Shown here piece after piece: positions 1-64,000 of a DNA stretch of 64,000 nucleotides. The position numbers were made by a program, and so were the translations under genes. Position 1 is the stretch's first letter. Each line of letters begins with the position of its first letter. Under the pieces are notes generated by a model. It worked only from the letters and a program-made list of their open reading frames with translations. It was not told the DNA's origin and did not search any database. Source of the DNA: Rhodosorus marinus CCMP1338 (lineage: Eukaryota; Plantae; Rhodophyta); contig JAMWBK010000013.1 of the NCBI GenBank assembly GCA_029953675.1, positions 558,001 to 622,000 on the forward strand. Reading direction: 5' to 3'.

Positions 1-141
1 CTTCGCAAGCACAGGATCGTAAAACCGTGTTGTACGATCGAGTATATAGGCAGGAGCCGATTCTAAGAGGCCCGCTGCTGCACATAGAGACTGTCTCAAA
101 ACAATGATTGCATAGTTGGTGCAATAGCTCGCGCAGTCAGC

Positions 142-596
142 TTATCTATATCCGCTTGCGGAGGTTGCAGCAACGCAAAATGAGAAAATCCCGCACGCGG
201 CAGCAAACATCATCAGCGTGACGACTTTTTCAACTCCTTTGTCGTGCCCGCTATAGAAAATCCCTCTCGAATGATATCGCTCGTTTCTCTCATGGTCTCG
301 ACCATCCGATTGCAATGCTTCGTAAGTCGAAGGGTGAAACTCACTTCTTTCAGAAAGGTCAAACGAATGGGGAAAAAAAAAAAACACGGTCTATGCCACT
401 TCATGTTTCAAGTACCTTTCAGATTTTGGTAAGCTTCATGCAGCTCCCTAAACTGTTTGGCGCATCCGGTAGGCTGGTCAGGATGACACTTCAACGCCTG
501 TTTCAGAAAAGCCTGCCGAAGCTCCCGCTCACTTACTCCAACCTTGACGCCAAGCAGACGATAATACTTCAAAAAGTTCCTCGGCGGGGAACCCAT
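142..596 (-). CDS. Small J-domain (DnaJ type III) protein with C-terminal hydrophobic segment, 2 exons
   Basis: YYRLLGV...LRQAFLKQALKCHPD...KQFRELHEAYQNLK is a J domain with HPD. A GT donor near 416 and an acceptor near 348 join it to an exon ending VTLMMFAAACGIFSFCVAAT. The true start may lie upstream. Confidence 0.7.
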
Positions 597-696
597 TCTC
601 AACAAGGCCTCATTTCAACTCGCCAGAAGCGCTTCACTGCGGCACAACCCAATATAAACAAAAATCCTAGTTACCAAGGATATCGCCATCCACTTC

Positions 697-1176
697 TCAC
701 TTCACCTTGATGCCCCAAGCAGCTTCCGAAGCACGGCTCAGATAACAAGTATATTCCTGAAATCGTCCACAAGTGCATTTGTTTTTCTATCCCACTCTCC
801 AGAATCTTGGAACAGCTTCTTCCCCAATTCAGCTAGTTTGTCATTGTTGATGGTGCCAAAGCGTTTGGCACTTTCCCACGACTGGCAATTTTGTCATTGG
901 CAAACGACGAAAACGGCTATGCTGACTCCATCACGAGTCTTCCGCAATATGGCAAACGCTTACCAAAACAGTCTAAAACGACAGTGATCTTTGGGCTAGG
1001 CAATAGCTGTCAAGAAATGAACCACTGCGTATGGCATCAAGTGCTGTATGCACGGGTACATGTCCTCCTGGAGTTGCTAATGTTTTTGGTTCACAGTCTA
1101 CCAGCCTGGTGGATCCTCCGCACCACAGTTTGGAGCCCCCCCCCCCCAAAAAAAAATGAATTTCTGGGTGCCTCAC
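697..1176 (-). CDS. Possible hypothetical spliced gene fragment
   Basis: Two open stretches with protein-like composition (VDCEPKTLATPGGHVPVHTALDAIRSG and SWESAKRFGTINNDKLAELGKKLFQDSGEWD...KVK*) with GTAAG donor and AG acceptor candidates. No family recognised. Confidence 0.25.
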
Positions 1177-1326
1177 ACCCTAAAATTAGGTGATCAGACG
1201 GGGTTTGAGGTATGGATGAGATGGGTTGCAAGCTCCAGTTCCGTATGGGTGCCTCACACCCTAAAATTAGGTGATCAGACGGGGTTTGAGGTATGGATGA
1301 GATGGGTTGCAAGCTCCAGTTCCGTA
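1165..1326. repeat. Exact 81-bp direct tandem duplication (2 copies)
   Basis: tgggtgcctcacaccctaaaattaggtgatcagacggggtttgaggtatggatgagatgggttgcaagctccagttccgta occurs at 1165-1245 and 1246-1326. Confidence 0.95.
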
Positions 1327-1595
1327 GCCGATTCAGCGCCTACTGCTCCTTTTTTAGCATGGTTCTTGTGTTCTTGTCCATAGTTTTGTCGTCGGTCGGC
1401 AAAATGTCTGTCTCGATCCTCAGAGCGTGTGTTCTGGGCCCCCCCCGCCTCTGATTCGAAGGTTGGCGTCTATTATGACGTTTTGAAAAGGATCTCCTGA
1501 TCTCGTCTACATTAGCGTGTTGGAATCTGCAACTCTTGTGCGAAAACGATTTCATTTCTGGGAGGGCCAAATCAGATCAGGCGGAAATTTTGAAC

Positions 1596-3017
1596 ATGCA
1601 AGCATTTGTTTCTCTTCCAGGTCACCCGGGGTCTGTATCGCGGGGCAACTCTCGAGCTGTTGTCCCCAAGGCCGAGATGGCGGTACCTGCCAACCTGCTT
1701 ATCGTTGGTCCTGGGAGGTTGGGGAGCAGAATTGCTAAGCTTTGGACACATGGAGAGGTCACCGGAGAAACTAGAACAGAGACAAACCATGAGATGCTGC
1801 GAGCAGGAGGAATCAAACCATCGACGAAAGCTAAGAGGAGCAAAGTAGGCTACAACTACGTCGCGATCACGGCACCTCCGACTGGCAATGCTGACTATGC
1901 GAAAGAGGTGGGCAAACTCCCGTATCGACTTGTGGTCTCCTTGGACACTTGTTCTACTCCGTTCTCAATTCTTCATTGACAACGAACCAGGTCGCAGATG
2001 CATGCCTCGCTTGGACTGGCGAGGGGGCAATGGTCTTTACATCCGCGACTTCTGTATACGGTGATGCCGCCTTTGAAATCGTCAACGAGGATACTCCTAC
2101 AATTGATTCCGGAACTGAAAAACAGCAAAGATTGCTCAAGGCCGAGGCAAGCGTAATAGAAGCAGGAGGAACAGTCCTTCGCCTCGCTGGTCTATACGAT
2201 CGAAGGGTTGGGCCTCACAACTATTGGCTTCGATCACCAGAGGTAAGGAGAAACTAGCTGCTTGCGATTCCGATCACGGCACGAAGCCTTTCAGCGTTTG
2301 GAAGAGCTCAGTCCTGTTCTAAGTGTCACAATGGAGCACACCCTCTCAAGCTGAACCAGAAAAAGGTTCAGAATATGCTAAAAATGCTTGCGCTGAAGAC
2401 CAATTGTCTGAAACATTCAAGTTCCCCACTGTGGCAAACCAGATCAAGGGAAACCCAGACACCTTAATCAACATGATTCATTACAATGATGCGGCGTCTC
2501 TTGCTTTGGCAATTCTAGAGGCTGGAAAGGATAAGGTAGAGTTGATGCTCTGACTAACTGGCAGCTTTCCTCAAGGAGGTGGTCATCGCTGAAGTCCTGA
2601 ATACAGTTTTCCTCGTGGTTCTGATAGACAAGAGGCAAGTTCTTCCTTGGAGTTGACGATCAACCACTGACTCGTCGAGAGATATGTGAAGCAGCCTTGC
2701 AGGATCCAATCTACGCTGACAAAACAATTCCACCATTCACGGGTCTCGACGAACCCGCTGGAAAGAAGAGGTGAGGGCTTCTCCATTGCAATTTTCTCGA
2801 GTATTGCAAGGTGATTCGGGTAGAGCTCGTCGCCTGTTCAAACCCCGGATGGATCAAGAAGCAGGGACATGCTTTTATAACCCCAAACCATCAATAACTG
2901 ACACTTCCTGGCAATTTTCTTTCGTACGGTAGACTGGACAACAGTCAAACACGTACTGCACTCAACTGGATGCCGCAGAACTCATCCATGCAAGAATATT
3001 TTGCTTCACAAGCATAG
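1596..3017 (+). CDS. Plastid-targeted atypical SDR / NAD(P)-binding Rossmann protein (Arabidopsis At2g39080-like), paralog A, 5 exons
   Basis: MQAFV transit-like start; LLIVGPGRLG, APP, FTS, LLKAE...GGTVLRLAGLY, INMIHYNDAASLA, VFLGVDDQP, LDNSQTR..LNW.P. Exons about 1596-1908, 1991-2242, 2443-2535, 2633-2770, 2933-3017. Confidence 0.85.
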
Positions 3018-3049
3018 TCGTCGCCGGGAGCTTTGGTGAGGGTTGACCA

Positions 3050-4404
3050 CGCACTGTCGACGACGGTGGTGGCGCCGAAAATACATTCTCTAGACACGGG
3101 CTAGAAGTGCGTTCCCGCTCAAGTTTTGCTCAGCATTACAGTATCACCACACGCACCTCGTTTTTTCAACAGAGACGCACTAGACGTGCACGCATATGCC
3201 CCGTTCATCCAAGTCATGCGACTTCATCCACCATAAGCGCTGACCTCCACCCTCGCTTTTGGCAAGCGCTTTCCTACGGAAATCTGGTAGCTTTCACTCG
3301 CCGGACAAGGGAAAGCGGGTAGTGTCGCAAAATGCATGCTTTTACTCAACAACCCACGCTCAGTACTTTCCTTTTTCGGCGGCACCCAGACAAAAACAGT
3401 GCTTGTTGACGAAATCCACCAACTCTAGAGCAATCCTGATTACCCGGAGTCACCTGCCAGCCTACCCAGCGTTTCGAAAGCAGTGGCATGTAGCAAAGTG
3501 ACTCCAATATCCAATTCATCCCCGAACGCAGCTTGCTTTGACAAGATTCCAGTGGAATCCAAAGCCTCAAAGATATCAAGCGAAGAAGCAATCATTAAGA
3601 ATCTACCAGAAGCATATTGATTGTGTTTAAGGGAAATTAACATTGAAACGAATTCCTCCATCCTCCGCAACCACTGTTTAGCAGGAGTTCCAGATTTTGA
3701 ATATATTGGGCATTCTAGGAGAGCTTGTTCCATAAAATCCTCGGATTCAATCTTCGGAAAGCTGCTCTCTTGATTTACACAAAAACGCATCCAAAACAAA
3801 GATCATTAAAACTCGGTTTGCTGGCGTCTCGTATCCGCGAATTGTGGATTTTTCGATGTTTCTTGAAAGGTTGTTTTCAAATATTTCTTCGAACCATTGG
3901 ACTAGGCTCTGGGTCCCTATAGACTATTTTTAATGGTTCTGCTGCTCGCCCACCATTACCAGAGATGAACCTTATAGGGCGAGAGACTAGTGTCAGGTAT
4001 TTTTTTCCAGCTTCAATTCGTTGATTAGTGATCTGTTTAGTCCAACCGCTATCAATAATTCTTCACAAAATTCACCAATCCCATCGTGGAGTGGGGCAAA
4101 AAAACCAGAATCACAACTACTATTGGTTCAAAAACGCACACAGAAAAAAAAATTCTTGTCTGCTAGTGGTGAGTTAGCAACAGAATTTTTAATCTGCTTT
4201 CAGAGAACGGTCCAATCGTTGTAACCCTTCCCCACCTTGGCAATGTTCGATTTTGGAGAAAGTGTATACATCGTAAGGGGTGATATTGAAACCCACCTTT
4301 TGATGACAATATTGATCAATAAATTGTTTTAAACTATAAAATAGCTGAGACTTTGTTTTTCGAGGGGGGGAAACTCCGTTTCCCTCCGCCAATCCAAGCA
4401 TCAT
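3050..4404 (-). CDS. Hypothetical multi-exon gene, frames broken (likely by sequence errors)
   Basis: Protein-like segments MEQALLECPIYSKSGTPAKQWLRRMEEF, LPDFRRKALAKSEGGGQRLWWMKSHDLDERG and QSLVQWFEEIFENN, plus a branch point/acceptor ctaactcaccactag. No continuous frame through the homopolymer-rich 5' part. Confidence 0.35.
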
Positions 4405-4739
4405 AGTGTGTAGTAATCAAAAGCAAGTGAACAGCCGGAATTTTCTACTATGGAAGCATATTCCATTTTGACACATTTGGTTGACATTTGGTCCCTGAGG
4501 GTTGGTGGGAGAAGTTTTTTTCTTCAAAGGGAAAAAAGGACATGTGGACATACGGCATCAAACGACTCTGTTTCGCTTTTGCGTGGTGGAACTTGCGTTT
4601 TGAGCAAAAAGTCTCGTTTTGCTGTTTCTCTGTTACGTATGTGATGGGTGGGGGCCTTTTTTTTGTTTTGGGGGGGGGGGAAGGAGGGTAGGGCAGGTAT
4701 GCACATCCTCTTTGGACGCGAATACAACAAGGTGAAATC

Positions 4740-5876
4740 ATGGCGTTTGTGGCAGGTGGCAAGTTGTGGAGTAGGCGGGGGCAGCGCGTCGCTGATAGCC
4801 GATCTGTGGTTCGAATGAATGGGGAGGACAACCTCCTCATTGTCGGTTGCGGGAAACTCGGGCAGAGAGTGGGCAAGATTTGGTCGGAACGCAGCGACCT
4901 TGTAGTTGGAGAAACGCGCACAAATCGCTCACATGCCGAGCTGCGTCTCTCGAATATCAAGCCCCAACTGAAGGGGGAAAACAAAGATGCAAAATTTTCG
5001 AATGTATTGTTTTCAGCAAACGCTGTAGGAGACGTGGACGAATACTTACTTGACGTAAGTAAACCTGCAATCACCAGTTTGGAAGTGTTTCTTTCGTTTT
5101 CCAGTATTACGAGAAGCATATTTACTGACTAACTAGTTCTGTGACACAGGTTCATCTCGCACTTGACCGTTGGGATGAGCAGGGTACATTCTTATTCACC
5201 TCTTCAGGGGCCGTCTACAGTCAGGCCAATGGTAAACCTGTTACCGAAGACTCTCAGACATACGAATTAGGGTTTTCGGAACGCACGGACCGACTTCTGA
5301 AAGCGGAGAAGGCTGTCAGAGAGCGAGGGGGTAATGTTGTGCGCCTGTCAGGACTTTACAAAAGGAGGCAACACTGGGACCACCAGATGTGGATTGATGT
5401 AAGTCCTATTGCACGGCTCCTGCATATACTTGTGAAAATTGCTACTTGCTGAAACTCTAGCCCTTCCCATCAAAAACATGCAGCTTGCAAAAGAATCTGG
5501 AGGAGATTTTTGGGTTAACATCCTCGACTATGACGACGCGGCTACTCTGGTATCATTGATCCTATCGAGAGCACCCAAGCTCGATTCCTCACTCTTTTTG
5601 GGTTCAGATGGTAGACCAGTACTTCTCCGCAGTCTGGCACAGTATGTAGGTAGTGTTCAAGGAAGTCTTCCTCTGGAATTGCCGCCGAAGAAGGAACCGA
5701 GTGGGAAGATGTACGATAACCGGAGAACCCGGCAGTGGCTGGGGTGGGAACCCCAGTTCGACCTCGTAAAAGACATTCACAGTTTCAGAAGTTTGACGCC
5801 GGTTGAACTAATGAGACTGGAAGCCGCGGTGCCCGCATTGGGGCAACAGGGTTCCAAGGTTTCCGCTACTGAGTGA
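4740..5876 (+). CDS. Plastid-targeted atypical SDR / Rossmann protein, paralog B, 3 exons
   Basis: MAFV start; LLIVGCGKLG, FLFTSSGAVY, LLKAE...GGNVVRLSGLY, LDYDDAATL, FLGSDG, YDNRRTRQWLGWEP. Introns at 5055-5149 and 5399-5483. Confidence 0.85.
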
Positions 5877-6002
5877 ATTAGGTGTATCAGTATTGAATAG
5901 AGCAACAGTTGTACATTAAATCAGCCGCAGTTTACTTGACACCATCGACGTCGACGTGATTACCGACGTGTTATGGCACTGAGTCGAGCAATCTATGTAA
6001 CT

Positions 6003-7047
6003 CAGCTTGCGAATAACGAACTCTCGAATTTAAGAGCAGTCTCCAGACCCTTCTGCCAAGAGGGGTACCTACAGCCTTCTAGCTACAAGTTAATGCATTT
6101 CGCATAAGTCTTTGAGATTCGATTACGGAGGCTTTCCTCAAGATTTCAGAGGCACTCTCCGAGTGCCGTTGGAAGCGCTTGGAAGGCGCATGCATGATGG
6201 AGCGATCCCGTGGCACTGCTTTGTACCCGCACGTTTACTTGTCAGCGTTCCCACCGAAAAGCATTCGGGTTGAGCGTCACAGAACAAATGCATCCTGATA
6301 TTCGCCATAAGCGGGTGAAGGAAGTTTGGAGAATGTACTTCGAATGGAATAAAATTTTGTGGGTTGATCCACCAGCCAGTTGAATGTTCTAGAGCATGAA
6401 ACGATTGTATTCACTATCTCACTACTTCTCTGCATTCCCAAGTGCGCCTCGGAATCAACTGCAACATATGATCGGCCCAACCCCGCGAGAATGACAATTT
6501 AGGATTGACCGTGACGAGCATTCGAAGACGAGCTAGTCAAGAAATAGTATTTGATAACCACGAAATATATCTCATGCGCCAACAACTAGGAAGGGACATC
6601 GGGCAAATCTGTACTGCACTTCTCAAAGCACTAGACGGAATGATCGAAACAGCCTGTGCACGGCTGGTGGTGAGCATATTGCCTCGATGGTAGATCCGAT
6701 TGGATCGGGGTGTCGAGATGGGGTGAGATCTGGCCTTGTGCGCGTCCGCTCATAACGCAATCAGGACCAGCCAAGATCCTTTCAGCGTTTTGTTCGCGGG
6801 GGAGTCAAGGCAGGGAATCTGCTATTATTCAGTTTAGCGTCACAACTTGATCAGTCCACAGAGAAAAGGAAACTACGTTCAACAGCTACCTGCAAGGGGC
6901 AAGTTGCGCTGCCCCGAAAAACTGATCAACCTACTCGGCGATATACACAGGACGATAGCCCTAGCTACCTTGAAATGTTTGGGTTCATGGAGCGCGCAGA
7001 CGCTGGTTGGCTGTGAGAGTGCTTTTTGGAACGCCCCGAGAACTTGA
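6003..7047 (+). mobile_element. Decayed Ty3/gypsy-like integrase remnant
   Basis: Stop-interrupted frames read HPDI...YFEW, then RA*ND, NI*SAQP, RRRASQEIVFDN, LG, ALDGMIET, G*DLAL...AHN, and PFSVLFAG. The order and motifs match the gypsy integrase HHCC region and DDE core (IVSDN, DGxxER, WDxxL..AYN, PFxLLFG), although spacing is imperfect. Confidence 0.55.
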
Positions 7048-8019
7048 CGCGTCTGTACTCACCCCTGAGCATGGCGTGTGGCCTAGTTCAACACTGCCCT
7101 CCATCGTGAGGCGAGGTCGCTACGTCCTCGATCGTTTCTCGGTTAGTATAGCGGGGTTGCTAGTCTCCACGTAAAAGCTAAAAGATAGAAGGCTTACATA
7201 AGGGAAAAAAGTTGAAACCCCTACGGAGATCGCCGTAAAGAGAGCGAGAACGTAGCCGAGAAAGGGCGAAGCAAATCCGGACCGGAGTAGCCTTACAGAG
7301 GACGGCCCAACAATATGCAAGTAATTGCAGCAGGTACAGGAAGAGCACCCTCTCTGAAAATCAGTTAGAAGCATGCTACCCGAGCCGAGGGCAGGCGAAG
7401 AACAGTCAACCGGGACATAAAGCTCAAAAAAGGACTGCCACAAAGGATCCGTCCAGGGAAACCAAGCAAAGGTGACGGATAAGGTTTCTCTGTTGACTTG
7501 CTTAGATCACGTCTGCTGGGTTTTGACGATGCCACCTCATTTCGCAGTATGACATGAAACTGCCAGAATGCAAAATTCCACCCTGGGGCAGTAGTCACGT
7601 GCTACGCAGGAACAAGAACAGGGTGTTGCACCGCAGCATTGCTAGGACGAGGCAAAATTGATCATCCCTCGACCAAAAAAGGGGTCATCCAGAGGAATAT
7701 CTGAGCTTGATCGAAAACTGTGCCAAAGAAACTGCTAGTACCGGGTCGAAACCCACCAGGAATGGGCAGGAGGCAGCCACAGCAGAGACTTGCTTGTTGA
7801 TCATCACTCCTAATCCTCGTCATCGAGAGCTGCGGATGAGAGACGTGTCACCCAAAAAACGCCTTGGGAACAAGCGATTGCCGGACGCCTAAATGCAGAC
7901 TGATGACCCAACCACTCCTGGTCGTTACAACAATGGAATCACGATGCAACACCCCCCCTTGATAATTCTCTGCAAGGGCTCACGCTGCTATTAGACAAGG
8001 GTGTACTACCAGGTGGGAA

Positions 8020-8443
8020 AATGGGGCATGCCCCAAATGAATAATGATAACACTTCGAGGGGTTGCCCTTGGGTTTCGGGCACATTCTGAGCTCGGTGCA
8101 AATCGAGTATGGCGCCATCGCAAACTGGATATATATCTTTATGCTGAACGCCTTGCCTCCTCCCTATCCAAACAACTATAATACAATATTTTGAAGCTTA
8201 TTCGTATAATGCAAATAAATTAAAGCACTATTGAGAAAAACAATTATTGAACTGAAATTCATTATTAACGTTGTGAGGAGTTCACAGGAGAACAGTAGCT
8301 TTTCACAAGGCCTCTCGGCCTGACCAGCTTCTCAACTCCTGTGAGGTACGAACCAAACAAATCGTTTGGGGCAAGAAATGCGGCATCAGAATCTGGACGA
8401 GCTGATTGGAATCGACAAATATGAAGCCAATGGGGCATGCCCC
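8020..8443. repeat. Two copies of a 15-bp word containing the perfect 12-bp palindrome GGGGCATGCCCC
   Basis: aatggggcatgcccc at 8020-8034 and 8429-8443. Confidence 0.9.
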
Positions 8444-9956
8444 CAGACCCGACAGCACCAATTAAATGAATTCATTCAGTAATTCTATTACTCCCTTGCA
8501 ATAAGTGGACATCCGATGTCAATCGTATATTCTATTTACGGGCAAACCACTCTTCGATATTTTTTTTAATATTTAGTGAAATCTGCTTCGATAGTACACG
8601 AAGAACGAGTAGTACGTCGGACGCCGATTGAGAACGAAAAACTTCTTTCTGATTATATATATTTTTCGGCACCAAAGCAGAAAAAAAGTTCCCCCCTTGA
8701 CGAAAGAGGTTTTTTGTTTTCATAGAAGTTTTCGTGTGATTCTGTGTCTCCACGAACCAAAAGATAATTGGAAAATCGAAGTTTGAGGTGGCATTTTATT
8801 GGTTTAGCGGGCTCATCTGCACTTCTGATTAGCCAATATCTATTCTATTTCCTAAAAATGTGGAGGCTTTCAAAAAAGGAACTACAGAGTGCACCTCCGG
8901 CAACTCTTTTTCTCGGCCGAGGGCTTTTAGCTTTCTTGTACTCATCGAAAAGTCTTCTCATAGCATTCAGTCCTCCTTCACACAAGTAGTACAGCAGCCG
9001 TTTCTTAGCAATGTAAAGGTTGTGGGTGAACACCCCAGATATTCTTTTAGAGTAGTGTGATCTATAGAAGAAAACTTTGTCTCTGCCCGAGGGGGGAGTA
9101 AGCCGACAGAGCCGGTTGTGCCTAGAACCCAGGGAATCTTTCAACGTCCTCGATGCACCAAGTAGGCAGCCAGCCTCGCGGGATCACGAATAGGCTATTC
9201 GGTGGTGTTTGCGTTGGCTCTTTAGAGACCCCACCAGAAGCTCTCACTCAAGAGCTACTTAGACGTATCAAAGAATATCCGATAATGAATAAGTCCTCGT
9301 ATCGCCTTCTGGTTCATGCTCCTATCCATCCTCACGTACCCCCCTCTTCCCGTTCTTGTTCGTTGATTGCACCGCCCGATTTGTAGCTGGCAAACCCCCA
9401 CGGGGTTGGAAGATTTTCATCATTTCGTGAGCGAAGAGGAATCTATTTCTTATGGGTCCCCTGCGCTCTTCAGATGCGAGTTGCTTGTTAGAAACAATAT
9501 TATAATTAGAATTGTTTCTTACAAGTTTGTTGGGATGAAACTACTACAGGAGCAAAGCACCGGGGGGTTGGGCGGGATATGATTTCTCGCCAGCCTCCCA
9601 GATGTAAACTGCAGAGGGGTAAATAATCCATCGGTTTTGGACAGAGCGAATATATTCGACTTGCAAAAGGGGTCGGGGCGACCTTGCTTATCCGTCAGTT
9701 TCCGATGGAATTTTTTCTGACGTGAAATGGAGGGGGGGCTGCCTGAGGATGGGCGGCGAGTGCGGGTAGAAGAGAGGCGAGACCGCTGAGGTAAAAGGCT
9801 AGGGGGGTGAGCGAGCGTTGTGCCTTAGGGAAGACGTTGCGTTCCTCAGTTTCTGCGGATGGGACATTTAGCGTTTGGCGAATGAGGTATGATCGTTTCG
9901 TTCGTTTGAGACGGCTGAGCAGGATAGACAATTAGGTTTTTGCTACTGTGAAGAAA

Positions 9957-10969
9957 ATGGGAGCTCAAAGAGTGCTTCAAGTGGCTGATAAGTCGATAAA
10001 AGGAAACTCGCAATGGGTTGCGACGTTGGCCCACGATCCGTCAGGGAGTATGATTGCTACTGGAGGCTGGGACAAGTCCATTCGAATCTTCGATATTGAG
10101 AGCGGCAAGGTGGTTTTGAAGATCAAAGGGAGTCTCTTCACTGGGCACCACGATAGAGTATACGGCCTGCAGTATTCCAAGGATGGTCGCTTGCTCTTAT
10201 CAGCGTCTGGTGACCGAACTGCGAGGGTATGGGACGTTCAGGCGGAAACTTGCGTGAAGAACATGCATGGGCATACCGGGGATGTGAAGAGGGCGATACT
10301 GTCAGAGGACGGCAACATTATTCTTACTGCGTCACGTGATAAGAGCATTAAACTGTGGGATTGGCGAGTGCAAAATCATATCCACTCACTTTCTGATCAG
10401 AGGGGCTGGGTGGAGGACATTGCTCTCTCTCCTGATGGACGGTCTCTCTACTCGGTGGGCGCGAGCGGTTGCATAAAGGTATCTTGTCTCTCAAAGCATC
10501 CGTAGCGAGCACTACAGAGAAACTGAGAAGAGTTGTCCCTCGCGGTTTACAGCTTTGGCAAGATTTCTCTCAATCCAGGGTTGAAACGTTCACTGCCCAC
10601 GATCAAACCATGACTTCTATTGCCGTATCTCCAAGAGGCAGTATGATCGCCACGGCGAGTGAGGATCGCTCTGTGTGCATTTGGGACTCAGCGACGATGG
10701 TAAATACTGCCGTATTAAAGGCCCACGATAACATTGTGTCTTCAGTAGCGTTCAACAGCGATGGTTCACGCCTGGCGTCTGCGTCTTGGGACAATTCGAT
10801 CGAGGTATGGGAGACGAAGTCATACAAGCCTGTTGCAACTATACTGGGCCACAGCGACACGGTTTCCTGTGTTGAGTTTTCTCCCACGAACGATTCCTTG
10901 GCAAGTGGGAGCTGGGACAGAAACGTCAAGGTGTGGGATCTGCCGAGGACCAGCCGGAGCCACCGCTGA
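9957..10969 (+). CDS. WD40-repeat beta-propeller protein (about 7-8 repeats), 2 exons
   Basis: Repeated GH...WD units (TGGWDKSIRIFD, SASGDRTARVWD, TASRDKSIKLWD, TASEDRSVCIWD, SASWDNSIEVWE, SGSWDRNVKVWD). Intron at 10479-10552. Confidence 0.9.
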
Positions 10970-11860
10970 CCTCGTACCTCCAGCGGGGTTGGCTCTTCAT
11001 AGGGTTTGTCTATTGAAAGCGTTGCTATTGGCAGCTTTCGACAATCTAGACTCATCTCTCAACTTCAACATATTAATTGTATCAACTGTAGACGAAGACT
11101 TCAAAGTGTTTTGAGCGCGTTCGCTTTTGTTCGGGACAGGAACCTCGCCGATCTAGGAGTGCTCGAGTTATCGATCACGCATCCCGCTTCTACATAGCAG
11201 GTTGCCTCTTAGTAGGTCTCGCTAAAACTAAAGAAAGCTCCTGAACTTTCTCAAACGGCCTTCCAATCTAGCTGACGGGCTGCAGCTGTTGCACGTTAGC
11301 AATCCGAGACGGTTAGGTTGGGGGCGGGTGGGTGGTCCAACCGCTGCACAGTTGTCAGCTACTAGCGGAGAGAGACTAGAGCTTTGACACCAACATAAAA
11401 TCTCTACCACCTATCGCGGATCCTTGATGGAGCTCTTTTATGTAGCGTACTTCAGCGCAGAATTTCGAAACCGGCCTTTTCCGTTCAATAGGTTTCTGAC
11501 ATGCCAATCAGCTTTGCATTCAAAAGCCTAGATACTGGAGCCGCAAGTCCCAAGCCTCGGACGTTGGTCTACTACTCAGCCCCTCTCTCTGTAAAACGTC
11601 AACGCTGGTTTTGTACTCAAATAGAAACACAGCGGTGTCCCAGGTCACCACTTGCACTGATCTCGACACATCCTCACCAACTAGCATCTTGACTGGCATT
11701 AGCGCAACGAGCGTCTTGTTGGTTCATTTTTTTGGGACCAGAAATGGTCTCGCGGTTGAATTGGACTTAATGTGAGGTTTAGCTTGGAGATCGAGATCGA
11801 CTCGGTTGACTAGTTTGTGGAATAGCTCTTTGTGTCTTGCTCAGGCCTGGGTTTTTAAGG

Positions 11861-12898
11861 ATGGTTGAGTACGGCTCTGTTAACTTCACGAAAGTGAAGG
11901 AGAAAAAGGAGAAGAAAAACCGCTCGAAAGGTTGGAAAATGACTGACTGGCTTCGAGCAGTACTGTTTACCATGGCGTAAGTTGTATGCGTTGTCTTCCA
12001 GTTGATACGGTTTCCAAAAGCGCCGAGCCGTGGGTTGCATATTTAATCGTTGTTCGCACATCATCGGTTTCTTTACATGCATTAGTCTGTGCATGTTGGT
12101 GGGATCAATAGTAGCAGCCTTCAGCTACTATGGGAGCGGTGCCCTCGTCCCGGTAGGATGTCAGACGACTTTGTACCTCATAAGGCATGGAGAAAAAACG
12201 GTAGGTGCCGATCCACCGGATCCATATCTAAACGATGCTGGAGAGGAAAGAGCCCAACAGCTGCCAAATCTGTTCTGCGGCAACGGTATGTCCAGGTCCT
12301 CATTAGAAAATCCCGAGAACGGATTGCCCTACTTCGTTTGCTGGATTCTCAACAGCTGACACTGGAACGACGAATCCACACAGACTGTAGGTTTCAAAGC
12401 CCGGACGTCCTAGTCGCCCGTGGTGCTAGTATGTCCTCTCGGAGACCCGTAGACATGGTTACCCCATTGGCACGGAATCTGAGCCTCACCGTAACCACGA
12501 GATTTCGAAAAAACCAGGCTCTGGCTTCCTTTCTTCTTGGTAGTGTCTTCGATGGCACTTGGTGCGGAAAGGTAACACACGGACGCTTCAAGTTGAGTAG
12601 TATAGGGCCTAGCGACGCTTTGTAGTTTTCAGAAGTGCTCAAAGTCTGTTTCTGAACCTGTCGTGTGCCCGAATTTACCTAGACTGTGTTGGTGTGCTGG
12701 AAACACTCGTTGCTTGCTCCCTTGGCTGGAATGCTTGGCTGTGCGAGCGAAAAGTGCGCAACTTGGGATGGGAACGATTTCGATTCGGTCTGGATGTTTG
12801 ACTTCAAGCTCGTGAACTCCACAGATTCCAACAAACGAGTCCATTGGACAAAATCTTTTCTGGCTCAAGCCGAGGGGTTGAATGAACCCAAACGTTGA
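11861..12898 (+). CDS. Histidine phosphatase (phosphoglycerate mutase superfamily) with N-terminal signal anchor, multi-exon
   Basis: LYLIRHGEK catalytic motif, SRRPVDMVTPLA, VLVCWKH, DFDSVW. The spliced N-terminus is a basic stretch followed by a hydrophobic helix (WLRAVLFTMALCMLVGSIVAAFSYY). Confidence 0.8.
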
Positions 12899-13182
12899 TG
12901 AGAATAGGTTGCTATTCAATATCAGCTTGAGAGGGGATGCGGGGGCGTGGCGCTGGCGTGTTCAAGCGCCGCGCACGGAGTGGCCCGTCGCTTCCAATTC
13001 TTGCGTGCTAAAAGACACCGCCCCTCATCTACAAACCAGACCATTCTACTTTATTTCATGCTACCATCTTTGTACACACTTTGCATTCCATTTTCTGGTC
13101 CGAGATCGCGCCATCAGCGCTGGATTGTCTGCTTAAACGAAGAACGAGGCTACGTAAGCTCCGAACAAGACGTGTTCGTCCT

Positions 13183-15420
13183 TCAGATTAGGCAAGAGGA
13201 CGACTTTCGCCAGTCTTTCCTTTCAAATTCCAACAAACTTCCGGCCGCCTTGTGGACAATTCCAACAGTCAGTAATTCGTCATCCTAAACGCGGACAGAG
13301 AATCACATCCGAAGACAACTAAGTCAAGACACTCCGCTAGACCAAGAGCGGATTGCGCTCCAGTTCACCGCGGAACCTCATCAACGCCCCATGTCGATTG
13401 ACGACGATACTTACCGGGCTGACAGTTATTCCAGACACCAGCCCAAACAAATCTATCTCCTGCTTCCGTTGGAAGTCCATGTCTCCGACAAGATATATGT
13501 ACACATAGTCTGAATTATCGGACATGATTAAAAATTTTCCATCGTTTGTGAACCTGAGACTTCGAATAGCTCCAAAGAAGCCTGGCAAGCATGGTCCTAG
13601 CTGGCGCGCTGGATATCGAACATCCCAAATACTGCGAAAAGGGTACAGTTTGCGCCTGTTAGCAAAACGGGCAGCGATCCAGGCTGACACCCAACTTAGA
13701 GGACACATTTGATACCCACCGACAAGTGTTGTCCTCGTTACCAGTAGCAATTATACTCCCATCTGGGTGCCAAGCTGTGGCAAACATATTTCTAATATGT
13801 CCACGGAGGATTACCTCGGGCTTCCCACTATCTACATCCACGAGCCTGCCATCCTCATGATCCCCGGCTACGCAAAGCAGTTTTCCACCGTTCGGCTGTC
13901 TGGTTGCATGGTTCACCTGCAGATTTGACAAGCGCGAGAGGACGCAAAGCTCAGGTTCCAAGTCCAAGCAAGTACCAAGTAGCGCAAGAAACCTTTTTAG
14001 GAGAGTGAGGCGTGGCCCCCTTACCGCAAATCCCATACGGATAGTATTGAACACTGAGAAGCTTTCCGTGTCGAACATACGGATTTTTCCGTCGTTGTTG
14101 CTAGTCATCATGACCAGCTGGCCTTGAGGGGACCAGTGGCAATCAATAGCATTCGTAATCGGGTCCGAGCGAGTGGATATGTGGTCCGCAAACACGATCG
14201 AGTTTCGATTCAAATCCTTCACTACAACTTCGCCATGAAGCCCACCGGCCATAACCAAATTCTCGATAGCGGCTATCGTTGTAACCGTCATATGTCTTAA
14301 ACCCCTCGATGTTACCTCGGGCGAACACATGTTCAGCACAGAACTTTCTTTCCTCCGCGATGCGTTCCAATGCATAATGCCTGGCCAAACCAAAAGCACC
14401 AGAAATGAGATACGCGATGGTTCGCGCGAAAAGGCAAAATCTCATTGCCGAGGCGATAGCTCGCCACACCCAGTACCCCAACAAAAGACAACTTCTAAAT
14501 ACGTGGTTAACGCAGACTTACTGTTCTTGCACATAGCGTAAACGTCATGTTGAGACGTAGAGACTACCAAATGCCTCAACTGTGTATGACCAATCGAGCA
14601 TGACACCCTCCTCGTGCTGTAGTTGAAACTGAAAAACTCCGCATCTGAGGGAGTAAACCAGGACAGTCGTGGGTGTGCCGTACAGAGGCCAGGAAGGTAA
14701 ACCGACTGTGCATTGTGCATCCTGTAGGTGTCTCTGCATGAAAACCCAAGCATGGCCAGATCAATTCCCTGTGACGGTCATAAGGCAAAGCCACAATGGT
14801 CAGGGGGGAAACACATTAGACAGCGTCAGTGTGCTCAAATGCATGTAATTATCTTTGAAAAGTTAAGCTGTAGTACCTGCATGTCAACTCCGTTCTGATA
14901 ATCTTCCCAGGTAATATCGCCGTGATGCTTGGTCAAGGACGGAATTGACTGGACAAACTCCGTTGATGTCATCGAATTGGCGCAATCGATGGCCATTTGG
15001 TTGTCCTCGGATTCCGTAGCGTCTCCAAAGGTGATAAAGGAGTCCTCCGTACCCTCTGACAGAGAGTCGAAATCAACATTGTCATCGACGACCTTGACGA
15101 CGACGAATTGAGTTGGACAAGAGAAAAAATATATATAAATAAGAAACAGAAACCACACCGCATGGCTTTTCAATTCAATGCCGCGAACTACATACCTCTA
15201 CGTTGTCATCGAACAGGTTTTCATTCGTCACGCGACTAACCAGAAACAGTAGAACAGGCAAATGAGAAGCAAACATCAACAAGCCACACCTACCGCGCCA
15301 AAAAAGGACTGCAATAAAATCACCGCGCCAAGGGAGTCCCAAGCACAAGGCCTCGCGCGGGCAGAAAAAAAAGAAGAGGTCACTCCTTACCTGTACCTCC
15401 CCTCCTGAATACCCACCCAT
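13183..15420 (-). CDS. WD40 protein of the DUF2415 / S. pombe C2A9.03-like family, multi-exon
   Basis: FFSFNYSTRRVSCSIGHTQLRHLVVSTSQHDVY, AGGLHGEV, ITNAI, SNND, VNHA, FATAWHPDG..IATGNEDNTCR, GAIRSLRFTNDGKF, QEIDLFG.VSGI.VSP. The first exon lies in a low-complexity island and is uncertain. Confidence 0.85.
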
Positions 15421-16330
15421 CCTCCAGAGAACTCCATTCCTCCCCCACAATACCCAAGCCCTCTACCCGCCCGCACCCCACCCTTCCCGACCAAACCCGG
15501 TCAACACCCCTTCATCTCCCACACCAAAAAAAACCCAAAAAAACTTATCCCACCGCCATCTTCAAAATCAAACGTAGCTCATATCCGTCCTTATCACCTC
15601 ACAATTACTCAAAAATTCCACGAAAGGATTACCCTCTCCTCCCCTCAGAATCAGTTGTTCAGTACCCCTCATCCTCCTCACTAACCTCTCAACAGGTTAC
15701 ACGAAACTGCTTCCCCCTTCCTTATAAGGCCCCCCACCAAACCACCTTCCTCATCATCAGCCAAAACCAAAAAAAAACTACTCAACTCCCCATCAAGTAC
15801 TCACTATACAAATACTATACCCCCTCCCCCCCCCTCTTTAACTTCAATAATCGTATTGGAAAAACCTAAACTTTAATATTCCACATACCCCCCTCTACTT
15901 TGTAACCCTACCATTGCATCTCAACAAATCTATAAAACCTTAAATTTCATGTCACCACCGTCGACATTATATAAAAAATCTAGATAAGTCATATTTATCT
16001 AGGGGTGAGGTTACTTTTGAATATGACACGGAATTCGAAAAGGTTAGGAACTACTAAAAGGGTTGGGGGTGGTTTTTTCTTGTCTAGTGGTTGAATATGG
16101 AATAGCATTGGTGAACGGAAAAAATGTAAAGGAGGGGGAGGGGGTGTGTGTGGTATAGTATAGTAAATTATGAGTTTTACTGGGTCAGGGTGCATATCTA
16201 AACCAAAATGTGCATGTGCATAATTAACGGGGATATTTTCATAATTAGGAATTATCTAGGTCCCAATCTTTTGAAATGTTTCTATATAAGTAATATTTAG
16301 GTAAATCTGGGGAAGATATTATTCATTATT
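15400..16330. other. Low-complexity skew-switch island (C/A-rich then G/T-rich on +)
   Basis: 15400-15950 is nearly devoid of G with C and A runs. After about 16000 it is G/T-rich with G runs. It lies at the 5' end of the minus-strand WD40 gene. Confidence 0.75.
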
Positions 16331-16339
16331 TGGAAAACT

Positions 16340-18205
16340 CCGTATGAGCGCAGTTACCAATTGATCGCTCTCTGCTCAGCGGCTTCGTAGCTGCAGTTGC
16401 GGCTTTGCGAGCTTGGGACTTCGAGTCAACAGACAAAGGAGAAACGGCAACCCCACAACCGAGCTGGACAGAAAAATTGCTATGTGCGTTGAGGAAGACG
16501 CGCGCTCTGTATAGGTCTTGAATGTGAAGGATCACCTCCAGCGTCGTCAGCTGGACAGTGGGGTGGCAAGGTACTGCGTTGGCTTTCAAGTCGAGGGTCT
16601 GAGGAGCTTTAGGATATCTAGTACAAGCGAACCTGCTTCGTCTATCTTGGTAGATCCCTTGCTACGGTCGCCGTCGAGAGGTATCTCGACGGCGACACGA
16701 AAGACAGAGATTTTTGAAACGTGAATTACCCAAACATGTACAAGCTTCTGTAAACTTAAGCCACACCTCGTGATGCGTGCCCCACCTGTATGTTCTACCG
16801 CCAGATGAATGCCTGCCGAGGTGTACGAACCATAGAAGCCAGGATGCATTCATCCGCACTGATGTCCCCGCTCTAGCCTATTGCAACCGGAATTTTCTTG
16901 TTAACTACCGGCCAAGTGTAGAAGGGAAAAAAAGCTGAGGCGTCCAGGGAGTACTAGGCGAACTCAAGCAGGATGGGACTGGTACCTTCTGGCCGAAGGC
17001 ATCAAGATAGCTCAAGACGGATGAAAGACGTAATAGGGCAGAACGCTGGTGAATGACCGCGTTCGAGGCCCACAATCCCTTGCTACTGCGCTTTGGATAA
17101 GATAGTACATAGCTAAGCCAATTAGTGCCTTCACACTGGTTGGTATAGCTTTACTACGTACTTCTTCATCAAGGGGTCATTGGAGTACAATGGAACATCA
17201 ACGCATCCAATCGATTTCTGCACTTCTACCCCCGGCTAGTCACCAACTTCACTTCAAACCTTCTGCAGGTCCGTTGACTTCCTCTCCCGATCTCAGTCTT
17301 CCAACGAACAATGAGGGGAACCGTTCGATCTGTGATTCACCAGCGAAACATGCATATGCTGGCTGCCGGTAAGTAGTCGTTGTTCCAGACTGCAAGGTTC
17401 ATGCTGTGATGTCGCTCTGACAGTTCCCGAGGGTTGTCGTCTCAATGCTCGTGCAGTGACTCTTAGTATGACGCAAATTCGTCGCTCTGACAACTGCTTT
17501 TCGGTGTCACTGCTGGCCGATACCGTCAACGTGAGCGTGGCTTAGCTCTGTCGAACCTGGGAAATTCAGATCACCCGAGAGCCACGAAAATCTTCGCCGG
17601 TGGCTGTTTGATTGACGCGAACTGGAAACTACAACGTTAGGCTCACCATCCGCATTAGCAATGCTAGTCACATTACCGTCCCCTTTCACATCATCAATCC
17701 TCTGCCAGAACGATTTCTGAGTAATAAAAGAATCATGCCTGGCAAAGCTCCGCATATGGTATGCCTTTATGTCCATATCTTCATCCGCATCCTCTTCCGT
17801 TTGCCGTGTCCCAAACAGCTCCTGAAGCAAAGCCTCAACAAGTCTATAAATACTAAAGAAAAATTCTGACAGACGCAAAACGATTATGCAAAAAAAAACA
17901 TATGTTAGATGCGTGTACCATAGAAGCAACATCTGAAGCAACAACAAGCGGATAGTTCACTCACCGATGACGAAATTACGCTTCACCATCGTACCTCTTC
18001 GTGTTCTTGTCCCGGACTTCGCGCTATAGTCGTCCTCGAGCAGATGCACCTCCTCCTCATCGAGCCGCTCCTCTAGTCTCGTCGTCACTTCATGAAGCTC
18101 TTCCAACCGCAAGTCAACCGCGTTCGGCTCCTCGACATCCTGTAGGCGCTCCGTTAAACCTTCTATAAGCTCTTCAAAACTCAATTCTCCTTCTGACTCC
18201 TGCAT
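16340..18205 (-). CDS. Hypothetical multi-exon protein with acidic coiled-coil-like segment
   Basis: A chain of ORF pieces bounded by GT/AG: ELSFEELIEGLTERLQDVEEP...LEELHEVTTRLEERLDEEE, LVEALLQELFG...FWQRIDD, SKISVFRVAVEIPLD, LTTLEVILHIQDLY. It may extend upstream to about 18700. No family recognised. Confidence 0.5.
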
Positions 18206-19214
18206 AGCAACGACATTCCATTAGGAACTCAACACCAAACAACCCTCCCACGACAGCCCCTGTTCAGGCCAAGCGTCCACCCGAATTGACTTTGACTTCA
18301 ACAAACACGCCTGGAACAGATGGCCGGCCAGTTTTATAGCTCCTAGCGATGTTGAACGCTTGTTCAACACGTCTCCTACAAACCCACCGACTACGACCAG
18401 ACCAGAATAGCTTGCATCAATTCGCAAGTCCTTTTTACAATAAATCCTCATTACAAGAAGGAAACAAGAATTCGGAACTGCTCAGAGCTTCCTCTGAAGG
18501 CTGCTTGTACGCCTAAAGCGTGAGCTTTGTATACTGAACACCAGCATCATCTCTACGACAGTCTGAATGTCCTAAGATGCTTAAGAATTTTTGATCACTC
18601 GGTAGGCCTGAAAGCGAGAAGCATGATTCTTTCGGTGCAAGCTTGGCCCACCCCTTCCAGGTCGTTCTCGGATCTGGGTTCGCATTTGAAAAACTAAGTG
18701 GTTATCAGAGCGTGTTTCGTCTAGACGTCATGGGCTGAGTAGCGAGGTTCGCCTTCCCCTATCCCTGCGCTAAGCTTTAAGATTCCTCGAAGCCAGCGCG
18801 GCAAGAAAGTTTGGGCAATGTGCAACACACTTCTATACCTGTAATGTAATATTGTGTATCAACGCAGCGACACCGGTTTCTTTATACATACACGATCGTC
18901 CTGGGCGAAAATACCAACTGGAGGTTTGGTGTGGTTTTCAAGAACATTAAAAAGACTTCGATGAACTAATTATGAATTCCAAGCTATTAAACAGGAGAAT
19001 TTAGTAGGATTGTTCCGCGGCGCAAGCGCTCGTTTCGACATTACAAGTGTGCCTCGAGTTGACATTTGTTTCTGTGCCTCGTCGCACGTCTATTTCTTTC
19101 GAGTCACTCATCCGTGGACCTTACAAAAACTGCGAGCACTCTCGAGAAGTTAACTTTGGGAAAATGAATTACAGCATGAGGCGCTCGTGTGGTAGAGACA
19201 GTAGGGAGCTTGAG

Positions 19215-22200
19215 TTATTCCTGCGCGACAACCGCCGTGTTTTCGTCCGGCAGAGCCGACGCCTCGATCGGCGCAGTATCTCGTTGCGCTGTGAAGAACT
19301 CGTCCAATTTGCTCGCGTACGTGGACACCAGTTCCGCCATCTCATCGACGTTGTGGACCTTGACGATGCCGGTTGCACTGCCTTTCTTTCCGGATTTCCT
19401 AGCAAACTGAGATTCGTATCTCTCGTCCGTGCGCAACTCGAGAACTGAGGGTCTGAAAACGCGTAACAGAAGGATGCAAATAAAAAAAAGCTTTTCAGTG
19501 ACGTGATGCGGAGACTAGAAAACGTGGACTTCTTGTGGAATCCTCATACCTCTTCGACAACAAATTAAAAGCCGGTGCGAGTTCGAGGCACGACTCGAAC
19601 AGCTCTTTTCTACAGAACACATAAAGACCGAGCCGAGCCCGAGACAACGCCACAACCAGCCTTCTAACGTCTCTGATATGACCCACACTCCTGGTCCTCA
19701 CCTAGTGAAGTATTTGTCATTGGGAAAAAGCCGTTAAAAGTCAACTCTGGTAGTCGATGACACAATCTCTACGCCAAGTCACTAGAACTCACCAAGCTGA
19801 GCAATACATAGTCGTTCTGACGGCCTTGGTATTTGTCCACAGTGGATATCTTGCTCGGCATGCCAATGGTTGGATTCCATTGAATACGAGCAGATATTAC
19901 ATCCTTCAGCAAGTGCTTTTGTCCATTGTAAGTCGTGAGCACCGTAATCTTCTCCGCTGGGTAGCCCAGCAGCCGCATGTACTGATAAAGCGCAGCGACG
20001 TATTCCGCTTCCTGGAGAAAAGTCGAGGTTAGGCGTCAAACCAGGAGTGTTTCCATTCTAGGCGACTACCTCATAAGCGGGTCATAGTACTCACTACGAT
20101 GTTCTGGTAGAAGAAAGGAACCGGTGCTGATTCCGTGTCCGCCTTCCCTACGTCAATGAGCTGGAAATCGTGGACGAAACCGGGATTACCAAGGTTGTAG
20201 GCCGATACGGAGCCGTCCGTGAGCATCCCCAAGTCCTCAAGCTTGTCGTATCTCCATCGGTACAAATCGGCCAACTCAGCCCTCGCACGTCCCTGTCACG
20301 AGCCATCACACGTCAGTACGCGTATGAGCAGGAGTTTCCAGAGTACGAACTGGAACCTTTTGCGGTTCGGAGAACCAGATTCTGCCCACCTGCTTGTCTA
20401 GGCAGATCGCAGGATTCCCGAGACGTATCAACCTCGAGAACAAGCTTTGACTCATTCTTGCATAGTTCTGCAAAGCCGGATTCTTTACAATTGGGGGAAG
20501 CTGGTTGTGGTCACCAACCAGGACAATCCGCTTCAGCGGAGATCCCGACGAAGGGTTGTCCGGCTTCTGTAAAAGCATTGGGATCAACGTCTCTATCTCC
20601 AATACCTGTCCAGCCTCTTCCATTACCAAGCTGTCATACCTGATGACACAGATGAAAAGCCGATTCGAACTCATTTGAATAAACCCGTGTCTTACAAGCG
20701 TCCGCAAGCAATGCGTTCATGGGATTGTTTTCCAACCTGAGACCCAGTCGAATGAACTCGTCTCTCCTCATAGCAGCGTGCGTACACGTCATGGCAATGA
20801 TTCTTGCTTGCTTGCAAAGCAAGTAATCCCCTCGATCTTTGTTGTTGCGCAACAACTCCATGGATCTGCACTCCTCAACCTCATTGAAAATGTCTAATAT
20901 ATAGTCATAGCAGTCCGACGCGATCTTCACGTTGCGCTCCCTTGCAGATTCATCCTGATTTGTGATTACCATTCGACGGAACAAGGACGTGAGGGTTCAG
21001 TCGGGGGCATTGGTTTGGCGACAAGCGTCAGCAAATTCACCGGACGGCAATTTAAACCATGGAATTGGATTGTCGTACCTGGGAGAATGGCGCATCTGGG
21101 AAAAACTGGCCAAAGGGAAACAATTCCTGAACGCCCTTATCCTTCTCCCGCTCAATGTTGTCCATAAACTTTTCCCACCGCAAGCGCACCGTATGCTTGA
21201 AAAAGAGGTCTGCAGTCTCGCATGTATAGCCATGGTCTCCTGCGGAAAGGAAATTATTATTCGGGGATCAGACTACGTGGATTGCTGGTGACAACCGAAG
21301 TTCGACAGGTGGGGAGGCGCGTGGCGCGTACCAGCAACATTCAGGCTCTTTGCAAGGGCCGCAACCTCACTGAGACGATTGAGTCGTTTCTGCAACATGT
21401 GGTTTACTCTACCGACTTTGCTAAACGACTTCTCCGTGGCGAGCGCTTTTTCTCCCTGGCCGAGCCTCAGGAGATGCCTATTGACCAAGAGGCTTCCTTT
21501 TAGAGAGGACCGAGAACATGCAACTGCTCTTCTTACCCATTCCGAACTACCCAATATACATGAACACGCATGTTCCCGAACCAATGCGCATACCTTTCAT
21601 CAACGTCTCTCTGCATGATTTTCTCGAAAATGTCGTTCAACGCATAATTGGAATGCGTGACAATTAGCACTTTCTGATCCGGATACGATTTGTACAAGTT
21701 GGCCAAAATCTGCACTGCCACATCCGTCTTCCCTGTGCCAGGAGGTCCAACAACCTGAGAAAGGAGCCCACGATCAGTTTCAAAGTGATATGACGAGCTT
21801 GAAGAAACGTAGACCCGAAGATTTACATTGCCAAACGCGGATACTGCAATGCTGGATGAAAGAGCAAGCTAGGATGCACCAATGCAAGTAACAACCAGGA
21901 TCCATATCATGAAGCTGATCTAGGAGTACCTACCAGAGTCAGACCCTTTTCCATCCCTGACCGAATTGCTCCAACCTGGGTTGGGGTAAACGGTACAGGG
22001 TTCCGCTTTGGCTTCTCGCCAACTCTGTACATTGGAGAAGAGTCGTAGGCCTCTACTCGAAGTTTGTTGTCCTTCTCAAATGTAGCCTTAAAGTGGGTTT
22101 CCCTGTGTTCGATTGCGCGTGAGCGAGGGTAGAATTGCTTAGCTTCACGTTTGCCAGCCATGAAGGTCCGCGCCAATGAACTCCACTTGACTGCTTTTTC

Positions 22201-25200
22201 GGGATGCAAAGACTTACGCGTCTTCCTTCATTTCACCGCTGGTGACCTCTATATCCATTTCTGGGAAAGACCTCTTCAAATGCTCCTCGGAGAGAAAAGT
22301 ATCGTAAAAGTCTAGAGTTCCAGCTCCCTCATCGCCCTCTTCTTCCGCTAAACTGTAGTACGTTGCTCCTCCTGGATTTCCATACCTAAACGGAAAATGG
22401 ACACGGGGTTTAGGCGACTTACCCGGGATTCTCAACTCATGGCTGACCGTTCGTACCCCAGAAAGTTGTCATGTAGCCACGATGGAATCACCGTGCCTGA
22501 GTCGCGTGAACCGATCAGATTGCGGATTGTCTCCAGAATCGCCTGATGGAGAAACACGAGGTGAAGCGCAGAGCACTGGTTTAAGAATCACCCACGGGGT
22601 GCTTCCAGATCATGCGGTATATCACGGATAAGGGTGTAAACTCCATCGGTACCTTAAAGTTGTTCTCTTTCGCCTTCCTGCGAATCAGTAAATTGAAGCC
22701 CCCACCGTCCGACCCGTACAGCTTTTCAGCGAGCCCTTTCTCTTCATCGAGGAAGTATTGGACAGGATCCAGATATGCTCGAAACCGACGAATTGGAGAG
22801 TCGCCCCTTCCATAAACTGCTTTCCCGACTTCCCACTCCCGAACCTATTGAGATGAACAGGTGACCGTGACATGGCGAAGATCAGGCAGAGGAACTTGCA
22901 TATTGAGCTCCCAGAGCAGGTCAACCATCCTCCCAGTTTCCATCTAGAGGCGTGAGCACTCGTGGTCGTACCTCGTTCCCATCGGCGTCAAGCATCGCGC
23001 TGACGCAAAGACCCCTCACAAGGCGAACACCATTAGCTTGAGCAAAGCCGATCTTCGAATCACCTCCGTTTTCGAAGACCGTTTCCGGAATATCGATTCC
23101 AACCAGGAAAAGAACATCGTGCTCTTTCGTCTCATCCCACTCTTTTCTAGCCTCAAGTGGAAGCTTTCTCAAGTCGTACTTCACCTGAAGGAGGAAACAG
23201 TGGTGGGCACACGAGCTCAGAGCCTATTGCAAGCCAGCAACTGGCTTGTAGAAAAGTTTGCTTACTTCGCACAGTACGCTTCGCGGACTTGGATGATCAA
23301 GGCGAGGCGCCTTCTTTTGCAGAATCTTGAAGTCCGTCATTGTTGCGGCCATACGAGCCCAGCCATCAAAGACCAGATTACCCTGGTCCGCAAGTCGTGG
23401 TCGCATCCTCTTGATCACGGATTCGAGGTCATCCCGAATCTCCGATGTAGACTCTAGCCGATACAGGGTATAATTACGCAGAAGGTAGTCGTACCTGCAA
23501 AACGCCATCATCAAATTGAGAATCAGCACATATTAGCTCTTTCTGGGTGGTCATACGAAAAAAGAAGCGCAGGGTTCGCCGCCTTCAGTGAACGCCCCCT
23601 CACATTGTAAGAAACTGCAAGTTGAGCTTCGGGAGGGCTAGGGACTTTGTTGCAAAGCTGAAGTCGGACGGGGGTACGATTGAAGTATTCCAGATCAGGT
23701 CCTCAGTAGGATATAATGGTTCCCGCTTGAATGACTCGGCCTAGGGGAAAGAAACATGTGCAGAAGCATCAGCATATGTGACAGCAAGGGTATGCAAGCG
23801 AGCGGTCCAAGCTCAGTTGCGCACCTGCGTTCTTCGCCTACAGTATCTGTGCAGGATCGCTTCCTCAACGAAAAGGCGGCTCACAGTTTCGCCCTTTGGA
23901 ACACACTGTATCGCGGCGGCAAAATCCATCAGCTGCTTATCATCAAGCTTTGACAAATGTTCTTTGAGTGACGCTCTGTCTTCAACAGATGACTGGTTTG
24001 TCAGAGCAAGATCCTCCAAGACCTTTGGGTACATCCGAAAAGCTGTCCTCTGCAAGACAAAAAGAGCAGGCCGCAATAGACCATGCTCAGTCTCCCATTA
24101 TGTGGACACGCTCCGCTGAGTTCGAGAACGGAGAGACACTACGCTAACTTGACCCCTAGTGCAACTTACCTGAAGAAAGGCCAGTCGTTCACATTGCCTC
24201 TGAACAACGCTCTCGACTGACAGTGCATCTCCGGTGTGATCGTTGATCTCAAATTCCACGTAGAAATCAACGAGATCCAGCAGTCTGGATAAAACGCTGA
24301 AGGCGTCCGGATCCTTGCTCGCCGCTATCGCCAGTCTGCACTTGACCACAACCTTTCGGACAGCGGCAAAAAAGGGGGATGAATACTTAGAAAAGCAAAA
24401 CACAAAAGTTGTGGGAAAGGTTCGTGTGCCTTTGGGACGAACCTGCAAATCGTCGAGAAGAGGCCGGAAAAACCTACGAGTCGGCAGTTGCGAAAGAAGA
24501 TCAATCGTCAAGTCCGCGCATCGCTCCAAATATGCGACTTCTTGACCGAGGCCCATGCTGTCCTTCTCCATGTCTTTGCCGTTCTCAAGGGTTCCAACAA
24601 AATCAGTCAGCAGACGGGGTATCATCAGGCTCTCTTCACCTTCAGAAGCCTGGTGAATCGCATGAAACATAGGTGCTTCGAGTGAGACCATCCGTTCCCA
24701 CGGTTCTGCGTAGGACTACTTGGAGTGGGAATGCTTACGTTCTTCTTGCTACGGAGCTTATCAAACTGCTTCCTGGTTCTACGGGGAGCATTGTTGAGCT
24801 CTTCCTTGAGCCTTTCGTCGGAAAGATTCATCCACAGTGGGAGGTGTACATATGGGAGGCATGTTCTGCGGACAATAGATACTTCTAGAGAATTGAACGC
24901 TACGTTGAAGAAACCGATCCTCATACGTTTTTCCGTGACGTTGAGGTTCTCCAATTCGGTTATTGCCGAAACCAAGATCTTGAACTTTTCCAATTCGTCC
25001 CGGACAAACGCAAACGGTTCGAGTCCCTGGTTGTGCTTCTCGACGATGATCATGGCTGCGCTCATTACGTGTTCTTTTGAGCGATGGTCCTCGCTTATAT
25101 TCGGAAACAGCAATATCTCCAGGTACTGTCGGAGTTCCAGCGATTGAAGATTTTCTTCAATGTTCACATAGGTCGACTGAACAACCTCCTCCGAAAACTC

Positions 25201-25332
25201 TTCCATCCCCGGATTCCATACGCCGCTGGCATTTCCGGCCTTCTCAGATCCGGCCTTACCAGTCTTACCAGTCTTACCAGACTTCGGCTCCGACGATTTC
25301 CGAGCTCGTTTCGCAGCGCGTTTTTGCACCAT
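19215..25332 (-). CDS. AQR: Intron-binding spliceosomal SF1 helicase Aquarius, many introns
   Basis: [141 protein letters not shown]. Confidence 0.95.
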
Positions 25333-25847
25333 CCTTCTTCGTACGCAGAAAAAAAAACAAACCTAATTCAGCTCTTCCCTCCGAAAAACAGCCAGGCTCT
25401 ATTGCATCAGTTTATGCCACTCCAACCCGGGGCAAACCACAGTTCTCACAAATCAATCCATTCAAAGATCACGATTGATAGCCTTCAATCCTCGCGAAAC
25501 ATCGGCTATACCAATCCGAATGCTCCCACCCATGCTCTCGCACGCACATCGCTCGAGTCCATCTCCCCCGATAATAGCTTCACCAGCCCAGCGCCTAGAG
25601 AAAATTGAGGTACCAAAACGACCGACCCGGAACTTTGTCACCCTGAAACATTCAGCCGAAAAAAAACACGTTTCAGTGATTGTCGGAAGTACGCTTCAGG
25701 GTTATATCCGATCGAACCTGCTCACCCTGAAGCTTGCTGATGTGGAACTTAAGTTTTACCCTTTTGACCTGGCCCAGATTTGTTGTCGGTAGTATGGCTT
25801 TGGGACCTGGGACCGTGGAGCAGTGTTTCCCGAGTAGGCAGTATACA

Positions 25848-26063
25848 TTAGCCCTGATGACATCCCTTGGCAGACCTCTTTGCTGCCTGGCGTCTTTCCT
25901 CAGGAGCGACGCGATCGAAGGTTGGGGTGGCCTTACGTTCGGCGAAAAACATAATCACGTGGTTTTTTGAGCGAGTATAGTCGCTGTCCGGTACATCACG
26001 TTTCAGTAGTCGTTTTCCAGGTAGGAACTCATGCACCCGAAAAGTACGTAAATCAGGAAACAT
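25848..26063 (-). CDS. Possible small hypothetical protein (may continue by splicing toward 25650)
   Basis: ATG-initiated 71-aa ORF in ordinary-composition sequence. No recognised motif. Confidence 0.25.
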   Translation of the reverse strand: MFPDLRTFRVHEFLPGKRLLKRDVPDSDYTRSKNHVIMFFAERKATPTFDRVAPEERRQAAKRSAKGCHQG

Positions 26064-26538
26064 GACGTTGAATGATTTGATTATTCGGAGATTAGCTAAC
26101 GGTTAGAATTCTGTGTCCTATAGAATCTTTATATACACGGACAGGGATACCAATGGATCAGATTCAATCCGCAAAGCACGACCTAGCGGTCCATGCTTGG
26201 CTACACTAATAGATCTAAACTTTGCGAAAGAGACTCGACGCCCTCAGTTCTCGTCATGACAATGTTCTTGAACGCGGCCTGTGCAACCGAGTTTTTTGGT
26301 GGAACTCGAACCTCAGTAGAAGAGGCCAAAAAGCTGTGGGGCACTTGGACGCCGACATCACGGGCTCTTCATGTCCATGCGGTCAAAATCTCAAACGCCA
26401 ACCGGATGAAGTCGCAAGACTCCCGGTGCCCGCCCAGGGTGGGCCCACCGCCTTTGCCCCCATTTACGAGAGCTGTTCAGATGACATTCAATTTCTCGTT
26501 GAGGGGTAACCCGCGTACACGATGTGTTAACGTCATCT

Positions 26539-26937
26539 CTATACGCGCTTCCTCAGCTTGGTCTCTGCTCGCTGCAGTTTGGCTCTGCCCCTTGCTCTCA
26601 AGTTCCGTACCATCTCCGCAACCGTCGAAGATTTCACTTTAAAAACTCGCATTTGAAGCTTCTTTCCTCCAATAACTTTGCCCGTGCGGGACTTGCGAAG
26701 GCCAGACTCTTTTTCGTTCTTTACCTTCTCTTTGAGCGCCTTTCGCTCCAGAGTTTTGATCCGTCTGCGCTCTCGCTCTTGTTGTTCAGTCAAGATCTCG
26801 ACCCCCAGCCTTTTCCCAACACGTCCACGCGGACCGGTGCGATCCCGTGCTTCGTGGTTGGTGCTCTGCGCACTCCCACCTGACCTCTTGGTACTAAACG
26901 TCCTCTGACACAAACGAAGAAAGTTTGAGCGAAGCAT
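26539..26937 (-). CDS. Basic hypothetical protein with mitochondrial-presequence-like N-terminus
   Basis: MLRSNFLRLCQRTFSTKR resembles a mitochondrial presequence and is followed by an R/K/E-rich helical stretch. The 3' end is uncertain. Confidence 0.45.
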   Translation of the reverse strand: MLRSNFLRLCQRTFSTKRSGGSAQSTNHEARDRTGPRGRVGKRLGVEILTEQQERERRRIKTLERKALKEKVKNEKESGLRKSRTGKVIGGKKLQMRVFKVKSSTVAEMVRNLRARGRAKLQRAETKLRKRV

Positions 26938-27952
26938 CTTGTACAGGAAGAGCGTCGCAGTGTTGCTTGGCAGATGAGCTCAACGACTTTCCCGCGCCTG
27001 CCTTCAGCTGTGCGCTAACGTCGGTACGGCGGCGATGCTTTTTCGAGTCACCCCAGACTCTAGCTAGCCACGGATCATGCTTTTATTGTTGACGAGGGAG
27101 GTGGCTTTCGTTGGGGGTTCGCACGTCGGAAAGACACTCATTTACTAGTACCAAATGGGAAACGCCACAGGAGCCCCAAGAAACTAGTCCGATCATCAAT
27201 CTCCTCCGGTTTGCGCATGTGGGTTCGCTTGAGAAACTTTATCTAAGACTGTTGGGTGGATCTATTCACTAGTCCAACAAACTAAGGACGCTGCTCGCTC
27301 ATGGCGAAGGTCTCAGAAAGAGTGGACTCTCTAAAATGTACGCAAGCTGGAACATTCTGAGAAACGTGCGTGAAAGCCAGCGGCACACGCATGCAACTCC
27401 ATGGTCTTCCCCGCACCGGAGTTTTCACGTCTGGGGACGGCAAATATGTTGTCCGCGTTCCAATTCGAAAACTACCTAGATTTAAATCAGAAATGTCTTC
27501 GAGAGCAAAGTACGTAATCTCAGCTGGCCTTGAAAACAGACTCTGCGGGGTGACACGCAAAGGCCTGGTTCAGAGTGCGTCCAGGTCAAACTGCACTGGA
27601 TTTGTGCCTTACGATTCACTCTCCGTCTGGACACCCTGCTAATGATAAAGATTCCACACTATGCCCTTGGTTACCCTAATGCACTGGGAGCACTTCGCCT
27701 CCGCCAAAGCACCCTGCCCTCTTCCGACCCGAACCGCAACTGCCGGAAACATAGCAGCTCGCTTGGGGACAGAGTTTCCTCTCACTTTCTGGGATTGTCT
27801 TTGCTATATGGGACGCCAGTCCTCGGATTGGTAGGGAAAGCTTAGCTCGGGCTTGTTGCGTTTGGGATATCCAGTATTTGTGTAAATAAAGAGCGTATTA
27901 AGTGTGAAGAAACGCTCGGAAGGACTGTTCATCCGATAGGCCTTTCGAAGAC

Positions 27953-28783
27953 ATGGAACTAAGAAATCAGATTGGGAGGCTTTTGAAAAAGCAACGAGTG
28001 AGGCAGACGGTCGCTGGCTCAGTGCTGGCATTTGTGCTGGCCTGCATAGGTCTTTTAACGATTTTACCCACTCTGTTTTCGGAAACCCCTCGCGGGACGG
28101 AGAAATTGAGTACTCCAACACGAAAGTGCGTTCAGATGATGGACGATCCAACGTTGAAGTGGGATACGCCAGTGTGTATCACGAACACAGTCTGGATGGA
28201 TATAAAGGCTGATGATGAGCTGCTCGGCAGGTTTGTAAAACGCCCTGCCTCCTACGATACTTCGTCAATGGTCGTTTCCCCAAACTTAACGGGAAGCGCT
28301 CGTTCTCGCCTCGTGGTATGTAGATTGGAAGTTGGCCTATTCGGTGAGGTGGTTCCTTTGTCGGCCGAAAACTTTCTACAGTTTGTCAAGTGTCCGTTCG
28401 GCCCGAAGAGGTGTCTCAGAAAAGACGGTTTTCATCGCTTAGTGAAAAACTTCGTGATACAAGGAGGACATAGTGCGACTGGCCATTCGTTCATCAATAA
28501 TTCAACGTTTCGGGAGGAAAGGTCTGCAGATCATCACTCGTTCATATCCCACGGACGAAAGGGGCTGCTGGCTTGGGCAGAGTATCCGATTGGTAGCCAA
28601 TTCTATGTTACCCTCTGTTGCGAAGGAAAGGGCCCGCAATATCTCGACGGGAACCATGTGGTGTTCGGTACTCTTCTTGGTAGGGCAAGCTATGATACGC
28701 TGGACAAAATGAAGGACCTTGACGTGGAAAAGGAGAAACCGGTGAAAACCGTTGTAGTGGATGACGTTGGCATCCTGGCATAA
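27953..28783 (+). CDS. Cyclophilin-type peptidyl-prolyl isomerase with N-terminal transmembrane anchor
   Basis: VWMDI...LGR(intron)LEVGLFGEVVPLSAENF, FHRLVKNFVIQGG, GSQFYVT, YLDGNHVVFG. Hydrophobic SVLAFVLACIGLLTILPTLF. A 93-nt in-frame intron at 28231-28323 is included in the ORF track. Confidence 0.9.
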   Translation: MELRNQIGRLLKKQRVRQTVAGSVLAFVLACIGLLTILPTLFSETPRGTEKLSTPTRKCVQMMDDPTLKWDTPVCITNTVWMDIKADDELLGRFVKRPASYDTSSMVVSPNLTGSARSRLVVCRLEVGLFGEVVPLSAENFLQFVKCPFGPKRCLRKDGFHRLVKNFVIQGGHSATGHSFINNSTFREERSADHHSFISHGRKGLLAWAEYPIGSQFYVTLCCEGKGPQYLDGNHVVFGTLLGRASYDTLDKMKDLDVEKEKPVKTVVVDDVGILA

Positions 28784-28789
28784 GCATGG

Positions 28790-29800
28790 ACTGAATAAGT
28801 CCGGGGATGGGCTGAGTTGATAGGTCGCCGGGTCAGAGTGCGCTTACCCGCGCTCAGCATTTGCGGAGGTCGAAGTAGTTCCGCGGGGACTCTTCTGGGG
28901 TCCTCTTGCCTAGGTTCGAGTGCTGGAGTTGAGCAGTACGGGAGGGGCAGGATATTGCGGGAGATATGATCTGAGTGAGGTTGAACCATTTCAACTGCAT
29001 AGATTGCTGTAGGCACCGATGGCCAGTCTCGCATAGGACGAGAAGCGTTGATTATTGTACACAATCCTATTCGAACTGGTCACCGCGCATTCTTATCACA
29101 GCTTGTAGGGACAGCACAAGAGTTCCCACATCGAGGCCCTAGCCGATGTTTTCCTCCAATACTGGTCTAGGAGCTAGCGCGATTACACGTGCCTGCCACG
29201 CAATCACTAGTCTGTAGCTAATACGATGGACTTGGCAGTATCCGCGATCAGGCTATGCGGCGGTACAGAGACCCTCTAAATATGTCGAGAAAAATTGTAT
29301 TATATCTCAGCGGTGTCAAAATGCTACAGAGCATCAAGGACAACACTCTCTGTCTCCACCAACCTTGGTATGCCCAACGAGCGGTGTGCCCGTTTGGCCA
29401 TCTGCCCTTTCAACTGGGAATAGTCTGAGCTGCTTGAACTTTGCTACTTCCACCAGACACAAGGACTTTTTCATGCTCGAAAAGCTCCCAAGCGTTGAGG
29501 AATTGGAGACCCTGACCCCTCAACAAGTAGCTTCCCATTTTGGAAACGGCTTGCTGAGGATAGAGTATCGGTATCGATAGCTCATCCAAATGTCAGGTAG
29601 GAAAATATGCACCAAGAAGGCGGCGGGCTGAGCACGCAGCTATTCACCTTCCATCGCCTACGTGGATAGTTGGGAAGGCATCTATAAGTAATCTCCGTCC
29701 CCAGCCATAGCCGTCCCTGAAGTATTTCCCCCCGACAAATAAACCGCAAGGCTTACCATGGCTCCCTTCTAAGCCCTTTGCTCTCCAATTTCTAGCAAGA
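28790..29800 (-). CDS. Possible hypothetical multi-exon gene
   Basis: Several GTAAG/GTAGG donors and CAG/TAG acceptors bound short protein-like segments (GRRLLIDAFPTIH, GLQFLNAWELFEHE, RVSVPPHSLIADTAKS). No family recognised. Confidence 0.3.
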
Positions 29801-32359
29801 CCCTAATCAATGAGTGTACAAGTACAAGACTGGTAAAGGGGATATCGAGTGAGCATCCTTCCAAAAGGTGCCATTGTACGTACTATCTCTCGAATTTGAC
29901 AACCTCTGTAAGGTCGGGCAGCGACTAGGAACCTCAGGAGCATATGCACAAGATCCTTTCACTAGATATCTAAAAAAAAAAAGGAAGATCCCAATTTTAA
30001 TTTTTTTTCTCGGTAAGCAACCTCGAGTGATTCCCGCCCGCCCGTGGTTGGCGATCGCTCACATAAAAGTCCGCAGTCCCCAACCTCTTCGATTGGTCGA
30101 AAACAATGCCAAAACAAAGCCAATCCTGAGCCAATTAAAAGAACCCTACAATCTGTCATGTTGTGAAATTCACCGATTCATCCAATCGTATTTGGATTTC
30201 AGACTTCGATAAAAAAAAAAGCTCCAGCATTTACTAAAATTCATCGTTCGTAGTGGAAAAAAAGAAAAAATAGTGGGGCGCCCCCCAATGGCGAAACGCA
30301 CTGATCCAGAAAGAAAAGGTCCCCCCCCCAACCTAGAATGGAAAAAAATACACTACTGTGGCCACTTTGTTTTGCTCCTCCCGTAGAGGGAGGAAACTAA
30401 CAGGAATTGCGAACAAATCAGAGGATCAACAAGCCTCAAACAACGGCTCGTCTTCCGCCATGGCTACCTTGTACCCATGGATTTCGGTGACGTTCTAAAG
30501 AGAATTATAAGTTATGCACGTATGAAATCAATGATCCACCTTAATTTGTGGTAGATTTATATCCCCCCCCCCCGCTCCCCCCCTTCGTTTCCCAATAAGC
30601 AAATACGCCCAAAGGCGCGCCACACTCAGCAGTTTCAAATAAGACAAAGCTTTATGCGGAGTTCTTCTGCAAAACGCTCGATTCGCTTTTTCACCTTTTG
30701 TGATCGGCTAATAGAAAATTTGTAGATATTTTGATATATATATGTTAAAATGAGGATGTGAATCAACATCTGCCAACTGCAAAGCGTGTCTATTGTAAGC
30801 ACACCCGAACGAACAAAAAAAAAAGGCGGCAATCCGACAAAAGTCTCCCGCAATCCGCCAATAAACCATCTTTTTTAACAAAACACTTTTTAGAACCGGC
30901 CGGGGAGGGGGGGGGGAGGGAAGGAAATGGACTGCTGCGTTTCAATTTTTGTTTCACAGTAGCAACAATGTAGACGACGTTCTATATGATATCCAATTGT
31001 TCCATTGAAACGAAAAAAAAAAGTTCTAAACTTGATTGATTCTGGTTCTGTTCTGCAAAAAGCAGGGATTGTCCATGGGAGTCTTCTTATCCTTTTTTTG
31101 ATGATGTCATCAAGGGCAAGCAAGTTCTACATGGCGTCAGCCAATTATATCATGTGAATCATCAACTATGTGCCGATTCTGGTAAAATTCAAAGCAAATA
31201 AGGTAAATTGCAGACGGACTGGACTCAGTCGGTGCCTTCAAGTTGTGCAGGTACATATAGGCTTGGCTTTACGTACACATCAGAATGCCAAGCTTTTGCG
31301 TTGATTATCGCCCGTTTTGTGGAGTTTTGTGATCATCTTCAAGGATAGAGTTCTGGACAATTGGCTTTCAGACGGCCCAGATAGATTGTACAGAAAACAA
31401 AATTCCTTCTCCGGGTTTTCCCAAGCTCGATTCACTACCTGAAGAATTTCAGGTCTCCCCCCTCCCCGCTCCAACACGTCGTCAGGGGAATAGTTACCGC
31501 TGGTCAGCTTCCCCGAGCGGACTGGCTCCAAAGCGGCGGGTTTCAAAGTGCCCTCATCCGCAGGCCTCCCGGTAGTAAGCTAACTAGAACCTCGAATCCC
31601 GTGGCGAGCTAGTGTGGTCAGCCAGTTAGCTTGACGCGCTTTGCCGCTAGGCCACTAGCACTGTTGCTGTTCACCCGCTGAACTGGTTTGTTGCGCGCGG
31701 ATGGAAGAAAGTCTCGCTGAAACCGGCCACTCCCCATGACTTCCGCTGACCGTCGCTGGCGCTTCAGCGTATGGACCAACGGTAGACAGGTCAGACAAGC
31801 GGTGCCAACTATCATTCTTTAGCATCGTTCAGCGCGTCTGGGTAACAATAACCGGAAAGGGCCCCCGAAACAGAAACTACAATCGGATCATCTTTGTACC
31901 GTCAGCAAGATGCTTCGAACGGTACGCATCTCTCCTTCCTCCCTGCCCGCCCCCCCCGGAAAAAAAAATTGAACTAAAATCCACTCTAACTGCTTCTCAG
32001 CGGGAGTTGGCTCCTATTTTCTTGTATATATAGCCATAACAATAGAAGCCCATTACCCCCTCCCTTCCCCCTCCCCCCCCCCCCCCCCCGGGGCCTCAAC
32101 TACACCAAGAAAGTCGATCCTCGATCAAAAGTCGTAAACACTTTTATTTTCCAGCGTCTGTCCAATATTCAACCGAGAATTAATTGTCATATGTAATATT
32201 TATCTATTTCTAACGAATATTTTTGCTGTGGAGACGGAATACGGCCGTGTTTTCATCAAATTCATACCGGTGATGTATGATGAATTAGACGGCTGTTTCC
32301 TCACTGTAGTGCAACATCAGAACTAGAGCGTTTACCGCCCTATTAATATGGGGTAGTGG

Positions 32360-33750
32360 TTTTTTTTTAATAGGCAAATGCGAGAAGATCGCGTGATTCG
32401 TGGAAGATCGTAGAAAATGTCAAGCAGACAACAAAAGCGAAAAACACAATTACAATTATTTCCCAAAAAACGTAGTTGGTTATCAAATTTATCCCAAAAA
32501 TCAACGAATCAATTGTAAGTAACTCAAAAATTAACCACAAAAAAAACACCAAGCGGCATTATGAGAGGAAGCAAAAAAAAAGGTGGCCTGTAGATGCTAG
32601 GTGGACAAACAACGTTTATCGAGAGTTCTTCCTCCCCCGCCCGGAATTCCGCGTTTCTTAGAAATTTCATTAGCCAATCACTATAGACGACAGGTGTCCA
32701 TCTTCAAAAATAAATACAAATTAGAATATGAAGAACTTTGGAATTATGTATATTTAAATTTTTTTCAACTACGGAACGCAAAAACCAAAAAAGGCTTTCC
32801 TCCCCTCCTCCTCTCCCCCTCCTCCTCCCCCTACCCCGCGGTGCGGGGCAGGAAGGGGGTGGAGATTCCAACCGTCCGCGGGAAGAGGGGGGGTGGGGGA
32901 CGGGGAGGGAGGGAAATTGCCCATGAGGATAACAAACTATTCATAGAACCGGGGCTAGAATGTTAAAGATTTATACTATTTTCGGAAGTTTTATTCTCTT
33001 CTTCGATGGCTTTTGGCTGTTTCGTGTCGTCTGAATTTTTTTTGAAAGGGACAAATTGTTAAATTGTTTTGTACATTAATTGGTGATTTTGTTCTCATAG
33101 TTCTCGTTGTGTATTGTTTGCTACGTTTGTTGTTGCTATATAGAAAAGTTTGTTTTCTATGTGTTTTTTGGGGGGGTGGCGAATTGGGACGTTTTTCGGT
33201 GTGTATGTGTGTGTGTGTTTTTAATGTGTTTTTTGGGGGGGTGCGGGTGTGTATTCTTTGTTTCCCAGTGTCGCTCTTGTATCGTATCGAGCGTGGAAAG
33301 GCGATAGTATATGTTGCAGTTAAAGAATTGTTTGGAAGGTCGCGAGGGAGGGTTACTGTCTCTCCCCGCCGAGTCAAGTTTAGTTAGCCATGTACGAGAG
33401 CACGGGCTAGTCTGGTGAGAGTACCCGTATGGGATTGTGTGATGTGCTGAGGGTGGTGGCTTTCTGAGACTGGCAAAGTGGGGTGTTTGATAAAGAAGAG
33501 CGTATTGGATTGATAGTGCATCGCCCTTAGTGTGGATTGGCGCGAGCGTTGTGCGGTTGCTTAGGCTTGTTGTCTTGGTTTCTGGGAGGGAAACGCGGGG
33601 ACAACCGCGTGCATTTGCTTTGCTGGGGTTGGAGGTGTGGTGCTTGTGGAGGGGTTGGGGCTGCATGTGGGGATACCAAATTTGAGGTTCTCTTTATGTA
33701 GGATCGGGAAGATGAATGTCGTGTAACGAGATACCGTTGCCGGCATTGAG
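32360..33750. other. Low-complexity skew-switch island upstream of the C2H2 gene
   Basis: A/C-rich to about 32835, then G/T-rich including (GT)n near 33205 and G runs. Confidence 0.75.
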
Positions 33751-33753
33751 TAG

Positions 33754-34326
33754 ATGGGAGGTCCAATCGAGCTGCTGAAGATGGACATCTCATCAATAGT
33801 AACATACAAGACTGAGGCAGAGAATGAGAAGAAGAATCAAGTAGGGGGAAGACCTAAGGAGGGCCGAACTAGGAGTGGTCGAGAAAAGGGCAGGTTGCAA
33901 GTCCGCAACCCCAATGCCCAGCTACCAGTAACCAAATCGCGTTCGGGAACCCAAAAACCTCCTTCGTCATCCAAACACAGTCCTCCGTCGTCCTCCGTCG
34001 GGACGCCCTCAGCTGTCGCGGCACCTTCTCCCCCGGGTACGCATGACGAGAATCGACCCTTCTTTTGCGAGCGGTGCTTGTCAGCGTTCTCGTCCAAGTC
34101 CAACCTGCAGGTACATAATCGAACTGTGCACGAAAGGTTAAAACCCTACGCATGTAGGCAATGTGACAACGTATTCGGCACGAAAAGCAACAGAAATCGT
34201 CACGAGAAGATGGTCCATCGAAACGAGAGAGTATTCGAATGTCCAAACTGTGGAAAGGCTTTCGGGACGAGAAGCTGCGTGAGACGACATAGATTGAAAA
34301 TTCACGGAAAGTATGAGGACTCATGA
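33754..34326 (+). CDS. C2H2 zinc-finger protein (3 C-terminal fingers)
   Basis: CERC...HNRTVH, CRQC...HEKMVH, CPNC...HRLKIH with KPY/RVF linkers, preceded by an S/P-rich disordered region. An upstream exon is possible. Confidence 0.9.
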   Translation: MGGPIELLKMDISSIVTYKTEAENEKKNQVGGRPKEGRTRSGREKGRLQVRNPNAQLPVTKSRSGTQKPPSSSKHSPPSSSVGTPSAVAAPSPPGTHDENRPFFCERCLSAFSSKSNLQVHNRTVHERLKPYACRQCDNVFGTKSNRNRHEKMVHRNERVFECPNCGKAFGTRSCVRRHRLKIHGKYEDS

Positions 34327-35079
34327 CGCAGGGCTATCAGGGAGATGAATAGAAGGATCTCTGGGTGTGTAGTATGACCGTCAGTTGCCGAAATTTGACG
34401 TAGGTGGGGCGGTGGACTGTCAAGCGGCGGAGTGGGTGGATCAATCAACGCTCCGGTTGACCTTACACCGCCCTTGGCTCTCCATTTTTGGAGGACGAAC
34501 ATTGGGAAGTCGTTCAATCCGCGGACTTTCTTCGCGTACGGATTGGACTGACCTGTATAATTTGAGAAAAGGGTATCCCAACCGCTCGTCGAGCGCGAGC
34601 GACGCGACGCGACTCGGAGGAGGCGGCGTGTCTATTCTAGACCGCGGAATAACAGATCCGGTAATGTTCCTCTGCTGGCCTATTATTGCAAAAGGGGATG
34701 GGCCTCAGCCCGAAACCGCGTACTCTTCGCCGGCTTGATGCGGGCTTTGTACAAGACAGAACAGTCGCCCAGGCTTGGTTTGATGCGACATTAAATTATA
34801 TGTGCAGGCTACTTTATAGCTCAAAAAAAGACCAGTGCTCCACCCATCCTCTTCAACAGATATCTTCGCACGCCTTGACAAGCATGCGTGCGCACGACAA
34901 AAGATGTGGAACTCCGCACGGACCATAGTACAATGGCGAGGTCCAAAGGGGCCCGTTCAGCAAGTAGCAAGAAAGCGCTCGGCTTCAGCAGGAGCGGCAG
35001 AGTGTTCCCAAGGACCCCGTACGTGGCGTCTTAGCACCCTATCTGCTCGAAGACATAGCTGCTGTCGAAGGAGTAGGCC

Positions 35080-37465
35080 CTAACCATCCTTGACAGTAAA
35101 GTGACAGAATAGCTGCACGTATGGGGGAAGGGCGTGGCCGTTGACAACGTCGAACAGCGGACAAGCGCGATATCCCTGCCGTAGAATCCTGACTGGGATG
35201 ACCGCGTAGATACGGGTCTTCCTCTTCGTCAACTTTGATTGATGCTTGACCGTTATGACAATGCAGGACAGCTTGGGATTTGAATTCGTGCGGATAGAAA
35301 CACATAGAATACAAAACACCGAGTGGGAAGAAGAGTTTAGCTTGGGTGCTCAACAAAAAAAGGAAAACTTGATGTGCGGGATACCCACCTCTTTGCAGTG
35401 AATGTCGAACGGGAAAGCCGGTTCATCCTCGTCGAGAGCATGCGGAAAAGCGACGCTCAATCCAGTGTCCGAAATTCTCTGGATCTTATATTTCCTAAGG
35501 GCAGAGCCACAGTGAACGGTTGTCCCTGTGAGTAACTGAAACGACCAACAAGCGTTTCATCGAACAAGGGTGGCTAATTCTTACGAGACTCCCCTGCAGC
35601 ACGTAGCCCTTACTGACACATAAACATCAGAATCGGAATAGTTGATGTTCTGCCCGTACAAGACCTTGACCTCAACCATTGTCTGCGTGTCCAGTGCCGC
35701 CATGCTCAACAAGCGTGGGATCTTGAGTATATATCCGCTGCCAGCGTTCAGTTCAAAGAACGTCTTGTTAATGATGTAGTACTTGTCCTTTGTCTGGTAG
35801 TTGAGCGCGACCAACTGGCAACCACACTACGCGAATTTCAAAGTAAAAAAAAAGCGACTAGTGCGATGAGAAACTGTTCACCCCAAACCCACCAAACCCG
35901 GACGAGCACAAGAGGAGCTGAGAACCTACCAGCCACGCCTTGGAAGGATCAAAGTTTGACGACCCAATTCTCAAGCCGGCAGGATACACCCTAGTCAAAT
36001 GGATCTTGTTGAAGCGGACAAGCTCCGAGCTTTCATTTTCTTCCACGAACTGCTCCAATCTCGACTCATCGTGCGAAAAACATGTCAAGGGCCGCGTGGC
36101 CATTGCCTCCTCCCATGAGCCCTTGTATTTTCCCCCTTCAATGAAAATAAGCTCCTTTAGCTGGTCCGGTGTCTCCGGCTTTATCTTCATCTTGATCAAG
36201 ATTTTTTCTCTGAGCTGCTCCGGGGTTACAGCCTCGAGCGCGGGGAAGTCGCTGGGCTTTGCGAGCATCTTGTAGAACTCCTTCGAGTCCTTCATGATTT
36301 CCACCATCCTCTGCCGGCTCTTCGCTGTCATATGGTCTTCGAATGACAGGACCAATGGGTATGGTGATTTCCCGAAAAGAAGCTTCCGCGATCCATACGC
36401 CTTAACTACGTCCGCAAAGTGCATTTCACCTGTCAGCGTTCTACCGTGTGTAACTGTTGGTTCGCCATCGTCGTCTTCCCACAAGTCAATTTCAACGCAG
36501 CGGGCACCCGCCTTGACAGCGTTCACATAGGAATCTGCACTCACCGAGCCCGTCAGCTGATTCCCCTCGAGATAGGTATTGTGGCTGCTCGCAATGAAGT
36601 AATCGCACAGGGGCCTCGACATGTCCATGGGCTCGCTATTCATTTCTGCTGCTGCACCAAAGTTCTTCCCCGACTGCAAGAATTCCAGGAATCCATCGAC
36701 ATCTATGGTCTTACCCTCTCCATACATCTTGATAATTTCAGTGCTCTGGTGCTTGGCCTCGCTCTCTGTCATTTTCTGTTCATTGATAAGGAACGATTCG
36801 AGTTCCGCCTTTTTCATCACCTGCGGGTGCCTTAGCTTGGCGTATTCCAGAAACAGCTTCAAGAGAACGGTCTTGCGCTTGGCTATCTCCTTGTAGATGC
36901 TCATGAACTCATCCTCATCTATGCGTTGGTTCTCATCCTTGTCTGCCTTCTTGAATATCTCCACGATGTTGGATCTTTCGACGTTGTGGTTCATCTTCTT
37001 CATCAGCTCTGAAACTTCCTGCAGGCTCAGAGTACCAGTTCTGTCCTTGTCTGCTTCTCTGAACAGCTGCTGAGCAATCGCAAAACGAGATCCCAGCGTT
37101 ACCCCATCATGGGCGCTGCCGATCATAGCCCTAAGCGACCGGTAGATCTGATCCACATCAGCGTCAGCCTTGAACCTCATGTTAATGTCGCGCTGACGCC
37201 CATGGACAATAATCGTCCTCTCGGAAAGGTTTGCCGTATATATATCGGCAAAGTGCAGCTCCATCGGGTGGACGTTGTGGGCTACTGGCCTCCTCAACAC
37301 CAACAGCTGCTTGGCAGTATCAATAGCCATCAAACGCTTACGTCGTATGCAGAAGCTGCCTTGCACAGAAACATCGAACGTTTTCCCATCGAAGTAAGAC
37401 CCAGTTGGCTTTGACTCTGCACGCTCCAACTCGGCAGAGGTTGCCCCCCCAACACTCGTATCCAT
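35080..37465 (-). CDS. PLC: Phosphoinositide-specific phospholipase C, delta-like (PH, EF-hands, X, Y, C2)
   Basis: EF loops DKDRTGTLSLQE and DKDENQRIDEDE; X box SSHNTYL, RCVEIDLW, HGRTLT, LSFEDH; Y box TRVYPAG.RI.SSNFDP..AW..GSQ(intron)LVALNYQT; C2 end LRQGYRACPL. Confidence 0.93.
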
Positions 37466-37774
37466 CCTCTGCAAACCCACAACAGTGCAAAACCACTTCT
37501 CACTTTAAGCAACCAGATTCCTCACCCTTCTTCCCCTTTCTTATTGACCAAAACACCGTTTCTCACCCCTTCAATGGCAGACCTCGGCAACACCATGAAT
37601 TCAGCAAACTGGTTTTTCGTCCCATTCCTCAACTCATCGAACCGAAATCTTCCAACGGGCCTTCTCGACCGCCATACTACCTATATATATAAAAACTAGA
37701 GATGCATTCAACTGGTCAAACTAGTTCATCCCCAACAGTTTCGCCCTACAAGTTGACATCCTAGCCAAACCTTA

Positions 37775-37797
37775 TACACACACACACACACACACAC
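37775..37797. repeat. (CA)n microsatellite within a C/A-rich island upstream of PLC
   Basis: atacacacacacacacacacacaccc. Confidence 0.85.
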
Positions 37798-38899
37798 CCG
37801 CTACAGACACCCTCGAAAAACTTGGCAATAGCCAACCATGAGCAGTACCCGTTGGATATCAATCCACACTGCTCCGATTCTAACAGTATCTCCAATCTCA
37901 CAACAAACCTTTTTCCAAAGAAACGATGACGATATATGCAACAAACACGAAGCAGGTGATGCTTAAAGCTATTCGCCGATCCTGGAGAACCACGGTACCG
38001 ATAGGAAATTTGCTTTTCAACCCCGAAAATAGTTTTTTTCTTATAGTACGATTTACAAGCCGAATATAGTTTGAATTTAACTGTCACAGAGTGGGCGAGA
38101 ACCATAAGTCGCGCTTACAGTTGGTTGGGACAGGCTGTTCGTTGTTCTGCGCCCACATTTTCTGCCGGTTGGAGGACCAGCTGTGGCGACCTGGGCTACC
38201 GACTTTGCGAGTGGGTTCTGGACGTAGGGGTGTCGTGTATTTCGCAGTGTCGGTAAGTGAATGATGCTGCATCGTAGATGAGGGTTCAAGGGAAAGATCC
38301 AGACTGCCAACAATGTCGGCTCCCTTGATCTAGCCAGCTCTTCCGAATAGCGAGCTGTGTGAGCCAACATTGCGGTTTGCTTGTCTGGCATCTTGCGCGA
38401 GCTCTTGATGCTGCCGCGAATTGATCGGATGGCAAGTTTCACTAAGAAACTGTGAAAACGTCACCGTGTGCATCGAAGGACCATCTCCGGCAGGTGATGG
38501 AGTATGAATTCCTTCTTCAGATGAGTTTCAGTAGCGAAAGAGATGAAAATACGGGGGCTTTGTCTTCCCCAGGCATTCGTGCTTCGGCTCTAGCTCATCA
38601 GGCTATGTTTAGTAAAACCGCCATGTTAGTAAAACCACCACTCATTAGGCTTTCAGTTTCGACGGGCGCCTGTAGCAAGGAGCCGTCTCTCGCAACGGTT
38701 GTAGGTTAACAGTTTCTCATTCAGATCGGTAGGTTTCTCTTCACGGGGCCTGTTCAGTAACGGAATGCATCGATAATTCTTCTGTAGGTCCCCTACAAAC
38801 ACACCTGCCCATCCAGAATCCTCATTGGGGAACCGGTTCCCTGCTCTGCACTGCACTGGTTGGTTGCCCTTTCAAAACCGGAAAATGTTCAATTCTTGG

Positions 38900-40020
38900 A
38901 GATATTTTTTAAACCAATAAATGTCCACTATTCCGCTCCATACTCGACGCAAGCCAATAAAGACAAGCTTACATGAAATTCAGGCCAATAGAATATCAAG
39001 ATATGCTTACATGATATCCAGGCCAATAGCATATCAATACCTCGATAATTCTTCAAAAATATCCAGTTTAATTGTGGACACCTTTCGAAATTATAGCCAA
39101 TTAATATCCGCGATCTCTACCGCGATCTATGGAAAATTAATTTATTTTCATTATTCAATTTTATTTCCTGCCATTCTCTGAAAGCAAATTCAATCTGAAA
39201 CTTCAGTCCGCTTCTGTTGATATCAAAGCCTCTGAAAACAATGACCCCCTATTCGAATTCGACCAATCCAGACAGCACCAATGTAGAAATCCCGAGTTTA
39301 CCCCTAAGCAAATGTGAGCGTCAAAAGAGTCAATCGAATATTCCATGGGTGCGAATTCCCACTAAAACCTCAAAAATACCTATAAATTTATTCAGCAGAC
39401 GAATCCTATTTTTTTTACAGTCAGGTATCTATACCCTCGAATCCCTGAAGTTCCATCGAATATCCCTGACAGTATATCACCCACCGTCTCTACAATAGCT
39501 CAACGAGCAACAAAAAGAAATATAGCTTAGGGGGGGGGGGGTATATTCGCGCTGGAGTCATCAAAGTATCAACCACGCCAAAACAAATACAATATATCAA
39601 AAGGGGTGGAAAACTTAATTGAAAAACATATACTGACGTCTGTTTTGAGGTTTTGAGGGGGTTTTAGACATAGCAGCCCGGCAGCTGTTGCCATTAACTG
39701 CTGCTGGTGATGGCGGCTGGCTGGGTTGGGGGTGTCAACTGTTTTTGGGGAAGGAAAATGTGCCTGTTTTTTGGACTTTTTGGTTTGAGTATATATAGAA
39801 ACGAGTTTTTAGGGGGATTGTTGTGAGGGGAACTTTTAAGGTTGGGAGGGTGGGGAAGGTGTGTGGATGATTTGGGGTTGGTAGGGAGGCTTCTGAATAG
39901 GTATGTAGGAAGATTTGTTGGTGAGGGAGAATTTGGGAAGTGGTTTGGGTTTTGGTGGTTATCGTTGTGTTGTGAGGAGGGTTGTTTGATTCTCTTTGTG
40001 TTTTGTTGTTAGCTGTGTTG
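38900..40020. other. Low-complexity skew-switch island upstream of the choline kinase gene
   Basis: A/C/T-rich at 38900-39600, then strongly G/T-rich and C-poor at 39640-40020. Confidence 0.75.
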
Positions 40021-40027
40021 GTACAAT

Positions 40028-41071
40028 ATGGGAACTGCAGCTGAAATAAATGCGATCAGTGCAAGGGAAAGCTTGTCCACTCTGAGTGAGGATTTGTTTC
40101 CTGGAAAGTGGAGAGCAGAGGATGCTATCAAGGTTTGTAGAAAAAATGTTGAGGGGTGGAGGGGGATTCCGAAGGAAACCTTCATCTTGGAGACCATTAG
40201 TGGAGGTATGACGAATCATTTGTACCGATGTTCGACAACGTATCCAGGGGTTCCCCAATCTTCTGTTTTGCTACGCATTTTTGGACAGGGGACGTCCATA
40301 TGTCGGACCAAGGACAACTTGATTTTTAAGGCAATGTCAGAAGCGGGATTGGGCCCCAAGCTTCATGCAACCTTCGAACACGGAAGGATAGAGGAGTTCC
40401 TCGATGATTCGAGGCCGCTCACAAATGACGAAATGAAGCTGCCCGTCTATGCAGCGCAGATTGCGAAAAGCCTTGCAATGGTGCACGAGCTTCAAATACC
40501 GATACCGCAAGGTGAACCTCAGTTGCTGCAGGACCTGAAGCAAGTAATTGCGAATCTCGATGCCAATGCACGTGCTCTGCTTCCACATACTCCCGAGCAC
40601 TACATGGAGCACCTGAAGAAGATCCTCGCCAGCGCGGATTCGCCCATTGTATTCTGCCACAATGATCTGCAGGAAGGGAACATCATGGTGAACCATAAGC
40701 GCGGTGACATAACGTTGATAGACTTCGAGTACGGAGGGTATAACTACGCTATGTTTGATATCGGAAATCATTTTGCAGAATATGCTTTTGCATACAATGA
40801 CCTGCCAGCAGGTGACCTTGGATTTGAGCTGCGAAAGGATGCTTATCCGTCAAAAAAGCAAATGGTGGAGTTCCTCGGAGAATATAACTCGGTTCTTCAG
40901 AATGGAACTGAGCCGGAGGACATGATCGAGACTGTACTGCGGTTTATGTTGGCCAGTCATTTGTACTGGGGCCTCTGGTCTGCGGGAATGGGCAGCCGAG
41001 GCGAGGGCTATGTGGCATACATGAACACCCGCTTAAGCGAGTTCGAGCGAATGTCGGAAGGCTTGCTCTAG
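40028..41071 (+). CDS. Choline/ethanolamine kinase, single exon
   Basis: ISGGMTNHLY, VLLRIFG, GLGPKL, GRIEEF, Brenner motif CHNDLQEGNI, IDFEYGGYNYAMFDIGNHFAEY, SHLYWGLWS. Confidence 0.95.
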   Translation: MGTAAEINAISARESLSTLSEDLFPGKWRAEDAIKVCRKNVEGWRGIPKETFILETISGGMTNHLYRCSTTYPGVPQSSVLLRIFGQGTSICRTKDNLIFKAMSEAGLGPKLHATFEHGRIEEFLDDSRPLTNDEMKLPVYAAQIAKSLAMVHELQIPIPQGEPQLLQDLKQVIANLDANARALLPHTPEHYMEHLKKILASADSPIVFCHNDLQEGNIMVNHKRGDITLIDFEYGGYNYAMFDIGNHFAEYAFAYNDLPAGDLGFELRKDAYPSKKQMVEFLGEYNSVLQNGTEPEDMIETVLRFMLASHLYWGLWSAGMGSRGEGYVAYMNTRLSEFERMSEGLL

Positions 41072-41445
41072 GAACAGGTTTTGCCGACGAGGAATGAGTA
41101 GGATAATTTAGGGGCGTGTGTAACACACTGCCATTGAGTACTTGTACAAAAGCATTAAATCAAAGTTATTGAGATCTAAACTCGCTTCAATCACTGGCTC
41201 GCGCTTCGCCGGCCGCATCTATCGGTCCTTCCGGCCCCGAACGAAATTCGAGCTCATGTACCAGGGGTGGAGCGATCCGCGACTTTTGCCTTCGATCGTG
41301 TGATTGCATAGCCGAGCATGGCCTTGGCCTAGTAGGCCTCCGGGATGGCTTCTCTTTGTGGGGCAATCACGATCTACTAGGTCAACGCACGATCCCCCGC
41401 TGAAACGGCAGAACTAAGGGTAACAATTCGTGTATCTTGTACAAT

Positions 41446-44400
41446 CTATCTCGCTGTCGGAGCGTCCGGTTGCGTGATAGTTTCAGCCGGTTCAGTGGGA
41501 GGCGGTGAGGCCGAAACTGGTGCCCCTGGCTGTGTATCCAGATCCTCCTGGCGCGGGGCTGTAGTATCCTGCTCATCCTGCTGGGGCGCCCTCGGTTCGT
41601 CTCTCTCCATTGCACTGAAGGCTGCCACACCTGCTGGTGGAGGAAACTTGAAGTCGGGCCCGAAATTAATTCTCACATGCGATTCCTTGTACAGTGAAAG
41701 CGTCGGATAGTATCGGTTCGCCGGCAATCCTGCTCCATTGTCATGAGAAGAGCGCAGTCATATCTCATCAAAACCTAAGATAACCAAAACTGGAAAAGCA
41801 ACCACTGGAAGTAGTCGGAATATCCACGAACGTACCTTTCTGCGCAATACCCCAAGACTCGCCGTTCTTGAAAAACTCGAGGAAAGCGCCATCCAGAAAG
41901 ACGTCGACGTCCCCAGGCGCCTTGCCGTGCCGAAGATCAAGCAGGCGATGCTCTACATGAGCCAGTTCCTGCTTGTGAATCTTTTCCTCCAACTCCTCCG
42001 AGATCTTCGGAAGGCTAATCCTACATCCGATGACATCTCCAGCTCCAAACCGTTTTCCGTAAGGTTCTCCACGGGCCTGGTGGAAGAGGTCGCCAGTGAC
42101 ATCTCGTACAGACCAGCTGTGTTTATCGGAACCCGCAGGAGCCTCAAGTTCCAACCTCCTAGTGCTCACTCCAATCCTGGCGTTCCCAGCGCTGTGAGGA
42201 GGTAGTATCTCTACCTCATAGTACCAGTCGCCGGACATGCAACCGTATAGAGCTCTTACAGATCGATAGCCTTTGTATCCTCTCGCTGTTAATCCGTCTT
42301 GGTCCACGAACAGTAGCTTGGCCTTGTCCCCTCGGGAAAGGCGAAGAGGTCCGCACGCTTGTCTTCGGAGATCGATGTGAATGATCTTTCTGTACAGCTT
42401 CCTCCATTCCTTCGAATCCGAATACCCAGCATTTGCCGCCGCCAGAGACATTTCCTGGTTTTCAACCCTCGCGCTCTTCTCCGCATTGCCTTTGGTCTTA
42501 CTGTCGTCCACTTCAGTTCTGCTATCATCGGCACCAGAATCAGATTTTTTCTCCGAGCCCTACCACCCCGAAAACCGCAGACCAACACACACGAACACTG
42601 GTGTTAAGGGTTGCCTTGACCACCGAACGAGTTTTAAACCTTGCAACTCACCGAAACCTGCTTCTCCGCCTTCTTTTTGGCCTTTTTCGAATCCACTCCC
42701 TCAGCAGCATCCAATTCTCCAGGAGTTGCAGCCTAGAACAACAGTGCAAGCAAACAAGGTCGCTTAGCATATCATGCACATCCGGACTCGTCAAACCATA
42801 AGTTGTTGAAATGGACGAAAAGAGCTTACTCTCTTCTTGCCTTTCTTTCCTTCTACTTCATCGCCTTTCTCGTCTCCAGAGGATGCCTGCAAGTACGAAC
42901 CCACCCGTAACAGTGGAAACGAATAGTGAAGAACGAGCGCAATACCAAAGTTAGCTGGCATATGGGGAAGAATCAGACCACAGATTTTCAAGTCTTCCGA
43001 GGCCGGCCTAGTACCCTACTAGTCGACTAGCAGACCAGAGCAAGCTGGAGTGCTAAGAGGAAAAGTATTTTTTGGCCTATCTCGTGAAACTTAAAATGTC
43101 CTGCATATCCCGGAATTGATTCTCCAGCGCTACTCACCTTCTTCTTCGTTTTCTTCGTATCAATGGACTGGCCCTTATGGGACGACGATGCGTGGTTCTC
43201 CGCACTAGATGAAGACTTCTCCAACCGTACAGGCAAAGATGATGACGATAGAGTGGTTAGCCAACCCCAGTTCGGGTGAGTCTTCCATGCCGGCCACAAT
43301 CGCTGAGGCTTGTCCGCCTGCTCCTCACCTTCTTCTTCGGTTTCTTCGTATCTGGGGACTGTCCTCTATCCGATGATGAGGCGTTGTTCTCAACACCGGA
43401 CGGTGGCTGTGCCACAAACAGAATCAATTCCATGAAAAATTGTTCAGCGTCTTCTTTCCTGTTCGGTTACGGAGCCAAAAATGGGACGCGAATTTACCTT
43501 TCTCCCGGACTTCTTCTTGGGATGACTGTCTTCAGACTTCGAGGAGCTCACGGTATTCTTCTGGGCAACGATCAACAAGAGGAAGTGGGTGGGTTAGGAC
43601 ACGATCGATAGAACACCGATCCATATCAAACAGCGTTTTGGCTTACTTTCTTAGGGGCGCTCTTTGTCTGTGGTGAATGATCTTTGTCAAGGGAGGAGCT
43701 CCGAATTGACGATGAGTTGTCCCTCTTGATCGTCGATGTGGCCTAGAAGGAAAGTCCGGCACAATCTAAGTCTTGGATTGAAAGCTGAAGAGCATTTCCC
43801 AGGTCGGGCAAAATGAAGCCAATACCTTCTTCTTCTTCTGCTTCGGTTCTGGTTTTGCTTCTGGCGCAGGCGCTTGCTCTTCTGTTCCTACATCGTTCTC
43901 CTTCTTGACATCCGTCTTGGGAGTTGCCATGATGGCGGATTCTACGTTCTCCTGCAAAGCAAAGTAGAATGGTTTGTCATTCATTGACGATGCAACATGG
44001 TATCATAGGCCAACCACGACAGGAGAAAATACGGTCTGGAGATTCCAATCGAACCGCGTGTTCTCACCTTATCCTTGAGACTTGGGACAGGCTGTTTCTG
44101 ATTTTGAGGTGCGGTAGTCGTCTTGTCTTCCACGCGATGGTCATTGTCAGCTGATCTCTTCGACGGGCTCCGTGGCTGGTATAGTGTCCTGTCACCAGAC
44201 TCAGCAACGGTATCGCCTACCTCTCCCAAAGCTGTCGAAACCATGTTCTCAACTGACTTATTCACATCATCATCTTGTAGCTTCTCAAGCAGTCCAAACC
44301 TCTCTCGCTCAGAATCCGCCAATCGCAAAATCTCCCCTGTACATTCCTCAACGGTAAACCCCTTCCGATCTCTATTCAGCTCCTCAAGTCTCGAAAGTAC

Positions 44401-44484
44401 AAAACGTACTGCTTCATTCCATTTTAAACCATTCTCAGTCATCATCCGATCTCTTTCCAAACACTCACAATCCTCAGAGGCCAC
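41446..44484 (-). CDS. ASH2L: COMPASS subunit ASH2L/Bre2/TRAUCO-like: winged-helix-like N-terminus, multi-exon linker, SPRY domain
   Basis: SPRY: KGYRSVRA.YG...GDWYYEVEI, ARIG, APAGSDKHSWS.RD..G..FHQARG..Y...F..GDVIG, FFKNG, YYPTLSLY...VRINFGPDF. The N-terminal LKWNEAVRFVL..L resembles the ASH2L winged helix. These are joined through seven short phase-0 exons read manually. Confidence 0.85.
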
Positions 44485-45554
44485 AATCCAGAACCGCGTC
44501 CTCTCCGAATGCCAAACCGAAAGAGTAAGATCAGCGCCAAAGCGAATGCTCCTTCAGCCTTGTTCCTATTCTTGTCTATTCCTGTCAATGGAAAACGAAA
44601 TTACCTAGCCGGTCACTTCGGCTCTAGTGAGCCTCTTCTACTTTCCACTTTGCCAAGACTAAGATCAGAACCTAACCATCACAAGCTCTCTGGTCATCCG
44701 AAATGCCTTCGTCTTCATCAAAGGGACGATGGGAAAGACACTTCAGCGTCGTAGGCACGGCAGGTTGCTTTATGTATTCGATGGTAGAGCGACCGCTCTT
44801 GGGATCTAGTCCATGTCAAAAAGCTTCACATCGATGACCTCATACTAGAGCAAGTTAGCATGGACGATGCTCTGAAGCAGTATCCTCGCCAGCGTTAGCT
44901 CTTCCGAGTCTTTTTTGGACCATAGGGGGAGGGAAGGCATGTCGTCTAAAAAGATGTGTGGATGCTGGAGGGTTGGTTGACCTCGGGCATACTAGAATTC
45001 TGAGATTTGGCGCTGATCTGCATGTTCTTGGAACACCACAAAGGCCCTGATCCTCTCTGCGTGTGGTTTATGGATTTCTTGTCCCCACTTCGAGTGCGCC
45101 ATGTAGAGCTAGTGGTCGGCAAACTCTGCCGTTTGTAAGAAGCAGATGTCACCCCTGAACGCACGCTCTAGGTGCTGCTGATGATGACCGAAGGATAAGC
45201 AAAGGTGTAAAACTTCAAACCTCCTGCGGGCGCTCGAATCAAAAGGGAAAAGCACATCCCGAACACGATACCTCTTTGCCCAGACTTATGCGCTTTCTCG
45301 CGACCGGCATTGCATAATTTAATAAAGTTGATGTCTGCAGCTGAGTGAGGCACCTCGCATCGTAGGCACATGCTACGTTAGACTGCACTACAGGCTGAAA
45401 GGCAGGGTTATGCAAACGTCCGTGACCTGAGGTCTAAAAAACTGCCGAGCAGCTTTGCAACAACCCTGGCTTTGTCTGAGAGACAGCGGGAAGCGCTTGG
45501 ACCGGAACATGGATGGAGGAAATCTTGGCGCACCAACCAGCAGAAGGAGTTGGA

Positions 45555-46889
45555 CTATCCAAACTCAGCGAGAAGAGCTGCACCGACACAAGCATCGGTA
45601 CTGTCACCGATTCGAACTGGAACGCCCAGTTTTCGCTCTCTGAGCTTTGAGTAGGTTGGATTGTACGCACCGCCACCAGCTGAATATACAACGGTTGGAT
45701 ACGGTGCTCCAAACGCCTCGAGCAAGCTAAACCCCCTCCGTTCTACTTCGGCGATAGAGTCTAAGAGCGCACGGAGGTATTCAACGTCTGAAGACCCGCC
45801 CCTATCCAGTGCCGGTGTCAAGTTCGGATCGTTTATGGGGAACCTCTCGCCGCGTGATCCGGGAGGAAGAGGATACAGTTTCAGATCCTTTGAGGGTGGT
45901 TTGTCCAAGTCCATTTCGTCTGAAAGGGATGTAATGTCAGCCCTTGAAAAGCCCAACTCCTTCAGTGTCCTGCCCCCAACATTGGACGCACCACCGACAA
46001 GCCACAAAGGGCTACCATCCTCGGAACTGATGAAATACCGATGGGAATAGATCCCAAACTTTGAGTCGTCCACCCGGACGTCGGAGAGGAGCTTTAAAGC
46101 AAGGCTCGATCCAAGACTAGTGCAACTCTCTCGGAGCTTGGTAGCACCGGAGGCGATAAAGGCGGCAATAGAGTCCGTCGTGCCTGCGACAACCAGACAG
46201 CCATCTGCAAATCCCCAGGTCGGATCGGCGTTTCCGACAACCTCCCCTGGTCTTTTGACATCCATGAAAGCACTGAGTGGTACGAGCGAGGCTAACCACT
46301 CAGGCCAGACCTCTTGCTCCGGGTCGAACCCCATCTTCAGAGCATTGTTCCAATCCGACATCCGATGTTGACTACCCAGCAGGAGTCGCGTGACGAAGTC
46401 TGCCTGGTGTTCAAAGTCAGCAGTTGCACCCCAACCTACGATTTTCGCCAGGGATGATGTGGCGGAAGCCACAGTATGGCCGGGCGGCGTGACCTGCCGA
46501 ATTTTCTCGACAACTTCCTCTGGTTCTGCATGGTTGTACATCTTCACGGCGCCATCATATATTACTGACGCAGATGTACCATCTACAGCAACCCTTCGAA
46601 TTCCAGTCCTCAGCTCTGGCGGAAATTCATCCAGAAGATCACGCAACGCATGGGTCCACGATTCTGCACCATCAACTCCTCGCAGATTCACCTGCCTCAC
46701 AATCGGCTTTAAGGGACGCGCCCCAATCTCCAGCACAGCTCCACGAACTCCAGAAGTTCCATAGTCAATTCCCAACGCGTATGATCTGCCAACTCCGCTG
46801 CCGGTCATACTACAGGACAGAACAAACGCCGAGGTCTCATTCATACCCAGCCCAGAGCCAGCACTTACAAAGCTGTGAATGGTTTGCAC
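45555..46889 (-). CDS. FGGY-family sugar kinase, D-ribulose/xylulose kinase-like (plant plastid XK1 type)
   Basis: LGIDYGTSG, HQADF, SDWNNALKMGFD, GTTDSIAAF, SLGSSLALK, YSHR, GGASNVGG, GERFP, AGGGA. The N-terminus and start codon are uncertain (possible intron near 46830-46868). Confidence 0.9.
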   Translation of the reverse strand: MQTIHSFVSAGSGLGMNETSAFVLSCSMTGSGVGRSYALGIDYGTSGVRGAVLEIGARPLKPIVRQVNLRGVDGAESWTHALRDLLDEFPPELRTGIRRVAVDGTSASVIYDGAVKMYNHAEPEEVVEKIRQVTPPGHTVASATSSLAKIVGWGATADFEHQADFVTRLLLGSQHRMSDWNNALKMGFDPEQEVWPEWLASLVPLSAFMDVKRPGEVVGNADPTWGFADGCLVVAGTTDSIAAFIASGATKLRESCTSLGSSLALKLLSDVRVDDSKFGIYSHRYFISSEDGSPLWLVGGASNVGGRTLKELGFSRADITSLSDEMDLDKPPSKDLKLYPLPPGSRGERFPINDPNLTPALDRGGSSDVEYLRALLDSIAEVERRGFSLLEAFGAPYPTVVYSAGGGAYNPTYSKLRERKLGVPVRIGDSTDACVGAALLAEFG

Positions 46890-47650
46890 TCGTTCTCAAC
46901 CCAAGGTTGGATCCGCGACTTCTCCACTTAGAAAGACGCTGGTAAACCGAGATCGTGGATAAGATCCCAGCAATAGATACTGAGCTCCTTACATACAACT
47001 TTTAACATCGAGTGGGATGCGATGTGAGTACTTTGGTATCGAAGACGCTTACACATAGTGCAGTCGCGAGAGTGCGATCATACCGGCACCTAGTAGGCTA
47101 CTCATGGCAAAAATATGACATAGTTTTGTCCAACCTCCAGCTTCCGAGAACGCGATGAAGCGGGTTCCCAACCGGACTCGGGTAGTCGAAACTCGTCACT
47201 ACTCATGCAAGAAGATGGGGGATCTGAATGACTGGTTGGATTTTGAGGTCATCTGCTCATAAGGGAGGTCGAATTCTGATCGAAGCCTGGACTGGCCTGA
47301 GCTGACAATCGTCGCGGCTAGTGCACTGCTGGTTTCTTAAGGACGGCGGTGCAGGTACGGCGAAGCTTTATCCTATCCAAAATGGGTTTTCTTTCAATTG
47401 ATCATTTTCTCCAAACACATATCCAAGTTAATCGTCACGGCATCTTCAAACCATTCGCGGGCGGCGTGGACGGACAAACCGCAGGCGGCGGCACATGAAA
47501 CAGCTCAGACGCGGATCTCGACTCGTGCATAGCGTAAGAATTTGAAATTTCTGCTTGTAGCATGCGTTCGTATCCGAGACGGAATTGGTGAGATCTCGTT
47601 TCGGCGTTGGGCCGCCTCCGGACGCCAGCTTGTCCTGGCGGGTTGTCGAC

Positions 47651-49229
47651 CTATGTAGGTGTTGGTACACCTCCCCCGTTTTCCCTGGTGCTCTGGGTTC
47701 CTGGAGCCCCACCTGCGGCACTGACATCTTCTGGTAGCCCTTCAGTCGTGTTTCGCGGCTAGTTCGCAGGAAGCAACAATAGCACCAATGCTTAGCTGAC
47801 CAAAGACGAGACTGGATGTGCGAAGACGCTGTTCGCACGGACGGAAAACGATGATTTTGCGTACCCTTCGACCAACGTTCTTGCGAGATCGTCTACGAGT
47901 GTACGGTTTCTGATCCTTCAAAGCAAAGATTTGCGAATTAAGCACAGTGTGAGCAACTCTGCTTGCCACAGGAATGCTAAGTCGCATACGGCCTTCATGC
48001 TCACCGATGAACACCGATGGCAAACGTAGCGACTCAAAGCCATACAACCGGCTCTAACCTTGCGCTGGTCTACTTCCTACCTTCGTGTCTCTTTCCTCGT
48101 CACCGTTTACGTTTGCGTTCTCCTCCACCGCATCTCCTACATTGGCATTGTACACATCCTCACCAGGCTGGTCGTCTCGCCTGGGTCTACCGGTCGATTT
48201 TCTGGAGCCTCGTCTGCCGCGACCTTAGGGGGGTAAACAGCGAAACGAGGTGATCGCACAAGTCAGGTCTTAAGTGGCTGAGCAAATTGCCACTAGACGC
48301 CTTGGGGTGCTTTTGAAAGTACAGCACATCCGTTAAGCAAGAACATGTGGTGTCCAGAGCAAAACAGTCGCGCTTATCGGTGGAAAAGGAAAGATACTCT
48401 TACCTCGCGGGCCGCCTGAAGAGGGCCGCTTGTACGGAGCATCCATAGCCTCAATCAACAGCTGAACTTTCTCCTCTGCTCACGATGTTAACAATTGGAC
48501 GATTCGGCAGGGGCAAGAGAAAGTCCGGTTAGCAATTCCAATGCAAAGGCAAGCTCATCACCAAACGCTGAAACGTTAAGCCTTACCGCTTTCCCTCTCA
48601 ATTGGAGGTTGGTACCCAGCAGCATTCTCATTCAACTGCTTTTTCGACAGATGGACCGAAATTGAAGACACGTTTCGAACCGTCTCAATCGGATCAAGCC
48701 CTTCCTCCAGGGGCTCCCATCTGTCCTTGATCTCGACAGATCCTAACTCAGTCACCTTGTTTGGATGTCGAAAGTAGAAAGTGAAATCAGCGGAAAATTA
48801 ACGTGATACCGTCCTCGCGACGTCCCCGTACGGCGTGCATCCCACCATGTGGGCCTCAGCCACTTGATAGGCAAACTAATCCTACCTGATGCAGACCCGA
48901 AACGTTTCGTCTGAGCAGCTCGCTAACAGTAAGGGCTTTCCCAATAGCGTTTCCCAAGCCTAGAAGAACAACTCCATCTTCGTTCGTCTCCTGGGGTAAA
49001 AGAGAAAACGTCGTGATTCCAGCGCATCAGCACATACCTTGCTGTACCAACATGATCCCAGGCTAATATAACAAGATCTACAGAAGAAAGTGCCGTCACC
49101 TACATCCTCTAGGATTTTAGTAGCATACGAGACGTAAGCTCTGATTCGACCAGTCGCTGTAACACGAATCTGGTTTGCAGGTGATTCCCCAACCTCCTCG
49201 TCCTTCTCAACTCTTCTATACTTCTCCAT
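47651..49229 (-). CDS. Alba/Rpp25-like nucleic-acid-binding protein with basic RG-rich tail, about 7 exons
   Basis: MEKYRRVEK...NQIRVT..GRIRAYVSYA, LGNAIGKALTVSELLRR...GLHQ, DRWEPLEEGLDPIETVRNVSSI.V.LSKK.L.....GYQPP, then GRGRRGSRK. The last exon is uncertain. Confidence 0.85.
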
Positions 49230-49239
49230 GGAAAACAGC

Positions 49240-50300
49240 AGGATCCTTACAAACTATACGTCCTGGTCACCACCGCTCAGAAGCGTTCCTACCACCACCC
49301 GTCGACGCCTGCCACCCCCGCACCGCAACCCTCTGCCTTAAACCTCTACCTCCACAGCACAAAATCACCGTCCAGCTGCTTCAACTACTGCCCCCCCTCC
49401 CCTTCCCAAAACAGATACTCAGAAGAGCCGATCGGCAGACTACAGCTCCGCCCTTTCTACCTTATCAAACGCCTCTCCCCACTTTATATTTTGTCGAAAA
49501 GCCTCTTTCCCTTCCTCTCACCACCCACAGAGTAGACTCTACTACACCAACCCCACCCCCGATACCCCCCCAAAAAAAAACAAAGAAAACAATGCCAAGT
49601 CAAAAGAACCCAAAAAATATCCGAAACAATAACAGAAATTTAATATATATATATTTCTATTCTGCTCAAGAAATTGTCTGAAAACCTCAAAATTGTATTC
49701 AATAATTTTTTTTGTAAAATAGAAATGTTTCTTTGACTCAGTGGGGGTTGGGACTTGTCCAGCTCTCTTTACAAGCGCTATCGAACACGGCCAATAGGGT
49801 CAATCTGATCTTTTTTCTGTTGAAACTTATTGAATACTCGATTTCACTTTTAGAATAACTAATTAAAAGAAAACAACGAAGAAAAACTAACCTGGGAGAA
49901 ATATTTAACTCTAAATTATAAAACACTATGAACAATTGAGAAACAGAAAATCTAATACGTCATAAATCTATATTTTTCAGTTTACGTTCCGCCTCCCCAA
50001 CGGTGTAACCTTCCCACCCCTCTTTGGTTCCATATATCAACATATTTGCTCATATTTTTATCCATTAAATGATAACTTGGTTCTTACCGTGACTTTCAGG
50101 GCAGGTCATGGAGGTCATGTTGAAAAAGGACAGCTGTAGGATATTTATTTCAGTGGTAGAGGTTAACCACTGGCGAGTAGTTTATCCTTTTTTTCTTTTG
50201 TTTTTGACAGAAAACCAGATATTTTCAAATTCAACGGTGAATATACGTCATATGGGTTCTGGAAATCCTTAGGGTATATTCAGTATGTAAATTCTTTTTA
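49240..50300. other. Low-complexity island upstream of Alba (C/A-rich, then AT-rich and G/T-leaning)
   Basis: G-poor C/A runs at 49250-49640 followed by AT-rich homopolymer tracts. Confidence 0.65.
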
Positions 50301-52601
50301 ATTCATTTATGGTCCAATCTTGCATGGTTATATTGGATCTATTGACCCATCTTTTAGGTCCCAACGCTCCGCGTTTTGCTGAGATATTTTTCCCACCCCC
50401 GGGGGGTCCGAGTTTTTGGTACCAAACGAAGGCATTGGCATGGCCTCAGGCTTCTATGGGTTCTGGTTACCAGAGCTTTTTGACCCCTATGTGTTTATGT
50501 CATAACTCAATAGGTATGAATCCAAGCAAAACATCGTGTCGCACCCGACCCCCCGGTTCCGGATAAAGTCGCTTCTTGCTTGAGGGGTGTCCGTTCTGAT
50601 TAATTGGTTTGGAACTAGACACTTTTACCCCTCCTGATTTCCGGATATCTGGACTACCCCAAGTTAAGAAATTCGTGAAGTGAACCAGCTTTTGGGGGCT
50701 TCCCGGGGTCGCTAATGGAAGGGGGGAAATTGCGTGAACTTCGAGTTTTGGAAGTAATCATCCTTGTACTAAGGGGTTGCTTTTGAAAACGAAAAAATTG
50801 CTGATGTGCTTGAGTTGCAGTTTTCGATGTCCCAAGTCTGCGTGAGAAGTTGTGAAAGTGGAGAGGCCGCTGCTGGGTGGGAGGATATCTTGGCCAAAAA
50901 AAATATCCGAGGTTCAGAGACCAATGAGAGTCTTTGGAATATATCAAATGGATTTGGTGGCGGACCGCGTTGGCGAACAGGGAAGGGTAAGTGGGGGTTG
51001 GACTAGTAACAGAATTATCTATTTGTGTGGCTATTGGGACCAGTCCCTCAATAGGTGTCCATATGTGGAACGAAACGACTGGCGGTTCTCTTAAAACGGA
51101 GCGGGAGGTCCCGGCCGACATATTTCGGTTTTCGAATCTCATTTAGTGTGGAAGAACCGGATAGGCAGGCTTGCAGCGATCGATGAGATATTCTAATTGC
51201 GCATTGCACTGCGATAGGGGAGAATGAAGTGCTGCTGCGCTCGAAACTTTTCCGTCTAACGATGAGAGTTCTGATGAACAAACTTGGCTTCTCGATTGTG
51301 CTTGTTCCTGGCGTAACCGAATTTCCCTTTTGAGTGCGCATTGGCAGAAATAGCTGCCACCGGCCGGGCACTGTCTGGGTGGCGCTCACCCGAAAACAAA
51401 ATTTAGCAATTACCGTCAAAAAACTCCCGTCAAAAACGCCCGGGCGTGCTCATAGCGCTCTTTTCGTCATCATTTACTGGTAGAGACAAGCACCATAAGA
51501 GAAAAGAAGAAAGGCTGAGCGCCGAAAAGGGGTTTTTAAAAACTAAGGTCGTAGACGCCACCGAATAAATATTGGCGAAGAGAGGAAAAGGGAGTACGTC
51601 CTATCTATTGCCGGTATCCCCTCAATCATTCAAAAGACCTCGACAACGAGCGGAACGAACCAGTGCGATCGGTAATACACAGCCGATTTCAAGGGGGCGT
51701 ACTAGCGCACGTCGTCCACGGATCTTGGCCTATGAATGAAAGGGTTGTGACAAGGATGGTGGCGGCGATGATGACGATGATGATACTGGTGAGGAAAAAT
51801 CACAGGGCATGCACCATCCATTTGGAGGGCCCGCTTGTCTGGTCGTTTTGATCTTGAGCCGATCGATCAAATCACCGCAGAGATTCACTGACTCTGTGAA
51901 CGGTTGTGCAGTAGATGTTCTGGCATTCATATGGCAAGCTACGTTCGTAGCTTGTGGGAATGAAGCGACCGATATGCAAAAGGGTAGTCTGGGCATGCGA
52001 TGCCATTGTCAGATATAACTAGGTAGCTGGAGATAGCATGTATACATAATTGGCCGTTTCTAACCGGAAGAATTCTACAGTGGACGTTGATTTCAGTGCG
52101 AATCCCCTTCTCCAAACCAATTCGCAGCATTCATCCGCCGCTCTGAACTTGGCAAAGCTCAGCGGATAGATGTAGACACCAGCGATAGCATGTGCGTTAT
52201 CATCTTCAGGCGGTGAAGTGCTGATCCTCCGCAATTCCCGTGAGGAGAAGATCAACCCCGCACTTCCTTAGTTCTCGAGTTTGAGCTGGAGTCCTCCTTC
52301 ACACAACATCCGAGCCATCTGTGCGAACACAGGTTCGATAAAAGCCATACAATTCCATTGGACTCCTAGTTGTGTCCGCCCCGGACGAGGTGGACCGAGA
52401 GCGCAATCCAAGAGTGCCACCTCCGCCCAAAAGCGTTTCCGAAATGGTGCTCGGCAGCTAATACCCCTCGACTGCACCACAAGCATATTAGCGCAGGTTG
52501 GAGGGCAACCGGTGCAGGGAGCAAGTACTGAGCGGAGCGGATGAAAGGGTTGGTACTTGTCGCATAGGAAAGGGAGCTGCTAACAAAGATTTCGCGAAAC
52601 G

Positions 52602-54137
52602 ATGGGGGGGTATGAGGTGCCAGTGCTAACCGTACTCAATGATCTGCTGAAGGACGGAGCTGGAACTGCCCTTACCGAGATAACGGCTGAGGGATCCGAG
52701 TCATGGAGCTACTCTAAGCTGAAAGCGGAAGTAGAACGAATGCAAAAGTCCATGGTCGAGGCCGGCTTGTCAAATGGAGATGTAGTGTCTCTCATCCTTG
52801 TGAATTCGTTGGAGTTTGTCGCCGTGTTTCTGGCAACAACCGCGCTTGGTGCCGTGGTGGCCCCACTGAACGCAACTTATACCGAGGAGGAGTTTTCTTT
52901 CTATTTGGAAGATGCCGGCGCACGTGTCGTAGTAGTAACCCCGAGTGGGTTCCCCGAGAACGCTGTGAGGGCTGCCAAGGGTCTTGGCAAACCGATCTGG
53001 AGGGTTGGTCGGGAAAATTCGTCGGTCACTTTTGCAAGCGATCCAGAGGTCCCCATAGCTTCGAGCGACACGACTGGTAGTAGCCCGGAGACTACATGCT
53101 TGTTCTTGCATACATCCGGCACCACATCGAGGCCAAAGGGCGTGCCTCTAACGCATAAAAATCTATGCGCGTCGATTATGAACATCTGTACTGTCTACGA
53201 GCTAGCCGCATCAGACGTGACAGAACTGGTGATGCCACTCTTTCATGTGCATGGCCTGATGGGCTGCCTCCTTTCAACGTTGGCATCAGGAGGCGAAGTA
53301 ATCATTCCAACAGGTGGGAAGTTCTCGGCGTCCAACTTCTGGCCTGTGGCGAATGCCAGAAACATGACGTGGTATACGGCGGTCCCCACAATTCATCAGA
53401 TACTCCTCGCCCGATACACAGACGAGCAAACCATACCAAACTTGCGCTTCATCAGGTCCTGCTCAGCAAGTCTAGCACCGGCCGTGCTCGAAGATCTTGA
53501 GAAAAAGTTTGGGGCAAAGGTTTTGGAAGCTTACGCGATGACGGAGGCGTCGCATATGATGACCTCCAACCCTCTTAAGGGCGAGAGACGACCAGGTAGC
53601 GTCGGTGTCGGCGGTAAGAACGTCGAGGTGGGGATCCTCTCCGACGACGATGAGCTTGTGCCAGTAGGCGCGATTGGTGAGGTCTGTGTTCGAGGAGCCA
53701 ATGTCACGAAGGGTTACTTGAACAACCCGGAGGCCAATAAAGTTGCGTACGCCGGAGGTTGGTTCCACACGGGAGATCAAGGAATGCTTTCTGAGGACGG
53801 CTATTTGACGCTCACCGGACGTATTAAGGAGCTTATCAACCGCGGTGGCGAAAAGATATCACCCTTGGAGGTCGATGCAGCGCTTTTGGCGCACGAAGCT
53901 GTTGCTGAAGCTATATCATTCGCAGCCCCAGATGAAAAATATGGCGAAGAAGTCAACGCAGCTATAGTACTCAAGCCTGGCGCAGAGCAGCCAAGCCAGG
54001 AAGCATTCAAGGAGTTCTGTGCGGGACGGCTGGCCACTTTCAAGATACCCAAAAAGTTTTTCTTCGATACATCCCTCCCGAAGACTGCGACTGGTAAAAT
54101 CCAACGCCGTTTCGTCGCAGCGCATTTCTTGAAGTAA
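52602..54137 (+). CDS. AAE3: Oxalate--CoA ligase (AAE3/PCS60-type acyl-activating enzyme), single exon
   Basis: LFLHTSGTTSRPKGVPLTH, PLFHVHGL, TWYTAVPTIHQILL, LRFIRSCSASL, EAYAMTEASH, GWFHTGDQG, GRIKELINRGGEKISP.EVD, LPKTATGKIQRR.VA.HF. Confidence 0.9.
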   Translation: MGGYEVPVLTVLNDLLKDGAGTALTEITAEGSESWSYSKLKAEVERMQKSMVEAGLSNGDVVSLILVNSLEFVAVFLATTALGAVVAPLNATYTEEEFSFYLEDAGARVVVVTPSGFPENAVRAAKGLGKPIWRVGRENSSVTFASDPEVPIASSDTTGSSPETTCLFLHTSGTTSRPKGVPLTHKNLCASIMNICTVYELAASDVTELVMPLFHVHGLMGCLLSTLASGGEVIIPTGGKFSASNFWPVANARNMTWYTAVPTIHQILLARYTDEQTIPNLRFIRSCSASLAPAVLEDLEKKFGAKVLEAYAMTEASHMMTSNPLKGERRPGSVGVGGKNVEVGILSDDDELVPVGAIGEVCVRGANVTKGYLNNPEANKVAYAGGWFHTGDQGMLSEDGYLTLTGRIKELINRGGEKISPLEVDAALLAHEAVAEAISFAAPDEKYGEEVNAAIVLKPGAEQPSQEAFKEFCAGRLATFKIPKKFFFDTSLPKTATGKIQRRFVAAHFLK

Positions 54138-54449
54138 AATGCGTTCAGAAGTATTGTCGACGGCGTCCATTGGAATGATCTCCTTTCATCATACCTCCCG
54201 CCTATGGAAGCTTCTACTCGTTCCTTCCTTTAGAACAGCACGGAGCTGACGACGAACATCAGAAATCACAGCCTGAACTCTTCGTTAATATGTAAACAGA
54301 AGGTAGCACGTTGCAAACATCGTCCCGTTCTCAGCACGGCATCGCCCTTTTGATCACTTCGCCTGACACTTCCATTTCCGTCTCATCGCTGGGTCCAATG
54401 GAAATTCAAACAAATTCACCTGTGCCCCAGAGGACATGATCTAAACGCA

Positions 54450-55490
54450 TAAACTTCTTCCAAAAATTAGCTTACACTAAAACAATATATTATGTTCGTG
54501 AACCGAGTTTATTCTAGAACAATGAGGATCTAATCTACGTCTCTTCCACCAAATAAGAACAGAATTATATGAAATATTAGGATAGATTAGAAAACTGTTC
54601 CAAATTAACGACACATCAGCTGAGCTATTCCATGGCCAGCTTATGTCAAGCTCTATCTTAACCGTCTACACGATAGATTATTCCACAAGAACCTCATAGC
54701 CGCGTGAGATGAACCCCTCTCCGAATAGGAGCAATGATTGTTTAGCTCTCTTATCCTAGGGGGTGCTTGAAAATCCAAGTTCCTCAAATAGTTTTCCATT
54801 ATACAATAAACTGTGATTCCACGCAAGGTTTACCAAAGGACTTACGAGCGAGATAATTCGGCAAAATGCCGAAAAGGAAAAGGGGGGGTTCTGGAATCAT
54901 GAATTCGTATCGGTGAGATCCAGTCGCTAAGCTGCTGAGGAAAATATCTCGACTGATTGCACTGTATTAAAAAACGCCAAACCTCTGTATCGTTTATTCT
55001 ATAACCTGTATATAATTTTTTGTCCAAACTTTCCATTCTTCTTATACACATTTCACTCGGATTACAGAATAATATGATAGATACCATATGTAAAACGATC
55101 TTTCCAATGGGAATCCATATAGGAGCCATCAAACCCCCCAAAAAGTGACGAAAAGGGGAATTAAGATGAAATCGGAAGAGAAAACGTTGAAATTGCTTCA
55201 CATTTTTCTTGAGGGATTTCTCTTCTTGTTGGGCTTCTGGATGTGGTGGGCAACGCGATGTTTCAGTAGGTTTGTGAGTTTTATAATGGGGCAGCTGTTG
55301 GGAGGGTTGGAGAGCGGGGGAGGGGGGTGATTTTTTGTTTGGTCTGTTTTGTGGATTGTCTTGTATATTTGGTTTCGTGTAGATTCTGGTATTTGGGAGC
55401 TAAGTTTGTGTCGAGGTGTTTTTTAGCATAGTAGGGGGGAGAGGTTCGGGCGCTGTCGATTACTTTTTTTTTTGGTGAGCTTTTGAAGAG
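54450..55490. other. Low-complexity skew-switch island upstream of Snf7
   Basis: A/C-leaning to about 55145, then G/T-rich with G tracts (55296-55330) up to the ATG. Confidence 0.7.
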
Positions 55491-55496
55491 GGATAC

Positions 55497-56537
55497 ATGG
55501 GGCTTTTTAGTAGGAACAAGAAAGAGCCGGCTCCGGCCAAACCGGCTCCAAAGCCTACAACCGCGGCAGCGCCAGCAGCGGTTCCAAAGCCCGCCCCTGT
55601 GAAGCCGAATGAAACGGCGCTCTTGAAGGAGGATTTGGAGAGGAAGATTAAGGCCTTGGACAAGAAAACGGATTCGCTCACAACGCAGATTAATAAGGAG
55701 ATTGTCAAGGCGAAGGAGTACTTGACCGCTGGCGACAAAAGAAGTAAGGCTTGTAAACGGAGTTTTGCAAGTATCTGTGAAGTGTGAAATTGTATTGCAT
55801 TTGTTCATCATGCATTCTACATTCCTTTAGGAGCCGCGGAATGCATGAGGCGGAAGAGTAATTGGGAGAAGCAACGTGACAATAACATGGCCAAAATCAG
55901 AAAATATGAGGATCAGGTACGAGGAAAAGGCTTTTTGCGATTTCGGTCTTGTCTGCGGACACCCTTTTCATTAGCTCATCCCGGAAGGAATGCAGCGCTG
56001 AAATATCTACCCCTGTTTGTGTTGTTCCGCCTAGGTCAACTTGATGGATGAGACAGCAACGAACAAGACAGCGTTGGAGGATCTTGCCGCTGTCAACGAG
56101 CACGTTCAGAGGCTGCAGGTTGATCCTGATAGAGTGGATAATATTATGGATCAAATGAGAGACAACCAGATGAAGCAAGAGGAAATTAACCAAATTCTGG
56201 GAGAAGATACTGGTGAATTCTACGACGAGGATGAGGGGCTGGAAGAGCTCGAAAAGATGATGCAAGAAGACAAGGCAAAGGCGGCTTTGGCCGCGGATCC
56301 ACTTGCTGGCGCTGCTCCCGTAAGTAGACAGAGCCTACTTTGTTCTAGTCTTCATCCGAACCCATTATCCCGAGACTAACCACGATCTCCTCTCCTGATA
56401 TCTTTTCTTCTTGGAAGCAGGTACCTTCTCAGCCAATGCCCGCACCGTCATCCTCGGCAAAGGTCCGAGCTCAACCGCAGGCCGAGGAAGAAGACGAGCT
56501 TGCAAAACTAGAGAAAGAAATGCAGATTGGAATGTAA
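55497..56537 (+). CDS. VPS32: ESCRT-III Snf7/Vps32 (CHMP4)-family protein, 4 exons
   Basis: MGLFS start, coiled coil L.KK...L..QI.KE...AKE......KRAA.ECMRRK...EKQ, VDNIMDQMRD, DEDE..EELE, C-terminal EEDEL.KLEKEM. Introns at 55744-55830, 55917-56034 and about 56320-56420. Confidence 0.85.
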
Positions 56538-57661
56538 CCGTTTAAAGTAATACAACGCCTCCTTTTTTTTGTTTCGGCTTTTGCCTGCAACCACCTAACT
56601 CCGAGCTTCTCTGCAGAGCATGACCTTGACCATGGTCGCATGTTCTGCTGCCTGAACTTCTCTTTTTGGAAGGAGGGAGCACCATCTAGACAGCCGCGTG
56701 AATACGACCCTTTTGAGGGGAAGCAGCGGAATCAAATACCTCCTGAATAAGAGGGAAAAGCTAGCCAGAGACGCATCAGAAATCAAACTCTTCGTTGTGC
56801 GGGCAGGTTGTAGAGCAACTCCATTTCCGAGCCTCTGTAGACTTTGAAAGGCTAGTCGAAGAGATGCCAAGTCCACCCTGCGCTGACTAGCTGCGTGTTC
56901 CCGAGACAGAGCGTCATGGTCAGCAGAAGAGAAGGACCCAACCCCGAGTACATAGAGCAGTATCTTTTCGCTCTACAGGAGCTACGCAAGCAGCTTTCTC
57001 CGCCGCAGTTGCAGCAAACTTTGCTTCCCTTCCAGTCCCGCTGCTGCTGCCCCCAAGGGATTCCGCACCGCATGAAAAACAAAAACGCCAACCAGTCGGT
57101 CGGATCGGAAAACGTGGAATACCCAAAAATCGCTAGGTTGACCTTTAGATCGCGAGGCCTACTGATAACGCATTATCGAGTCAAACAAGAGCCAACTCAC
57201 CGCAAGTCAATCAGACCGAGCTGCTGAAAAATTTGTCGAAGAGCTCAGAAGCATTCGCGTACTACTCTCCACAGAGAGAGTAGCACACCAGCGATTTGTA
57301 GTACATTTTAAACCAACCCTGAAGAGAACTTTTTCGTCCTATCTACGACCGTAGAGCTGAGATGTTCGGAATGAGAGGGTAGGATCGGTTGTATGCTGAG
57401 TAAAGTTCTGGGGGACAGACATGCCTTTGGATTGAACGGAATGGAATGAGTTGTTTTTTTCTTGTATTTGTATTTACGTTCATAGGAGAATGGGAGCTGT
57501 AGGATTCTCGGTAGCATCTGCAGACTGAAAGGGGGGCAGAGAAGCCTTGAGTTGACTTGGGTGTGGATTTATATTTTCGAGCTGAGCTGGAGGCAGGAGG
57601 CAGGCGGCGGGTTGTTCTGTTTTGGGAGGGGTTTTGGATCTTGGGATAGGCTTGATTTGGA

Positions 57662-58293
57662 ATGGTGAAGAGGCTATTTCAAGAGTATGTTTATCAACAT
57701 CCGTGGGCGGTAGTAACGGAGGCGACATGGTTGAAATATCCCAACCCGTTTTGTCCGCATGTTTTGGATGTGGACGTGATAAGTCGCAGGGTCGATGATA
57801 ATGATGGGTTTCTTAAGACCAGGCGACTTTTTACCGCGACGAGCCCAGTTCCCAGAGGACTGAGGTGGCTTATGAATAGCGATGTCGCCTATGCCGTGGA
57901 GGATTCAGTGGTTGACCCCGTGAAACAGCGAATGGAACTCAACCTCCGTTCATTGACTTTTGGGGATATCGTAGAGTACGCAGCCACCTTTCCCATCGAG
58001 CATTGCGTTTGCGTCTAAAACCCCAGAAAGCTCAACGGAATTTGACTCGCCTTTTTTTCCCACTCTCTAGGATGAGGGAAACATCTACATTTGAACCGCA
58101 CCCTGAGAACTCAGAATGGACTCTTTTGAAGCAGCATTGGTCATGTGAATGGAAAGTTTCGACCGCCTTTGTGTCATCGCTGGAGAAGCTTTCGGTACAG
58201 AGATTTTTGAGCTCTGTGGCTAATGGTCGCCTGGCTGTCAAGCAGCTATGTCAAGACATCGAGCAGAATGAAACTCCAAATCATGTTTCTTGA
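57662..58293 (+). CDS. PRELI/MSF1/Ups-family mitochondrial lipid transfer protein, 2 exons
   Basis: YQHPW..VT.A.W.KYPNPF.PHVLDVDVISR.VD, KTRRL, EDSVVDP, F.PHPEN.EWT. Intron at 57976-58070. Confidence 0.92.
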
Positions 58294-58985
58294 CAAGAAT
58301 CCCCCTGAGCCGTCCAGCCTCTTCATGTGTTAATAGTAAACCCCTAATTTTGCAATTTACCATCAACTTCCGTGACCCCACCTACCATTCTTTAGGCTTT
58401 ATCCTCCCTTGCCCTTTCCAAGGTCGCATCTACTTGCCAGTTGTATGAGGATAAGTTCTCCATCCGGTCGTAGGATTTGGAAAGTCCCCGTCCCCACTTC
58501 TATATAAGTCCAGCATGTGCTCATTCCAAGTTTGTATCTCACAACAGGCGAATTCCTTCACAACCAGAAGTGTCGAGCAAATGGAAATCAATGAGGACCC
58601 AGGAGTAGCACCCGTGCTGAAGAGAACCAATCTTGTTCTGAAAGCGACACCATGCCTACAAGGACCGACGTTCCAAGGACCTTCTATGCTTGGGTAGAAT
58701 ATTTCAATCTTTAGTATACGACTCGGTGATTACTTAGCTGGGACTATTGTACAATTTGCGGATGGCTTGGCCTCTGCGTCCCAAATCAAAGGCGAAGCTG
58801 CAGTCTGTGCGTTAACGATCGGAAAATTGGGCAACGTGCTGGCTAGGTATCGGCGGAACCGTTTTCCACGCGCACAGACCGATCCATTTGTCACTCACCC
58901 TGGCCTTGTCCAATTATAAACTTCATAACAACCGGGTCAGTGCTCTCCCTTAGGAGTGCAAAGGTCTCTGTTCACGTAGATATGT

Positions 58986-61602
58986 TCAGCCTATGGTCTG
59001 GCGTTGTCGCCTCTTCAGATTCGTCTTGTGCTTTTCATTGCCTTGCTCTGCAGGTTTCGCGTCTTTCCGGTCCTGACCATTGACAAGTGGACTCTCACCC
59101 TCGTCATTGCTGTCGTGGAACAGCTTTCGTCTCTATACTCGAAACAAAGGAAAAACAACTCGTTAGCACTGGGCATCAGAGCGCTGTCTCAATCTAGGAA
59201 ACCGTAGAACTTACCACCTTGACTTCGCTGTATCTGCGCTTCTTGGCGCTCAACATCTCATTCGACGGATCTTCAATATCTTCAATACCTAGAACACCTC
59301 TTCGGACGGTTTGGTTTCTCCAATACTCTAGTACCGGCATAATCACACGCCCGCTCCTGCTAGTCCGTACTCCGGCCCGTTTCAGTAGGGATGAATCCGA
59401 GATCAGCTCTGATTCTTGCTTTTGGGGAAGCGTTTCCTCTGTGCACATTTTCCGATCCGATCTCTTTCTGCTCCTAGAAACTCCTCCAGAAGAAAGCTCC
59501 GAACCTTTGGAGAGTTTCGCGTGTGCTTCCGAGCTGGGAGCGTTGTCTATGCACGCGTTTCCTGCGCGTAAGGATTCGCGGCGGTGGTTCCGCGGACCAG
59601 GGAGATAGTAAACCGAGTAATCAATCCTCGTCCTCAAGCGCTCTAGTTCGCGGTTCCCGCTCCTTCGACTGCGCTTAGGCGGTGACTCTCTAGGCGCTGA
59701 TTTCACCTTCTGCATGGAAATCTTGCTGTCTTGGGTTTTCACTGAGCTCGTTCCTTCACTCGGTTTGAAACTAATCTTATCGACAACAGCTAGCTTTGGG
59801 GGAGTTGGCAAGGCATCAGCTGTCCTCTTTTGCTCCCCTGGAGTATCCGCATTGTCGAGCACCTCCCGGATATTCTTGTTGTCCTCTACGCTCATGGCAT
59901 GAGTAAGCCCTTCTTCAATTTCCACTGTGGACTGGTGCGATGAACTCGGCAAGAGAGTACGTTTCCTCGAGACCCCCTCAATTCCAGGAGAACCATCCTT
60001 TCGGGAAGAATGTTTTCCCCCAGAACCTTTCCCAACAGACGTGGACGTTTCAGTGGCATTGTCTACGGATTGGTCTCCACGATTGCCTGTCGCCAATGTC
60101 TTTCGAGAGTAACTACCTGCGGGATTGATACCAGTCGCAGCCTCAGGACTCACCAACAGCTGTGTTCTGTTCCTCCCTCGTCGGGGTCTGAGCTTAGCCC
60201 GAGGTTCAATATCCTGTTCCCGAGTCATGACTCCAGTGGGTCCAGTTTTCGCCGACCCAGAAGCGGCTGAATTGGTTCCAGTCTCCACTTCCAAAACTGG
60301 AGCAATCTGAGAAACCCTCTTACGCCCGCGAGAGGCTGCACCCGCTACCATCGGTACAAGAACGGGCCCATTGCTCGCGCGTTCCTTGCTCACTTCAGCG
60401 ATTGCGACTCCGACAGACAGGGCATCAACTGCCTTCACCTCTTCATCGTCATCCTGCGTACTCGACCCTCCGTCTCGAGCCGGGCTCTTCGCAGTCAACG
60501 GCATGGAATTGATCTCAACACCGGGAGCCTGATCATCCGTGATCAGTCCGTTGTCGTCAAGTGCTACATAGGTTGGCGCGCTGTATGATGAGTTCGCACT
60601 GTCGTGCACTTTCAATTTTAAAGTCTCGTTCTCGTTTCTTGACGCGTCAGCATCCTTCTTTGAAATTTGGGAACTTCTCCTACTATTCGCACTTGAGCCC
60701 TTGCCTGAAACCCCATTGGTTTTTGACATACTATTGGTTACGTCCTCGGCATTAAGGGGTTGGGACTCAAGGGGATGTGCTAGGCCCTCTTTCCTTGCTC
60801 GGGTATCGGGGACGGGCTCCTCAATCCCTGCTGGTACTGTAGACAAACACTTCACTTCGGGGGTAGGAGGACTACCGTCGGCATGCTCGGGGCGGTTAAG
60901 AATGTCAAGATGATCCGCAATGTTTACAATTTGGTGTGGTTGAGCCTCACAACCAACCTCCCTGGTTCGTGGTGTGAACGGCTCAGAAATCACTGGCGAG
61001 CTGGTAGGCACAGGTTGGCTGAACATTTCATCGTGATCTTGTTCCACAAACTCCAAGGTATTGGGCAACTTTGGAACTGCTGTTGTAACAGTTTTCGTTA
61101 CTTGTGCAGCCGGCTTCTCTCTATGAGGATTCCAACATAAAAGCCACACGTGAACATGATTAATCAGCGATCTCATGACAAGCCCATAACTCGATTCCAG
61201 CTGATCGAGCGGGTAGGTTCAGAATTGTCGTCGACAGGTAGCTTACCGTGTGTCTGTGGATTCTTGCTTCCAGGAAAACGCCATGTCCATGACAATCCGC
61301 TTCCATCCGTCATTGAAACCCTGTCTAAACAGCTCCATGACCTCCGAGGAAACACCTGAAGCCTTTGCAGCCTTTTCATCACAAGGTCCTACAAGTACAT
61401 AACAAGATCCCCGTTTCGTGATCACCTCTCGGGGCGACAACCTCCTCACGATGGGACTCGATTGCCAGGGCTCCTGATCCAACACGCCACGCTCAACCTC
61501 CCTCCTGCCCCGCACTAACACCTTCACACGGTCTCGATTGTACCGCAGGAACACATACCATTCCCTAAGGTAAACTTTCTCATCGTCCCGCTCTTCCTCC
61601 AT
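58986..61602 (-). CDS. KNL2: KNL2/Mis18BP1 centromere-licensing protein (SANTA domain plus CENP-C-like motif), 3 exons
   Basis: SANTA: YLREWYV...LVRG...WQSSPIVRR...VITKRGSCYVLVG...LFRQGF..GW. Long disordered middle, then RTSRSGRVIMPVLEYWRNQ (CENPC-k motif). The last exon after the GTAAGT donor near 59213 ends RQTIG*. Confidence 0.88.
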
Positions 61603-62200
61603 CACGGCATATTTCCATCAGCACCAAAATCTCCTTCACACCAAGAACAGACTCACCTTCGCTTCAGGGATCGAGCCAAAAATATCCGCAACACAAAACA
61701 AAACCAAAAGCCCTAGCTTGAGGTTGTTACAACCCCTCCCCCCCGCCCACCTCCCCCACCAGTCCTTGCTTCCTCCCTATCAATCCCAGCTCTTAACGAC
61801 AATAATACTTTCACGGCATGACGTCGCAACTCCAACAAAAAAAATCCAAAAAAGTGTTCAATTTATTTGATAAGAAGATAAATCTGAGAATGGAGTTCAA
61901 CGTCACGACGTATGCACTTTAGCGTCTTACATCGAGACGTCTTAACCTGCTTCTGTTTAGGGAAAATAGGACTCGATATTCTTTCAACAAAACAATATAT
62001 ATCCGTTGAGATTTATTTGGCCAATGTTCAGCAGCAGCATATCTGAGACGGAAAAGGCATTGGATTTGTAGAGATTCTATCCCGTGTGGAAAAAAATTGC
62101 AAATGGGTTGAAATTTTGTGGCAATTATTTCTGGATTTGAGAAAATTGCAAATCTTGAGGTGATACGGTAAGGGGGTTCATGCTTTCCCACTTCGTTGGG
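61600..62200. other. Low-complexity skew-switch island upstream of KNL2
   Basis: C/A-rich at 61600-61870, then A/T- and G/T-rich to about 62200. Confidence 0.65.
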
Positions 62201-64000
62201 AAGTCCGGATTGATCGGTTCGATCACTCCAGCAGTTAAGCAGTAGCGTGGCTGGTGGAGAGGAAACATGGCTTGACGCCGGAGCTGTGACAAATGCTCTC
62301 AGAGATTTCAGAGGTTTTCTTTTGCAGTGAATGCTCTGCCGAGCATTGGCATGGCTTAAAACCGAGCTGATATTCAGAACCTAGACATATTCTACATTTT
62401 TGGTGAACGACGGAAGACTGAGCTGACAGAGGATGAAACAAGTGCATCCAGATGCTTTGGACTGAAATCAACCGACCGGGACTTCTTGAAAGCTCTGCGT
62501 GTTGAACTGACATTCAATACAGCCAGGTTGTTCCTACTAATCGCAAGTCTGCTCGACCTTGACGCGAGACAGATTTACCTGAGGTCAGCCCAGTGCCATG
62601 CGGTCCGTTAGTGTCTACAGCTTTGTGACACGTCGGGTACAATAAAACTCCGAAGGTCGATGAGCAGTTGCAACAGGACCGTAAAGCGCTTTTTCCAAGG
62701 ACGGAGCCGAGGGGAAACTGCAAACTTTCAGACTCTATTTCTGAACACGGTGGAGACCGAGCTGAAGTTTCTTCTCGTTGATGTCTGTCTTCATAAACCC
62801 CCTGTGAGAGTGGGGAGCTTTCGAATCCAGATGATGTGCTTGCAGGCAACACGAGACACGAGCAAGCGCAGGCCGGAAAGGCTAAGCCAATGTCGTTGAC
62901 AAGACCGAAGCAGCCCCCGGTACATCTTCAGGCTTCAGAGTTGTCCACATTCACCACAACAAACCACAAGTGTGCACATTGAGACCAATTCTGGTTGTGG
63001 AGCAGTAGAGCAGCAAACGCCTTATCTAGCTCACTCAAGCACGTGGTTCTGGCTTCCTCCGGTGCATCGAGTCGATATTTACCGAGAAACAGCCCGTACA
63101 ATCGTGCTACTGAAGAAGACCTCGTAACGGTAGGAAACGGTAGCCAGTTCAAAAGCTCGACAGCAATGAGGACCCGCGCAATATTGAAATGTCTGCGGGG
63201 GACCGCACACATAGCAGACAGCCCCGAGCGCACACCGATCCGCTCTCTACACAAACCGCGCACGACCAAAGTAGAGCTGATGTCTCCAAAGCGCTTCTGT
63301 TGTGCACTCCCCAAAGACGGCTGTTCACTTCTACAGCGTGCCGACGCAACACTGAACCAGCTCCCGAACAAAATTCAAGAGCATTTGAGCGTCACACATT
63401 AAAGACTGAAATTCAGCATATATCTTCACATAAATTTCAAAAAAACAGCTACCAACCACAAATAGACTGAAATATTACATGACGCTAATAGAACAGCTTA
63501 CCTCGTGCACAGCACTTCCTCGATCGTGAGGGAATTGCTGTCGAGTTGCTATATAAGGATGAGATCGGTAATCGAAAATAAAAGAAATGTTTTGTTGGTT
63601 TTGGACCGATGAATTACTTTGATCCACAAGAAGAGAAGTTGGGGACCAACTTGGAGCTCCGATTCGCTTACCTGTTCATGTTTTTGTTTTTTTTAAGTTC
63701 GAACATTGACAAAATAGTATAAATTACATGTTTTGAAGTTTTTTAAATTTTTTTGGGAAGGTGGGGATAGGAATCAACGATCGTCGATGGGGGGGTTTGA
63801 AACGGGGTTTTCCAGCGCAAAAAGAGGAAAAAAAGAAAACGTATCATTAAAACAAAATTGTCCTGCCCTTGGAAGAGCTATCCTGCTGTGCTGCCGGGAA
63901 ATCTAGATCTGGTTTTGCCCAAGTGGGATTTCTTATTGGGTATCCGCAGGAAAGGTGGCCGGACCTAGGGGGCAAAAAAATAAAAAATTTCCGCGATCCC

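What the first reader, a model, noticed from the sequence alone, without database searches (positions are those of the whole stretch)
15400..16330. Recurrent skew-switch islands at gene 5' ends (type example; repeated across the window)
Roughly every 3-10 kb the ordinary mixed sequence gives way to a 0.3-1.5 kb homopolymer-rich island: about 4100-4735, 7950-8760, 15400-16330, 29950-31050, 32360-33750, 37480-37830, 38900-40020, 49240-50300, 54450-55490, 57400-57660, 61600-62200 and 63400-64000. Upstream of minus-strand genes (WD40, PLC, Alba, KNL2) the + strand is C/A-rich. Upstream of plus-strand genes (SDR-B, C2H2, choline kinase, Snf7, PRELI) it is G/T-rich. The larger islands flip C/A to G/T at a central point, so the sense strand is always C-poor. 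Two readings are possible. Either these are real bidirectional-promoter or replication-origin elements with R-loop/G4-type skew, or they are long-read miscalls concentrated at promoters, which would itself flag a dense promoter DNA modification (for example 6mA or an unknown base) in this lineage.
Basis: partly seen in the sequence, partly recalled or inferred. Interest (0 to 1): 0.72.

Follow-up and report, generated by a model that had tools for sequence, protein, structure and literature searches.

The report
Strand-skewed promoter and leader regions, red alga
The "islands" are real promoter and 5'-leader regions of genes in the red alga Rhodosorus marinus, where the coding strand is strongly G/T-rich and C-poor around each transcription start; this is an unusually strong, apparently unreported case of a known kind of strand bias, not a sequencing artefact.

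Summary
The window is Rhodosorus marinus CCMP1338 nuclear DNA (GCA_029953675.1, contig JAMWBK010000013.1), from a nanopore assembly polished with Illumina reads.

- 58 of 639 200-nt windows have |GC skew| > 0.35, against 0.6 in dinucleotide shuffles.
- The 12 listed islands cover 15% of the window but hold 56% of homopolymers of 6 or more bases.
- In the 300 nt upstream of 17 start codons, sense-strand GC skew averages +0.38. Two of these genes lie outside the window.

**What the islands are.**
- Illumina transcript contigs of a related strain show the skewed DNA is largely 5' UTR (149, 288 and 597 nt) plus about 150 bp upstream.
- The skew continues into coding sequence at third codon positions: +0.51, +0.37, +0.22, then about 0 beyond 270 nt. 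It is positive in 14 of 14 genes.
- It is absent from introns, later coding sequence and 3' flanks.
- Flips occur where two outward-facing domains abut.

**Verdict.** These are TSS-anchored strand-asymmetry domains. They have the mammalian sign (G>C), opposite to plants and fungi, and carry no CpG-island character. They are about twice as strong as published means.
- The artefact/modification reading is not supported.
- The replication-origin reading has no support.
- The cause, strand-biased mutation or selection for G-rich non-template DNA prone to R-loops and G-quadruplexes (G4), is unresolved.

The parts
15230..15980 (-). Type example, left half. G/T-rich (sense) promoter-proximal and leader domain of the minus-strand WD40 gene. 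Sense composition over 15300-15980 is G 256, C 59, T 222, A 144, giving GC skew +0.63.
   Evidence: G4 motif at 15442-15498. R-loop-rule matches at 15266-15520 and 15700-15834, both on the minus strand.
15309..15390 (-). Probable 82-nt intron in the 5' leader of the WD40 gene (CAG|GTAAGG ... TTGCAG|). Inferred only.
   Evidence: Read. Size and splice signals match the introns solved.
13662..15092 (-). WD40-repeat gene served by the left half. Homology-supported coding runs 13662-14753, with a probable upstream coding exon at 14877-15092. The start codon is uncertain (between 14753 and 15224).
   Evidence: tblastn of the related-strain protein P0003. Pfam WD40. Coding potential. Sequence reading.
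15920..16002 (.). A+T-rich core at the flip point (15981). It has TATA-like words on both strands and an 8-bp-arm palindrome, CTAGATAA-N7-TTATCTAG, at 15980-16002.
   Evidence: The roles of the TATA-like words and the palindrome are inferred, not tested.
15981..16330 (+). Type example, right half. G-rich on the + strand (GC skew +0.51), with G-blocks at 16061-16079 and 16125-16155. No plus-strand gene was found downstream, so this is an 'orphan' half.
   Evidence: No + strand coding signal in 16000-19000.
4237..4739 (+). Skewed leader/promoter of the Rossmann-fold gene 'SDR-B' (ATG at 4740).
   Evidence: G4 motif at 4670-4693. R-loop-rule match at 4670-4823.
9550..9957 (+). Skewed leader/promoter of a plus-strand WD40 gene (ATG at 9958).
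25333..25600 (-). Skewed leader of the Aquarius-like gene.
32838..33753 (+). Skewed domain of the C2H2 zinc-finger gene. At least 33203-33753 is 5' UTR; the related strain's UTR is 597 nt.
32360..32837 (-). Left (C/A-rich) half of the same island, including a polypyrimidine tract at 32797-32841. The partner minus-strand gene was not identified.
37466..37815 (-). Skewed domain of the phospholipase C gene. The 5' UTR is 37466-37743. TATAAG lies at 37776-37771, 33 nt upstream of the transcript end. A (GT)11 tract lies at 37776-37797.
39505..40027 (+). Skewed leader/promoter of the choline kinase gene (GC skew +0.56).
38900..39504 (-). C-rich 'orphan' half of the choline kinase island. There is no annotated minus-strand partner.
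44446..44600 (-). Skewed leader of the SPRY-domain gene. The skew continues into its first exon.
49230..50089 (-). Skewed leader/promoter of the Alba gene (GC skew +0.40 on the sense strand).
55140..55496 (+). Skewed leader/promoter of the Snf7 gene (+0.58).
57400..57661 (+). One-sided skewed leader of the PRELI gene (+0.52). It lies in tandem after Snf7 and has no C-rich half.
61603..61848 (-). Skewed domain of the KNL2/SANTA gene. The 5' UTR runs from 61603 to about 61740. A G-run block at 61727-61766 spans the transcript's 5' end and the first ~25 nt upstream of it.
63522..64000 (+). Start of the skewed leader of the aldehyde dehydrogenase gene. Its ATG is at 64389, just beyond the window.

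Best explanation
**What it is.** Each island is the promoter-proximal part of one or two RNA polymerase II genes of Rhodosorus marinus. It comprises roughly 150 bp of core promoter, the whole 5' UTR (about 150-600+ nt, sometimes with an intron) and the first 200-270 nt of coding sequence. Across this domain the non-template (sense) strand is G- and T-rich and C-poor, and is full of G-runs and T-runs.

**Why it flips.** Where two genes or transcripts diverge, two such domains lie back to back around an A+T-rich core. The + strand therefore flips from C/A-rich to G/T-rich. Tandem genes have one-sided islands.

**How it most likely arises (inferred).** I favour a DNA-level, position-dependent process anchored on the transcription start. 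The non-template strand is repeatedly single-stranded there (open complex, early or paused elongation, R-loops). Strand-biased mutation or repair, seen on the sense strand as C-to-T and A-to-G, would then drive it toward G+T. The resulting G-clusters make the region more prone to R-loops and G4 structures and less favourable to nucleosomes, which may reinforce the effect.

**My split on cause:** mutation-driven about 45%; composition-level selection for G-rich non-template or nucleosome-excluding promoter DNA about 35%; other about 20%.

**Shown:** the location, the orientation rule, transcription of the islands, the gradient at synonymous sites, and the absence of the skew elsewhere in genes.

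**Inferred:** the mutational or selective cause, and any R-loop or G4 formation.
For: **Identity of the sequence**
- The window is identical to GCA_029953675.1 contig JAMWBK010000013.1, positions 558001-622000.

**Skew upstream of start codons**
- Sense-strand GC skew upstream of 17 ATGs is +0.44 (-100 to 0), +0.40, +0.30, +0.12, then about 0.
- The 300-nt mean is 0.385. No mean of 17 random windows exceeded 0.21 in 100,000 draws.

**Transcript evidence**
- Related-strain Illumina transcript contigs map 5' UTRs onto the islands. KNL2 has 149 nt, PLC 288 nt and C2H2 597 nt, with GC skew +0.32 to +0.40 there and +0.44 to +0.49 in the window.
- A TATAAG lies 33 nt upstream of the PLC transcript end.
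- The skew is equally strong (+0.47 to +0.53) in the 150 nt upstream of the transcript ends. It fades between 150 and 300 nt upstream.

**Gradient into coding sequence**
- Third-codon-position GC skew is +0.51, +0.37, +0.22 and +0.04 for nt 0-90, 90-180, 180-270 and 270-360.
- It is positive in 14 of 14 genes and higher early than late in 12 of 12.

**Absence elsewhere in genes**
- Introns +0.01, overall third positions +0.05, 3' flanks +0.03.

**No discrete motif and no sequence conservation**
- Enriched 6-mers are a G/T compositional family with no single motif.
- 5' UTR identity between strains is 0.80-0.81 plus indels. That is about the same as third positions (0.80-0.86), yet the skew is kept in both strains.

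**Structure-forming potential**
- 14 G4 motifs against 0.75 expected. A simplified R-loop-forming-sequence rule gives 10 matches against 0.05 expected. All the R-loop matches, and all the G4 motifs that can be assigned to a gene, lie on that gene's sense strand.
Against: - No transcript or TSS data from this strain were available. The TSS positions are 5' ends of de novo contigs from a strain with about 80-88% identity, for three genes only.
- The skew upstream of those ends is not explained by transcription-coupled mutation unless start sites are dispersed.
- G is enriched more (+0.13) than T (+0.04), so cytosine deamination alone cannot account for it.
- Two-sequence comparisons cannot polarise substitutions, so no mutational asymmetry was actually measured.
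- Four of 17 genes show weak upstream skew.
- Several flipped halves have no identifiable partner gene (15981-16330, 38900-39504, 50089-50300, 61848-62200).
- My gene starts in the left 35 kb come from my own ORF and homology models, not from the deposited annotation.
Confidence: 0.8

Rival explanations
1. Selection on the mRNA leader. C-poor, G/U-rich 5' UTRs and early coding regions would be favoured because they keep the start-codon region unstructured or bind a translation factor. The DNA skew would then be a by-product of RNA-level selection.
For: - The skew peaks between -200 and +100 of the ATG.
- It is strongest at synonymous sites in the first 90 nt of coding sequence.
- The islands are largely transcribed 5' UTR.
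Against: - Predicted folding energy of -150..+30 is -45.6 kcal/mol. De-skewed controls of the same G+C give -46.8 and internal coding windows give -47.6 (Wilcoxon p = 0.85). The skew therefore does not reduce predicted structure.
- The skew is just as strong in the 150 nt upstream of the transcript 5' ends.
- It persists to about 270 nt into coding sequence.
- G-runs in leaders would favour RNA G-quadruplexes, which generally hinder scanning (established knowledge, not tested here).
- UTR sequence is no more conserved than synonymous sites.
Confidence: 0.12
2. The islands are replication origins. The C/A-to-G/T switch would be the leading/lagging-strand skew jump, as at bacterial origins and as proposed for human CpG islands.
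For: - The sign is right. Moving away from the flip, the strand read 5'-3' is G/T-rich, as on bacterial leading strands.
- Human CpG-island promoters have been proposed as origins of bidirectional strand asymmetry (PMC2817419).
Against: - The skew decays within about 300-700 nt instead of extending to a terminus. Introns, late third positions and 3' flanks are unskewed.
- Tandem genes have one-sided islands (PRELI and Snf7).
- Every domain is co-oriented with a gene start, including genes only 1-3 kb apart.
- A spacing of 3-10 kb equals gene spacing (31 Mb with 8,392 genes).
Confidence: 0.04
3. Assembly or base-calling artefact. Nanopore homopolymer miscalls would be concentrated at promoters because of a dense DNA modification (6mA or an unknown base).
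For: - The genome was assembled from Oxford Nanopore reads.
- The islands are homopolymer-rich.
Against: - Contigs were polished three times with Pilon using Illumina HiSeq reads.
- Illumina-only transcript contigs of a related strain show the same skew and identical G7 runs in both UTR and coding sequence.
- The skew runs through uninterrupted reading frames at third codon positions in 14 of 14 genes.
- Two distant homologues show the same 5' skew: a JGI transcript contig and a Logan contig whose sequencing technology I could not check.
Confidence: 0.02
4. Oriented binding sites. The G-run blocks (GGGGAGGGG / GGGGTGGGG type) and T-tracts would be discrete, strand-specific promoter elements. 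These could be sites for a G-box or zinc-finger factor, or directional nucleosome-excluding tracts. The bulk skew would then be the sum of such sites.
For: - G-rich 20-mers cluster in islands and are co-oriented with genes.
- A G-block lies at and just upstream of the KNL2 transcript end.
- Sense-strand T and G runs outnumber A and C runs 68 to 8.
Against: - No single enriched word stands out. The top 6-mers are a broad G/T family present in 8-12 of 16 genes.
- Block positions relative to the ATG vary from -30 to -900.
- The skew extends over third codon positions, where binding sites are not expected.
- PLC has a (GT)n tract and a TATA box instead of G-blocks.
Confidence: 0.15

Closest known systems
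GC-skewed CpG-island promoters of mammals (co-oriented G>C skew downstream of the TSS, forming R-loops; Ginno et al. 2013, PMC3787257)
   Same: - G>C on the non-template strand, starting at the promoter and running into the 5' part of the gene.
- Co-oriented with transcription.
- Divergent promoters give a C-to-G switch.
- G-clusters satisfy G4 and R-loop sequence rules.
   Different: - No CpG or G+C enrichment. The islands have lower G+C (0.42 against 0.50) and lower CpG observed/expected (0.77 against 0.92) than their surroundings.
- The domain is shorter (about 0.4-0.9 kb).
- T>A accompanies G>C in the non-coding part.
- R-loops and methylation state were not tested.
C>G skew around transcription starts of plants and filamentous fungi (Fujimori et al. 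2005, PMC555766; McLean and Tirosh 2011, PMC3315797)
   Same: - A sharp, gene-oriented GC-skew peak at the TSS/5' UTR that affects most genes.
- It extends into promoters and synonymous sites.
- It cannot be explained by protein coding.
   Different: - The sign is opposite. In plants and fungi the coding strand is C-rich.
- The mean here is +0.4 to +0.5. Published species means at transcript 5' ends are at most 0.22 in either direction.
- No compensating opposite skew was seen at 3' ends.
Transcription-associated strand asymmetry (G+T excess on the coding strand of mammalian genes; Green et al. 2003 and Polak and Arndt 2008, as cited; abstracts not read here)
   Same: The direction of both skews (G>C and T>A on the non-template strand) and a 5'-end emphasis.
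   Different: - In mammals the asymmetry is weak and extends through introns.
- Here it is very strong, confined to the first few hundred nt, and absent from introns.
Plasmodium falciparum and Cryptosporidium 5' transcript ends (G>C; mean -0.19 and -0.12 by the paper's C-minus-G convention; Table 1 of PMC555766)
   Same: Unicellular eukaryotes with G>C at the 5' ends of transcripts.
   Different: - They were only measured as a mean over the first 100 nt of EST assemblies.
- The magnitude is less than half of that seen here.
- Those genomes are very A+T-rich.

Membership tests
TSS-anchored GC-skew domains (general class) | The skew is co-oriented with the direction of transcription of the adjacent gene. 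| tested here: met
   16 of 17 genes are positive in the 100 nt before the ATG. Mean is +0.44. p < 1e-5 against random windows.
TSS-anchored GC-skew domains (general class) | The peak lies at the TSS/5' UTR and decays into the gene. | tested here: met
   5' UTRs mapped by related-strain transcripts lie inside the skew. The pooled profile peaks at -200..0 and falls to about +0.1 by +150. The TSSs are proxies for three genes only.
TSS-anchored GC-skew domains (general class) | The skew affects synonymous sites, so it is not a consequence of protein coding. | tested here: met
   The third-position gradient is +0.51, +0.37, +0.22, +0.04. It is positive in 14 of 14 genes.
Mammalian-type GC-skewed CpG-island promoter | G>C on the non-template strand downstream of the TSS. 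| tested here: met
Mammalian-type GC-skewed CpG-island promoter | Elevated G+C and CpG observed/expected (a CpG island). | tested here: not met
   G+C is 0.418 inside against 0.499 outside. CpG observed/expected is 0.77 inside against 0.92 outside.
Mammalian-type GC-skewed CpG-island promoter | R-loop formation and protection from DNA methylation. | not testable with these tools
   Only sequence rules could be applied. There were 10 R-loop-forming-sequence matches against 0.05 expected, all co-oriented with the gene.
Plant/fungal C-skew (pyrimidine patch, CT-box) promoters | C>G (pyrimidine-rich) on the coding strand at the TSS. | tested here: not met
   The sign is opposite. C is 0.13-0.14 and G is 0.33-0.39 on the sense strand at -200..0.
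Replication-origin skew switch | The skew extends from the switch over the whole replicon, regardless of gene features. | tested here: not met
   Introns +0.01, late third positions +0.03 to +0.05, 3' flanks +0.03. Tandem genes have one-sided islands.
Replication-origin skew switch | Replication initiates at the switch point. | not testable with these tools
   No replication data are available.
Long-read homopolymer artefact | The feature is not reproduced by short-read data, and frameshifts occur at homopolymers in genes. | tested here: not met
   The assembly was Pilon-polished. G7 runs are identical in Illumina transcripts. Reading frames are intact through skewed coding starts.
Promoter 6mA clusters (early-diverging fungi, Chlamydomonas) | N6-methyladenine at ApT around transcription starts. 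| not testable with these tools
   Base modification cannot be read from an assembled sequence.

The most novel reading that the evidence does not exclude
In Rhodosorus, and perhaps more widely in stylonematophycean or other red algae, nearly every polymerase II promoter would be a compact, non-CpG 'keto-skew' domain. Its G-run/T-run non-template strand would be functionally required. It would act as an R-loop/G4-prone, nucleosome-excluding, intrinsically bidirectional start zone, playing the role CpG islands play in vertebrates. The 'orphan' halves would mark a large set of unannotated divergent transcripts. Two distant PLC homologues from other organisms with the same 5' skew hint that the trait is older than the genus.
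Probability: 0.25. Interest if true: 0.6.

Novelty: new member of a known kind. Interest (0 to 1): 0.38.

Why it matters
**Why it is of interest**
- Strand skew at transcription starts is known, with opposite signs in different kingdoms, and its cause is still debated.
- A red alga that carries the 'mammalian' sign, at about twice the strength reported for any species mean, without CpG islands and in a compact 31-Mb genome, gives a clean system. It separates the skew from CpG-island biology.
- It also allows a test of whether the skew comes from strand-biased mutation at the promoter-proximal bubble or from selection for R-loop/G4-prone promoter DNA.

**Practical uses**
- The skew is strong enough to serve as a TSS and strand predictor for red-algal annotation.
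- It already points to probable mis-annotated starts, 5' UTR introns and unannotated divergent transcripts in this window.

**Limit.** It does not indicate a new DNA base or a new class of element.

Tried and rejected
**Searches that failed**
They sought related-strain transcripts of the WD40 gene next to the type island and of choline kinase. The 5' leader of the type example is therefore inferred, not seen.
Gene starts in the left 35 kb rest on my own codon-usage scan, Pfam hits and homology.
- SRR22824290, the source run of L007, is not mentioned in any searchable paper, so its organism is unknown.

**Negative results**
- Rfam and tRNA scans found no RNA genes that could explain 'orphan' halves.
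- A search for a plus-strand gene right of the type island found none.
- The 'unstructured leader' idea was rejected because predicted folding energies equal those of de-skewed controls.
- A discrete promoter motif was rejected after k-mer enrichment gave only a compositional G/T family.
- Microsatellites explain only a small part of the islands.

**Methods that were limited**
- The substitution spectrum between the two strains could not be polarised.
- The first version of the intron solver timed out. The second gave exact models only for PRELI and KNL2, so only 17 short, well-formed introns were used.
- No report of TSS skew in red algae was found in the paper library. That is absence of evidence within that library only.


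Full report
**Source of the sequence**

A 660-aa ORF at 59194-61176 (-) matched a Rhodosorus marinus SANTA-domain protein at 98% identity. The encoding record overlaps the window base for base: GCA_029953675.1, contig JAMWBK010000013.1, positions 558001-622000. R. marinus is a unicellular red alga of the class Stylonematophyceae.

The genome paper (PMC10250338) describes strain CCMP1338. It was sequenced with Oxford Nanopore reads, assembled with NextDenovo and polished three times with Pilon using Illumina HiSeq reads. The assembly is 31.2 Mb with 8,392 genes and 24,821 introns.

Yes.
- In the type example the + strand has GC skew -0.68 over 15301-16000 and +0.57 over 16001-16300. The cumulative-skew minimum is at 15981.
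- Across the window, 58 of 639 200-nt windows exceed |0.35|. Dinucleotide-preserving shuffles give a mean of 0.6 and a maximum of 2.
- The twelve listed islands are 15.5% of the window. They hold 80 of 143 homopolymers of 6 or more bases (22 expected, p = 1e-28). Their G+C is lower, 0.418 against 0.499.
- Seven of the larger islands flip from C-rich to G-rich at an internal point.

- 7950-8760 is A+T-rich but not skewed.
- Skewed 5' regions at 9601-10000, 25301-25600, 31901-32200 and 44201-44600 were missed.
- The left half of the type example begins near 15230, not 15400.

**Relation to genes**

Deposited CDS ranges were recovered for the right 28 kb and for 7.6 kb beyond the window.

| Gene | Range | Strand |
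|---|---|---|
| PLC | up to 37465 | - |
| Choline kinase | 40028-41071 | + |
| SPRY | 41446-44445 | - |
| FGGY | 45555-46844 | - |
| Alba | 47651-49229 | - |
| AMP-binding | 52602-54137 | + |
| Snf7 | 55497-56537 | + |
| PRELI | 57662-58293 | + |
| KNL2/SANTA | 58986-61602 | - |
| Aldehyde dehydrogenase | 64389-66183 | + |
| GMC oxidoreductase | 67098-69908 | - |

For the left 35 kb I used Pfam hits, a codon-usage scan and homology.

Results for 17 genes:
- Sense-strand GC skew upstream of the ATG is +0.44, +0.40, +0.30 and +0.12 in successive 100-nt bins, and about 0 beyond 400 nt.
- The 300-nt mean is 0.385. Random 300-nt windows have SD 0.19, and no mean of 17 random windows exceeded 0.21 in 100,000 draws.
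- TA skew is +0.11 to +0.19 over the same 400 nt.
- Pooled sense-strand composition at -200..0 is G 0.33-0.39, C 0.13-0.14, T 0.26-0.32 and A 0.20-0.21. Further upstream all four bases are about 0.22-0.28.
- Sense-strand runs of 5 or more bases within 400 nt upstream are T 37, G 31, A 6, C 2.

FGGY, AMP-binding and cyclophilin are weak exceptions.

**Are the islands transcribed?**

Protein searches returned orthologues from a related Rhodosorus strain, 80-88% identical at protein level. They are encoded on Illumina transcript contigs in JGI sample 3300017118.

| Contig | Gene | 5' UTR in related strain | Maps to window | Notes |
|---|---|---|---|---|
| L003 | KNL2 | 149 nt | 61603 to about 61740 | |
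| L004 | PLC | 288 nt | 37466-37743 | TATAAG at 37776-37771, 33 nt upstream of its end |
| L004 (other end) | C2H2 | 597 nt | about 33203-33753 | The contig merges the convergent C2H2 mRNA |

- These UTRs are skewed in both strains: +0.44 to +0.49 in the window and +0.32 to +0.40 in the relative.
- The 150 nt upstream of the three transcript ends are equally skewed (+0.47 to +0.53). The next 150 nt are much less so (+0.03 to +0.29).
- The length of the skewed stretch tracks UTR length.

In the type example, the main WD40 coding region is 13662-14753 (-). It is preceded by a probable coding exon at 14877-15092 and a probable 82-nt leader intron at 15309-15390. The 750-nt skewed stretch 15230-15980 is therefore best read as a long, intron-containing leader plus core promoter. 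TATA-like words lie near 15935-15975. This reading is an inference. Both scans for a related transcript failed.

**How far does the skew reach?**

- Third-codon-position GC skew is +0.51 in nt 0-90 of coding sequence, +0.37 in 90-180, +0.22 in 180-270 and +0.03 to +0.05 afterwards.
- It is positive in 14 of 14 genes (p = 1.2e-4) and higher early than late in all 12 genes with paired data (p = 4.9e-4). This includes the genes with little upstream skew, which suggests the domain is anchored on the TSS rather than on the ATG.
- Seventeen short, well-formed introns have GC skew +0.01 (TA +0.19). Overall third positions are +0.05 and 3' flanks +0.03.

The feature is therefore a position-dependent domain running from roughly -150 to +350..+700 of the transcription start. 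It is indifferent to whether the DNA is promoter, UTR or coding sequence.

**Tests that bear on mechanism**

1. *RNA structure.* The predicted folding energy of -150..+30 is -45.6 kcal/mol. De-skewed controls with the same G+C give -46.8 and internal coding windows give -47.6 (p = 0.85). The skew does not make leaders less structured.
2. *Motifs.* Enriched 6-mers (GGAGGG, GGGTTG, GGTTGG, GTTTTG, TGTGTG and others) form a compositional family with no single positioned motif. Tandem repeats cover little of the islands.
3. *Conservation.* 5' UTR identity between strains is 0.80-0.81 with many indels. Third codon positions are 0.80-0.86. The sequence drifts at about the synonymous rate while the composition is kept.
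4. *Structure-prone DNA.* There are 14 canonical G4 motifs against 0.75 expected. A simplified R-loop-forming-sequence rule gives 10 matches against 0.05 expected. All the R-loop matches, and all the G4 motifs that can be assigned to a gene, lie on that gene's sense strand.
5. *CpG.* Observed/expected is lower inside the islands (0.77) than outside (0.92).

**Interpretation**

These results point to a DNA-level process anchored on the promoter. They argue against RNA- or protein-level selection.

Two explanations remain, and they may act together:
- Strand-biased mutation or repair where the non-template strand is recurrently unpaired. On the sense strand this would appear as C-to-T and A-to-G. 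G rises more than T, so deamination alone is insufficient.
- Composition-level selection for G-rich, T-tract-bearing non-template DNA that favours open, R-loop/G4-prone, nucleosome-poor promoters.

I put the first at about 45% and the second at about 35%. Nothing here measures mutation rates, R-loops or chromatin.

- *Promoter reading:* supported.
- *Replication-origin reading:* it has the right sign but the wrong range. The skew disappears within a few hundred nt, is one-sided at tandem genes such as PRELI, and follows each gene.
- *Artefact/modification reading:* contradicted on four counts:
  - Illumina polishing of the assembly.
  - Identical G7 runs and equal skew in Illumina-only transcripts.
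  - Intact reading frames through the skewed coding starts.
  - The same 5' skew in two distant PLC homologues from other organisms. L006, from JGI 3300016877, is 77% identical to Purpureofilum PLC. L007, from Logan SRR22824290, has +0.48 to +0.57 over its 400 nt upstream and third-position skew of +0.65 early against -0.17 late. These are single genes from unidentified organisms, so they are only a hint of breadth.

**Comparison with what is known**

GC skew at transcription starts is established.
- It is C>G in plants and filamentous fungi (PMC555766; PMC3315797).
- It is G>C in mammals, where it marks R-loop-forming CpG-island promoters (PMC3787257).
- In Table 1 of PMC555766, species means at transcript 5' ends range from 0.22 (C-rich) to -0.19 (G-rich, Plasmodium falciparum), using that paper's C-minus-G convention.

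Rhodosorus has the mammalian/Plasmodium sign, opposite to the land plants that share the Archaeplastida with it. Its mean of 0.4-0.5 is about twice any of those values. It fails the CpG-island criterion. It also differs from mammalian transcription-coupled asymmetry in being absent from introns.

Full-text searches found no description of this in red algae.

I therefore class it as a new member of a known kind. It is real, strong, taxonomically unexpected in sign, and useful for annotation. It is not a new type of element.

**Open points**

- Several flipped halves have no detectable partner gene. They may mark unannotated divergent transcripts.
- Skewed windows at 501-800, 18101-18300, 42401-42700 and 50701-51000 are not at known 5' ends.
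- Start sites are known only by proxy, for three genes.

Noticed in passing
window 15981-16330, 38900-39504, 50089-50300, 61848-62200: 'Orphan' halves of flipped islands. They are G-rich on the strand pointing away from the known gene, but no annotated or detectable coding gene lies downstream. They may mark unannotated divergent or non-coding transcripts, or intrinsically bidirectional promoters.
   Followed up: partly
window 1165-1326: A perfect tandem duplication of an 81-bp unit (2.0 copies, 100% identical).
   Followed up: no
window 38960-39037: A 38-bp unit repeated 2.1 times (87% identical) inside the C-rich half of the choline kinase island.
   Followed up: no
window 15980-16002: An 8-bp-arm palindrome, CTAGATAA-N7-TTATCTAG, lies exactly at the skew flip of the type example and is flanked by TATA-like words on both strands. 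A match this short could be chance.
   Followed up: no
window 5900-9500: About 3.6 kb with no ORF of 120 or more aa and almost no coding-potential signal, including the unskewed A+T-rich island 7950-8760. The + strand is A-rich at 7200-8000 (AT skew +0.25 to +0.32).
   Followed up: partly
window 33233-37743; locus L004: A single related-strain transcript contig spans the PLC mRNA (-) and the convergent C2H2 mRNA (+). This implies overlapping 3' ends around 34.3-35.1 kb.
   Followed up: partly
window 40028-41071, 33754-34326, 27953-28783: Possible annotation issues. The deposited choline kinase model is 295 aa with introns, although the ORF is an uninterrupted 347 aa. The 190-aa C2H2 ORF and the 276-aa cyclophilin ORF are not on record as products.
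   Followed up: partly
window 1662-2771 and 4740-5873: Two tandem plus-strand paralogues with a Rossmann-type N-terminus (NLLIVGxGxLG...). No Pfam family reached E <= 0.01 for the two exons of the downstream copy that were scanned (4692-5129, 5436-5873); the upstream copy's Rossmann region was only partly scanned.
   Followed up: partly
5' UTR alignments: window 61603-61740, 37466-37743, 33203-33753 against L003/L004: G<->T differences are the most frequent class between the two strains in 5' UTRs (49 of 185, ahead of either transition class). This may just reflect the G/T-rich composition, or it may reflect a G-to-T-type (oxidative) mutational input.
   Followed up: no
window 501-800, 18101-18300, 42401-42700, 50701-51000: Strongly skewed 200-nt windows that are not at a known gene start. 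42401-42700 lies inside the SPRY gene, spanning a G-rich exon end and intron.
   Followed up: no
loci L006 (JGI 3300016877) and L007 (Logan SRR22824290): Distant PLC homologues (43-47% identical) from other, unidentified organisms show the same G>C skew in the leader and early third positions. The trait may therefore be wider than Rhodosorus.
   Followed up: partly
window 32073-32089, 39530-39541, 32797-32841: Extreme tracts: a C17 run, a G12 run and a 45-nt polypyrimidine (TCC/CCCCT) tract. The polypyrimidine tract abuts a polypurine G-block at 32838-32916, giving an arrangement capable of forming mirror-repeat or hairpin structures at a flip point.
   Followed up: no

Follow-up and report, generated by a model that had tools for sequence, protein, structure and literature searches.

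The gene considered here lies on the minus strand of a 64-kb window, the whole stretch of DNA that was analyzed, from the red alga Rhodosorus marinus CCMP1338. Ten exons, namely exon 1 (44445..44068), seven mini-exons, a SPRY exon (42559..41836) and a last exon (41729..41446), join into an uninterrupted open reading frame of 654 amino acids. The seven mini-exons are 126, 96, 63, 78, 78, 57 and 81 nt long, each length being divisible by 3. Each is bordered by GT...AG, and all eight surrounding introns are in phase 0. In these respects, coordinates included, they are exactly as the initial annotation had described them. The features of the gene, in the order of transcription and in the coordinates of the window, are the following.

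44068..44445, minus strand: exon 1, 378 nt, aa 1-126; contains the start codon and ends ...KDK, donor gtgag; three-helix N-terminal region (aa 4-73), then the beginning of the disordered stretch
43952..44067, minus strand: intron 1, 116 nt, phase 0, GTGAG..TTGCAG
43826..43951, minus strand: mini-exon 1, 126 nt, aa 127-168, ends ...EPKQKKKK, donor gtattg
43743..43825, minus strand: intron 2, 83 nt, phase 0
43647..43742, minus strand: mini-exon 2, 96 nt, aa 169-200, Ser-rich, ends ...TKSAPKK, donor gtaagc; its basic cluster runs on into the K of mini-exon 3
43561..43646, minus strand: intron 3, 86 nt, phase 0
43498..43560, minus strand: mini-exon 3, 63 nt, aa 201-221, ends ...HPKKKSGRK, donor gtaaat
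43407..43497, minus strand: intron 4, 91 nt, phase 0
43329..43406, minus strand: mini-exon 4, 78 nt, aa 222-247, ends ...SPDTKKPKKK, donor gtgagg; paralogue of mini-exon 5
43216..43328, minus strand: intron 5, 113 nt, phase 0; acceptor NAGNAG-like, a pyrimidine-poor GAG/AAG
43138..43215, minus strand: mini-exon 5, 78 nt, aa 248-273, ends ...SIDTKKTKKK, donor gtgagt
42887..43137, minus strand: intron 6, 251 nt, phase 0, the longest; contains the 12-nt palindrome CTAGTCGACTAG
42830..42886, minus strand: mini-exon 6, 57 nt, aa 274-292, ends ...EGKKGKKR, donor gtaagc
42733..42829, minus strand: intron 7, 97 nt, phase 0
42652..42732, minus strand: mini-exon 7, 81 nt, aa 293-319, ends ...SKKAKKKAEKQVS, donor gtgagt
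42560..42651, minus strand: intron 8, 92 nt, phase 0, acceptor GGTAG
41836..42559, minus strand: exon 9, 724 nt, aa 320-560; codes for the last part of the disordered linker, then for two helices ahead of the SPRY domain (aa 345-385) and for the larger part of that ASH2-type domain
41730..41835, minus strand: intron 9, 106 nt, phase 1, within the SPRY domain
41446..41729, minus strand: exon 10, 284 nt including the stop codon; the final SPRY strands (YYPTLSLYK...INFGPDFKFPP), then a disordered Pro/Gln-rich tail

The spliced 654-aa model is identical to the NCBI protein KAJ8900853.1 (NDN08_000152) of R. marinus CCMP1338, with 100% identity over 100% of the length. The splicing first read from the sequence is therefore that of the public annotation, which was produced by BRAKER trained on RNA-seq (PMC10250338). 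RNA support is provided by the contig L001 (JGI 3300016967), which has a continuous ORF and aligns by blastn in blocks that are separated precisely at every predicted junction and nowhere else. The protein encoded by L001 falls into one cluster with transcript CAMPEP_0184744392 from MMETSP0315 (R. marinus UTEX LB 2760). The coding sequences of CCMP1338 and of the MMETSP0315 strain are both 1965 nt long and align gap-free, with 88% amino acid identity. The RNA support comes from a sister strain rather than from CCMP1338, and the assemblies represent dominant isoforms only. Together, the transcript contig and the identity with KAJ8900853.1 bear out the proposed joining of 44068 to 42559 and confirm that the nine introns are spliced out where they were first read, with none of the seven mini-exons left out. 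Splicing is obligatory, since every intron has a stop codon in frame and none is a whole number of codons long. For the same reasons, a recent "intronization" of coding sequence is unlikely. Scans of the 64-kb window for tRNAs and Rfam families returned nothing.

The protein belongs to the ASH2 family by several lines of evidence. The sole domain recognized by Pfam is SPRY, at 8e-16. In a phmmer search of the PDB, human ASH2L is the best match, with an E value of 3.7e-30 over aa 391-592, while the next class of SPRY proteins, RanBP9/10, follows at 1e-11. Among 120 homologues, every one that bears a name is called ASH2 or TRAUCO. The predicted SPRY domain (pLDDT 85-97) superimposes on crystal structures of the ASH2L SPRY domain with a TM score of up to 0.93 and an rmsd of 1.5-2.1 A, and the top 17 matches in a structure search with the predicted fold are all ASH2L. 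The SPRY sequence and the predicted fold therefore support the assignment of the gene as the Rhodosorus orthologue of ASH2 (ASH2L/Bre2/TRAUCO), as the initial annotation had proposed.

Exon 1 had been described as winged-helix-like, a description that found no family, PDB or structural match in Pfam, HMMER or two structure predictions searched with Foldseek. Specifically, Pfam recognized neither a PHD nor a WH domain, and no sequence match to the PHD-WH structures of ASH2L (3S32/3RSN) was obtained from the PDB. A HMMER search of the exon 1 region over 1.84 billion representatives returned its own cluster and weak HEAT-repeat-like matches only. The N-terminal model consists of three helices and no strands at a pLDDT of about 60, and Foldseek found nothing with an E value below 0.8. 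Given the low confidence of the model, the N-terminus could possibly be a divergent helical DNA-binding fold. A weak single HEAT-repeat-like motif is present at aa 46-81. At the other end of the protein, family members have an SDI helix that binds the DPY30/Sdc1 dimer. There, the alignment with ASH2L extends no further than aa 592, which corresponds to residue 493 of the 534 in the chain. No helix is predicted for aa 593-654, where the pLDDT is low at 39-50, and the peptide "AFSAMERDE" loosely resembles the start of the homologues' region.

Between the N-terminal region and the pre-SPRY helices, the roughly 270 residues of aa 74-344 lack secondary structure in the structure prediction (pLDDT 30-54), and the pre-SPRY linker is thus predicted to be disordered. 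The mini-exons impose a regular charge pattern on it. In each, the residues before the last eight are Ser/Thr-rich with a net charge of -4 to +1, and the last eight carry a net charge of +2 to +5. This profile agrees with the earlier description of a Ser/acidic spacer followed by a basic tip in every exon, as do the peptides quoted for it. The basic tips are clusters of the KKxKKK type, placed at the exon end or close to it. Mini-exon 7 ends in ...AEKQVS rather than in lysines. The linker also contains five K-K/R-x-K/R cores of the monopartite nuclear localization signal (NLS) type and eight CK2-type S/T-x-x-D/E sites.

The positions of the introns follow the lysine clusters closely. An intron lies exactly at the C-terminal end of five of the seven basic clusters of the linker, splits one as KK|K, and follows the remaining one by three residues. 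When eight phase-0 introns were placed at random in the disordered stretch, the observed pattern was equalled in about 3 of 10,000 trials (P ~3e-4), so the association between introns and lysine clusters exceeds chance. On the phase frequencies that are usual for eukaryotes in general, a run of eight introns all in phase 0 would be expected with a probability of about 0.5^8. Five of the exon ends read AAG|GT and the others AAA|GT, AGA|GT and TCG|GT, most of them fitting the MAG|GT consensus. Elsewhere in the window, the combination of a lysine cluster and GTRAG gave one match, at 37537 on the minus strand, which is not lysine-rich and probably non-coding, and it was dismissed.

The linker is under constraint, as judged by sequence comparison of the two strains. 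It contains no indels and has a dN/dS of 0.27 at a dS of about 0.25. Lysine or arginine is kept as lysine or arginine at 47 of 47 positions, while 121 of the 146 other residues are identical, and mini-exon 6 is 100% identical at the amino acid level. Comparison with more distant homologues shows that the basic clusters are a property of the family. The human ASH2L Linker-IDR, yeast Bre2 and plant TRAUCO/ASH2R have disordered segments with K/R clusters at the same pre-SPRY position, and in plant and green-algal homologues the clusters at that place are of the types KK[SP]KKK, SRKGKKK and RKKGKK. Full-length homologues, however, have one to three basic clusters before the SPRY domain (at most four), whereas Rhodosorus has six to seven in an unusually long linker. 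In contrast to these relatives, moreover, each Rhodosorus cluster has a phase-0 mini-exon to itself and lies at, or close to, the 3' end of that exon. The protein also differs from animal ASH2L in that no PHD-WH module, which some other family members lack as well, and no SDI helix were recognized in it.

Two explanations for the origin of the array were considered. Mini-exons 4 and 5 match over 77 nt with 79% identity at a spacing of 191 nt, the match running 9 nt into the intron. Their peptides agree at 17 of 24 positions, a score that none of 500 shuffles reached. Judged by sequence, the two are clearly paralogues, donor site included. One synonymous codon pattern, AAG AAA NNN AAG AAG ARR|gtRag, recurs in mini-exons 4, 5 and 6, and the best non-self match of each of these three in the 64-kb window is another mini-exon, aligned to the 3' end of the exon. 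Mini-exons 2 and 7 likewise have another mini-exon as their best non-self match in the window, or as one tied for best. Homology among all seven was rejected as a general statement, being secure for 4 and 5 only, and the remaining similarity is short and of low complexity. Shuffle tests on the other pairs mainly detect the common order of Ser/acidic residues followed by lysines, which convergence could also produce.

These similarities suggest that much of the array arose by exon-intron duplication rather than by independent insertions, since mini-exons 4 and 5 are paralogous including the donor and mini-exon 6 shares their codon pattern. The process may have started from a short exon-plus-intron unit, with the intron following a lysine cluster at an AAG|GT site, and this unit would then have been duplicated in tandem several times. 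The units are of similar size, 154-209 nt with one of 329. Because a harmless duplication needs a phase-symmetric unit, duplication would account for the symmetry of an array that is entirely in phase 0, for the fixed position of the introns and for the similar unit sizes. In 36 pairwise comparisons of the introns, only introns 5 and 6 exceeded shuffles, and their similarity lies at the splice consensus, so the duplication of an intron together with its exon is not directly seen for most units.

The initial annotation had also raised the possibility of repeated intron gain, by which eight introns would have been inserted independently at AAG|GT proto-splice sites supplied by the lysine codons of a pre-existing linker. 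Part of this proposal has held up. Most exon ends fit the MAG|GT consensus, every K/R-codon|GT site of the spliced linker is used, and the introns are unrelated in sequence. In addition, the linker introns look lineage-specific because three outgroup genes, the orthologues of Raphidocelis, Ananas and Zostera, have none there. However, the outgroup linkers are not alignable to that of Rhodosorus, and the absence of introns from them does not date the gains. The duplication of mini-exon 4 or 5 with its donor site and the codon pattern of mini-exon 6 also speak against separate insertions. Moreover, eight gains within 580 nt of coding sequence would be extreme for a genome averaging about three introns per gene (24,821 introns in 8,392 genes; PMC10250338). 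The rest of the 64-kb window matches the introns over 15 nt at most, and an origin from introners or other repeats was rejected as no near-identical copies occur in the gene or the window, which counts against serial gain as well. Independent insertion is therefore unlikely, and tandem exon-intron duplication is the most likely explanation of the symmetry when compared with eight separate intron gains.

The favored origin by duplication has a known parallel. In the human genome, Schad, Kalmar and Tompa (2013; PMC3632108) described symmetric exons that multiplied by internal tandem duplication where the gene product is disordered. As in those genes, short phase-symmetric exons encode a disordered segment in Rhodosorus, and the paralogy of mini-exons 4 and 5 fits the same principle. 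In contrast to the human cases, the Rhodosorus array is found in a unicellular red alga with about three introns per gene, and its introns always come after a lysine cluster.

The symmetry of the array also led to the proposal that any subset of the mini-exons could be skipped, giving a tunable tether. In this proposal, the seven mini-exons would be cassettes whose combinatorial skipping yields ASH2 isoforms of varied tether length and charge that tune nucleosome engagement. Structurally the proposal stands, in that all seven are in phase 0-0 and any subset could be dropped in frame, and some of the splice sites are weak (the donor GTATTG and the acceptors GAGAAG and GGTAG). There are also precedents. 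Exons 4-8 of fast skeletal troponin T (TNNT3) are mini-exons that give rise to combinatorial isoforms and, like the Rhodosorus array, follow one another in frame and encode a charged segment without defined structure. Alternative splicing is likewise known for the repeat exon 6A of treacle (PMC7957619). Unlike TNNT3, however, Rhodosorus shows no alternative isoform: the three MMETSP0315 transcript-derived proteins (P0002-P0004) and the single annotated isoform all contain the seven exons. No shorter isoform was found in a collection of 5.8 billion proteins. The length of the linker is invariant between two strains that differ by a dS of about 0.25, and each mini-exon is either under purifying selection or too short to tell. 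Furthermore, the symmetry is already accounted for by an origin through duplication. Combinatorial skipping is thus improbable. It is still less probable, and indeed quite doubtful, that skipping regulated by conditions or by the stage of the life cycle alters the number of lysine patches and hence the residence or positioning of COMPASS on nucleosomes. If it were true, splicing would act as a rheostat for H3K4 methylation in this unicellular red alga.

The function of the linker is best approached through its human counterpart. The Linker-IDR of ASH2L comprises residues 178-277. Within it, the basic patch 205-KRK-207 contacts the DNA of the nucleosome, and H3K4me3 on nucleosomes depends on this patch (PMC6895043). 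A requirement of the patch for nucleosome binding and H3K4me3 was also reported in a second study (PMC8134635). By analogy, it is reasonable to propose that the Rhodosorus linker acts in DNA or nucleosome contact or in nuclear import. ASH2 proteins usually have one to three basic patches on the N-terminal side of the SPRY domain, and the array would multiply this feature. Six to seven such patches may confer multivalent, non-specific binding to DNA or nucleosomes and could serve as redundant nuclear localization signals, while phosphorylation of the CK2-type sites in the Ser-rich spacers could modulate the charge.

A different function is suggested by two nucleolar proteins, treacle (TCOF1) and Nopp140 (NOLC1). 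By this explanation, the array would not be a chromatin tether but a phospho-regulated region that forms condensates or targets the nucleolus, or it would just provide redundant NLSs and a spacer. In treacle and Nopp140, as in Rhodosorus, low-complexity Ser/acidic tracts alternate with Lys-rich tracts and are accompanied by CK2 sites and NLSs. The alternation of Ser and Lys clusters, the eight CK2-type sites and five monopartite NLS cores, and the predicted disorder of the entire region are all consistent with such a role. The layout of one repeat per exon is also that of treacle, in which each of exons 6A-16 encodes one of the 11 repeat motifs (PMC7957619). In contrast, the acidic Ser tracts of Rhodosorus are short and only weakly acidic, with spacers of net charge -4 to +1, and its repeats, at 19-42 aa, are far smaller and on balance basic instead of strongly acidic. 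Pfam found neither a LisH domain nor any match to the Nopp140 or treacle families nor other homology to them, and the sole recognized domain is a SPRY of the COMPASS type. The host protein is a putative COMPASS subunit and not a nucleolar chaperone. Finally, plant, green-algal and animal ASH2 homologues bear the same type of basic cluster at the same place. The likeness to treacle and Nopp140 is one of working and build, not of family membership, and this alternative explanation is improbable.

Overall, the region is probably the constitutively spliced linker of the R. marinus orthologue of ASH2, a core subunit of the COMPASS/SET1 H3K4 methyltransferase, in which an array built by unit duplication has multiplied the basic patches. 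Several elements of this interpretation were already known, including the public gene model, the principle that links symmetric exons, disorder and tandem duplication, and contact with DNA as the likely function of a basic linker. The finding is a lineage-specific variant and opens no long-standing question. It nevertheless appears to show, in a compact red-algal genome, the module-wise lengthening of a functional disordered segment by duplication of phase-symmetric exon-intron units. It also points to the pre-SPRY basic patch of ASH2 as common to animals, plants, green algae and one red alga, in copy numbers from 1 to 7, and this natural range could be used to ask how many of the patches COMPASS requires to engage nucleosomes.

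The 654-aa protein encoded by this gene can be assigned to the ASH2 family. Pfam recognizes only a SPRY domain in it, while residues 391-592 match human ASH2L, a COMPASS subunit, with an E of 3.7e-30 in a PDB sequence search. The matched stretch covers the SPRY insertion as well as the terminal INFGP.FK.PP motif, and the next SPRY class in the PDB, RanBP9/10, follows at E 1e-11. Among 120 homologues found with the SPRY half, every named one is ASH2 or TRAUCO, the plant ASH2. In an AlphaFold model based on a 41-sequence alignment, residues 390-592 are predicted with pLDDT of 85-97, and the predicted SPRY domain fits crystal structures of the ASH2L SPRY domain (TM up to 0.93, rmsd 1.5-2.1 A); its top 17 structural matches are all ASH2L. 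The family identity proposed in the initial annotation is therefore borne out by the PDB match, the homologue names and the predicted fold. Residues 74-344 have pLDDT of 30-54 and no secondary structure in the model and are thus predicted to be disordered, in keeping with the proposed nature of the linker. The DPY30-binding SDI helix was not detected in the PDB sequence search or the AlphaFold model.

The first exon had been described as winged-helix-like, a reading that did not find support. It is not recognized by Pfam and does not match ASH2L in a PDB sequence search, and its prediction consists of three helices and no strands at pLDDT of about 60, for which Foldseek gives no match with E below 0.8. 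Among 1.84 billion representatives, it has no homologues outside its own cluster except weak HEAT-repeat-like matches, which map to residues 46-81. This segment (window 44203-44310, minus strand) contains a single motif, ERERFGLLEKLQDDDVNKSVENMVSTALGEVGD, that resembles HEAT/PBS-lyase-type repeats, both designed and natural, with E of 1e-4 to 1e-8. Because the motif stands without other homologues, the N-terminal region is an orphan helical domain.

The coding sequence of 1965 nt is formed by the upstream exon, seven mini-exons, the SPRY exon and the final exon. The features of the gene and its convergent neighbour are as follows (window coordinates).

44445..44068, minus strand, upstream exon (exon 1)
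42559..41836, minus strand, SPRY exon
41729..41446, minus strand, final exon
44067-43952, 43825-43743, 43646-43561, 43497-43407, 43328-43216, minus strand, first five of nine ASH2 introns
43137-42887, 42829-42733, 42651-42560, 41835-41730, minus strand, last four ASH2 introns
40028-41071, plus strand, choline/ethanolamine kinase gene, one continuous 347-aa ORF (L001 3996-5042; L002 5375-6418)

Cut from the minus strand as originally read, the mini-exons measure 126, 96, 63, 78, 78, 57 and 81 nt, all multiples of three, and all seven have AG and GT borders (window 42000-45000), which confirms the proposed exons. The eight introns that flank them are in phase 0, and the ninth, within the SPRY domain, is in phase 1. 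Intron lengths are, in order, 116, 83, 86, 91, 113, 251, 97, 92 and 106 nt, none divisible by three. Each of the first eight contains an in-frame stop, so that retention would truncate the protein; these lengths and stops fit selection for NMD-detectable retention, for which nine introns are too few for proof. Intron 6 (251 nt), the sole long intron of the array, carries a 12-nt perfect palindrome, CTAGTCGACTAG, at 43019-43030 adjoining GGCCGGCC, which may be an insertion remnant.

A public gene model already contains the same structure. The protein is identical over its full length to KAJ8900853.1 (NDN08_000152) of R. marinus, labelled 'hypothetical protein' by NCBI and 'B30.2/SPRY domain-containing protein' in UniRef, whose gene sits on JAMWBK010000013.1 of assembly GCA_029953675.1. 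The CCMP1338 genome (31.2 Mb, 8,392 genes, 24,821 introns) was annotated by BRAKER with RNA-seq training (PMC10250338). An 88% identical protein (P0002) is encoded by a single uninterrupted ORF on the 5,195-nt JGI contig L001. We regard L001 as RNA-derived since P0002 groups with CAMPEP_0184744392 from the MMETSP0315 transcriptome of a sister strain, R. marinus UTEX LB 2760. L001 aligns to the window in ten blastn blocks whose ends match the ten predicted exons, and the coding sequences of the two strains have equal length and align without gaps, indicating that the sister strain removes the nine introns at the sites originally read and includes all seven mini-exons. The collinear contig and the identical KAJ8900853.1 support the junctions from 44068 through to 42559. 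Ahead of mini-exon 5 lies a NAGNAG-type tandem acceptor, GAG/AAG (43216-43220, minus strand), whose upstream AG, if used, would add one in-frame lysine; sister-strain transcripts take the downstream AG. Symmetry would allow in-frame skipping, as the initial annotation had suggested for a tunable tether, but this idea found no support: the annotated isoform and all three transcript-derived proteins contain every mini-exon, and no shorter ASH2 variant occurs in the protein collection. Assemblies show dominant isoforms only, and low-level or conditional skipping is possible.

L001 (1-5195) covers window 45932-39878 as a single contig. It spans the 3' end of an upstream FGGY-family sugar kinase, the whole of ASH2 and, on the other strand, the collinear choline kinase, whose stop (41071) lies 375 nt from that of ASH2 (41446); this span suggests read-through or overlapping transcripts in a compact genome. 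Over the same 1,044-nt kinase range, the NCBI model has 295 aa only, so that about 156 nt were removed as an intron, which may be spurious or optional. Elsewhere, the window contains a tandemly duplicated 81-nt unit (1165-1326; 2.0 copies, 100% identity), an intergenic 38-nt tandem repeat (38960-39037; 2.1 copies, 87%) and an intergenic (GT)n microsatellite (about 37775-37800).

The proposed order of a Ser/acidic spacer followed by a basic tip holds for the mini-exons. Their last eight residues have a net charge of +2 to +5, and the part ahead of these is Ser/Thr-rich with a net charge of -4 to +1. Five of the seven basic clusters are directly followed by an intron, one is split by an intron as KK/K, and one precedes an intron by three residues; when eight phase-0 introns were placed anywhere in the disordered stretch (aa 86-365), about 3 of 10,000 random trials matched this pattern. 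Within the clusters lie five K-K/R-x-K/R cores of the type that characterises monopartite nuclear-localisation signals; eight S/T-x-x-D/E sites lie in the spacers. The two strains differ by a dS of about 0.23-0.30, and dN/dS is 0.27 for the mini-exons, 0.11 for the SPRY domain and 0.62 for the tail of exon 1. All 47 linker K/R residues are kept as K/R (45 identical), 121 of the 146 other linker residues are identical, and linker length is unchanged. Retention of K/R, constant length and dN/dS together indicate that the basic residues and their spacing matter.

Full-length homologues among the 120 carry one to three basic clusters N-terminal to SPRY, at most four, against six or seven in Rhodosorus; plant examples are KK[SP]KKK and SRKGKKK, and a green-algal one is RKKGKK. 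None of the three mapped orthologues has linker introns: both introns of Raphidocelis lie in the SPRY domain, Ananas also has two, and Zostera has none. The greater number of clusters indicates that the array is a lineage-specific expansion of a family-wide feature, and by comparison with the intronless outgroup linkers the linker introns appear to be lineage-specific as well.

Mini-exons 4 (43406-43329) and 5 (43215-43138) share 77 nt at 79% identity with 191-nt spacing, and the similarity extends nine bases into the following intron. Their peptides agree at 17 of 24 positions, a score reached by none of 500 shuffles, and the two are paralogues. Mini-exons 4, 5 and 6 have in common the synonymous pattern AAG AAA NNN AAG AAG ARR/gtRag, and each finds its best non-self tblastn match across the whole window in another mini-exon, with the alignment reaching the 3' end. 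Mini-exons 2 and 7 likewise have another mini-exon as their best match, alone or tied. These tblastn scores are weak, and the common Ser-then-Lys order confounds the shuffle tests of these pairs. The introns otherwise show no relation to one another or to other parts of the window, and introner copies were rejected as their source for this reason. If a phase-symmetric exon-intron unit was duplicated in tandem (units, with the following intron, of 209, 182, 154, 191, 329, 154 and 173 nt), this would account at once for the symmetry, the constant placement of the introns and the size of the units, and duplication of symmetric exons has been described as a mechanism in genes for disordered proteins (PMC3632108). 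The alternative in the initial annotation, repeated intron gain, would require eight separate insertions within 580 nt of linker coding sequence in a genome averaging three introns per gene (PMC10250338) and is less economical than duplication, which better fits the paralogy of mini-exons 4 and 5. Intron gain would still be needed at least once, for the founding intron, plausibly at an AAG/GT site.

Like the nucleolar proteins treacle and Nopp140, the linker has Ser/acidic tracts that alternate with basic ones, and each exon encodes one repeat (PMC7957619). Unlike them, the Rhodosorus protein has no LisH domain and its spacers are barely acidic, and treacle/Nopp140-like behaviour would be a formal resemblance. 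In human ASH2L, the Linker-IDR (178-277), notably 205-KRK-207, contacts nucleosomal DNA near SHL7; when it is deleted or mutated, nucleosome binding is lost and H3K4me3 falls on nucleosomes, though not on free H3 (PMC6895043; PMC8134635). By position and chemistry, we infer that the Rhodosorus clusters may represent this basic-patch device multiplied. The mini-exon array is a neat variation, specific to its lineage, on what is already known.
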